Source: a virus. Taken from it: a stretch of DNA of 13,975 bases. Below the pieces are notes generated by a model. That model was not told the DNA's origin. It saw only the letters and a program-made list of their open reading frames with translations, and made no database searches. The stretch lies in IMG/VR virus record IMGVR_UViG_3300045256_000094. One strand, written 5' to 3'. The position numbers and the translations under genes were made by a program. Within the stretch, counting starts at the first letter, position 1; each line of letters begins with the position of its first letter. Shown piece after piece: positions 1 through 13,975 of the stretch.

Positions 1-832
1 CCAGGAACGGCCGCATCTTCTCCCAGGTCTTCTTGACCCCGGCGAGCGGCGGGTCTTCCTCAATCGGGGTGGCGGTGAAATAGCCTTTGAAGAAGTTCTC
101 AACGCTGTTGCCCTTCGTGTCGCCGAAGAACCAGGAGTTCAGGTGGCTCGGCACGTTCAGGGCAAGAATCTTTTCCTCAGCGTCCTGGTAACTGTACCGC
201 CCCTTGTAGCTGGCCTTGATGATCTGCTCGGCGTTGGTGATCGGCGACGTGCCGTTGTCGAACCCGTAGGTTAAGTCCGGGTTGACGTGGACGCCCAGGA
301 TTTGCTTCGCCATCAGGTAGGTGGTGAGGACTGCGGCCCGCCTACCCTCGATCTCGAACTCGACGTAGAAGTTGCCCGAGCCTCGCCCGTCCCCGGCGTG
401 CCAAAGCAGGTCGCCGCAGTACGGCAACATGCCGCAACCGACGACGTTCTTCGCCATCGCCTCGATCTTACCGAACCGGAAGTCCTTCCGGTCGTAGTTG
501 TTAAAGTCGTTGGCGCACTTCATGAACACGACGACCGGGGCGGCGAATAACTCCTGCTCCGTCGGCTTGTTCATCCGGTGCGTGTAGTTGTAGTCGTAGT
601 AGTTGGGCGAGTACCAACTGTTCGAGCGAGAGTGGATGGCGTCGTTCTTGTTGCGAACGAAGTGCCGCACGGACACCTTGATCCGCTTATCGTATTCGGT
701 CTTAAAGAACTTGTCTAAGTCCGTCGTGCCGAAGAGGTTGGCGATGGTGACGGGCTGGGCTTCGTAGAACTGGTGATTCTCGATGTTATTGATGGTCAGT
801 TCTTCGAACGTTGCAATCCTTTGTGTGGTCAT
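1..832 (-). CDS. hypothetical protein; first 277 codons only, because the gene runs off the left edge (absent from the supplied ORF track)
   Basis: Hand translation of the minus strand from ATG 832..830 (MTTQRIATFEELTINNIENHQFYEAQPVTIANLF...GVKKTWEKMRPFL) stays open down to position 2. A GGAG lies 6 nt upstream of the ATG. Codons end mostly in G/C, like the neighbouring genes. No family recognised. Confidence 0.7.
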   Translation of the reverse strand, partial: MTTQRIATFEELTINNIENHQFYEAQPVTIANLFGTTDLDKFFKTEYDKRIKVSVRHFVRNKNDAIHSRSNSWYSPNYYDYNYTHRMNKPTEQELFAAPVVVFMKCANDFNNYDRKDFRFGKIEAMAKNVVGCGMLPYCGDLLWHAGDGRGSGNFYVEFEIEGRRAAVLTTYLMAKQILGVHVNPDLTYGFDNGTSPITNAEQIIKASYKGRYSYQDAEEKILALNVPSHLNSWFFGDTKGNSVENFFKGYFTATPIEEDPPLAGVKKTWEKMRPFL

Positions 833-865
833 AGTATTCTCCGTTGTCGTTCATGACATCGGGAG

Positions 866-874
866 ATTCTATCA
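866..874 (-). promoter_or_regulatory. putative extended -10 promoter (TGATAGAAT) for the 1..832 gene
   Basis: The minus strand reads TGATAGAAT, with 33 nt between the motif and ATG 832. The TGnTAGAAT form recurs at 4507..4515 and (as TGCTAGATT) at 3229..3237. The -35 position reads only TTCCCC. Confidence 0.35.
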
Positions 875-910
875 AAAACTTGAGGCCGGGGGAAGTTTAA
901 TCCCCCGGCC
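873..910 (-). terminator. putative intrinsic terminator after the 937..1665 gene
   Basis: A 10-bp GC-rich stem (884..893 ggccggggga pairs with 901..910 tcccccggcc) has a 7-nt loop. On the minus strand it is followed by TCAAGTTTTTG, so the U-tract is displaced about 5 nt from the stem, which weakens the call. Confidence 0.55.
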
Positions 911-936
911 CCTCGTTGTTTAACTTCACCAGCCGG

Positions 937-1665
937 TCAGATCATGCTGACCTGGAACGGCTCGATGGTCCGCCCCCGGTAGAAGGTGAAGTATTTGTTC
1001 TCGTCGTTCATCTCGATGTCGAGGAACTGTTCGAACTCCTGCTTGGTACGGTCGTCGGTGGTCAGGCGGGAGAAGTCCCAATACCAGACCTGCCGGTGCG
1101 TCAGTTCGTTCTCCGTGACCTTGCCGTCCCCGTTCTCGTCCCGCATGGACGTGACCGTGGCCCCGTAGGCGTCTTTGGCGTCGTTCTTCCGCCAGAACTT
1201 CCACGGCTCGGGAAGCTTGTTGCCGTCGTCGTCCTCGTTGATCCAGAACTCGCCGGACGGGTCGCCCAGAATCTTCTCGTGGAAGTGCTGGTCGTACTCC
1301 ATCTCGTAGTAGAGCTTGTACATGCGGAACTCGAACCCGCCCTCCACGTCGTCGTTCGGGATCGCCCGTAGCCGAAGCCGGAGGGGCTTGGACGAGCCGA
1401 GCAGGACGCCCCGCAGGCAGTAGTCGGTGGAGAAGAACTTCTTCCGGCCGACTTCCGTCTGGTAGACCTCGATCTTGTCCACGAAGAAGTTGATCCCGCT
1501 GAACTCCAGGTCGCTGCTGATCGAGACGCTGACCCCGATCTTAGCCTTCAGCGGGTTGTGGTACTCGAACTCCGTCGGGCCGATGACCCGCTTGTTCTTC
1601 CCCGTGAGAATCTGCCACAGCGTCCGACCCTTGCCGTCCGCACTGACCACTTTCCCTTCGGCCAT
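937..1665 (-). CDS. hypothetical protein (242 aa) with one canonical EF-hand-type calcium-binding loop
   Basis: Start trimmed to ATG 1665 (MAEGKVVSADGKG...), which is preceded by AAGGAG with a 6-nt spacer. Codons end strongly in G/C from this ATG onward. The loop DENGDGKVTENE is at 1105..1140. The longer track ORF (to 1791) adds an Arg/Thr/Pro-rich N-extension with no ribosome-binding site. Confidence 0.8.
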   Translation of the reverse strand: MAEGKVVSADGKGRTLWQILTGKNKRVIGPTEFEYHNPLKAKIGVSVSISSDLEFSGINFFVDKIEVYQTEVGRKKFFSTDYCLRGVLLGSSKPLRLRLRAIPNDDVEGGFEFRMYKLYYEMEYDQHFHEKILGDPSGEFWINEDDDGNKLPEPWKFWRKNDAKDAYGATVTSMRDENGDGKVTENELTHRQVWYWDFSRLTTDDRTKQEFEQFLDIEMNDENKYFTFYRGRTIEPFQVSMI

Positions 1666-2044
1666 TTTCGTCTCCTTCACTGAGTATGAGTCGCTTGAGC
1701 CAGTTGGTGTGCTTACCCCAGGATTTCCACACGCCTTTGGGATCACGGGTGTGCTTCGGCCGGTAAGCAAAGCCGTCGTTCCACGTCGCACAGACGATGA
1801 TCCCTGTTTGCTCCCGGAACCACTGCTCGAAGAGAGTTATCAGCAGTCCCGGCTTCCCAACACGGTATTCGTTGAACCCGGCCTCGTCTTGCAGCACATC
1901 CTCCGGTTCCCGAAGAAAGGGTGGTTGTGGGATGGCGTCTTCGTATTCGGCCCGGCGAGCGTAGTAGTTACTCAGACACTCGACCGTGACCAGATACTCG
2001 ACCCCATCAATCACCCTCGCTTCGGGAACCGGAGAAGGCGTCAT
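1541..2044 (-). CDS. hypothetical protein (167 aa); its 3' end overlaps the next gene by 125 nt
   Basis: ATG 2044 is preceded by GGGAG (5-nt spacer) and lies 1 nt after the stop of the upstream gene. The N-terminal two thirds have G/C-ending codons. The last ~41 codons lie out of frame inside the 937..1665 gene. Confidence 0.65.
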   Translation of the reverse strand: MTPSPVPEARVIDGVEYLVTVECLSNYYARRAEYEDAIPQPPFLREPEDVLQDEAGFNEYRVGKPGLLITLFEQWFREQTGIIVCATWNDGFAYRPKHTRDPKGVWKSWGKHTNWLKRLILSEGDENGRRESGQCGRQGSDAVADSHGEEQAGHRPDGVRVPQPAEG

Positions 2045-2045
2045 G

Positions 2046-3197
2046 TTAGCTCCCGATGCGTTTGACGAAGATCACGTTGAACAGGAAGATCGCCCCGATG
2101 ATAACAACGACCCCGAGGCAAATCCAGCCCAAGATGCTCCACGCCACGCCACCACCGCCGCTCCCGGTCGCCGGGCCGGACGTGTGGACGACCCGCACGT
2201 TCGGATTGTACACAGACTCGATGTAGTCCTGGTCGTACATCAGGGTCGGGTTGTCGTTGAACTCCGGGTCAACGTAGCCGGGGTTCCGGGCGTAGTTCTG
2301 CCGCTCCAGGGCGGCGATCCGGGCACGCACTTCGCCGTCTTGCAGCCCCCGCTCGTAGGCCGCTTGGTCAATGTTGTAGCGGTTGTGGTAGAACCAGTAC
2401 GCCCGCCGCTCCGCACTCCACTCCATCATCATGTACCAGAACGGGCTGCTGTACCCGCCACCGACGAAGATCACCGGCTGACTCTGGTAGTAGCTGTACG
2501 GGTGGCTGTAGTGGTAGTGGTGAACGTGCTTCACCGTGTAGTTGTACCGAACCTCCGGGTCCAGATCACGGCTCGGCCGGTTGCGAATCGTCTCGACGGA
2601 CGGAGCCTTCGGGTCAATCTTCACTTCCTTACCGTCCGGTGCCTTGTAGCTCGGCCGGGGCGGTGCCGTGGCCTTCGCCGTCTCCTCGTAGGTCCGCTTG
2701 CTGGCCTCTTCCCGGTTGGCCCGAGCCTTCTCGTCGTTGCTGTTCGTACCGGGCCGCTTGCTGCTGCCCGGAGGCGAAGACGGCGGCGGCGCACCCGCAC
2801 TCGGCGAACCGAACTTGCCCTTGTTGTCGTCCTTCTTGTCATCCGGCTTCTTGCTGTCGCCGCCACCACTGTTCGGCGAACCGAACTTGCCGCCACTCGG
2901 AGGCGGGGTCGTGGGTTGCTTCGGCGGATCGGCGGGCTTCTTACTGTCGCCCCCGCTGTTCGGCGAGCCGAACTTGCCGCCACTCGGAGGCGGGGTCGTG
3001 GGTTGCTTCGGCGGGTCAGGCTTCTGGCTGCTGCTACTGCCCGGCGAGCCGAACTTGCTACCGCTACCGCCGCTGCTGGCCGGAGGCGGTGAGCTTTGCC
3101 CGCCCGGCTTTTTGCTTCCGCTCTGGGCATCGGCGTAGCCGCCCAGCATCGCCATGCAGCCCATCAGGGCGATGCACAGTCCGATCCGTCGTAACAT
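2046..3197 (-). CDS. envelope protein (383 aa): signal peptide, Pro/Gly/Ser/Lys-rich tandem repeats, Tyr/His/Trp-rich domain, C-terminal TM anchor
   Basis: ATG 3197 is preceded by GGAGG with a 6-nt spacer. The N-terminus MLRRIGLCIALMGCMAMLGGYADA-QSG looks like a Sec signal peptide. There are four KFGSP-anchored repeats. The C-terminus WSILGWICLGVVVIIGAIFLFNVIF-VKRIGS is a hydrophobic helix. Confidence 0.85.
   Translation of the reverse strand: MLRRIGLCIALMGCMAMLGGYADAQSGSKKPGGQSSPPPASSGGSGSKFGSPGSSSSQKPDPPKQPTTPPPSGGKFGSPNSGGDSKKPADPPKQPTTPPPSGGKFGSPNSGGGDSKKPDDKKDDNKGKFGSPSAGAPPPSSPPGSSKRPGTNSNDEKARANREEASKRTYEETAKATAPPRPSYKAPDGKEVKIDPKAPSVETIRNRPSRDLDPEVRYNYTVKHVHHYHYSHPYSYYQSQPVIFVGGGYSSPFWYMMMEWSAERRAYWFYHNRYNIDQAAYERGLQDGEVRARIAALERQNYARNPGYVDPEFNDNPTLMYDQDYIESVYNPNVRVVHTSGPATGSGGGGVAWSILGWICLGVVVIIGAIFLFNVIFVKRIGS
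2802..3056 (-). repeat. in-frame coding tandem repeat with an 87-nt (29-aa) unit
   Basis: 2869..2927 and 2956..3014 are identical except for 1 mismatch in 59 nt, at an offset of 87 nt. At protein level the unit is KFGSPNSGGDSKKPADPPKQPTTPPPSGG, with diverged flanking copies. KFGSP occurs at residues 48, 75, 104 and 128. Confidence 0.9.
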
Positions 3198-3228
3198 GTG
3201 TTACCTCCGTTGTTGGTCATCACTTCTT

Positions 3229-3237
3229 AATCTAGCA
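3229..3237 (-). promoter_or_regulatory. putative extended -10 promoter (TGCTAGATT) for the 2046..3197 gene
   Basis: The minus strand reads TGCTAGATT, with 31 nt between the motif and ATG 3197. It forms one arm of the 8-bp inverted repeat 3229..3236 / 3253..3260. No aligned -35 element. Confidence 0.35.
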
Positions 3238-3253
3238 AGACGGAACAGTCAAG

Positions 3254-4480
3254 CTAGATTCGTTCCAAGCGAAACATGCCGAGTTTCCACATTGCATTTT
3301 GCAACGTGATAAGGGCTGTGGCGATGGCGTACTTGAACCCTCGGCGACCACCTTGAATCCGCTCCCGCTCGTAAGCCGACCCCATGAGACGGGCAAGCTC
3401 GTGACAGTAGTTCGCCAGCCCGGCCACATCCTTTGACTCGACGGCGTGTTTCCACCAGTAGGTCAGGTACGAGGACATCCCGAGTAACTTCACGTCGTCG
3501 TCGGTCAGGTCGAGCGGAGCATTCGGCGTATCGGTCATGCCGTGGCAAGCCGACTGCACACGAGTCTCGGTGTAGGTAATGTACATCCCCGGCGAGTCCA
3601 CCTTCGTCCACTTTTTGACTTCAAACTTCACGTCTGAAGACCGGCTCACGGACAACAGGTTCCAAGCCAGGACGTTCCACGCCAGCTTGCGGCGTTCGGT
3701 CGGCGACTCGATGGGCGGGTCGAACCCGTCCTCGATCATCCGCATGGCGTCGTCTGCACTGAGGGCAGTGCCCTCACGAGACTTCATCTTCTTCCCATCG
3801 TCCCCCAGGACGAGGCCCATAGGTAGATGATACCGCTCCAAGCCCAGGTTGTAAAAGTGTTCCTTCTGCTCCATGCCGGTAACGTACCACAACTCCCCCT
3901 CCACCATCTTGCGGAAGGCAAGGTCGTAGTAGGCGTAAAGCGGACTCCCGTCCGCCCGCTTTAGGATCACTGGCGTGGAGGGGTGGGCGTCGTCCCACAT
4001 CCACGGCTGCTCGTGTTCTTCGAGTAGAGGACTGCCCTCTTCCTGATACGTCCGGCGATGGCACGGCACGATGTCGTCCGGCATCAGCACGTCGTAGTAA
4101 AGCTTCGGCTTATAGCCGACGAAATTACACCACCGCTCGAAGCCGGTCAGGGCGAAGCTCTTTACACCGAGCGATGCCCCCAACAGAGCAACCGGCTGGG
4201 AATACGGCAACACTCGTGAGAGCGAGTGGGCCACGGCGAGGTTCCGCAGGTGCCCGACGTGGAGAGCCTTGTTCAAATTTGGACTGAAACCGTCGATCAG
4301 CATCCCCGCACCGGGGTTGGTCGGTGCGGCCTCGGGCCACCGATAGTTTTCCGCAGTGAAGTGGTAGTTGTGGAACCACTTCTGAGGATCGTGGCGGTAG
4401 CCCTTCGCACCCTCAAGCGGCTGGTTCGTGGTCACGCCGAAACCGTGCTTCGTCGGCATCGGGCGTAGCTTCGACTCCAT
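3254..4480 (-). CDS. arginyl-tRNA synthetase-like class I aaRS paralog (408 aa), lacking the canonical N-terminal domain
   Basis: ATG 4480 is preceded by AGGAG with an 8-nt spacer. The HIGH motif sits in ArgRS context (FSPNLNKALHVGHLRN). Other ArgRS-like blocks are ILKRADGSPLYAYYDLAF, LWYVTGMEQKEHF and GDDGKKMKSREGTAL (the KMSKS/MSTR position). The helical C-terminus ending LGMFRLERI resembles the DALR anticodon-binding domain. Confidence 0.85.
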   Translation of the reverse strand: MESKLRPMPTKHGFGVTTNQPLEGAKGYRHDPQKWFHNYHFTAENYRWPEAAPTNPGAGMLIDGFSPNLNKALHVGHLRNLAVAHSLSRVLPYSQPVALLGASLGVKSFALTGFERWCNFVGYKPKLYYDVLMPDDIVPCHRRTYQEEGSPLLEEHEQPWMWDDAHPSTPVILKRADGSPLYAYYDLAFRKMVEGELWYVTGMEQKEHFYNLGLERYHLPMGLVLGDDGKKMKSREGTALSADDAMRMIEDGFDPPIESPTERRKLAWNVLAWNLLSVSRSSDVKFEVKKWTKVDSPGMYITYTETRVQSACHGMTDTPNAPLDLTDDDVKLLGMSSYLTYWWKHAVESKDVAGLANYCHELARLMGSAYERERIQGGRRGFKYAIATALITLQNAMWKLGMFRLERI

Positions 4481-4506
4481 CGGCGGTTCTCCTCTCAGGT
4501 TTAGGC

Positions 4507-4535
4507 ATTCTACCAGGGAAGAAACCCTCTGTAAA
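4507..4535 (-). promoter_or_regulatory. sigma70-like promoter for the ArgRS-like gene
   Basis: Minus strand: -35 TTTACA (4530..4535), 17-nt spacer, extended -10 TGGTAGAAT (4507..4515), about 26 nt upstream of ATG 4480. The interval is locally AT-rich. Confidence 0.55.
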
Positions 4536-4538
4536 GCG

Positions 4539-4567
4539 TTGCCCAGGAAGGAGTTTTTTGTTACAAT
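4539..4567 (+). promoter_or_regulatory. sigma70-like promoter for the helicase gene
   Basis: Plus strand: -35 TTGCCC (4539..4544), 17-nt spacer, extended -10 TGTTACAAT (4559..4567). An AAGGAAG ribosome-binding site lies 8 nt before ATG 4601. Confidence 0.5.
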
Positions 4568-4600
4568 ACGCTAGATAAATAGAGCAAGGAAGCTCGCACC

Positions 4601-6076
4601 ATGACAGATGTTAAGAATGTAATCAAGATAGAGAACGTCTACAGTTGGCTAATCACGGAGAACATGGGCCTCCGGGAAACGCTTTGTAAGGCTCTCAAAG
4701 TCCCCGCCAAGAACTACTGGCATTCTACCGCATACAAACGCAAGATTTGGGACGGACACATCGAGTTCTTTAAGAAGAACTCGGGCATGTTCTACTCCGG
4801 GCTTCTCCCCGAAGTCTGCGGCATCCTCTCGCACCTTAACGAACCCTACACCATCGCCGACCACCGAGGGGCGATCCAGTGGGGGCAAAAGGTCGTTGAC
4901 GAGAACTTCCTTCAGCAGTTCCAGAAGAAGGGCAGCAAGCCGCTCACCCTCTACGACTACCAAGTGGAGTACGTCAACCTCGCCCTGAAGTACGGCCGGG
5001 GCGTCATCACCGCCCCCACGGGTGCCGGTAAGACGAACGTCCTGATCTCGATCCTGAAGTGCCTGCCGCCCAAGACGCCGGTCCTCTTCATGACGAAGGG
5101 TGCGGGTCTGGTCGATCAGAACTACGCCGAGATGCTTCAGTGGGGCGTGCCGAACCTGGGCCGCTACTACGGGAAGTACAAAGAGCCGAACTACGTCATG
5201 TGCTGCACCATCCACCAGGACACGCTCAAGAGCATCGACAAGCTCTTGCCGAAGTTCAAGGTGCTGATCGTGGACGAGGTTCACGAAGCCATGAGCGACA
5301 CGCCCATCGCCGCCTACAAGAAGATGAAGGAGGCGACGTACCGCTTCGGGTTCTCGGCCACCCCGTTCAAGTACACGTCGAAGGACAACAAGGGCAACGA
5401 GATTTCGAAAGATAAGGAACACAAGTACAACGTCAAGGCTCACTTCGGGGCCAACTTCAAGCTGTCCTGCACGCCGTCGGGCAAGCTGACGACGAAAGAC
5501 TTGCAGGAGCGGGGCATCCTGTCGCCGAGCCGCTGCACGATTTACCCGATCAACGAGCCGGACAACATCCAGCACGAGCCGTATGGGGACGCTGTTACTC
5601 TTGGCATCTCCAACAACATGTACTTCCACCAAGTCATCATGCGACTGGCCCGGAAGCTGGAGGGGCGCACCCTCATCATGGTGGAACGGATCGACCAGGG
5701 GAACTACCTCAAGTCCCTGATCCCCGAGGCACACTGGATCAAGGGCGACGTGGCGGTTGGCGACCGGGCCACGATCTTCGGCGAGTTGAAGTACAGCGGT
5801 GAGAAGGTGATCTGTATCGCTATGCGACAGATCGTCACCGCCGGTATCAACGTGTTCGTCCACAACCTGATTAACGCATCAGGCGGCAACGCCGAACACA
5901 ACATCATTCAGCAGATGGGTCGTGGGCTGCGGTCCGCCTCAGACAAGAACGTGCTGGACTTCTACGACTTCCTGTTCACCACCAACGCCTACCTGCGTGA
6001 CCACTCCCTGAACCGCATCCGGGTTCTGGAGAGCGAGGGCCACGAGATCACCGTCAAAGAGAAGATCGACTTCTAA
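4601..6076 (+). CDS. SF2 DNA helicase, UvsW-like (DEAD/DEAH-box, ResIII-type)
   Basis: Motif I is ITAPTGAGKT, motif II LIVDEVHEA, motif III FGFSATP, motif VI QQMGRGLR. The N-terminal segment KIWDGHIEFFKKNSGMFYSGLLPEV resembles the T4 UvsW N-domain (WDGRIRLL...LPFGLV), recalled from memory. Confidence 0.9.
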   Translation: MTDVKNVIKIENVYSWLITENMGLRETLCKALKVPAKNYWHSTAYKRKIWDGHIEFFKKNSGMFYSGLLPEVCGILSHLNEPYTIADHRGAIQWGQKVVDENFLQQFQKKGSKPLTLYDYQVEYVNLALKYGRGVITAPTGAGKTNVLISILKCLPPKTPVLFMTKGAGLVDQNYAEMLQWGVPNLGRYYGKYKEPNYVMCCTIHQDTLKSIDKLLPKFKVLIVDEVHEAMSDTPIAAYKKMKEATYRFGFSATPFKYTSKDNKGNEISKDKEHKYNVKAHFGANFKLSCTPSGKLTTKDLQERGILSPSRCTIYPINEPDNIQHEPYGDAVTLGISNNMYFHQVIMRLARKLEGRTLIMVERIDQGNYLKSLIPEAHWIKGDVAVGDRATIFGELKYSGEKVICIAMRQIVTAGINVFVHNLINASGGNAEHNIIQQMGRGLRSASDKNVLDFYDFLFTTNAYLRDHSLNRIRVLESEGHEITVKEKIDF

Positions 6077-6816
6077 TACCCACAACTCCAGGTCTTGCCG
6101 TTCCAGGTCAAGCCCTCGGTGTTGTGGGTTCCCGCCCGCAGCTTTTCAAGTCGCTGGCCGATGATCTCGTACCGCTTCCTGAAGTTAAACAACGCACCCT
6201 CGTCGATCCCCGGCACGAACAGGGCAGAGATGCCGCCGTAGTGGTACACCTTCTCGAACAACTGCGGGTATTCCACAACATCGTAGCCGAGCAACTGAGC
6301 GGCGAGGTACACCATCGCCCCGCCGTCGAAGTATTGCTTGAACGGGATGTTCATGTACGGTGCCCACGAGAAGTGTTGCGTAATCTTCCTGATCTTCGCC
6401 GTGTTGAACAGGGCGAACGAGTGGTCGATCTTCTTCTGCCCACGGAGCGGGTATCCGGCGAACGTACACTCGCCCGTCGTGTGCGTGTCGGCCACGCACA
6501 GGGCGTTCTCCGTCATCTTGGACATCAACTCTGGGACGATTGGGCCGAGGACTTCCACGTCGCTGTCCACCGTCAGCAGGTACTCCGTGTCCACGGCACG
6601 CATGAGCGTGTCGAGGTTGCTACCGAAGTTGCACTGCTCGGTGTTCTGGATGAAGAAGTTGGCGTGACTTGCTGCGTAAGCGTTAGCACCATCCGAACTG
6701 GCGTCGTCGATGACGACCCACTTATAGTTCGGATGGTACTTGGAGAACGACTCCCACATGAGAGCGAGAGCCGTTGCGGTGTTCCTGACGGTGGTGACTA
6801 CTGTGACATTATCCAT
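6073..6816 (-). CDS. GT-A fold glycosyltransferase (family 2-like), soluble, 247 aa
   Basis: The N-terminus VTVVTTVRNTATALALMWESFSKYHPNYKWVVIDDASSDG is a typical GT2 opening. The DxD motif is in LTVDSDVEV. No TM segments. No clear SD before ATG 6816, which lies 12 nt after the HNH stop. Confidence 0.75.
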   Translation of the reverse strand: MDNVTVVTTVRNTATALALMWESFSKYHPNYKWVVIDDASSDGANAYAASHANFFIQNTEQCNFGSNLDTLMRAVDTEYLLTVDSDVEVLGPIVPELMSKMTENALCVADTHTTGECTFAGYPLRGQKKIDHSFALFNTAKIRKITQHFSWAPYMNIPFKQYFDGGAMVYLAAQLLGYDVVEYPQLFEKVYHYGGISALFVPGIDEGALFNFRKRYEIIGQRLEKLRAGTHNTEGLTWNGKTWSCGY

Positions 6817-6828
6817 GCCATAGAGTAG

Positions 6829-7605
6829 TCACGCCACGGCGTAGTCTTCGCAGAACTTACGGTCCACCCGCCAGTAGTCGGGCATGAACTTCGGCTTCAT
6901 CGTGTCGAGGAAGTGCTGCCTCCAGAACTTAGCGAACTCGTCGAAGTCCTTCACCTGGGCCATCACCTGCGCACCGAACCCCTGCCCCGAAGACGGAGGC
7001 TTGGGCTTCAGCTTCGCCAGTTCTTTGATCTCGGCGTCCGTTGGGACGTGCCCCAGGGCTTCCTGCAACAACAGCTTCATCACCACGATCCGGCCCGGCG
7101 GAATCTTGTCGCCGTGTTCCGTCAGTGAACGGGCCAGCCCCCGGACGTACATCTCGTCCCGGAAGTTCTCCTTCATCCCCGAAAGCGGGATGCCATACAA
7201 CTCCGAGAAGTGCTTCCGCTTCTTCTGCGACTCCTCTTCGTACTTGGTGTGGCACGAGGTACAGGTCGGCAGAACGTCGTGGCTGTTGTGCTTCTTGTGT
7301 GAGTTCGGCATGTGCCGCAGGAACGACCACGGCACGACATGGTGCCGGTTCAGGTCTTCCGTGGCCCCGCAGACGACGCAGTGGTTCGGCTTGGGCAACA
7401 GCGTCCAGGGGTCTTTCATCCCCCGACGGCCGCTCGGCTCGAACTTCAGCTTGATGGTGATCGGGTCGTCGGCCACCTTGTCGGCCAGCCCACGCTCCAA
7501 ATACCAGTCGATCCGCTTCTTCTCGCACCGGCCGGTAGGTTGGCCGTCCGGTGCGAGGATCAAGCAGTTGTCAAACAGAACTTGAGTGGCTGCGTTGTTT
7601 GGCAT
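6829..7605 (-). CDS. HNH-motif nuclease (258 aa) with extra N- and C-terminal regions
   Basis: CVVCGATEDLNRHHVVPWSFL...HNSHDVLPTCTSCHTKYE fits the CxxC...HH...N...CxxCH pattern of an HNH / His-Me finger. Confidence 0.75.
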   Translation of the reverse strand: MPNNAATQVLFDNCLILAPDGQPTGRCEKKRIDWYLERGLADKVADDPITIKLKFEPSGRRGMKDPWTLLPKPNHCVVCGATEDLNRHHVVPWSFLRHMPNSHKKHNSHDVLPTCTSCHTKYEEESQKKRKHFSELYGIPLSGMKENFRDEMYVRGLARSLTEHGDKIPPGRIVVMKLLLQEALGHVPTDAEIKELAKLKPKPPSSGQGFGAQVMAQVKDFDEFAKFWRQHFLDTMKPKFMPDYWRVDRKFCEDYAVA

Positions 7606-7611
7606 ACTCCA

Positions 7612-9318
7612 TTATACCTTGAGTTCAAGGGCGTCCATTTCCTTTTTGAACTTCGCCGGGTCGGCCTTGAACCACTCGGGTAGCAGGCTTCGCCGGGTGC
7701 AGTTCACAAGGGCTTGGAGGGTCTGGTAGCGACGGGTGTCGCCGATGTTCGGGTCGATCATGTCGTCCAGCACGGCCAGGGCGTCCTGATACGTCTTCAC
7801 CTTCTTCGCCTTCAGGCGACTCCTCAGTGAAGCGTAGGACGCCGCCGAGTAGTCCTTCGTGACTTCGACCAACTTCTGCATCTCGCCTTCGTTCAGGTCG
7901 ATCCCGACCGGCTTCATCATCCAGTGGATGAAGTCCTTCTGGTCTTCGCCTTCCGGGTCGAGGATCGGAATGATGAGATCGCCCACCCGCCCCGGACGCC
8001 GGATGTCGGCACTGAGGAGGTTGATCCGGGCCGTCATGAGCAGCCACACGATCTTACCCTTCAGGCGGGGGTCGGACATCATCGCCTGAATCTTGCCGGT
8101 CAGCCGCCGCTCCGTCTCGTGCGTATCTGCCCCGACGCCGCCGAACTGAGTGTCGGCCTCATCAACGAAGATGGCGAGCCGGTCCAGGGCTTCGGCCACC
8201 CGGCGGATTCGCTCGAAGGTCACGTCCGTCTGGCCGAACCACTGGCTGCGGAGGTTCTTCAACACCATCACCGGCATGTCCAACTCGGTGACGGCTGCCT
8301 CCATGATGAACGTCTTACCGCCGCCGATGGGACCGCCGATGGCGGCACCGGCCAGGGCTTCGTCCCCGCCCGCCTTGATCCGGGGGATGAACTCGTCCCG
8401 GAGGAACTTCTTGATCTGGCGGAAGCCCACCACGTCGTCGAGCCGGTGGTTCGGCTTCTTGAACTCCACCACGTCTTCACCAATCTGAGACGTGATGAAC
8501 TCGGCCACCTTGTCCACCACGTCGGCGACGGTGATGCCTTCGCCGTCGCAAAGCAGTTGGCGGTAGCCGTGCAGCGACAGCCCGGCCGTCATCTCGTCGA
8601 TACGGTCGAGCGTCTTGAGGTTCGGGAACACCGTCGTGCGGAACTGCCGCCGCTCCTCGACGTTCGGGCTGGAGATTTGGACTTCCAGCAGTTGCGGAAG
8701 TTGGGCGATAGATGAGTTAATCAACCCACGGGTTTCCGCCATGAAGATCACGCTGTCGTGACCGTTCATGAACTTCGGGTCGCTGAGCCAGTCCTGCACC
8801 ACGGCGATGCGCCGCCGGTCGGCCCAGCCCAGGGTCGCCGTCTGGCCGACGGGCAGGAGGAAGTCCGCCGCCTCAATCACGATGACGAGATCGTTCTTCA
8901 GCTTCATCTTGCGGCCGACCAGGGCGAGTTGCCGCAGGAACTCCATCGCCAGGGTCGGGTTCTCGACGGTCTGTCCGATCAGCGTGTCGAAGTCGTTGGG
9001 GTTCGGGGCGGTTTCCTTCTGTCGGGCCAGGGACGTGACCTGCCGCCGGGGGTTGATGCCCTTGAACTCGTTGAAGGCGTTGCGGAGTTCGTCTTCGTTG
9101 TTGACCACCCGGACAGCCCGGTTGATCTCGTACACCACGACGGTGACGCCCCGGTTCGTCTCGGTGGCGGCGATCTGGCACTTCGTCGCAAGGTAGTCCA
9201 CTAGCGGGACGCACTCCTTGCCGTCGAAGAACAAGTCGTTGATGTTGCCAGTCAGCAACACGGACCGACTCTTGCCGTTGTTGATGATCTTGGCGAGCTT
9301 CGGGTAGAACTCCAGCAT
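7612..9318 (-). CDS. two-domain AAA+ ATPase (568 aa): degenerate N-terminal AAA-like domain plus a classical AAA C-terminal domain
   Basis: Walker A is GGPIGGGKT (8311..8337) and Walker B is LAIFVDEAD. The second region of homology is LLMTARINLLSADIRRPGRVGDLI, as in the classical AAA clade (RPGRFD). The N-half has LLTGNINDLF and VIVIEAADF where Walker A and B would sit, both degenerate. Confidence 0.85.
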   Translation of the reverse strand: MLEFYPKLAKIINNGKSRSVLLTGNINDLFFDGKECVPLVDYLATKCQIAATETNRGVTVVVYEINRAVRVVNNEDELRNAFNEFKGINPRRQVTSLARQKETAPNPNDFDTLIGQTVENPTLAMEFLRQLALVGRKMKLKNDLVIVIEAADFLLPVGQTATLGWADRRRIAVVQDWLSDPKFMNGHDSVIFMAETRGLINSSIAQLPQLLEVQISSPNVEERRQFRTTVFPNLKTLDRIDEMTAGLSLHGYRQLLCDGEGITVADVVDKVAEFITSQIGEDVVEFKKPNHRLDDVVGFRQIKKFLRDEFIPRIKAGGDEALAGAAIGGPIGGGKTFIMEAAVTELDMPVMVLKNLRSQWFGQTDVTFERIRRVAEALDRLAIFVDEADTQFGGVGADTHETERRLTGKIQAMMSDPRLKGKIVWLLMTARINLLSADIRRPGRVGDLIIPILDPEGEDQKDFIHWMMKPVGIDLNEGEMQKLVEVTKDYSAASYASLRSRLKAKKVKTYQDALAVLDDMIDPNIGDTRRYQTLQALVNCTRRSLLPEWFKADPAKFKKEMDALELKV

Positions 9319-9602
9319 TACTCTTCTTCCTCGTCTTGGGCGTTCACCACGATGTCGTAAGCCCGATTGATGAGCTTATCGACGTGTTCGGGAACAGCCG
9401 GGCCATTGGAACACAACTCGCCGCAGACACAATCGCCGTTCCGCATAACCTCCATGTTCACGAGGCCGGTGCGGAGGATTTCGACATCAAACGAGCAGCC
9501 GAGTTTGACGAGTTCGGTTGCCTTCGTTTCGATCTCAACGGGCCGCTCGATGTCCATCGGACGGCGTTCGCCGTTGGGCAGTAGGTATTGCGTGAACCTC
9601 AC
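9318..9602 (-). CDS. hypothetical small protein (94 aa), four Cys, acidic DEEEE tail
   Basis: GTG start at 9602 is preceded by GAGGAAG and overlaps the upstream stop (GTGA). Its stop overlaps the AAA+ ATG (TAATG). Cys residues at 36, 58, 60 and 64 (C-x21-CxCxxxC). Confidence 0.6.
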   Translation of the reverse strand: MRFTQYLLPNGERRPMDIERPVEIETKATELVKLGCSFDVEILRTGLVNMEVMRNGDCVCGELCSNGPAVPEHVDKLINRAYDIVVNAQDEEEE

Positions 9603-9715
9603 GTCTCTTCCTCTTTGACTGATTGGTAGGCGTACCAGGGAACGAGCAGCAGGATCAAGATCGTGTAGAAGTACAGTGCCAGCATGTTCGTGAAGAACTT
9701 CCCGATCTTGACCAT
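9599..9715 (-). CDS. 38-aa single-pass membrane micropeptide (below the ORF-track size cutoff)
   Basis: ATG 9715 is preceded by TAAGGAGAG with a 4-nt spacer (TAAC). Translation is MVKIGKFFTNMLALYFYTILILLLVPWYAYQSVKEEET. The hydrophobic core is about 20 aa. Its stop TGA overlaps the GTG start of the next gene. Confidence 0.6.
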   Translation of the reverse strand: MVKIGKFFTNMLALYFYTILILLLVPWYAYQSVKEEET

Positions 9716-9725
9716 GTTACTCTCC

Positions 9726-9968
9726 TTACTTGGCGTGCTTGCCGTTCACCTTCGGGCAGACGGCGAACCGCTGGTTCATTTCGTCATGGAGGACGAGGTA
9801 TTCAACCCCGTCGATCATCACCGTCTCGACCTTGATGGTGCTGTTGCTGCCCTGAATCCGAAGCTCGGTCGCCTTGCCGTCATGCTCGATGACCTTTGTT
9901 TCCTGGTTACGGCACCCGCAGAGTACCAGGGCGGCGGCGACGGTAAAGGCGGTCAGTAGTCGCTTCAT
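9726..9968 (-). CDS. small lipoprotein (80 aa)
   Basis: MKRLLTAFTVAAALVLCGC has a signal peptide and a lipobox-like L-C-G-C or L-V-L-C. GAGGAG lies 5 nt upstream. ATG 9968 overlaps the upstream stop (ATGA). Confidence 0.7.
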   Translation of the reverse strand: MKRLLTAFTVAAALVLCGCRNQETKVIEHDGKATELRIQGSNSTIKVETVMIDGVEYLVLHDEMNQRFAVCPKVNGKHAK

Positions 9969-10324
9969 TTCTTCTCCTCGTTGTTCGCTTTCACTTGCTC
10001 GTAGCGGATGTCCACCCTGATCCGTTGGTAGATGGACATGTAGAGAACGGCCGAGGCCCAGGTTACGCCGTGGGCCAGCACATACCCCCGCCAGTCATCA
10101 TACCACACCTGATGGCGGAATACGAGCATCATCAGGAGCGTGAACCAGAACGAGAAGCAGTATTCGCAGGTCGGGATGTAGCACACCTTCCGTACCAAAT
10201 ACGGGAGGGTGTGATCCTTGCACCACGGCTGGAAGTAGTTCTTCCGCAGGTCGCTGAAGACTTCTTCCTTCGTGGCAGCCCACGAGAACACCGCCACCAT
10301 CGCCCCGATGATGATCGCTTCCAT
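9965..10324 (-). CDS. three-TM membrane protein (119 aa), possibly DUF1360-like
   Basis: Start trimmed to ATG 10324 (MEAIIIGAMVAVFSW...), which overlaps the Pnkp-like stop (TAATG). The Cys-bearing TM segment IPTCEYCFSFWFTLLMMLVF recalls the C-x-W-C-x-S-x-W helix of DUF1360; this is from memory and unverified. Confidence 0.65.
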   Translation of the reverse strand: MEAIIIGAMVAVFSWAATKEEVFSDLRKNYFQPWCKDHTLPYLVRKVCYIPTCEYCFSFWFTLLMMLVFRHQVWYDDWRGYVLAHGVTWASAVLYMSIYQRIRVDIRYEQVKANNEEKK

Positions 10325-11271
10325 TAGTTGAAGAACTCCTCGGTGTGCATGTACTTGAACCCGCACCGGGCAGCAGCCGTCTCGTCCGTCTTCTGGTCCC
10401 CGACGAACAAGCACTTCGCCGGGTTCAGCTTGTACGTCTCGATCATCAGTGCCCCGATACCGGGGTGCGGCTTCCGGCAGTAGCAGTTTACCGGCGGGAT
10501 GTTATGAGGACAGAAGAAAAATGGAATATCCATCCCCAGCAGGGCGTTCGTCTTCTTGAACGCCTTGATGACGTTCTCCTCGGTGCAATGCTTCTTGGCG
10601 ATCCCGCTCTGGTTCGACCAACCGAGAACGTGATCCGGCTTGAAGTCGTCGATGTACTTCTTGATCCGCTCGGCACGCCCCGGCAGCAGGACGACTTCCT
10701 CCTCGCACGTCGGGAAGTCGAACTTCGACCCGGCGGGCGTGTCCCGGAGGTTGCCGTCGTAGTCGAGGATCAGTGCGCTGTTCTTGTACTCCGGCCCCCA
10801 GACCCGCTTGAAGTCCCGCTCAACCACGCTGGAGAACCCCTCGCCGGTGCGGGGCTTTTCGAACAGCTTTCGGTAGTTGAACAACGCCACCGGCGGGAAG
10901 TGGTTCGGGTTCTTGGTCGTCTTGAAATCCTCGGGCATGAGGAGCTTGCCTGTTTGGCGGATCATCCGCAGACAGGCGTTGAGTTGTGCGTCCTCGAAGC
11001 TCGTGCTGAGCCAGACGCAGTTGACCGGGATTTTGTTATCCTTCCCGACCTTGATGACCGACGCCCGGCTCTTGGCGTCCGGGTAGGTGTTGTCGAGAAT
11101 GAAGAGATTGCCGCCCTTCTTGATCCGCCGTTCGAGTTCCTGGGCCACGCCCTCCAGCGTCCCGCCCATCTCGTCCCGGTTGAGCCGGTCATACCCCTTC
11201 GCAACGTACTCCGCTGCGATGGTGGACTTGCCCGAAGCGTTGTAACCCAGAAGGACGACAATCTCGCTCAT
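10324..11271 (-). CDS. bifunctional P-loop polynucleotide-kinase-like / HAD-IIIA phosphatase (Pnkp-like, 315 aa)
   Basis: Start trimmed to ATG 11271 (GAGG 5 nt upstream). Kinase half: GYNASGKST, LNRDE and FILDNT parallel T4 Pnk GCPGSGKST, INRDD and IISDTN. Phosphatase half: LILDYDGNL (motif I), WSNQSGI (motif II), CPH...CYCRKPHPG (Zn-loop plus motif III Lys, as in GmhB/HisB-N), FVGDQKTDETAA (motif IV). Confidence 0.85.
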   Translation of the reverse strand: MSEIVVLLGYNASGKSTIAAEYVAKGYDRLNRDEMGGTLEGVAQELERRIKKGGNLFILDNTYPDAKSRASVIKVGKDNKIPVNCVWLSTSFEDAQLNACLRMIRQTGKLLMPEDFKTTKNPNHFPPVALFNYRKLFEKPRTGEGFSSVVERDFKRVWGPEYKNSALILDYDGNLRDTPAGSKFDFPTCEEEVVLLPGRAERIKKYIDDFKPDHVLGWSNQSGIAKKHCTEENVIKAFKKTNALLGMDIPFFFCPHNIPPVNCYCRKPHPGIGALMIETYKLNPAKCLFVGDQKTDETAAARCGFKYMHTEEFFN

Positions 11272-11273
11272 GA

Positions 11274-11609
11274 CTACCTCGGTTTCACTAAGTCGTAGTG
11301 GTAAGCCCGATCCGTCTCCACACCGTCTTCGGACAGCCCGATGCCGGGTTTCGGCATCTTGTACTTGGCGTCCTTCTCGTACTTCGTCTTCGTGTTGAAG
11401 TAGAAGTGGCGTGTCTCCACGCCTTCCTGAACCTTGAAGTGGATGACGACCTTTTCGGGCATCCACCCGTTGACGACCGGGACTTTGAAGTCCAGGCCGT
11501 CAACCTTCACATACTCCACCGAGTCGATCTCGCTGTCCAGGTGGTAACTTGACTGCGGGTTTGACACCACCCCCAATGTGAGGGCCAGGGTCAAGAGCAT
11601 TCCTTGCAT
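11274..11609 (-). CDS. small secreted protein (111 aa), unknown function
   Basis: Start trimmed to ATG 11609, with AGGAG in the 11-nt gap after the ABC ATPase stop. N-terminus MQGMLLTLALTLGVVSNPQSS looks like a signal peptide. The stop lies 2 nt before the Pnkp-like ATG. Confidence 0.7.
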   Translation of the reverse strand: MQGMLLTLALTLGVVSNPQSSYHLDSEIDSVEYVKVDGLDFKVPVVNGWMPEKVVIHFKVQEGVETRHFYFNTKTKYEKDAKYKMPKPGIGLSEDGVETDRAYHYDLVKPR

Positions 11610-11620
11610 CCTTCTCCTTG

Positions 11621-12526
11621 TTAGACAACACTGACCTTCGAGTTCCAGAAGGTTCGCCCGACTTCGGGGATGATCGTCTCGTTCTGGTCGAACACGATCT
11701 TCCTCAACTCGGCCTTCTGGTCGGCGAACCGACTGAAGTCCCTCGGGTCGTCCGGGTGAAAGACCGGAGCGGGTTGATCGTACACGATTGTGGCCCCACA
11801 TTCAACTCCCCGTTCCTTCATCGTGGGGCACGTCCAGTAGCGGCTCAGCCCAACCACCCGGTCGGCGAGGTAGAACGCCTCGTTGAGTTCGTGCGTGACG
11901 AACACCACCGTGTACGGTGGCGGCAGACCCGCCTTCTTCGCCGTCAGGTTGTCCTGGTAGAGCCGCAACAGCAGGTGTTGCAGGTCTTCACGGGTCGCCT
12001 CGTCGAGCGCACCGAACGGCTCGTCGAGCAAGAGAATCTTCGGCTTCATAATCAACGCCTGGGCGATGCTCACCCGCTGACGCTGACCACCCGATAGTTG
12101 GGTTGGGTAACAGTCCATCGACCCGTCCAGATCGAAGTCCGTCAACATCTGCTTGGCTTCAGCCCGGTACTTCCGTTTCAGGTCACGCAGCATGAACGGG
12201 CGGAACACCCGGCCGAGGAAGCTCGTTTGGTCGAGGATCGGCCCGACGGCCACGTTGTCGAGGGCGGTGAGGAACGGGAACAGGGTGTACTGCTGGTACA
12301 CGATCCCGCAGTCCCGGCTCGGCCCGATAACTTCCTTCCCGTCCACCATGATCGCCCCTTCCATCGGCGGGTCGGTGCCGAGTATGGCCCGGAGCAGGGT
12401 GGACTTGCCGCAGCCGCTCGGCCCGACCAGGGCGACGAACTGCCCGGCGTCCACGTCGAGGTTGCAGTGGTGAAGCACCCGCTTCGTCTTGAACCAGTGG
12501 TTAACGTGCGTGCAACGTAACAGCAT
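11621..12526 (-). CDS. ABC transporter ATP-binding protein, NitT/TauT (nitrate/sulfonate/taurine-type) family, with a ~50-aa C-terminal extension
   Basis: Walker A is GPSGCGKST, the Q-loop is in IVYQQYTLFP, the signature is LSGGQRQRVSIAQAL, Walker B is ILLLDEPFGALD, and the H-loop is VVFVTHE. AGGAGAAG lies upstream of ATG 12526. Confidence 0.9.
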   Translation of the reverse strand: MLLRCTHVNHWFKTKRVLHHCNLDVDAGQFVALVGPSGCGKSTLLRAILGTDPPMEGAIMVDGKEVIGPSRDCGIVYQQYTLFPFLTALDNVAVGPILDQTSFLGRVFRPFMLRDLKRKYRAEAKQMLTDFDLDGSMDCYPTQLSGGQRQRVSIAQALIMKPKILLLDEPFGALDEATREDLQHLLLRLYQDNLTAKKAGLPPPYTVVFVTHELNEAFYLADRVVGLSRYWTCPTMKERGVECGATIVYDQPAPVFHPDDPRDFSRFADQKAELRKIVFDQNETIIPEVGRTFWNSKVSVV

Positions 12527-12554
12527 CTTGCTTCTCCTGTGGTTTGGCGTTGAG

Positions 12555-13382
12555 TTACTTCCCGTTCTCGAACCACGGAGACACCTTGTCCCGCAGCTTC
12601 AGCAGCGACCAGTCGAGGACGTACCCCAGCAGGCCGAGGACGATGATGTAGTTGTACACAATGTTCATGTGGCTCATGCGGCTCTCGATCCGTAGCCGGT
12701 AGCCGATGCCCACGTTCGCACTCGCCCACTCGGCTGCGATTAGGAACACCATCGCCGGACCGACGGCCAGTCGCACCGACTCCACCACCCGTGGGAAGAT
12801 CATCCGCAGGATGACGTTCCACACTACCTCGAAGTTGCTGGCACCCAGCGTGTACGCCTTGTTCACCAACTCGTCCGGCACGTCGTACTTGGCGCTCTGG
12901 TACACGGTCATGGTCAGAGCCGGGATGATGCCGAAGGCGATCATCATCACGAACATCTTGAACTCAGTGCCGAACAGGATGAAGAACACGGCGAGCATGG
13001 CCGTCGGCGGGATTTTCGAGAAGAAACTGAGGACGGGATGGAACAGTGCCTCGATCTGGGCGAAGCACGCCATCAGTAAACCCACCAGCAGCGAGAAGGC
13101 GATACCAAGTGCCATCCCCGCCGTGTAGCGGTAGCCCGTGGCCTGCACGTCCTCCCAGAGCGGGATCGTGTGGGGCGGTGACTTGCTGGGGCTGGTGATC
13201 TCCAGCAGTCCCTTGTAGATGTCCACGACGCCCGGCATCGTGGTGTCCTTCGGGTTCTGCTCGTGCTGTCGGATCGACAGGAACTCGTAGAAGGCAAACA
13301 AGACCAGCACCGACACGATCCCGAGGACTACTTGGGTCGTCTTGGAGATGGGCTTGCGAATGACTAACTTTTTGGGTCGCAT
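12555..13382 (-). CDS. ABC transporter permease, NitT/TauT family (275 aa)
   Basis: Multi-TM protein with the EAA-loop region KAYTLGASNFEVVWNVILRMIFPRVVESVRLAVGPAMVFLIAAE, typical of SsuC/TauC/NrtB-type permeases. GGAGG lies 6 nt before ATG 13382. Confidence 0.88.
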   Translation of the reverse strand: MRPKKLVIRKPISKTTQVVLGIVSVLVLFAFYEFLSIRQHEQNPKDTTMPGVVDIYKGLLEITSPSKSPPHTIPLWEDVQATGYRYTAGMALGIAFSLLVGLLMACFAQIEALFHPVLSFFSKIPPTAMLAVFFILFGTEFKMFVMMIAFGIIPALTMTVYQSAKYDVPDELVNKAYTLGASNFEVVWNVILRMIFPRVVESVRLAVGPAMVFLIAAEWASANVGIGYRLRIESRMSHMNIVYNYIIVLGLLGYVLDWSLLKLRDKVSPWFENGK

Positions 13383-13404
13383 CGGTGTCCTCCGTGGTTA
13401 CATC

Positions 13405-13432
13405 AGTCTACCGCATCAGGGGTGGTTTGTAA
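13405..13432 (-). promoter_or_regulatory. possible promoter for the permease-to-GT2 operon
   Basis: Minus strand: TTACAA (13427..13432), 16-nt spacer, TAGACT (13405..13410), 22 nt upstream of ATG 13382 and immediately downstream of the terminator. Each hexamer matches consensus at 4 of 6 positions. Confidence 0.3.
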
Positions 13433-13442
13433 TGGGTTTGGG

Positions 13443-13474
13443 AAACAAAAACGCCACGGCTAACTGCCGTGGCG
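13443..13474 (-). terminator. Rho-independent terminator after the substrate-binding protein gene
   Basis: A perfect 9-bp stem (13452..13460 cgccacggc pairs with 13466..13474 gccgtggcg) has a 5-nt loop. On the minus strand it is followed directly by TTTTTGTTT. It lies 24 nt after the stop at 13499. Confidence 0.85.
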
Positions 13475-13498
13475 TCTGGACGATCAGTGGCAGGCCGG

Positions 13499-13975
13499 TC
13501 ACTTCTTGGCAGGCCCGGCTTCCGCCGCCTTGATCCACTTGGCGGCGTCGAAGTTCAGGTCGGCCTGTGTGTCCCCGTATCCGATGCTCGGGGTCTTGGT
13601 GACGATCCCCCGCTCGACGCAGAACTTCACGATCTCGGTCTGCGTCTTACGGAACTGCTCGTCGTAGACGATGACGCCGATCTCGTCGTCGCCGTAGAAC
13701 TTCGTCTCCTTGCAGCACTGACGCATGTCGGCGGCGTTCAGGTTGCTGAACTTGGCCCCGAGGGCGACGAACGCCTCGTCGGTCGTCAGCATCTCGTTGG
13801 CCTTGTAGAACGTCTCGATGATGCAGCAGGCCGCACGGTCCCCGCCCGGCTTGGCGAGGCTGTCGGTGCTGAACGCCACGCTGTCCACGATCTCGCCGGG
13901 GATCAGGCTGCTGTCGGCGAGCCGGTGGGCCTTGTCGTTGGTGCGGAGCGTCTGGAGGACGAACGGGTTCCACAC
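13499..13975 (-). CDS. ABC transporter periplasmic substrate-binding protein, C-terminal ~158 aa (gene continues beyond the right edge)
   Basis: The ORF is open to the window edge, so the apparent GTG start at 13975 is an edge artefact. It lies upstream of the cognate permease and ATPase. The assignment rests mostly on operon context; the sequence (..IPGEIVDSVAFSTDSL...NFDAAKWIKAAEAG) is compatible with NMT1/SsuA-like binding proteins, but I cannot verify this. Confidence 0.6.
   Translation of the reverse strand: MWNPFVLQTLRTNDKAHRLADSSLIPGEIVDSVAFSTDSLAKPGGDRAACCIIETFYKANEMLTTDEAFVALGAKFSNLNAADMRQCCKETKFYGDDEIGVIVYDEQFRKTQTEIVKFCVERGIVTKTPSIGYGDTQADLNFDAAKWIKAAEAGPAKK

Follow-up and report, generated by a model that had tools for sequence, protein, structure and literature searches.

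The gene on the minus strand at positions 3254..4480 of the window (the whole stretch analysed here, 13,975 nucleotides of the IMG/VR record IMGVR_UViG_3300045256_000094) probably encodes a functional, miniaturised arginyl-tRNA synthetase (ArgRS) of a very large bacteriophage. This prediction is drawn from sequence and structure comparison. An earlier note on this DNA had proposed either a virus-encoded ArgRS or a repurposed paralog such as GluQRS, MshC or HisZ. The former is favoured by the fold, the retained arginine- and ATP-binding residues, the anticodon-binding domain, the viral contigs, the near-absence of the gene from cellular genomes and the tRNA-Arg adjacency observed for distant members; no positive support was found for the latter. 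The term paralog is itself misleading, as the gene is a member of a large phage-specific family and not a duplicate within a cellular genome. The compact enzyme would bind tRNA-Arg by its anticodon and D-loop and charge it with arginine as a normal ArgRS does. Its substrates would be the tRNA-Arg of the host and any tRNA-Arg encoded by the phage, and its role may be to sustain Arg-tRNA charging for phage protein synthesis when the host supply is limiting or shut down.

Gene and ArgRS fold

The coding sequence (408 aa plus stop codon) begins with an ATG at position 4480. A Shine-Dalgarno sequence, AGGAG, can be read directly from the sequence 8 nt upstream (4489..4493, minus strand). The ORF described in the earlier note is real, with the correction that it is read from the minus strand, and all the ArgRS motifs quoted there occur in its translation: A72-LHVGHLRN-80 (which includes the HIGH motif, H74-H77), A176-DGSPLYAYYD-186 and K231-MKSREG-237. 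Judged from the comparisons below, these are not chance matches.

The protein has an ArgRS fold. The Pfam tRNA-synt_1d profile (PF00750) scores 32.4 bits (cut-off 23.3). A family profile compared with the PDB retrieves ArgRS only (best E 5.8e-22), and global profile-profile alignment (hhalign) of canonical ArgRS with the compact family gives an E value of 2.9e-64. When a single E. coli ArgRS sequence was the first hhalign target, the C-terminal half alone was aligned. The top 20 Foldseek matches of the predicted structure are ArgRS throughout. The score with the NCBIfam argS equivalog TIGR00456 (78.2 bits) lies far under the cut-off of 261.65.

Active site

Conservation was assessed on 50 family sequences sharing 22-51% identity. 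Residues 63-77 (4250..4294, minus strand) include the Arg-binding Asp/Asn loop and HIGH, D63-GFSPN68-LNKAL-H74VGH77, equivalent to E. coli D118, N123 and H129-H132. The ArgRS-context HIGH signature (SxPNxxKxxHxGHxR) is present as F65-SPNLNKALHVGHLR-79 and does not vary across the family. The segments ADG-SPL-Y182-AYY-D186 and E204-Q205-KE-H208 (residues 176-208, 3857..3955, minus strand), which would bind the arginine guanidinium and main chain, correspond to E. coli Y313, D317 and Q341. The KMSKS-equivalent loop, K231-M-K-S-R235 (3776..3790, minus strand), has KFKTR as its E. coli counterpart, K230-KMKSR-235 being aligned with E. coli K378-PFKTR-383. The roles of the E. coli residues, those of the arginine pocket and the auxiliary R324, have been described (PMC3956977). 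In the alignment, D63, N68, Y182, D186 and Q205 occupy the positions of E. coli D118, N123, Y313, D317 and Q341. No aligned counterpart exists for R324, which braces D118 in E. coli; the compact ArgRS carries V193. Thirteen positions (D63, N68, N70, K71, H74, G76, H77, Y182, D186, E204, Q205, H208 and K231) are invariant in all 50 sequences, and the S234 position is S or T in 49 of them. On this sequence evidence, the ATP site (HVGH and KMKSR) and the arginine pocket (D63, N68, Y182, D186 and Q205) are complete and the active site is under selection.

The protein might alternatively be a catalytically weak or inactive tRNA-Arg binder that sequesters or delivers tRNA-Arg or shields it, for instance from anticodon nucleases of the host. 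Loss of insertion domain 1 (Ins1) and of most of the Add1 domain could cripple catalysis, which in ArgRS is tRNA-dependent (PMC3956977), and the phage lineage has tRNA-repair-type genes in the vicinity, one for a kinase/phosphatase at 10324-11466 and, in the related contig L001, one for an RNA ligase. However, HIGH, the KMSKS-equivalent Lys and the Arg-pocket residues remain invariant at 22-51% identity, which is not expected of a mere binding protein and makes such a function very improbable.

Domain organization

ArgRS is known for two peculiarities, an additional N-terminal domain and an amino-acid activation that requires tRNA. Ins1 is also a usual feature of these enzymes, but is not known to take part in catalysis. 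The compact ArgRS, with 408 aa, is 169 residues shorter than E. coli ArgRS (577 aa). Alignment to ArgRS, which the earlier note had suggested as a way of mapping the deletions, shows that Ins1 is absent, Add1 is reduced and Add2/DALR is kept. The stretch between HIGH and the ADG block had been noticed as shorter than in housekeeping enzymes: it spans 102 residues, whereas the E. coli enzyme has 178, and the loss is specifically that of Ins1. E. coli residues ~168-230 are unmatched by the compact ArgRS in both MAFFT E-INS-i and global hhalign alignments, and the resulting junction lies at residues 105-116 (4133..4168, minus strand). The limits of Ins1 are E. coli residues 164-221, a region partly disordered in 4OBY (PMC3956977). 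Compared with the E. coli enzyme, ~17 residues are also missing from the second half of the Rossmann fold and ~21 from Add2.

Add1 (Arg_tRNA_synt_N) comprises ~112 residues in E. coli (1-112) but ~60 in the compact ArgRS, where its helices are gone. What is left is a small beta module (residues 1-60, 4301..4480, minus strand), a putative miniaturised version of the D-loop/A20-binding Add1 which includes F14-G15 and F36-x-N38. In E. coli ArgRS, A20 is read by Phe82 and Asn84 of Add1, and aminoacylation in bacteria depends strictly on the recognition of this base by a full-length Add1 (PMC8975779). The [YF]36-x-N38 motif occurs in 48-49 of the 50 family sequences and is aligned in the register of the A20-reading F82/N84. 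Profile comparison (hhalign) of the N-terminus alone with Add1 is not significant (E 0.51), and phmmer picked another register. The ~70 residues preceding HIGH are not simply unrelated to ArgRS, as the earlier note had it: residues 37-73 align with the ArgRS linker and first Rossmann strand, and residues 1-40 resemble a shrunken Add1. The N-terminal residues are probably a miniaturised Add1, and the remaining beta module might still form an A20 pocket via F36 and N38.

The Add2/DALR anticodon-binding helical domain (residues 236-408, 3257..3775, minus strand) reaches the ArgRS C-terminus. It aligns with E. coli residues 383-577 in hhalign, and both MAFFT and hhalign align it with canonical ArgRS through the last residue. 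The AF2 model contains a helical bundle over residues 242-399, and the domain is covered by the structural alignment as well. These data bear out the DALR-like C-terminal helical domain of the earlier note, with the Pfam DALR_1 profile below threshold in the 408-aa protein (17.9 bits, E 0.0033, cut-off 22.3) and recorded for many homologues. Add2 contains a conserved block, G298-x-Y300-xx-Y303-T304-xx-R307, and N269, G298, Y300 and Y303 are invariant in the 50 sequences.

Promoters and operon

The near-consensus TTTACA-17 promoter pointed out previously is the best promoter match in the window. It is a sigma70-type promoter of the ArgRS operon, TTTACA-17-(TGG)TAGAAT (4507..4535, minus strand), with 10 of the 12 consensus positions and a TG. 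Both hexamers are unchanged in three independent relatives (L138 and L140 among them) while 9 of the 17 spacer positions vary (Fisher p 0.0033). Other relatives carry TTGACC-17-TATAAT (L004) or TGGTAGAAT (L015) at the same place. A divergent promoter, TTGCCC-17-(TGT)TACAAT (4539..4567, plus strand), lies back to back with it and precedes the helicase gene. Its -10 hexamer and TGT are invariant in relatives, where only TTG of the -35 hexamer is kept.

The gene immediately downstream (2046..3197, minus strand) has its own Shine-Dalgarno sequence, GGAGGT. Its 383-aa product begins with a hydrophobic segment, contains repeats rich in Pro, Gly and Ser, and has a hydrophobic helix at the C-terminal end. 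The gene is located directly 3' of the ArgRS gene in 9 loci including the window (median gap 62 bp) and is probably co-transcribed with it. The third gene of the putative operon (937..1791, minus strand) encodes a 284-aa protein, found in 10 loci and 45-47% identical in contigs L001 and L004. Neither the 383-aa nor the 284-aa protein has a Pfam or PHROG match. Just 3' of this third gene is an intrinsic terminator hairpin (882..912, minus strand) with a 12-bp stem, 10 GC pairs and a T-rich tail. The ArgRS gene would be the first of a three-gene unit within the replication-gene region, and the host RNA polymerase would transcribe it from the conserved sigma70 promoter in front of it. Its first-gene position, this promoter and the replication-gene region suggest early expression.

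Distribution and genomic context

Compact ArgRS form a large, so far uncharacterised family that is nearly confined to the genomes of very large bacteriophages. Members are proteins of ~365-470 aa, grouped into 119 clusters (50% identity) at <=1e-30; longer members (P0146, 1077 aa; P0154; others) exhibit no added Pfam domain. They are carried by IMG/VR viral and metagenome contigs of up to 693 kb, with 46 IMG/VR loci. In scans of IMG/VR and JGI metagenomes, the closest relative of the 408-aa protein is 47% identical. INPHARED yields only three weak matches (24-26% identity), in unannotated records; LR745206 and LR756504 are among the huge-phage records with weak matches. In BFVD, the top match is a protein of 385 aa named "Arginine--tRNA ligase [uncultured marine phage]" (target-length-normalised TM-score 0.75). 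Among 185,579 GTDB genomes there are only 8 matches, all in MAGs of unrelated phyla and none in an isolate. Searches of the literature found nothing specific on a compact phage ArgRS: neither a description of the compact format, of the Ins1/Add1 reduction or of tRNA-Arg adjacency, nor biochemical work on any member.

On family contigs of 345-693 kb, the gene is accompanied by tRNA genes, further short aaRS-like genes and genes for RRF, an RNA ligase and a gp32-like protein. The whole window, whose source contig measures 169 kb, is syntenic with the IMG/VR contig L004, with which it has its gene order in common, and with the 693-kb contig L001. These syntenic contigs include genes for a gp32-like protein, a phage-type helicase (phrog_16, E 4.9e-59), HNH and RNA ligase together with dense small ORFs and tRNAs. 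The virus-like surroundings noted earlier are confirmed by phage-like neighbours (helicase, HNH, gp32-like proteins). No tRNA genes or Rfam families were found in the window, and its remaining small ORFs have no Pfam match. CGG accounts for 55% of the Arg codons here. The neighbours are helicase, HNH, AAA and gp32 genes in the window's clade, small ORFs and HNH in a second clade, and RNase H in L002. A multi-gene system around the synthetase was rejected because these neighbours are clade-specific.

The relatives in eight GTDB MAGs, the size of some contigs (600-690 kb) and a window that lacks virion genes and carries an ABC transporter pair could also be accounted for by the housekeeping argS of a bacterium or symbiont with a small genome, or by a bacterial gene on a mis-assembled contig. 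This is scarcely credible, however, given the scatter of the GTDB matches over MAGs of unrelated phyla without a single isolate, the 46 IMG/VR loci, the gene order common to the window and L004 and the phage-type genes, dense small ORFs and tRNAs of the syntenic contigs. As the family is almost confined to huge-phage genomes, the gene corresponds to virus-carried translation machinery. The earlier note had also considered a dead relic without its arginine- and ATP-binding residues and the sole housekeeping argS of a genome; the active site is kept, and the gene is not a housekeeping argS.

Relationship to known synthetases

The compact ArgRS has HIGH, a KFKTR-type loop, the Arg pocket and Add2 in common with bacterial ArgS (PDB 4OBY/5YYN for the 577-aa E. 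coli enzyme and 6AO8 for that of N. gonorrhoeae). It differs in being phage-encoded, in lacking Ins1, in its truncated Add1, in the loss of R324 and in being 169 residues shorter. The ArgRS of giant viruses (Mimivirus, Klosneuvirus, Yasminevirus) share the fold (BFVD E 1e-12 to 1e-17). However, they belong to eukaryotic viruses, are mostly full length (619-658 aa) and show 14-17% identity with target-normalised TM-scores of 0.46-0.50.

The genomes of huge phages exceed 200 kb and encode numerous tRNAs together with as many as 15 synthetases, which have been suggested to load host amino acids onto the phage tRNAs (PMC7162821). Those synthetases were confirmed with TIGRFAM HMMs (Al-Shayeb et al. 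2020, PMC7162821). The compact family shares their setting but widely fails the TIGRFAM argS cut-off, and surveys relying on such cut-offs may undercount it. The family extends a known theme and does not overturn current understanding. It provides an abundant example of very large phages carrying charging capacity, shows which ArgRS parts may be dispensable, and could serve as a minimal scaffold for mechanistic studies or engineering, for example of compact or orthogonal Arg pairs.

Association with tRNA-Arg genes and possible repurposing

In a distant subfamily, 14 of 24 loci have tRNA-Arg as their nearest tRNA gene. Up to 1.5 kb from these ArgRS genes, 19 tRNA-Arg and 30 other tRNAs are found, against 10 and 172 beyond this distance (odds ratio 10.9, p 2.8e-8), so that one subfamily pairs the gene with tRNA-Arg as a cassette. 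Of these phage tRNA-Arg genes, 28 of 32 carry the A20 signature (GGA in the D-loop). Phage-borne tRNA-Arg genes include a tRNA-Arg(UCU) in L002. In the query's own subfamily (>=35% identity), tRNA-Arg adjacency is not significant (permutation p 0.15, 56 loci). Any tRNA is nearby in 10 of the 56 loci, and tRNA-Arg is the nearest in three, two of which are on the same contig.

This last result is among those that could point to a repurposed synthetase, making Arg-AMP or Arg-tRNA and handing the arginyl group to a tRNA base, a small molecule, or a DNA or protein modification pathway. The architecture is strongly cut (no Ins1, minimal Add1, a score far under the argS equivalog cut-off), and the window's clade probably co-transcribes the gene with two proteins without assigned family. 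Phage Mom offers a precedent, using Gly-tRNA to modify DNA adenine (PMC13219725). Like the compact ArgRS core, GluQRS/YadB and MshC are truncated class I cores keeping amino-acid activation. However, MshC is related to CysRS, and GluQRS is without an anticodon-binding domain, whereas the compact ArgRS retains this domain, complete and conserved to the C-terminus. It therefore does not correspond to the GluQRS/YadB type, a catalytic core alone which modifies a tRNA base. To our knowledge, the anticodon-binding domain is lost or changed in known repurposed class I paralogs. Conservation also extends to the tRNA-contact motifs specific to ArgRS and to the putative A20 motif, and the distant subfamily lies within tRNA arrays beside tRNA-Arg. 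Moreover, neighbours vary by clade without a conserved partner enzyme, and fusions add no informative domain. Repurposing is thus quite unlikely, and a miniaturised ArgRS acting in phage translation is preferred.

It is unlikely, but conceivable, that the ~400-aa phage proteins represent the smallest natural ArgRS format, one that follows changed rules: a four-stranded Add1 remnant would be enough to recognise the D-loop, or dependence on A20 and on tRNA would have been dropped. If true, this would provide a private charging system for phage tRNA-Arg, outside host control. Alternatively, under the same proposal, the query's subfamily, which lacks the tRNA-Arg link and is probably co-transcribed with the gene of a secreted or membrane Pro-rich protein, would channel Arg-tRNA or Arg-AMP into a reaction outside translation.

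Identity of the compact protein

The 408-codon ORF noticed earlier at 3254-4480 is intact and lies on the minus strand, which corrects the strand in the earlier note; its ATG is preceded 8 nt upstream by AGGAG. The translated protein carries all three motifs then listed, ALHVGHLRN (residues 72-80), an ADG block (ADGSPLYAYYD, 176-186) and KMKSREG (231-237). The Pfam tRNA-synt_1d profile scores above its cut-off (32.4 versus 23.3 bits), DALR_1 falls slightly under (17.9 versus 22.3 bits), and the NCBIfam (TIGRFAM) argS model reaches only 78 bits for a cut-off of 261.65. PDB matches of a 60-member family profile are exclusively arginyl-tRNA synthetase (ArgRS) chains (best E-value 5.8e-22), and a global profile-profile alignment of the family with 24 canonical ArgRS covers the whole protein (E-value 2.9e-64). 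From the family alignment, AF2 gives a model of very high confidence (pLDDT 94.1, pTM 0.92), whose 20 top Foldseek matches in the PDB are all ArgRS. By sequence and by predicted fold, the protein is an ArgRS. JGI lists exactly this protein under the name 'arginyl-tRNA synthetase'; the contig that carries it measures 169 kb.

Retained and missing domains

Domain limits and residue roles were taken from the E. coli argS product (PMC3956977): Add1, the N-terminal D-loop/A20-reading domain (residues 1-112), a catalytic domain (113-382) with the insertions Ins1 (164-221) and Ins2 (258-311), and Add2, the C-terminal DALR anticodon-binding domain (383-577). The arginine pocket comprises D118, N123, H132, Y313, D317 and Q341, with R324 bracing D118 (PMC3956977). 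The same residue map results from MAFFT E-INS-i and from global hhalign; it places D118 on D63 of the compact protein, N123 on N68, H129-H132 on H74-H77, Y313 on Y182, D317 on D186, Q341 on Q205 and KFKTR on KMKSR; R324, however, has no counterpart (V193). The active site is complete and the anticodon-binding domain is retained, Add2 being alignable to its very last residue. That the protein binds tRNA with little catalysis is a distinctly improbable reading.

Mapping the deletions by alignment to ArgRS, as the earlier note had proposed, accounts for the 169 residues by which the protein is shorter than the E. coli enzyme. The N-terminus lacks about 55 of them, the stretch from G101 to D177 about 72, the second half of the Rossmann fold about 17 and Add2 about 21, the last few being lost between HIGH and G101. 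The shortening already suspected between HIGH and the ADG block thus corresponds to the loss of Ins1 (E. coli ~168-230 unmatched).

The N-terminus is indeed short, but the description of its ~70 residues as unrelated probably does not hold. In the summary of Stephen et al. 2018 given in PMC8975779, tRNA A20 is held by E. coli F36, Q40, A78, F82 and N84. Both full-length alignments place F36-x-N38 on F82-x-N84 and F14-G15 on F36-G37. Of 50 sequences drawn from both subfamilies, 49 have an aromatic residue (Y or F) at position 36 and 48 have N38; AF2 predicts short strands at 15-18, 29-32 and 37-40 and no helix ahead of residue 75. However, hhalign of the N-terminus alone with Add1 is not significant (E-value 0.51) and phmmer placed it in another register. 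We therefore regard this region as probably a shrunken Add1, a well-motivated proposal that might still read A20.

Family conservation and viral distribution

A word-indexed search gave 439 clusters; in the best 120, length is with few exceptions 384-460 aa and identity to the window protein 41-78%. When 1.84 billion representatives were searched exhaustively with an HMM, 119 clusters had E-values of at most 1e-30: down to ~1e-38 they are compact proteins (~380-470 aa) and their fragments, after which canonical-length ArgRS (535-630 aa) appear, to dominate below ~1e-30. Apart from two truncated entries, gene models from 54 loci span 364-471 aa, and their HIGH motif generally falls at residue 70-100. 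Two tiers emerge: the window protein's own subfamily (at least 35% identity to it) and a distant one (22-33%). Among 50 sequences from both tiers, the catalytic and arginine-binding positions D63, P67, N68, N70, K71, H74, G76, H77, G101, Y182, D186, Y199, E204, Q205, H208, H218, G222 and K231 are invariant, as are N269, G298, Y300 and Y303 in the tRNA-contact region. This is a strong argument against a dead relic, and the sequence conservation indicates a family under purifying selection. One member found among the representatives (P0146, 1077 aa) has its ArgRS part fused behind a 684-residue N-terminal region without Pfam match.

An IMG/VR scan found 46 family loci on contigs of up to 676 kb, and the same kind of scan, with 185,579 bacterial and archaeal species represented by one genome apiece, yielded 8 matches, all in MAGs from unrelated phyla. 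Together with the synteny of phage genes, this makes the family essentially viral. The window is syntenic throughout with a 94-kb IMG/VR contig (L004) and a 693-kb ENA contig (L001). The genes in common, 40-58% identical, are ABC permease and ATPase, kinase/phosphatase, AAA ATPase, HNH, divergent helicase, ArgRS and two unknown genes; the window's gene order recurs in 78%-identical relatives. The helicase matches phrog_16 (E-value 4.9e-59), and a gp32-like single-strand-binding protein (PF08804, E-value 3.1e-13), an ADP-ribosylglycohydrolase and an RNA ligase lie downstream in the clade, in agreement with the virus-like surroundings first perceived. In BFVD the closest structure is that of a 385-aa 'Arginine--tRNA ligase [uncultured marine phage]'. 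A cellular housekeeping gene, near-absent from cells as the family is apart from those MAGs, is scarcely credible. Of the two readings first offered, the active site and viral distribution support a virus-encoded ArgRS rather than a repurposed paralog; an arginyl-transfer enzyme of the latter kind is unlikely.

Huge phages encode up to 15 synthetases, confirmed with TIGRFAM models (Al-Shayeb et al., PMC7162821), whereas the compact family is far under the TIGRFAM argS cut-off. Phage-encoded synthetases being known, the protein is no surprise in kind; members are already auto-annotated as ArgRS in places, and our literature search found no published description of the compact family or its architecture, which should be of use to synthetase enzymologists and phage biologists. 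A 346-kb NCBI contig (L002, JAANMV010000001.1) carries a homologue 47% identical to the window protein amid tRNAs, three short aaRS-like ORFs, a ribosome recycling factor (RRF) and dozens of small unknown ORFs. The short ORFs, at 564-7023 with the RRF, belong to tRNA-synt_1b (197 and 368 aa) and tRNA-synt_2b (237 aa); such huge phages may carry miniaturised synthetases more generally, beyond ArgRS.

Promoters and apparent transcription unit

The near-consensus promoter proposed for the gene stands: a consensus scan gives TTTACA-17-TAGAAT, with TG before the -10, at 4535..4507 on the minus strand (10 of 12 consensus positions, the window's top match). Taken together, promoter-like sites show no enrichment there (5 found, 3.1 expected). 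Both hexamers are invariant in the three nearest independent relatives, whose proteins are 76-78% identical, while 9 of 17 spacer positions vary (Fisher p = 0.0033). At the corresponding position a farther syntenic locus carries TTGACC-17-TATAAT and another the same TGGTAGAAT, so that the call has comparative sequence support. A helicase promoter, TTGCCC-17-TACAAT (4539-4567, plus strand), stands back to back with it, the -35 hexamers just 3 bp apart; both -10 elements are invariant in relatives, suggesting a shared divergent control region.

The ArgRS gene appears to head a three-gene unit. The second gene (3197-2046, minus) has its own GGAGGT and encodes a Pro/Gly/Ser-rich protein of 383 aa with hydrophobic ends, for which no family match was found; a KP(A/D)DPPKQPTTPPPSGGKFGSPNSGG-like repeat occurs in it three times, its middle is rich in His and Tyr, and a hydrophobic helix lies at its C-terminus. 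In the window's clade the gene is always directly 3' of the ArgRS gene (9 loci, median gap 62 bp). The third (1791-937, minus) encodes 284 aa and is followed by a strong terminator hairpin (912-882, minus).

Association with tRNA-Arg genes

ARAGORN was applied to the flanks of 115 non-redundant loci, of which 58 from the distant subfamily and 56 from the window protein's own were tabulated. Flanking tRNAs occur in 24/58 and 10/56 loci respectively, tRNA-Arg being nearest in 14 of the 24 and 3 of the 10 (two from the same contig). In the distant subfamily, tRNA-Arg and other tRNAs number 19 and 30 within 1.5 kb, against 10 and 172 beyond (OR 10.9, Fisher p = 2.8e-8, permutation p < 5e-5), and the tRNA-Arg genes are often 15-270 bp away on the ArgRS strand. 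The corresponding counts in the other subfamily, 3 and 12 against 5 and 17, are not significant over its 56 loci (Fisher p = 1.0; permutation p = 0.15). Direct genomic linkage to tRNA-Arg thus holds for the distant subfamily and reaches the window protein by homology only; the window itself contains no tRNA gene. In six distant-subfamily loci (L012, L023, L033, L046, L047, L053) tRNA arrays surround the gene, and 2-4 tRNA-Arg isoacceptors (UCU, CCU, ACG, UCG) lie within ~300 bp on the same strand, resembling a tRNA-Arg and ArgRS cassette. GGA, the A20 signature, is present in the D-loop of 28 of 32 phage tRNA-Arg genes, consistent with an enzyme still reading A20, and these 32 genes give no sign of an orthogonal ArgRS/tRNA-Arg pair.

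The protein is most likely a working compact ArgRS of a very large phage. Transcribed from a host-type promoter inside the replication-gene region, possibly early, it would aminoacylate tRNA-Arg and supplement Arg-tRNA charging during infection, presumably to the benefit of the phage. Arginine codon usage in ten window genes (937-13382) is extreme (CGG 107/193, 55%; AGA 0; AGG 7), the ArgRS gene having no AGR codon.

Other neighbouring genes

Neighbours of the ArgRS gene are constant within clades and differ between them, and a conserved multi-gene system was therefore rejected. A family-2 glycosyltransferase gene (6073-6816, minus; PF00535, E-value 1.5e-12) between the helicase and HNH genes is absent at that place in L001, L004 and the closest relatives (L138, L139, L140), and tblastn detects it in none of the loci. 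It has the appearance of a recently inserted moron in this phage. The ABC transporter ATPase and permease (11621-13382, minus; L001 1369-3313; L139 1732-3473), an unusual phage cargo, adjoin replication genes and are 40-56% identical within the clade. The gene at 10324-11466 (minus) encodes a P-loop kinase (AAA_33) fused to a HAD/PNK-3'-phosphatase domain, similar to T4 polynucleotide kinase/phosphatase, with M66 (MSEIVVLLGYNASGKST) as probable true start. An RNA ligase gene lies ~10 kb away in L001 (20977-21281), suggesting a tRNA-repair capacity in this lineage. Finally, a 258-aa HNH/DUF968-like protein (6829-7605, minus) adjoins the helicase gene; relatives 33-35% identical lie a few kb from distant-subfamily ArgRS genes in the unrelated loci L012 (6559-7308) and L023 (14667-15386).

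Follow-up and report, generated by a model that had tools for sequence, protein, structure and literature searches.

The window analysed here (13,975 nucleotides of phage DNA, IMG/VR record IMGVR_UViG_3300045256_000094) carries on its minus strand three small genes corresponding to 119, 80 and 38 predicted amino acids, whose predicted products all belong to the envelope (in this order, an integral membrane protein, a lipoprotein and a peptide which spans the membrane once). They are probably three real genes which evolve independently of each other within one long, dense minus-strand operon, and not a functional three-gene cassette. Since the genes are gained and lost separately among related phages, they appear to be ordinary accessory genes in the enzyme operon of a huge phage rather than a lysis or exclusion cassette; such independent gain and loss may be compatible with cooperation where the genes co-occur. 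The current view of lysis or exclusion systems is unchanged by these results, and their practical value lies in annotation and in the leads which they provide.

Table 1 Features of the operon region, with positions in the window
Feature	Coordinates	Strand	Characteristics
Polynucleotide kinase/phosphatase (Pnkp)	10324..11271	-	N-terminal P-loop kinase and C-terminal HAD phosphatase; conserved, upstream of lipoprotein
Integral membrane protein, 119 aa	9965..10324	-	distant DUF1360 relative; three membrane helices (predicted); invariant TCEYCxSFW motif
Lipoprotein precursor, 80 aa	9726..9968	-	lipobox VLCG/C, Cys19; start overlaps stop of 119-aa gene (ATGA)
Shine-Dalgarno sequence (SD) AAGGAG	9722..9727	-	serves 38-aa ORF; overlaps lipoprotein stop codon
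Single-pass membrane micropeptide, 38 aa	9599..9715	-	from hydropathy; predicted N-in/C-out
Acidic cytoplasmic protein, 94 aa	9318..9602	-	GTG start; no TM segment (KD19 0.86); conserved in relatives
AAA+ ATPase, 568 aa	7612..9318	-	classic-clade, Cdc48/VAT-like domain; downstream end of conserved module

Organization and origin of the operon

All three small ORFs are present on the minus strand at the coordinates given in the first-pass annotation (Table 1), and that they are genes was borne out by the in-frame coding signature of the genome, which is found in each of them (GC3 0.81–0.83); their codon usage matches the called frame only. The 119-aa and 80-aa genes are joined by an ATGA overlap, as had been described, but the proposed chain does not run on through the trio: the 80-aa gene and the 38-aa ORF are separated by a 10-nt spacer without overlap, and the GTGA overlap is formed by the stop codon of the 38-aa ORF and the start codon of the 94-aa gene, which is not a member of the trio. 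From the kinase gene to the AAA+ gene, five consecutive genes are connected via stop/start overlaps of this kind and an SD is present at every gene of the block, so the dense packing is not peculiar to the trio. Ribosomes would pass from gene to gene via the overlapping stop and start codons and the SDs embedded in the 3' end of the preceding gene. Scans for promoters and terminators found nothing inside the block, and no tRNA or Rfam family was found. The protein corresponding to positions 11274–11609, previously described as a signal-peptide protein, begins with a short hydrophobic stretch free of charged residues (KD19 0.94), which is not a convincing signal peptide. Neither the 94-aa nor the 38-aa protein gave a match in Pfam, PHROG or NCBIfam.

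The predicted Pnkp has 56 % amino acid identity with the product of a gene of the 595-kb uncultured phage LR756511.1, and the helicase, which matches phrog_16 (E 5e-59), is 44 % identical to that of the same phage. Judged by these identities, the source is a large, uncultivated phage akin to the 'huge phages'. Among 50,697 isolated phage genomes there was no match at the DNA or protein level to the region, the AAA+ protein, the 119-aa protein or the lipoprotein, and neither the AAA+ protein nor the lipoprotein alignment gave a match when scanned against IMG/VR. A metagenome scan with the AAA+ protein recovered distant relatives only (42–50 % identical), which have unrelated contexts and were of no use for synteny.

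Gene content of related lineages

Six related lineages were recovered, mostly as short contigs, two of which (L018 and L026) end inside or just past the region. The trio is present together only in the source phage and in L001 and L002, which are identical copies of it. The gene order is Pnkp, lipoprotein, p94, AAA+ in L017 and L025, which have neither the micro-ORF nor the 119-aa gene; Pnkp, lipoprotein, 32-aa ORF, p92, AAA+ in L019–L023; Pnkp, 197-aa insert, lipoprotein, micro-ORF in L018; and Pnkp, lipoprotein in L026. The lipoprotein gene thus follows Pnkp in 6/6 lineages, with the 197-aa gene between them in L018, and in four lineages its start directly overlaps the Pnkp stop. The 119-aa gene is found in the source phage only among the six lineages and is absent from L017–L026. 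Identity matrices place L017 and L025 together, consistent with one gain or one loss. In the more distant huge phage LR756511.1, Pnkp is found with no lipoprotein, 94-aa or AAA+ gene nearby.

The module which these gene orders show to be ancestral and conserved comprises Pnkp, the lipoprotein, the 94-aa protein and the AAA+ ATPase, and the lipoprotein is its sole stable envelope component. The gene for the DUF1360-like 119-aa protein is an insertion at the Pnkp/lipoprotein junction in the source phage only, and an unrelated 197-aa gene occupies the same junction in one relative (L018). The micro-ORF is limited to one sub-clade.

The three small proteins

Membrane segments and the lipoprotein signal were predicted from hydropathy, a pattern rule, conservation and an AlphaFold2 model. 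That the 80-aa protein is a lipoprotein, as had been suggested, was supported by a lipobox at residues 9–19 which satisfies the PROSITE rule, by Cys19, which is invariant in 6/6 homologues (with a canonical LSGC in one), and by the Pfam lipid-attachment model LPAM_1, which matches two of the six family members (E 9e-5). The mature protein has 62 amino acids, is beta-rich and ends in the invariant sequence CPKVNGKHAK. The mature domain is under strong purifying selection (omega 0.06–0.15) and the signal peptide diverges freely. Only two other cluster representatives were found as homologues among 1.84 billion proteins, and the lipoprotein is confined to its own phage lineage. In L026 the lipoprotein is 56 % identical and Pnkp 93 %, suggesting that the lipoprotein gene has been swapped independently of its neighbours. 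The protein would be lipidated at the predicted Cys19 and, as it has no Asp at +2, would be sorted to the outer membrane, where it would modify the envelope of the infected cell, e.g. by receptor masking or by phage exclusion as Llp and Cor do. Envelope modification is the most likely role, with exclusion being a guess by analogy, and the lipoprotein probably does not cause lysis.

The 119-aa protein had been described as a Cys-rich protein with three membrane segments. The three helices were supported by hydropathy and by an AlphaFold2 model (pLDDT 94; helices 2–19, 54–69 and 78–118, moderately hydrophobic), which replaced an earlier, poor model from 13 sequences (pLDDT 69). The Cys-rich character did not hold, as there is one invariant CxxC and the other two Cys are unconserved. 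The residues invariant in the family are E20, T52, C53, C56, S58 and R79. Family-wide K+R counts predict a topology with the N-terminus out and the C-terminus in, and the CxxC is located at the cytoplasmic end of TM2. A search with the single sequence gave 13 homologues and a profile more than 7,751. Members are encoded on the chromosomes of at least 598 species of Acidobacteriota, Bacteroidota, Planctomycetota and Gemmatimonadota, in which the gene is single-copy and often monocistronic. No conserved neighbour was found across 80 genomic loci, where the neighbours include genes for RpoD, CCA-adding enzyme, trehalase and G6PD. An AhpC/Redoxin partner, located near the gene in L004 and L005, did not generalise over these loci and was rejected. 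A scan of IMG/VR with the DUF1360-like alignment found two distant contigs only. In three other phage-like contigs the DUF1360-like gene is preceded by a gene for a hydrophobic protein of approximately 70 amino acids.

Of the 116 members compared, 78 have DUF1360 as their best Pfam family, all of them below threshold (best E 8e-4), and the 119-aa protein of the window itself did not match DUF1360 (PF07098). In hhalign, the family profile aligned with gp7 of Mycobacterium phage PG1, with the CxxC in register (probability 70 %, E 4e-5), and gp7 itself matches DUF1360 at E 1.5e-10. The top viral matches of the model in Foldseek were DUF1360 proteins, these being weak (E 8.5e-3 to 0.4, TM-scores 0.36–0.55), and higher TM-scores in the same list (0.61–0.68) belong to unnamed phage proteins; no solved structure was found to compare the model with. 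Like PG1 gp7 and DUF1360, the 119-aa family consists of small membrane proteins with the order TM1, loop and a CxxCxxxW which starts TM2, and both are found in bacteria and phages. They differ in the motif (TCEYCxSFW in the 119-aa family, CPWC in PG1 gp7), in the longer charged loop and long C-terminal helix of the 119-aa family, and in its occurrence in Acidobacteriota, Bacteroidota and Planctomycetota. A Pfam assignment was absent from the precomputed annotation of the family among the matches listed, and a literature search on DUF1360 found no paper addressing its function. The protein would be the product of a host-type accessory gene, acting alone and probably via metal or thiol chemistry of the CxxC on the cytoplasmic side of the membrane. 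The TCEYCxSFW family, with more than 7,700 members, can be linked to DUF1360 and has a high-confidence model; being both a single-copy bacterial gene and a phage accessory gene makes it a candidate for functional study.

As previously described, the 38-aa ORF codes for a peptide with one hydrophobic segment (residues 6–30, KD19 2.14) and has an SD, AAGGAG, 6 nt upstream. The peptide has a basic N-terminus (MVKIGK), a TM core and an acidic tail (KEEET), and would insert N-in/C-out in the inner membrane. GC1/GC2/GC3 of the ORF are 0.41/0.23/0.82, and the codon-usage score is +0.83 bits per codon in the called frame and below zero in each of the other five. The prediction that standard gene callers would miss the ORF did not hold, as public gene calls contain both it and its 32-aa homologue. 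Conservation in homologous loci, which had been proposed as a check, was found in part: the ORF is open and hydrophobic at the same position in L018 (a positional homologue of at least 23 amino acids, 48 % identical) and in L019, L020, L022 and L023 (complete 32-aa homologue; L021 is cut by the contig end), but it is lacking in L017 and L025, where it is cleanly absent, with spacers of 12 and 7 nt. The motif Y-[FW]-Y..L[IT].LL.P[WY] is common to the 38-aa peptide and the 32-aa homologue. Compared with L018, pN/pS is 0.28/0.62; the micro-ORF changes much faster than its neighbours (pN 0.28 vs approximately 0.05), yet remains hydrophobic. In relatives without the micro-ORF, the 94-aa gene itself has the corresponding AAGG(A/G)A as its SD. 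An origin by duplication was rejected, as no similar DNA was found elsewhere in the window. The micro-ORF is more likely to be a recent de novo gene, arisen between an SD and the start codon which that SD formerly served, than half of the minimal spanin-like pair discussed below. It would also hand ribosomes on to the 94-aa gene at its GTG start.

That the 38-aa ORF acts mainly in cis, coupling ribosomes to the weak GTG of the 94-aa gene and coding for a dispensable peptide, is unlikely. Such a role would agree with the GTGA overlap and with the GTG start, which the 94-aa gene has in the window only (its homologues in L017, L020 and L025 start with ATG), as well as with the short spacer which parts the micro-ORF from the p92 start in L020, the two not overlapping there, with the takeover of the ancestral SD by the micro-ORF, and with its fast evolution (48 % identity to L018, compared with 83–94 % for the neighbours). 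However, the low GC2 and GC1 relative to GC3 point to selection for hydrophobic residues and not merely for an open frame, the TM character and the shared motif are retained between very divergent copies, and pN is lower than pS. AcrZ, MgrB and MgtS of E. coli are small single-pass membrane peptides, and the micropeptide resembles them in being hydrophobic and of the 30–50 aa class, with a single TM helix and, apart from a basic N-terminus, hardly anything more, and in having a fast sequence turnover with hydrophobicity kept. It differs from them in having no sequence similarity, in being phage-encoded and in doubling as a translational coupling ORF. A TM micro-ORF which is cleanly present or absent between an SD and the start codon formerly served by it illustrates neatly how micro-genes turn over in phages.

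Lysis, exclusion and repair-module readings

The comparison of the trio with a holin/spanin or superinfection-exclusion cassette, made in the first-pass annotation, is not supported in view of the separate histories of the genes, the cellular family of the 119-aa protein, the lack of an i-spanin and the origin of a Cor match in the signal peptide. A joint action of the three proteins in a complex of the holin-plus-spanin or superinfection-exclusion kind is extremely unlikely. The genes are closely packed neighbours with products which are all predicted to be envelope-bound, and DUF1360-like genes tend to sit among genes for small membrane proteins, as in the three phage-like contigs with the hydrophobic protein of approximately 70 amino acids, but the complex is largely refuted by the pattern of presence and absence, with the trio confined to the source phage and its two identical copies. 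The chromosomal, mostly monocistronic occurrence of the 119-aa family in hundreds of bacterial species also counts against it. Although the 119-aa protein is small and has at least one TM domain (three helices), as expected of a holin, it scored 13.7 bits with NCBIfam holin_4 (cutoff 70), did not match PHROG or Pfam holins, and had no linkage to an endolysin or lysis cassette. Unlike a phage-specific lysis gene, its gene has not been kept by the five related lineages, and membership of a large cellular family argues against it being a phage lysis protein. As noted earlier, no endolysin was detected in the window, nor was one detected in the gene tables of related or homologue-carrying phage-like contigs, for which the genes beside the homologue were also inspected at the sequence level.

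Cor (phi80/T1/N15) and Llp (T5) are, like the 80-aa protein, phage lipoproteins of approximately 80 amino acids encoded outside the lysis cassette. The full-length lipoprotein matched phrog_1119 (Cor) weakly (E 3e-3; best family member 2e-4). This match was lost in 5/5 family members when the mature domain alone was used, and therefore reflects the signal peptide; identity with Cor was rejected, since the homology does not extend to the mature 80-aa lipoprotein. It is very unlikely that the lipoprotein is instead a functional part of a Pnkp, 94-aa protein and AAA+ module, e.g. by anchoring machinery for nucleic-acid repair or anti-defence at the envelope or by signalling for it, and not an independent envelope modifier. 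Its invariable position between Pnkp and the 94-aa gene in six lineages, with overlap of the Pnkp stop in four, and purifying selection equal to that on Pnkp would fit such a part. However, the inner membrane separates a periplasmic or outer-membrane lipoprotein from cytoplasmic enzymes, the identities in L026 (56 % vs 93 %) suggest independent exchange, and LR756511.1 has Pnkp without the lipoprotein, 94-aa and AAA+ genes nearby.

The position inside an enzyme operon had been regarded as odd for a lysis cassette. The T4 spanin genes pseT.3 and pseT.2 are located in the polynucleotide kinase operon, so such a position is no evidence against a lysis role. The T4 order is pseT.3 (i-spanin), pseT.2 (o-spanin), pseT.1 and pseT (Pnkp), with overlapping stops and starts, and the spanins PseT.3/PseT.2 are encoded away from the holin and endolysin (PMC6139136). 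It is nevertheless distinctly unlikely that the lipoprotein is a distant relative of PseT.2 which, beside a polynucleotide kinase, disrupts the outer membrane together with the 38-aa peptide or with a gene elsewhere in the 169-kb genome. Like PseT.2, the 80-aa protein is a small lipoprotein, predicted for the outer membrane as is usual for an o-spanin, encoded in a coupled polynucleotide kinase operon away from an endolysin, and in phage KFS-EC a PseT.2 homologue directly abuts pseT. There is also weak colinear similarity in the beta-hairpin core: the mature lipoprotein profile aligned with nine PseT.2 homologues in hhalign over 25–26 columns (P 5e-4 to 8e-4), and 0/200 column shuffles reached the score of 22.1 (mean of shuffles 9.7, sd 2.2, max 18.3). 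The single conserved periplasmic Cys (C71) could make the homodimer disulfide which spanins generally need. However, the aligned stretch is a generic beta-hairpin motif, for which ten matches to NHL repeats were also obtained in one protein, and HMMER searches with the mature domain found no spanin among the PHROGs, including phrog_812 (PseT.2). The lipoprotein has neither the C-terminal helix nor the two essential Cys of PseT.2, for which two Cys are needed (PMC6139136), and its gene is downstream of Pnkp, whereas the T4 spanins are upstream of pseT. No adjacent gene has i-spanin architecture: the micropeptide leaves no more than 10 residues outside the membrane, a TM segment is lacking in the 94-aa protein, and the neighbouring 111-aa protein is not helical-looking by reading of the sequence and has no similarity to PseT.3. 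The micro-ORF is also missing from two lineages which retain the lipoprotein.

A unimolecular spanin of the T1 gp11 type was rejected, as the lipoprotein has no C-terminal TM segment, and so was a fusion of lipoprotein and micro-ORF (u-spanin), since three lineages have spacers of 10, 8 and 9 nt and the frame relation is unconserved. There is only a slight chance that the linkage of lipoprotein and Pnkp is ancient and shared with T4-like phages, and that the lipoprotein and the new 38-aa inner-membrane peptide form a stripped-down spanin-like pair of new architecture, in which a minimal TM peptide replaces the periplasm-spanning i-spanin. The pairing of a small lipoprotein with a polynucleotide kinase recurs in the source phage lineage and in T4-like phages, and merits a wider survey.

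The small genes within the gene block

The genes around the 119-aa, 80-aa and 38-aa proteins form a minus-strand block that is nearly without gaps, with a Shine-Dalgarno (SD) sequence ahead of every start. Tight packing is a trait of the whole block and is not specific to these three genes. The first-pass annotation had described the trio as chained by ATGA and GTGA overlaps; ATGA does join the 119-aa and 80-aa genes, but the GTGA lies at the 38-aa/94-aa junction and therefore ties the micro-ORF to a fourth gene. Three consecutive proteins have acidic C-terminal tails, ..NNEEKK (9965-9985), ..KEEET (9599-9620) and ..DEEEE (9318-9340), all on the minus strand. Each tail coincides with the GAGGAG/GAGGAA SD of the following gene, so the ribosome-binding sites embedded there may account for the Glu-rich sequence.

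Features of the window, with the junction between each gene and the next one downstream
Feature	Coordinates	Strand	Junction
ABC importer genes	11621-13975	-	
Substrate-binding protein fragment		-	
Hairpin with T-run	13477-13449		
Permease	12555-13382	-	
ATPase	11621-12526	-	
111-aa protein	11274-11609	-	
Polynucleotide kinase/phosphatase (Pnkp)	10324-11271	-	TAATG, 1-nt overlap
119-aa protein	9965-10324	-	ATGA overlap
80-aa protein	9726-9968	-	10-nt spacer; AAGGAG SD overlaps stop codon
38-aa peptide	9599-9715	-	GTGA overlap
94-aa acidic protein	9318-9602	-	TAATG, 1-nt overlap
568-aa AAA+ ATPase	7612-9318	-	
HNH protein	6829-7605	-	
GT2 glycosyltransferase	6073-6816	-	
408-aa ArgRS-like protein	3254-4480	-	
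383-aa protein	2046-3197	-	
167-aa ORF	1541-2044	-	
Gene overlapped by the 167-aa ORF	937-1791 (probable ATG at 1665)	-	

The first-pass observation is real, with its details corrected. GC3 of the window genes is extreme (0.72-0.95) and was 0.83, 0.81 and 0.82 in the three small ORFs, each of which scored positively only in the called frame with a codon-usage model trained on the large genes, supporting all three as real. For the 38-aa ORF the score was +0.83 bits per codon, the other five frames being all negative, and because its GC1 (0.41) and GC2 (0.23) are low against a GC3 of 0.82, selection for a hydrophobic product, beyond a mere open frame, is indicated. The expectation that standard gene callers would miss this peptide did not hold, as both the 38-aa ORF and a 32-aa counterpart are already in public gene calls.

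Gene content in related phage lineages

Five related phage lineages were reached via lipoprotein homologues, in addition to two contigs (L001, L002) identical to the window locus.

Gene order downstream of Pnkp in the window and in contigs (L-numbers) recovered in the searches
Locus	Pnkp identity	Gene order
Window, L001, L002	100%	Pnkp, 119-aa, lipoprotein, 38-aa, 94-aa, AAA+
L018	94%	Pnkp, unrelated 197-aa gene, lipoprotein, micro-ORF (contig ends within)
L026	89-93%	Pnkp, lipoprotein, contig end
L019-L023	79%	Pnkp, lipoprotein, 32-aa ORF, 92-aa, AAA+
L017	76%	Pnkp, lipoprotein, 94-aa, AAA+, HNH
L025	72%	Pnkp, lipoprotein, 94-aa, AAA+

The lipoprotein gene is present in all lineages compared and overlaps the Pnkp stop directly where there is no insert, and among these lineages the 119-aa gene occurs in the window phage only. 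Conservation of the micro-ORF is partial: it is kept in three lineages (the window, L018 and L019-L023) and cleanly missing in L017 and L025, where the lipoprotein stop is 12 or 7 nt from the 94-aa start. Identity matrices cluster the latter two, so the pattern needs no more than one gain or one loss. As the three genes differ in presence and absence across lineages, their interpretation as a holin/spanin-type or superinfection-exclusion cassette is not supported. In the best-supported picture, a conserved Pnkp - lipoprotein - 94-aa - AAA+ module acquired two more small membrane genes, each at a different time. In the relatives, either side of Pnkp is a hot spot for insertion; in L018 (inserts at 749-1246 and 2153-2746) a Rieske-domain 165-aa gene lies between the 111-aa gene and Pnkp, and the 197-aa gene between Pnkp and the lipoprotein is Cys-rich, with no family match.

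The micro-ORF sequence is MVKIGKFFTNMLALYFYTILILLLVPWYAYQSVKEEET in the window, MVKVGMFLKHMVLMYFYLCLTML... (partial) in L018 and MRVPRIIQIYWYLFLIALLTPYHVLTTAWERE in L019, L020, L022 and L023, the L021 copy being cut short. All three sequences have position, SD, topology and a Y-[FW]-Y core in common, and the two complete copies also L-I-x-L-L-x-P. Compared with L018, pN was 0.28 and pS 0.62 (23 codons), against a pN of about 0.05 for the neighbours; the micro-ORF is therefore constrained yet fast-evolving. The peptide has one strongly hydrophobic segment (KD19 hydropathy score 2.14) between a basic N-terminus and an acidic C-terminal tail, from which an N-in/C-out orientation is predicted. By analogy, the micro-ORF might both act through its membrane peptide and couple translation.

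The 119-aa protein and the lipoprotein

The 119-aa protein has three moderately hydrophobic helices and gave an AlphaFold2 model with pLDDT 94 (116 homologues). Family-wide K+R counts (N-terminus 0.3, loop 1 6.8, loop 2 1.7, C-terminus 6.6) give a predicted N-out/C-in topology, in which the end of TM2 that carries the invariant CxxC would face the cytoplasm. Searching with the single sequence gave 13 relatives, on phage-like and Pirellulales-type chromosomal contigs; the family profile matched more than 7,751 proteins, and a genome scan placed the family in at least 598 species of Acidobacteriota, Bacteroidota, Planctomycetota, Gemmatimonadota and others. E20, T52, C53, C56, S58 and R79 are invariant (motif TCEYCxSFW). 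In 80 genomic loci the gene had no conserved neighbour and often stood alone between opposite-strand genes. Of 116 members, 78 had DUF1360 as their best Pfam match, always below threshold; against the bona fide DUF1360 protein PG1 gp7 the profile aligned with CxxC in register (probability 70%, E 4e-5). The best viral Foldseek matches of the model were DUF1360 proteins and a crAss001 membrane protein; no similar solved structure was found, nor anything in the literature searched on DUF1360 function. A holin was rejected because the gene is cellular, widely conserved, mostly monocistronic and missing from sister phages. It appears to be an accessory gene of host type that was inserted between Pnkp and the lipoprotein, a site also occupied in L018, there by a different gene. 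By analogy, the product could carry out CxxC-based chemistry at the cytoplasmic membrane face.

In three other phage-like contigs a strongly hydrophobic protein of about 70 aa immediately precedes the DUF1360-like gene (L007 6015-6227, L008 3108-3317, L010 3051-3263); L008 and L010 also encode a P-loop kinase (AAA_33) some genes further downstream. An AhpC/Redoxin gene two or three genes away in two planctomycete-type contigs (L004 8560-9141, L005 3783-4427) did not recur in the 80 genomic loci and is probably a coincidence.

The 80-aa protein is predicted, in line with the first-pass annotation, to be a lipoprotein: the Cys of its lipobox (VLCG|C) is invariant in six homologues (LCGC, FCGC, LSGC, AIGC, IFGC), two of which match the Pfam lipid-attachment model. 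The signal peptide diverges freely, and omega of the mature domain is 0.06-0.15, a constraint at least equal to that of Pnkp. When the mature domain was run exhaustively with HMMER against 1.84 billion representatives, just two relatives came up, which makes the family lineage-specific; there was also a spurious-looking multi-repeat match to an NHL-repeat protein. The L026 mature domain (707-946) is 56% identical to that of the window, with the C-terminal CPKVNGKHAK invariant even there; set against 89-93% for the adjacent Pnkp, this suggests that the lipoprotein was exchanged in mosaic fashion or has diversified rapidly. The IDGVEYLV motif recurs at the N-terminus of the 167-aa ORF, and ten NHL-type repeats in a protein of 1,249 aa (P0127) match the same stretch of the lipoprotein; a lone unit resembling a beta-propeller blade could explain this, as could a plain generic beta-hairpin. 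The JGI name 'ABC-type phosphate transport system substrate-binding protein' (P0014) is almost certainly a signal-peptide-driven misannotation.

Weak PHROG matches of the full-length lipoprotein to Cor and Rz-like spanins were gone once the signal peptide was removed, leaving for the mature domain only phrog_8284 (function unassigned; E 0.006-0.17). The T4 spanin genes pseT.3 and pseT.2 lie within the polynucleotide kinase operon, apart from holin and endolysin (PMC6139136), a positional precedent for a lipoprotein next to Pnkp, and PseT.2 was therefore compared. With hhalign the mature family aligned to nine PseT.2 homologues over 25-26 columns (P 5e-4 to 8e-4), a score reached by none of 200 column shuffles. 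However, the aligned stretch is a generic beta-hairpin (V.V.IDG..Y/W.V), matched too by NHL blades and, elsewhere in the window, by the N-terminus of another ORF, the C-terminal helix and two essential Cys of PseT.2 are lacking, and no i-spanin-like gene adjoins the lipoprotein; a spanin is thus possible but unlikely. By analogy with exclusion proteins, the lipoprotein might instead modify the envelope.

The phage and other genes of the window

The source contig is 169 kb, and no close relative was found among isolated phages or IMG/VR contigs. The helicase matches phrog_16 (E 5e-59). In the 595-kb uncultured phage LR756511.1, one gene is 44% identical to the helicase and another 56% identical to Pnkp; next to the latter, on its downstream side, come an unrelated gene for a Zn-ribbon protein and one for a 59-aa protein with two TM segments. 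The ABC importer operon shares the strand block of the phage-type genes, with the strong hairpin between its binding-protein and permease genes. In L018 the 111-aa homologue is likewise directly preceded by the C-terminal end of this ATPase, which suggests that the transporter genes are a stable auxiliary set in this phage lineage.

The ArgRS-like protein has HVGH and KMKS motifs, is far shorter than bacterial ArgRS and scored 78 against an argS cutoff of 262 bits; it is possibly a phage aminoacyl-tRNA synthetase that was truncated or has diverged. The 383-aa protein, without a family match, has a Sec-type signal peptide (..YADA|Q), a C-terminal TM anchor and four KFGSP motifs, including two 22-aa Pro/Ser/Gly-rich repeats, and is a candidate large envelope-spanning protein. 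The 167-aa ORF overlaps the next gene by about 125 nt and loses GC3 periodicity past about codon 118. The tail thus has the look of read-through that is not under selection, or else of a frameshift or an assembly problem. Distant relatives of the AAA+ protein (42-48% identical) lie downstream of a 274-aa gene that reads as PspA/IM30-like in two contigs (L015 1103-1927, L016 2436-3260), with a 557-aa gene between, and the AAA+ family may be linked to membrane remodelling.

Follow-up and report, generated by a model that had tools for sequence, protein, structure and literature searches.

Which ends or molecules are modified by a protein that joins a P-loop kinase to a HAD phosphatase and is encoded by a large phage? 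Our material was a single 13,975-nucleotide stretch of the phage DNA (about 14 kb, hereafter the window). The start of the gene was fixed at the ATG at 11271, which has a GAGG sequence 8 nt upstream, because the homologs are of nearly constant length with aligned N-termini; the TAA stop codon lies at 10324-10326 on the minus strand (Table 1). A longer reading frame with a GTG start (10324-11466) was rejected: it would run into the upstream gene, and the N-termini of the homologs coincide with the ATG. The gene is under purifying selection, with dN/dS = 0.13 as measured against the ortholog of locus L002 (77% identical). Its product is a single polypeptide with the kinase domain preceding the HAD domain. 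The AlphaFold2 model of the 315-residue protein has a mean pLDDT of 90.3, and PADLOC assigned the protein to no defence system. All motifs listed in the initial annotation were recovered in the protein at the residues it had assigned. The Pfam, NCBIfam and PDB matches described below, together with the pLDDT and dN/dS values, indicate that these motif matches are not due to chance.

Table 1. Positions in the window of the kinase-phosphatase gene, of its domains and motifs, and of the ArgRS-like gene
Feature	Coordinates	Strand	Remarks
Kinase-HAD phosphatase gene, complete, 315 aa + TAA stop	10324..11271	-	Homologs 309-315 aa, N-termini aligned
N-terminal P-loop polynucleotide-kinase-like domain, residues 1-160	10792..11271	-	AAA_33; TIGR01663; mouse PNKP
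P-loop GYNASGKST, residues 9-17	11221..11247	-	G9, G14, K15 invariant in alignment A1
NRD, residues 31-33	11173..11181	-	D33 corresponds to mouse PNKP Asp396 (general base), R32 to Arg395; invariant in the family
DNT, residues 60-62	11086..11094	-	T62 corresponds to mouse Thr423 (backbone phosphate contact)
C-terminal HAD-IIIA phosphatase domain, cap-less, residues 164-315	10327..10782	-
HAD motif I DYDGNLR, residues 170-176	10744..10764	-	D170, D172, L175, R176 invariant
HAD motif II SNQS, residues 219-222	10606..10617	-	In 118/120 homologs
Predicted zinc loop C254-x-H256-x6-C263-x-C265, then motif III R266-K267-P268	10468..10512	-	Pattern in 120/120 close homologs
HAD motif IV GDQKTD, residues 291-296	10384..10401	-	GDxxxD in 119/120 homologs
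ArgRS-like gene	3254-4480		HIGH motif (HVGH) and KMKS motif kept

The kinase half was compared with domain models and with solved structures. The window protein matched Pfam AAA_33 (E 1.4e-9) and, over residues 2-160, the kinase part of NCBIfam TIGR01663 (5e-20), the whole-protein score for the latter (71.3 bits) being below the equivalog cutoff of 502.8. Searching the PDB with the single sequence retrieved the mouse PNKP kinase domain with E 1e-15 and about 30% identity, and the family profile scored it at 80.7 bits. T4 Pnk (1ltq) was found by the single sequence with E 0.037 over residues 1-41; with the family profile, the match (6.9e-7) was limited to residues 1-67. Thus, the description of this half as a T4-Pnk-like kinase is correct in a broad sense, but the domain is far nearer to eukaryotic PNKP. 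All solved structures matched by sequence were polynucleotide kinases, namely mouse PNKP, fungal Trl1 kinase domains, T4 Pnk, Capnocytophaga Pnkp1 and C. thermocellum Pnk, and no small-molecule kinase was matched among solved structures at E<=0.01. In mouse PNKP, Asp396 is the general base while Arg395 and Thr423 contact the DNA backbone, as was experimentally tested; a glycine occupies the position of Asp396 in 6-phosphofructo-2-kinase and in UMP/CMP kinase (PMC2764422). In our alignment, the corresponding residues D33, R32 and T62 are invariant across the family.

These observations bear on the idea that both domains act on a small molecule, either a sugar phosphate or a nucleotide or NAD/ADP-ribose derivative. 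One possibility would be that one hydroxyl is phosphorylated and the distal phosphate removed, following the logic of HldE and GmhB, with a product supplying glycosylation or NAD/ADP-ribose metabolism. We regard such a role as unlikely. The kinase half argues against it, both by matching only polynucleotide kinases among solved structures and by the retention of the general base and of the backbone-contact residues, whereas the zinc loop of the phosphatase half, a hallmark of GmhB and HisB-N, speaks in its favor.

In the phosphatase half, all four HAD motifs are intact and the TIGR01662 HAD-IIIA model was matched with 48.0 bits, above its subfamily cutoff of 44.6. The segment carrying the predicted zinc loop and motif III (residues 254-268) reads CPHNIPPVNCYCRKP. 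Its Cys/His ligands are kept in all of the 120 closest homologs and lost in some remoter phage members, such as those of the L043 type, and bacterial members. The pLDDT of the model drops at the loop (76-79), which would be expected if it is modelled without its metal. The ligand spacing, 2-7-2, is presumably that of E. coli HisB-N. The initial annotation had assigned this half to the zinc-loop HAD-IIIA phosphatases of GmhB/HisB-N type, and the above-cutoff score and the C-x-H...C-x-C pattern ahead of RKP agree with a HAD-IIIA core bearing such a loop.

Within motif I, the nucleophile is predicted to be D170 and the acid/base D172, with N174 at a position where T is usual. Among 120 homologs, this fifth position is T in 98, N in 10, V in 9, C in 2 and another residue in 1, DYDGT and DYDDT being the commonest forms. 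Judging from this alignment, asparagine is a recurrent minority state and not a family trait. The DYDGN motif, previously singled out as atypical, is a minor variant, and the weight placed on N174 is not supported. That N174 might mark an inactivated enzyme was also considered and rejected, since the other catalytic motifs are kept, the variant occurs in several sublineages and dN/dS is low.

Similarity searches with this half gave mixed signals. Pfam PNK3P (PF08645) matched the window protein with 23.6 bits, above the gathering cutoff of 22, and is present on most homologs in precomputed domain lists; HAD_PNKP (PF25109) gave no match at E<=0.01. GmhB was retrieved from the PDB with E 6e-11. 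With the family profile, GmhB scored 61 bits, HisB-N 42 bits and the mouse PNKP phosphatase 30.2 bits. However, the NCBIfam GmhB models remained far under their cutoffs (PRK08942, 52.6 vs 178; TIGR00213, 29.4 vs 149.6; NF050049, 26.4 vs 250), as did a further GmhB/HisB model (17.5 vs 140), which argues against a sugar phosphate as the substrate.

The resulting protein resembles several known systems. Like T4 Pnkp (PseT; AAA_33 + PF25109), it is phage-encoded, measures about 300 residues and has an N-terminal P-loop 5′-kinase and a C-terminal DxDxT-type phosphatase; the predicted chemistry is the same and RNA ligases are found beside family relatives. Unlike it, the window protein has a zinc loop and lacks PF25109, and the similarity is marginal and confined to the P-loop region. 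Eukaryotic PNKP (TIGR01663; 1yj5, 3zvl) and its giant-virus homologs have the closest characterised kinase domain, with conserved counterparts of Arg395, Asp396 and Thr423, and share a cap-less HAD-IIIA phosphatase with TNQ/SNQ and RKP motifs that PNK3P matches. PNKP is nevertheless organised as FHA-phosphatase-kinase, while here the order is kinase-phosphatase and no FHA domain is present. The profile alignment also shows a 15-residue insertion after the kinase lid helix, PNKP has no zinc loop, and it is a DNA repair enzyme whereas the family associates with RNA-repair genes. As for GmhB/HisB-N, these give the best sequence and fold matches of the HAD half and share the zinc loop ahead of RKP, but here the HAD domain is joined to a PNK-type kinase, the annotated neighbours offered no heptose or histidine pathway context, and some family members do without the zinc ligands. 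Finally, fusions of a HAD phosphatase to an N-terminal polynucleotide kinase, termed 'PKN-HAD', have been described by Iyer et al. 2021 (PMC7824862). According to that survey, the linear phosphatase that accompanies ATP-dependent RNA ligases in jumbo phages is usually such a fusion, and the distribution of the fusions is congruent with that of these ligases. The example given there, QAX98520.1, may be of the T4 type, and a zinc-loop PNKP-like lineage is not singled out in the passages on these fusions (PMC7824862).

The family is large, with 415 representatives at E<=1e-30, and constitutes an uncharacterised lineage that is not of the T4 type. Most phage members are carried by contigs of 50-620 kb. 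A genome scan with peptide patterns yielded only 4 MAG contigs, an artefact due to patterns that were too narrow. That the family is restricted to phages was rejected, as an exhaustive profile search revealed a large bacterial branch. More than 100 bacterial relatives, MEM1178980.1 for example, are fused at their N-terminus to an apparently intact aldo/keto reductase. The usual substrates of this domain are small carbonyl compounds. A text search of the literature returned nothing relevant linking GmhB or aldo-keto reductase with polynucleotide kinase. The fusions count in favor of a small-molecule substrate; the bacterial genes are solitary, in unrelated contexts and with no conserved partner (L070-L072), which counts against it. 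The family as a whole may also be a third, previously unrecognised lineage of nucleic-acid end-healing enzymes. The cellular reductase-kinase-phosphatase would repair oxidative breaks bearing a 5′-aldehyde and a 3′-phosphate, by a sequence that may run from reduction to 5′-OH through phosphorylation to 3′ dephosphorylation. Large phages would have taken the kinase-phosphatase core, which may be kept beside a T4-type Pnkp for ends or substrates beyond the reach of the latter. We consider this proposal very doubtful.

Gene neighborhoods in related phages were then informative. Of 56 phage loci, 24 have an RNA-repair gene within 10 kb of the family member, and at least four distinct arrangements occur among them. 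In 17 of these 24 loci, a canonical T4-type Pnkp, encoded as a separate gene, lies 1-3 kb away. In the corresponding clade, the family member and the T4-type Pnkp are accompanied by RlaP, an RNase T-like exonuclease, an AAA ATPase, two Rnl2-like genes, one Rnl1-like gene and a calcineurin-like phosphoesterase. The T4-type paralog in one such locus, L034, matches PF25109 with 2.4e-47. In these loci, the family member is thus a second, non-redundant paralog. Elsewhere, Rnl2-like ligases and a kinase-only gene stand 4-8 kb away (L003, L021 and L017, with a cREC_REC gene in between in L003), a ligase at 1.6 kb (L037), or RlaP at 2-3 kb (L043, L050 and L053). In the complete 595-kb phage LR756511.1, the family member is the sole Pnkp-type gene detected; Rnl1-like, Rnl2-like and RlaP genes are 50-110 kb from it and 63 tRNAs are encoded elsewhere in the genome.

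Coexistence with an RNA-directed T4-type Pnkp would be accounted for if the family member were specific for DNA, restoring 3′-P/5′-OH ends at nicks and breaks of the phage genome so that a DNA ligase can act on them, in the manner of mammalian PNKP. The adjacency in 17 loci does argue for a different substrate, the closest characterised kinase homolog is a DNA repair enzyme, and genes for RecA, a PD-(D/E)XK nuclease, a RecD-like helicase and a Toprim protein occur near L043, L050, L056 and L062. Still, we hold DNA specificity to be quite unlikely. What recurs in the neighbourhoods is RNA ligases and RlaP rather than DNA ligases, and in LR756511.1 no other candidate was found that could heal ends for the RNA ligases there. 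The preference of mouse PNKP for recessed duplex DNA involves Arg403, Arg432, Arg482 and Lys483 (PMC2764422). Arg403 and Arg432 are matched by no conserved basic residue in the aligned family sequence, and Arg482 and Lys483 fall beyond the aligned region.

Other neighbours in several phage clades, namely CinA/PncC, an ADP-ribosylglycohydrolase, a PARP-like protein, PRPP synthetase, a nucleoside hydrolase and glycosyltransferases, would suit a small-molecule substrate, as would the GT-A gene inside the window. Yet GmhA, HldE/HddA and sugar nucleotidyltransferases were all missing from the annotated neighbour families of 63 loci. The glycosyltransferases vary from locus to locus, which also weighs against that substrate. 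The sugar-phosphate role offered earlier as an alternative is thus weakened by the GmhB scores and by the lack of a heptose-pathway neighbour; a more general small-molecule role keeps some ground through the bacterial reductase fusions.

The window itself presents a different context. In agreement with the initial annotation, no ligase is recognisable in it. No tRNA gene was found inside the 14 kb either, nor RlaP or an anticodon-nuclease gene. Searches with the genes at the window's edges led to contigs of 2-3 kb at most. A lack of ligases within 14 kb does not amount to their absence from the element, named earlier as a refutation, since in the complete relative LR756511.1 the ligases are 50-110 kb from the gene. 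Within the window's own clade, no ligase, tRNA, RlaP or nuclease gene occurs within 10 kb of the family member. Its neighbourhood there conserves genes for an ABC importer, an AAA ATPase, a helicase and an ArgRS-like protein; in sister loci, a CinA/PncC-like gene also sits immediately upstream, and an ADP-ribosylglycohydrolase gene is present. The initial proposal paired the enzyme with the ArgRS-like paralog in a module that would maintain tRNA(Arg) against an anticodon nuclease targeting it. The ArgRS-like gene does keep both synthetase signature motifs and is 6-8 kb from the kinase-phosphatase gene in 8 loci (cluster 28). However, it is absent near the family member in every other clade, and the genes in between (AAA ATPase, HNH endonuclease, GT-A glycosyltransferase, helicase) are unrelated. 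The window lacks a tRNA(Arg), a ligase and a nuclease with which such a module could be completed. Moreover, the healing step of T4-type repair is not known to be specific for a tRNA species. The tRNA(Arg) theme is accordingly not retained, and we judge it extremely improbable.

The reading that we favor, with moderate confidence, is that the protein is a bifunctional polynucleotide 5′-kinase/3′-phosphatase of a distinct lineage that heals broken RNA or DNA ends. It is based on domain homology, on conservation of catalytic and acceptor-site residues, on purifying selection and on the association with RNA-repair genes in relatives. Both activities, any preference for RNA over DNA or the reverse, and a partner ligase in the window's phage are inferred. 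The N-terminal domain would transfer the gamma-phosphate of an NTP to a 5′-OH polynucleotide end, with D33 as general base and R32 and T62 gripping the backbone. The cap-less HAD-IIIA domain would take off a 3′-phosphate via an aspartyl-phosphate intermediate on D170, and possibly also act on a 2′,3′-cyclic or 2′-phosphate, the structural zinc loop shaping the substrate entrance. Together, the two activities would produce the 5′-P/3′-OH ends that ATP-dependent ligases require. In a large phage, the enzyme would most plausibly work together with RNA ligases from other parts of the genome to counter the cleavage of tRNA or other RNA by host nucleases.

End healing is favored because the kinase half matches only polynucleotide kinases among solved structures and keeps their general base and backbone contacts, because PNK3P is above threshold and the profile matches both halves of mouse PNKP, and because of the RNA-repair neighbours, the gene content of LR756511.1 and the low dN/dS. 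Against it stand the importer and ArgRS-like neighbours found in place of repair genes in the window and its clade, the closer similarity of the HAD half to sugar and amino-alcohol phosphatases than to PNKP, the bacterial reductase fusions, and the adjacent T4-type Pnkp, beside which a second enzyme of equal activity needs justification. The earlier proposal that the protein is a polynucleotide kinase/phosphatase-like fusion of a kinase with a HAD domain is supported. Its extension to RNA repair and counter-defence is the best-supported role, on the strength of related loci and of LR756511.1, the window contributing none of that support.

The survival of a phage attacked by host ribotoxins, for example anticodon nucleases, the collateral cleavage of Cas13 or toxin RNases, hinges on end healing. 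To our knowledge, T4 Pnkp has been the sole phage paradigm for this step so far. A large and differently built family, mostly on large phage contigs and often beside a T4-type enzyme, suggests that phages divide RNA/DNA repair between different enzymes, and the bacterial reductase fusions offer a concrete handle on a possible extra specificity. Even if the activity turned out to be ordinary, a correct annotation would replace the labels 'HAD-IIIA hydrolase', 'histidinol-phosphatase family' and 'heptose bisphosphate phosphatase' that hundreds of genes currently carry.

The kinase-phosphatase gene lies within a tightly packed run of minus-strand genes. The stop codon of an upstream 111-aa gene precedes its ATG by 2 nt, and its own stop overlaps, as TAATG, the start of a gene for a 120-aa membrane protein. 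Every motif that the initial annotation had reported in the protein was recovered with the same residue numbering. In Pfam, the protein matched generic HAD models as well as AAA_33 (1.4e-9) and PNK3P (23.6 bits against a cutoff of 22); in NCBIfam, its kinase part matched the PNK-3'Pase model TIGR01663 (5e-20) and its score with the HAD-IIIA model TIGR01662 exceeded the cutoff. An AlphaFold2 model, proposed as a check with the initial annotation and built on 28 homologs (mean pLDDT 90.3), predicts a P-loop kinase followed by a cap-less Rossmann-type HAD. Comparison with the ortholog of locus L002 (77% identical) gave a dN/dS of 0.13, with dS near saturation. Several independent lines agree, and these features exceed chance.

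Coordinates of features in the window, in the kinase-phosphatase and in related loci (L numbers, loci carrying family members)
Feature	Location	Strand	Remarks
383-aa protein	2046-3197	-	N-terminal hydrophobic leader, C-terminal membrane helix, Ser/Pro/Gly-rich middle
ArgRS-like protein	3254-4480	-	408 aa (bacterial ArgRS ~580 aa)
Helicase	4601-6076
GT-A glycosyltransferase	6073-6816
HNH/DUF968-type endonuclease	6829-7605	-	After AAA+ ATPase
AAA+ ATPase	7612-9318	-	568 aa; CDC48-like ATPase core, long unmatched N-terminal half
Kinase-phosphatase gene	10324-11271	-	315 aa; ATG at 11271, GAGG 8 nt upstream, TAA stop
GYNASGKST	residues 9-17		Kinase-phosphatase
NRD	residues 31-33		Kinase-phosphatase
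DNT	residues 60-62		Kinase-phosphatase
DYDGNLR	residues 170-176		Kinase-phosphatase
SNQS	residues 219-222		Kinase-phosphatase
CPHNIPPVNCYCRKP	residues 254-268		Kinase-phosphatase
GDQKTD	residues 291-296		Kinase-phosphatase
ABC importer ATPase	11621-12526	-
ABC importer permease	12555-13382	-
ABC importer binding protein	from 13499	-	Cut by window end (importer 11621-13975)
NAD/ADP-ribose-type neighbour genes	L009 9352-9900; L012 16692-17738; L021 6691-7962; L010 11262-12242
T4-type Pnkp	L034 11239-12198		PF25109, 2.4e-47; equivalents in 16 further loci
CUA tRNAs	L003 19432-19599; L021 18565-18639; LR756511.1 179588-179661

The kinase had been described as T4-like, which holds in a broad sense only. 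In a PDB sequence search, the match to mouse PNKP had an E value of 1e-15 and that to a GmhB one of 6e-11, whereas T4 Pnk reached 0.037 over the P-loop region only. With the profile of the kinase-HAD family (homologs joining a PNK-type kinase to a zinc-loop HAD-IIIA phosphatase), the kinase stretch scored 80.7 bits on mouse PNKP as compared to 32 bits for the whole of T4 Pnk. Tests of the mouse PNKP kinase site (Bernstein et al. 2009, PMC2764422) identified Asp396 as the general base activating the 5'-OH, and Arg395 and Thr423 as residues in contact with the DNA backbone; where PNKP has Asp396, 6-phosphofructo-2-kinase and UMP/CMP kinase have Gly. In HMMER alignments, Asp396, Arg395 and Thr423 pair with D33, R32 and T62, all three invariant in the family. 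The preference of PNKP for recessed duplex DNA depends on Arg403, Arg432, Arg482 and Lys483 (PMC2764422), which have no conserved counterpart in the family within the aligned region. From this pattern we infer an acceptor site that would fit a polynucleotide without the duplex specificity of PNKP.

By sequence, the HAD half is closest to GmhB (61 bits), followed by HisB-N (42 bits) and the PNKP phosphatase (30 bits). Because the protein scores far under the cutoffs of the NCBIfam GmhB and HisB models, it was not filed as either enzyme. The asparagine that had led motif I to be called atypical is real, but the emphasis placed on it is unsupported: the fifth residue of the motif is T in 98 of the 120 closest homologs, N in 10, V in 9, C in 2 and another residue in one, and the recurring N variant occurs in the nearest relatives of the window and in a few other sublineages. 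N174 was rejected as an inactivating change since every other catalytic motif is kept; the nucleophile and acid/base aspartates, the motif II Ser, the motif III Lys and the motif IV GDxxxD are conserved. The zinc loop noted initially is indeed present, its Cys/His ligands being kept in all 120 close homologs, but it is not universal. In some more distant members, comprising phage loci L031, L043, L050, L053 and L059 and some bacterial proteins, the ligands are replaced while the loop length is kept, so that the predicted zinc site looks structural rather than catalytic. These zinc-less phage members also keep the RKP motif (for example FASDRGGPPVSYWRKP), and are useful natural variants for probing the role of the loop.

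The family is large and without a characterised member. A word-indexed search returned 288 homologs, of which many lie on contigs of 100-620 kb, and profile searching carried out exhaustively over 1.84 billion cluster representatives gave 415 family representatives at E<=1e-30. In IMG/VR there are 59 loci, the majority on contigs of 50-570 kb; in BFVD, giant-virus PNKPs and T4-type phage Pnks were the nearest entries, with nothing closer. Roughly one in three of the best representatives has a length of 500-1060 aa. Of ten long ones scanned, eight have an aldo/keto reductase (PF00248, 1e-13 to 1e-60) N-terminal to the kinase-HAD module, one has WD40 repeats and one no recognisable extra domain. 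More than 100 reductase fusions come from Acidobacteriota, Myxococcota and Gemmataceae assemblies, on contigs of up to 738 kb. The bacterial fusions (P0146, P0274, P0158, P0198 and over 100 others) consist of a ~190-aa conserved region of unassigned function, the reductase, the kinase and the HAD, and the DTAD.Y, ATK and QLH motifs of the reductase are kept; protein P0158 has a further C-terminal extension of ~300 aa. In three bacterial loci (L070-L072) the gene stands alone in varied, unrelated surroundings. Together with the GmhB/HisB-like phosphatase half and the NAD/ADP-ribose and glycosyltransferase neighbours of several clades, these fusions would suit a kinase/phosphatase of small molecules. 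We consider such a role unlikely, given that, among solved structures, the kinase half matches exclusively polynucleotide kinases by sequence and that no conserved sugar pathway partner was found among the annotated neighbours. An aldo/keto reductase joined to an end-healing enzyme is odd. Strand breaks caused by C5'-oxidation leave a 5'-aldehyde and a 3'-phosphate. Speculatively, on this chemistry and on domain logic, the fusions might repair such breaks by reduction, then phosphorylation, then dephosphorylation; we regard this as a long shot. If true, all three domains would act on nucleic acid.

Loci L066-L069 lie on contigs binned as Polyangiaceae, Gemmataceae/Gemmatales and a Promethearchaeota MAG. 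They are probably phage contigs swept into MAG bins, and the bins may hint at phage hosts. The GC content of the window (59%) would fit a Planctomycetota or Myxococcota host.

To study the context of the relatives, the ORFs of 63 loci were clustered and searched with cluster-derived profiles. Of the 56 loci carrying a full-length member, 24 have an RNA-repair gene no more than 10 kb away, in at least four arrangements. A 17-locus clade with 40-46% identity to the query shares a conserved island, ordered as adenylosuccinate synthetase, RlaP (PF10127), RNase T-like exonuclease, AAA ATPase, family gene, T4-type Pnkp, Rnl2-like ligase (PF09414), Rnl1-like ligase (PF09511), second PF09414 ligase and calcineurin-like phosphoesterase. 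The Pnkp of this island, 0.9-2.7 kb downstream of the family gene, is canonical (AAA_33 and HAD_PNKP); two different kinase-phosphatases are kept side by side in the 17 loci. In L003 and L021 (56-58% identity to the query) and in L017, a kinase-only gene and either one or two PF09414 ligases follow 4-8 kb downstream, in L003 with a cREC_REC gene between them. A ligase lies 1.6 kb from the family gene in L037, and RlaP 2-3 kb from it in the zinc-less L043, L050 and L053. A healer specific for DNA ends would neatly account for the coexistence with T4-type Pnkp and would agree with the PNKP similarity; with RNA ligases as the recurrent neighbours, we hold it to be quite improbable. In L058 (1-20927), the family member sits inside a 24-tRNA array, with 14 of these genes upstream of it, 10 downstream and none more than 10 kb away.

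The best match in the phage collection, the uncultured phage LR756511.1 (56% identity), was searched with profiles over its complete 595-kb genome. It has a single family member at 101.9 kb, Rnl1-like (8.8 kb) and Rnl2-like (156 kb) genes, RlaP at 209 kb and 63 tRNAs; the profile detected no T4-type Pnkp. The family gene is thus unclustered, yet ligases are present, and no other Pnkp-type healer was found. The window itself contains no ligase gene, as initially stated, and no tRNA or Rfam match. Since the ligases of LR756511.1 lie far from the family gene, the lack of one in 14 kb says little. Several related huge phages carry CUA-anticodon tRNAs (amber suppressors; tRNA-Pyl according to ARAGORN), a hint of TAG recoding in their genomes. 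The window genes read normally in code 11.

Gene order in the window is kept across its own clade (L002, L009, L011, L012, L014-L016, L022), where the AAA+ ATPase (cluster 40) is retained as a neighbour of the kinase-phosphatase and no RNA-repair gene occurs within 10 kb of the family gene. In sister loci, a CinA/PncC-like gene lies directly upstream of the family member and an ADP-ribosylglycohydrolase downstream. Clades without nearby ligases have CinA/PncC-like, ADP-ribosylglycohydrolase, WGR-PARP-like and PRPP-synthetase-like neighbours, genes typical of counter-defence islands. The ArgRS-like protein keeps the HIGH motif intact (as HVGH) together with a KMKS motif, shows a weak DALR anticodon-binding domain, lacks the N-terminal domain and matches solved ArgRS structures weakly (1e-8). 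Its gene is conserved within the window's own phage clade only, and this co-occurrence in one small clade is all that speaks for a tRNA(Arg)/ArgRS module, which we judge very improbable. Of the RNA/tRNA-repair theme proposed initially, the ArgRS link is therefore unsupported, whereas end healing of the RNA-repair type is plausible from the relatives' loci.

The ABC importer, a three-gene cargo unusual for a phage, is found just upstream of the kinase-phosphatase, and in the same place in L002, L009, L011, L012, L015 and L022; its binding protein weakly resembles urea/NMT1-type binding proteins. The 383-aa protein has a near-perfect ~30-aa repeat (KP.DPPKQPTTPPPSGGKFGSPNSGG) in its middle, no family match and no exact sequence on record elsewhere.

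This kind of enzyme is already known: according to Iyer et al. 2021 (PMC7824862), the ATP-dependent ligases of jumbo phages usually have a kinase-HAD fusion as their partner. The present family differs in its PNKP-like kinase, its zinc-loop HAD-IIIA phosphatase, the T4-type Pnkp kept alongside and the bacterial reductase fusions. Overall, we favour, with moderate confidence, a bifunctional polynucleotide 5'-kinase/3'-phosphatase, in a lineage distinct from T4 Pnkp and from eukaryotic PNKP, which would most likely serve the phage, alongside ATP-dependent ligases, in repairing RNA cut by host nucleases.

Follow-up and report, generated by a model that had tools for sequence, protein, structure and literature searches.

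Operons that combine PspA, a membrane Snf7 protein, a double-AAA+ component, an ABC transporter and a PBPb-OmpA protein have been described by comparative genomics, with OGG56892.1 from Candidatus Handelsmanbacteria as an example, and have been proposed to tie ATP-dependent membrane remodelling to solute transport (Ravi et al. 2024, mSystems, PMC11237479). Further membrane-remodelling operons have been predicted around FtsZl1, VWA and OmpA proteins (Makarova & Koonin 2010, PMC2875224). Among huge phages, the largest genomes have been assigned to Bacteroidetes (Al-Shayeb et al. 2020, PMC7162821). The locus considered here lies at one end of a 13,975-nt stretch of DNA (the window), where the genes of a NitT/TauT-type ABC importer (type I) occupy 11621-13975 on the minus strand. 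Comparison of gene neighbourhoods shows that this predicted importer is the distal part of a conserved nine-gene operon and is linked to an AAA+ ATPase.

The importer genes and their neighbours in the window

Table 1. Features of the window, with the match or observation on which each assignment rests
Feature	Positions	Strand	Basis
Conserved ORF	937-1668	-	
Pro/Gly-rich TM protein	2046-3197	-	
ArgRS-like gene, truncated	3254-4480	-	
UvsW-like helicase	4601-6076	+	phrog_16; UvsW-annotated phage matches
GT2	6073-6816	-	
HNH	6829-7605	-	weak Pfam match
Classical AAA+ ATPase, 568 aa	7612-9318	-	PF00004, E=1e-12
Pnkp-like bifunctional kinase + HAD phosphatase	10324-11271	-	AAA_33, PNK3P, HAD; TIGR01663, E=5e-20
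111-codon ORF, hydrophobic N-terminus	11274-11609	-	translationally coupled between ATPase and Pnkp
ABC ATPase, 301 aa, NitT/TauT type	11621-12526	-	ABC_tran PF00005, E=4e-33
Family-specific C-terminal extension of the ABC ATPase, residues ~230-301	11624-11839	-	family alignments
ABC importer permease, 275 aa	12555-13382	-	BPD_transp_1 PF00528, E=1e-15
Terminator-like hairpin, 12-bp stem, 8 G-C pairs, then TTGTTT	13449-13477	-	fold
Substrate-binding lipoprotein gene, last 158 codons	13499-13975	-	translation; gene continues past window end

A preliminary description of the window had recognised the C-terminus of a substrate-binding protein (SBP), a NitT/TauT-type permease and an ATPase with intact motifs, all of which are borne out by the translations and Pfam matches. 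A near-identical full-length SBP, encoded on a Logan contig (ORF L001:124-1191), has 355 aa and a lipoprotein signal, and the motifs SEYPSWS, TNMD, PTSTSxGAD and VWNPF are invariant in the alignment of the family. Its NCBIfam match is weak (TIGR03427, E=4.5e-9) and its identity to solved structures is 17% at most. The structure prediction proposed in the preliminary description, carried out on an 84%-identical orthologue, gave a TauA/SsuA-type fold (AF2 model, pLDDT 91.6; closest PDB folds TauA 6ssy and SsuA 2x26). The permease, of which two Logan contigs carry 100% identical copies and both phage-like and bacterial loci carry orthologues, contains the EAA-loop-like stretch "KAYTLGASNFEVVWNVILRMIFP", read straight off the sequence, and is presumably a homodimer, since it is encoded by a single gene. 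Among NCBIfam models, TauC, SaoP, SsuC and NtrB score best for it, all far under their cut-offs.

In the ATPase, Walker A (GPSGCGKST), the Q-loop, LSGGQRQR, Walker B (ILLLDEP), the D-loop and H212 are invariant in family alignments, which also reveal a ~25-aa insertion past the Q-loop. Its AF2 model (pLDDT 92.7) has NrtD/NrtC and CmpD/CmpC as closest PDB folds, at 31-33% identity, and 1922 homologues are found at E<=1e-40, one of which, on a 169,027-bp JGI contig, is 100% identical. Every NCBIfam match of the ATPase lies under the equivalog cut-off; in the HMM comparison with NitT/TauT subfamilies that had been suggested, the best matches fall there but no equivalog cut-off is reached. The tail that had been noticed on this protein is real, but it runs for ~70 rather than ~50 residues past the Pfam and NCBIfam alignments of the nucleotide-binding domain, and is ~45 residues longer than in NrtD/CmpD. 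With the consensus GATxVYDxPAPxFxPDxPRDFxxFxxQKxELxxxVFxxxxTFW, it is kept in all 17 aligned phage-like and bacterial orthologues and also in 47 database homologues, and AF2 predicts it to be folded (strands 231-252, helix 264-279, pLDDT about 88-95).

The gene junctions and the codon style are as first reported. The TAA stop of the ATPase gene (11623-11621) is followed, after an 11-nt gap (caAGGAGaagg), by the ATG at 11609 of the 111-codon ORF, whose TAG (11276-11274) stands 2 nt before the ATG (11271) of the Pnkp-like gene; AGGAG also sits ahead of the ATPase ATG. GC3 is uniform, at 0.84-0.95 in the transporter genes and 0.72-0.92 in their neighbours. The claim that the transporter was not recently juxtaposed to these neighbours is supported by eight related contigs, which retain the SBP-permease-ATPase genes beside those for Pnkp, AAA and helicase, and the divergence between related contigs is similar across all genes (40-62% aa identity). 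The 111-codon ORF, which is without a Pfam, NCBIfam or PHROG family, has a counterpart at the equivalent place only in an 83%-identical relative (L052) and fills a variable cargo slot, occupied by CinA+GNAT or Lyase_1+R2K in other relatives. The hairpin, located in the 116-nt spacer between SBP and permease genes, is the strongest terminator-like site across 9000-13975 and is possibly an attenuator or an mRNA stabiliser that would increase the output of binding protein.

Pfam, NCBIfam and PHROG matches agree with the previously listed neighbours, namely the helicase, the Pnkp-like enzyme, the HNH and the ArgRS; the AAA+ ATPase had been overlooked. The latter consists of an active domain at ~320-500 (GGGKT, VDEAD) and a 270-aa N-terminal domain, and its best PDB sequence matches are VAT, CDC48 and Vps4.

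A conserved nine-gene operon

With the 568-aa AAA+ ATPase as query, 185,579 species genomes yielded 37 loci, whose neighbouring genes were compared by tblastn and clustering. Genes for the importer, the AAA+ ATPase, a PspA-like protein and OmpA fusions co-occur in ~30 loci, spanning at least six phyla and two phage-like lineages. The AAA orthologues adjoin the SBP-permease-ATPase genes, or lie at most ~8 kb off, in ~25 bacterial loci and in all loci of the window's lineage. This linkage persists even though the AAA gene has moved between the ends of the operon, the order being AAA-N653-VWA-OmpA-u245-u263-SBP-PERM-ATP in Pirellulales and N653...ATP-AAA in Acidobacteria, Bdellovibrionales, Hydrogenedentota and Lentisphaerae. 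In these five groups the operon is chromosomal; its bacterial hosts are represented by contigs of 7.08 Mb, 1.16 Mb and 0.88 Mb and by an isolate genome, and a transaldolase and a creatininase-family gene are among its flanks.

According to the closest relatives of the window, the operon begins with a protein of ~620-650 aa that joins a secreted binding-protein-like domain to an OmpA/MotB-type peptidoglycan-binding domain, followed by a secreted VWA protein with a C-terminal anchor, a membrane-anchored binding-protein-like/OmpA fusion of ~515 aa, a two-TM coiled-coil protein and a PspA/Vipp1-like protein (u263). Genes 6, 7 and 8 encode the binding protein, the permease and the ATPase, and gene 9, beyond the variable slot, a 570-aa AAA+ ATPase. 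The first five genes lie outside the window and are expected from its relatives, the upstream block being conserved before the ATPase in L052, L053, L056, L057 and L003. A profile built from 23 u263 sequences has Vipp1/PspA (6zvr) as its best PDB match over nearly the full length (E=2.4e-4); this is a modest E-value, and the protein is a coiled coil. Pfam makes no PspA call on the PspA-like protein of the relatives' loci, and Snf7/PspA similarity was looked for in the two-TM protein and not detected.

The linkage of PspA-like, AAA+, OmpA-fusion, VWA and ABC genes speaks against the free-standing auxiliary metabolic importer envisaged in the preliminary description. Synteny in bacterial genomes, which would have marked an ordinary host transporter, is found for the transporter and AAA block, but not for the Pnkp, helicase, ArgRS-like and HNH genes.

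The phage-like lineage carrying the module

At least eight contigs make up the lineage of the window; the longest reaches 652 kb, and two are from IMG/VR. In these contigs the module is interleaved with the Pnkp, UvsW-like helicase, ArgRS-like and HNH genes. The gene context of 937-7605 is syntenic with L003/L004, L005, L045, L053, L056 and L057, and none of its genes is present in the bacterial module loci (n=37). The Pnkp-like gene, missing from 37/37 bacterial loci, is likewise lineage-specific and stands outside the bacterial module. Together with o284, the Pnkp, helicase, ArgRS-like and HNH genes occur only in the window, in IMG/VR and metagenome contigs and in a 652-kb ENA contig. When the accessory genes (Pnkp, ArgRS-like, HNH, RNA ligase) were compared with 50,697 phage records, matches came from just five GenBank records, all labelled 'uncultured phage' and of 462-642 kb, which we take to come from the huge-phage study of Al-Shayeb et al. 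One of the five, the 595-kb LR756511.1, also carries the module, in an eight-gene form; its matches to Pnkp and to the helicase have 55.6% and 44% identity.

A gp32-like SSB and an RNA ligase are encoded by one relative, together with an ADP-ribosylglycohydrolase and a sigma factor. Capsid, portal, terminase and tail genes were not recognised in ~65 kb of a 94-kb IMG/VR relative or in any other lineage locus, and no tRNAs were found. The viral replicon proposed earlier is huge-phage-like by its IMG/VR relatives and accessory-gene matches, but without a recognised virion gene; because none was seen, phage identity is something that we infer, and the replicon is likely a huge phage. In NJ trees (midpoint-rooted, unbootstrapped), the lineage forms one clade for the ATPase and for the AAA, each adjoining the Pirellulales clade, and one clade for the SBP and the permease except for the 94-kb IMG/VR relative.

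Proposed explanation and alternatives

The reading that we prefer, with a probability of roughly 0.6, is that the importer is the tail of a nine-gene bacterial envelope module, captured whole by the phage-like lineage from planctomycete-like hosts. An ancestor of the lineage would have taken the whole operon once from such a host, and selection would have kept it since; in infected cells the module would play the part that it plays in bacteria. The cytoplasmic membrane may be maintained or reshaped by a scaffold of the PspA-like protein that the AAA+ ATPase recycles, while wall-anchored and lipoprotein SBPs would supply the ABC importer with a small solute, probably an anionic or zwitterionic one. 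The importer is presumed to consist of the SBP, a permease dimer and an ATPase dimer, given one gene per membrane and per ATPase component, and the C-terminal extension conserved in its ATPase may serve to couple or to regulate the membrane-remodelling and transport activities.

It is improbable that the window derives from the ordinary chromosome of an unbinned bacterium, planctomycete-like or other, in which a host transporter operon happens to adjoin accessory enzymes that act on nucleic acids; the relatives would then be mislabelled as 'phage' in IMG/VR and GenBank, or the elements would be giant plasmids. Many bacteria carry the module chromosomally, ~65 kb were searched without a virion gene, a 652-kb contig is big for a phage, and the relatives have cell-like genes (OMP decarboxylase, aminotransferase, DnaJ-kinase fusion, glycosyltransferases, sigma factor). 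However, the lineage-specific genes are found in none of the 37 loci from the 185,579 species genomes and, among the 50,697 phage records, match huge-phage records only; further arguments against a chromosome are a gp32-type SSB, RNA ligase with Pnkp, a UvsW-like helicase, the presence of several HNH genes and the many ORFans whose stops and starts overlap, and two relatives passed the virus calling of IMG/VR. Among 72,556 plasmids, matches to the AAA are just 24-26% identical, which speaks against the giant-plasmid variant. A use of the module in anti-phage defence, counter-defence or superinfection exclusion via envelope change is very unlikely. Conflict systems commonly include VWA and OmpA-type proteins, and both types are present in the operon. 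Membrane and surface proteins of huge phages may moreover alter susceptibility to other phages (Al-Shayeb et al., PMC7162821). Yet the PADLOC matches are generic or marginal (the ABC ATPase to mad3/mad8; ZorB to the OmpA-like tail, E=1.7e-4), and the operon of Pirellulaceae is embedded in conserved housekeeping synteny, not in a variable island.

Other alternatives concern what the ABC system does. As a stand-alone auxiliary metabolic importer, functionally unrelated to the AAA and upstream genes, it would let a phage boost the uptake of one nutrient (sulfonate, taurine, phosphonate, nitrate-like) in infection. The three genes do amount to a canonical importer whose motifs are intact, the solved structures nearest to it belong to nutrient importers (NrtBCD/CmpBCD) and to the binding proteins TauA and SsuA, and in relatives variable metabolic cargo (CinA, CoaBC-like genes, Lyase_1) lies beside the ATPase. 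Co-occurrence with AAA, PspA-like and OmpA-fusion genes in ~30 loci despite rearrangement of the AAA, scores far under the cut-offs for all NCBIfam equivalogs of known nutrient subfamilies and a conserved ATPase extension lacking in NrtD/CmpD make such an importer quite unlikely. An energising or sensing arm of an envelope machine, rather than a nutrient importer, is a doubtful candidate, although it would suit the three paralogous binding-protein-like domains per operon, of which two are joined to wall-binding domains of OmpA/MotB type, the conserved ATPase extension and the link between transporter and membrane remodelling proposed by Ravi et al. It could, for example, move or sense a cell-wall- or membrane-derived ligand that the peptidoglycan-anchored SBP fusions have caught, the ATPase tail signalling to the PspA-like and AAA proteins. 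Against it stand the importer-type coupling loop of the permease and the nearness of ATPase and SBP to bona fide importers; sensing and uptake are not told apart by these data.

Comparison with known systems

With the NitT/TauT importers (NrtABCD/CmpABCD, TauABC, SsuABC; TC 3.A.1.16/17) the present system shares the type-I importer architecture, but equivalog scores fall far short (TauC 80.6 vs 342, TauB 168 vs 357), and the ~70-aa ATPase extension, the ~25-aa insertion and the obligatory linkage to non-transport genes set it apart. It resembles phage transport AMGs (cyanophage pstS; PHROG 293/2392 'ABC transporter' ATPases) in placing transport on a probable phage genome, and the ATPase matches phrog_293 (E=9e-63); unlike them, it comprises all three importer components and six further envelope genes. 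Among the 50,697 GenBank phage records, LR756511.1 alone is a close counterpart (53% identity), the others being generic ABC ATPases at 33-43%. Contigs of up to 652 kb, an aminoacyl-tRNA-synthetase-like gene and many membrane and surface proteins recall the huge phages of Al-Shayeb et al. 2020 (PMC7162821), whereas the G+C content is about 59% here and 41% in LR756511.1, and the putative host is a planctomycete instead of the Bacteroidetes of the largest genomes.

FtsZl1-VWA-OmpA operons likewise bring VWA and OmpA-domain proteins together in a predicted membrane-remodelling cluster; identity with them was rejected, an FtsZ-like or GTPase gene being absent from every locus examined. The operons of Ravi et al. 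consist of the parts that make up the present one: besides an ABC ATPase and a permease, both have a PspA-like protein, a TM-anchored protein with a coiled coil, a classical AAA+ ATPase that has an additional N-terminal domain, and secreted domains for solute binding that are joined to OmpA-type peptidoglycan-binding domains. The likeness to OGG56892.1 is drawn from the published description, and both systems are predicted. The Snf7 and 'inactive AAA' assignments of those operons were not reproduced on the proteins studied here. The gene order is different, and the present operon has a separate lipoprotein SBP, a VWA protein and two PBPb-OmpA fusions in place of one. Whereas that description covers bacteria only, the operon is carried here by elements that resemble huge phages, with Pnkp and other cargo between its genes.

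The importer as part of a larger operon

The importer encoded at the 11621-13975 end of the window (minus strand) belongs to a larger conserved module, linked in one operon to genes for an AAA+ ATPase, a PspA-like protein, a VWA protein and OmpA fusions, and this operon is present in bacterial chromosomes and in huge-phage-like elements alike. The preliminary description had presented a complete importer in a viral-looking stretch as what would be, in a phage or prophage, an unusual auxiliary metabolic module, an interpretation that is supported in part, the importer being one portion of a larger conserved operon. Its distribution was obtained by scanning an alignment of the 568-aa AAA+ ATPase (AAA; window 7612-9318) against one genome per species, covering 185,579 species. 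The scan returned 37 loci, mostly from Pirellulales, one being in the isolate Botrimarina colliarenosi and others on contigs of chromosome scale (7.08, 1.16, 0.88 and 0.87 Mb); the remaining loci belong to Hydrogenedentota, Acidobacteria, Lentisphaerae/Victivallis, Bdellovibrionales and Wallbacteria. In the bacterial loci, orthologues of the binding protein (SBP), permease and ATPase, 45-58% identical, are encoded directly upstream of AAA or at most about 8 kb away. None of the 37 loci contains the window's Pnkp (kinase and HAD), helicase, ArgRS-like, HNH or Pro-rich genes, or o284 (ORF 937-1668).

Clustering of the ORFs gives the recurrent order AAA - N653 - VWA - OmpA518 - u245 - u263 - SBP - permease - ATPase, with AAA at the opposite end of the operon in Acidobacteria, Bdellovibrionales, Hydrogenedentota and Lentisphaerae. 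In about 20 loci the genes for fusions of a binding domain to OmpA are arranged co-linearly with those for SBP, permease and ATPase. The upstream genes, which fall beyond the end of the window, keep the same order in five relatives (L052, which is 83% identical, L053, L056, L057 and L003), and in Pirellulaceae the operon has ordinary genes (transaldolase, creatininase-family and nitroreductase-like) as conserved syntenic neighbours. The operon is also present in planctomycetes that have been brought into culture (Botrimarina colliarenosi, Bremerella cremea and Posidoniimonas corsicana), where its function could be tested.

Features of the importer, of its variable slots and of the upstream genes (coordinates are those of the window or of the locus named)
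Feature	Location	Strand	Remarks
SBP C-terminus	13499-13975	-	gene cut by window end; last 158 residues inside window
Hairpin, 12-bp, G+C-rich, then TTGTTT	13449-13477	-	in 116-nt SBP-permease gap; best terminator-like site of the region
Permease, 275 aa, BPD_transp_1	12555-13382	-	PF00528, E=1e-15, residues 98-261
ABC ATPase, 301 aa	11621-12526	-	PF00005, E=4e-33
111-codon ORF (secreted ORFan)	ATG 11609	-	in slot between ATPase and Pnkp
CinA (NMN deamidase family) + GNAT	L003 10935-11883		slot after ATPase
Lyase_1 + R2K ATP-grasp gene	L053 11074-13037		slot after ATPase
CoaB/CoaC-like DFP + Flavoprotein genes	L057 3729-5558		inside module, between OmpA-fusion and two-TM gene
N653, ~620-650 aa	relatives only		signal peptide, weak NMT1 domain, MotB/ZorB/OmpA-like C-terminus
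VWA protein	relatives only		signal peptide and C-terminal anchor
OmpA518, ~515 aa	relatives only		N-terminal TM segment, binding-protein-like region, PF00691
u245	relatives only		two TM segments, helical tail
u263	all longer relatives, outside window		soluble, helical

Importer genes and transporter class

The window is a 13,975-bp stretch of about 59% G+C, nearly all coding and predominantly on the minus strand. Its three importer genes are real: the SBP C-terminus, the permease and an ATPase with intact motifs were all confirmed. Walker A, Q-loop, LSGGQ signature, Walker B, D-loop and H-switch are all present in the ATPase and invariant in the family alignments (A6 and A9), and the translated permease contains an EAA-like coupling segment (KAYTLGAS...ILRMIFP). 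The full-length SBP, taken from a Logan contig that also encodes a 100%-identical permease, is a 355-aa lipoprotein. The junctions and the shared codon style had likewise been described correctly: the ATPase stop at 11621 is separated by an 11-nt gap with AGGAG from the ATG at 11609, the ORF starting there ends 2 nt from the Pnkp ATG at 11271, and GC3 lies at 0.72-0.95 across all window genes, importer included. The hairpin between SBP and permease might raise the ratio of SBP to the membrane components.

The ATPase also has the C-terminal tail reported earlier, at about 70 residues instead of some 50. It is conserved in every orthologue aligned, phage-like or bacterial, and is predicted by AF2 to be folded; judged from these alignments, the tail is a family trait and no local oddity.

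Comparison with the NitT/TauT subfamilies, proposed as a check on the importer, succeeded at the level of the family and yielded no named subfamily, all scores being below cut-off. The best NCBIfam matches of the permease reach none of the equivalog cut-offs (TauC 80.6 vs 342, SaoP 70.9 vs 295, SsuC 57.3 vs 347, NtrB 47.1 vs 209). The same holds for the ATPase, whose best curated families are PhnT2 (178 vs 458), sulfate, TauB (168 vs 357) and NrtCD, and for the SBP, which comes nearest to the urea-carboxylase-associated family (ABC_peri_uca, 35.9 vs 334). In the structural searches the SBP was represented by the AlphaFold model of P0121, an 84%-identical orthologue (pLDDT 91.6), which Foldseek matches to TauA (6ssy, E=2e-14) and SsuA (2x26, E=3e-14) with TM scores of 0.63-0.79 and identities of at most 17%; an SBP profile against the PDB also finds SsuA (E=0.002). 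For the AF2 model of the window ATPase (pLDDT 92.7), the best PDB entries by Foldseek are NrtD/NrtC and CmpD/CmpC, at 31-33% identity. Since the folds are those of TauA/SsuA and NrtD/CmpD and every family score is far under its cut-off, the importer is classed, on profiles and predicted structures, as type I of the NitT/TauT kind, outside every named nutrient subfamily. This corrects an easy mis-annotation, because databases give such genes the label 'nitrate/sulfonate/bicarbonate transporter'.

Envelope and remodelling components

The tentative PspA-like assignment concerns u263: when 23 u263 sequences are combined into a profile, the best PDB match is Vipp1/PspA (6zvr), with E=2.4e-4 and positions 53-270 aligned, over almost the whole length, to residues 12-230 of the chain, and Pfam gives no call. 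The conserved two-TM protein u245, with its helical C-terminus, stands in the place where the membrane-anchored Snf7 would be expected, and shows no similarity to PspA or Snf7, either by PDB profile search or by profile-profile comparison with the PspA-like family. The active C-terminal domain of AAA is nearest to VAT, CDC48 and Vps4 (E down to 4e-23), and its N-terminal 270 aa contain no Walker A and have no significant match in sequence and profile searches against the PDB. Apparent signs of a degenerate AAA domain in this N-terminal part did not hold up: the 'two stretches' reported by phmmer are the same active domain aligned to D1 and D2 of VAT, and an hhalign match between the N- and C-terminal halves is an artefact of overlapping boundaries.

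Nature of the replicon

An ATPase 100% identical to that of the window (database protein P0001) is recorded on a 169,027-bp JGI contig, and relatives with lineage-specific synteny occur on contigs of 47, 90.7, 94, 154 and 652 kb. Two IMG/VR relatives, of 94 kb (L003/L004) and 68.6 kb (L005), have the order of the window (SBP-permease-ATPase-...-Pnkp-AAA-...-helicase-(ArgRS-like)-Pro-rich-o284) at 40-62% amino acid identity. A metagenome scan with o284 gave five loci, and the same synteny is visible in the only one long enough. Among GenBank phages, helicase (44%) and ATPase (53%) each have one outstanding match, in both cases LR756511.1, an 'uncultured phage' record of 595,163 bp. When nine accessory proteins of the lineage were concatenated, only 5 of 50,697 phage records were matched, all of them 'uncultured phage' of 462-642 kb; five separate matches fell in LR756511.1, that of Pnkp at 55.6%.

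This record, of 41% G+C, carries the module as N653-VWA-OmpA-u245-u263-SBP-permease-ATPase at 12.3-20.9 kb of a locus (L050) spanning 290,615-331,475. By tblastn (E<=1e-5) there is no AAA+ partner anywhere in the record, and its helicase neighbourhood has nothing else in common with the window lineage. Scans for tRNAs gave two calls, both tRNA-like genes at the end of L050, and none in the window or the lineage loci.

Within the lineage, virus-type genes lie on both sides of the module, with kin in recognised viral genomes (IMG/VR includes two of the relatives). On the 94-kb relative are genes for a gp32-type SSB (PF08804/phrog_1192), an RNA ligase (PF09414), an ADP-ribosylglycohydrolase and more HNH proteins, and also cell-like genes (sigma factor, DnaJ-kinase fusion, OMP decarboxylase and large glycosyltransferases). 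The search for virion genes suggested in the preliminary description found virus-type flanks and no virion genes: Pfam and PHROGs return no capsid, portal, terminase or tail at 23,952-88,911 of the 94-kb relative, nor in other lineage loci, the ~65 kb covered being a minority of a genome of probably more than 500 kb. An ordinary chromosome would be in keeping with the cell-like genes and with the synteny seen in Pirellulaceae, and has to be weighed against flanks of virus type in an order shared with IMG/VR contigs. In the plasmid collection AAA has matches of only 24-26%, on Paenibacillaceae megaplasmids of uninformative context. The replicon is most likely, though not demonstrably, a huge phage. 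The largest relative, L053 (ENA ERZ25039605 contig_87554, 602,896-623,804 of 652,424 bp), combines the module with genes for Lyase_1, an R2K ATP-grasp protein, Pnkp, AAA, the helicase and an ArgRS-like protein; if viral, this contig would count among the largest known phage genomes.

Other genes of the window and its relatives

All window genes in this section are on the minus strand. Downstream of o284, an incomplete ORF (2-832, ATG at 832, GC3 ~0.87) extends for at least 277 codons and runs off the left end; it matches neither GenBank phages nor PDB sequences and is an ORFan. The gene at 2046-3197 encodes 383 aa with a signal-like N-terminus, tandem Pro/Gly/Ser-rich repeats (PPKQPTTPPPSGGKFGSPNSGG...) and a His/Tyr-rich C-terminal half ending in a TM segment; this half is 45-53% conserved in all lineage members, and no family was found for the protein. 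At 3254-4480 a truncated ArgRS-like protein of 408 aa retains an HVGH (HIGH-type) motif, a DALR anticodon-binding domain and a KMKS-like segment, and is conserved at 44-58% in the lineage. Because it lacks the greater part of the N-terminal and catalytic length normal for such enzymes, it may be a non-working synthetase; together with the nearby Pnkp and the RNA ligase of the relatives, it resembles a tRNA-repair gene set. A GT2 glycosyltransferase (6073-6816) and three small ORFs encoding 94 aa (9318-9602), an 80-aa lipoprotein-like product (9726-9968) and a 119-aa membrane protein (9965-10324) have no orthologues in the IMG/VR relatives and look like strain-specific insertions amid conserved genes.

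The 94-kb relative encodes a fusion of a DnaJ domain to a Ser-Thr kinase (L049 17399-18418), a protein of 1,385 aa containing several glycosyltransferase domains (L061 14341-18498), a sigma-factor-like protein (L062 7153-8097) and a 1,040-aa ORF without a family match (L062 8027-11149). In L003 the module is preceded by a small AAA_33 kinase. Of two IMG/VR contigs (L059 and L060), the one labelled GVMAG, as a giant-virus MAG, matches this kinase weakly (41% over 46 aa), which is probably generic P-loop similarity.

Evolution of the module

In neighbour-joining trees (midpoint-rooted, no bootstraps), ATPase and AAA of the lineage each form one clade beside a Pirellulales clade. SBP and permease of the lineage also cluster, except those of the 94-kb IMG/VR relative, which fall beside or outside the group. 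The lineage clade is separate from the Acidobacteria/Hydrogenedentota/Lentisphaerae group, and LR756511.1 branches apart, near or within Pirellulales sequences. As the importer genes diverge at about the same rate as their neighbours, this topology is consistent with a single ancient capture of the complete operon by the lineage ancestor, presumably from a planctomycete-like host, and a separate capture in the line of LR756511.1. The slot between ATPase and Pnkp/AAA is variable; in the window it holds a 111-aa secreted ORFan.

Possible function in infection

Retention of the block across a deeply diverged huge-phage-like lineage, together with its recurrence in a separate 595-kb phage record, argues that the module serves some viral need in infection. 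The lipoprotein SBP, and perhaps two wall-anchored paralogues, would capture a small solute in the periplasm, and the SBP would hand it to a permease homodimer powered by an ATPase homodimer. The PspA-like protein and its two-TM partner would assemble on the cytoplasmic membrane and be recycled by the AAA+ ATPase, and the extension of the ABC ATPase may couple transport and remodelling. A phage expressing the set could preserve or remodel the membrane of its host and sustain uptake while the infection lasts.

Several other explanations bear on the same genes. For a plain nutrient AMG, the family-level likeness to NitT/TauT importers has to be set beside the lack of any named subfamily and the operon linkage to envelope and AAA+ genes. 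The ABC system might sense or energise instead of importing, a reading to be weighed between the binding regions joined to OmpA domains in the same operon and the complete SBP, permease and ATPase set. The module might also act in defence or exclusion; a known defence system was rejected, PADLOC matches being generic or marginal at most. The boldest reading, held at a probability of about one in four and thus tentative, is that huge phages (>600 kb) of Planctomycetota carry a complete host-derived ESCRT-III-like machine that maintains or rebuilds the host cytoplasmic membrane in long infection. Such a machine would consist of a PspA-like polymer and an AAA+ ATPase devoted to recycling it, coupled to binding proteins anchored in the wall and to an ABC importer of its own. 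The machine might, for example, keep the membrane energised, or, in hosts whose endomembranes are already elaborate, form a membrane-bound compartment for replication or assembly. If true, the ESCRT-III-like machine would be the first virus-encoded membrane-remodelling system of PspA/ESCRT-III type in bacteria, linking phage biology to this kind of membrane maintenance, and would open a way to learn what this uncharacterised operon, widespread in Pirellulales, does.

Comparison with known systems

Literature searches on LR756511, planctomycete jumbo phages and phage-encoded PspA/ESCRT-III found nothing relevant. The FtsZl1-VWA-OmpA system (PMC2875224) was considered and rejected, no FtsZ-like gene being present in any locus. 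The closest counterpart is an operon type described by comparative genomics alone (Ravi et al. 2024, PMC11237479), so far noted in this survey of bacterial genomes only. It comprises PspA, a membrane-anchored divergent Snf7 and a protein with inactive and active classical AAA+ domains, and ATP-dependent membrane remodelling tied to solute transport has been proposed for it. The parts list agrees with that of the module, in which an ABC ATPase, a permease and a secreted binding domain fused to OmpA occur in the same operon. Of the individual assignments, the PspA-like one is reproduced weakly, whereas those of Snf7 and of an inactive AAA domain are not reproduced here. The module is a variant of a purely predicted system, noted once in bacteria and now seen as a conserved block in huge-phage-like genomes.
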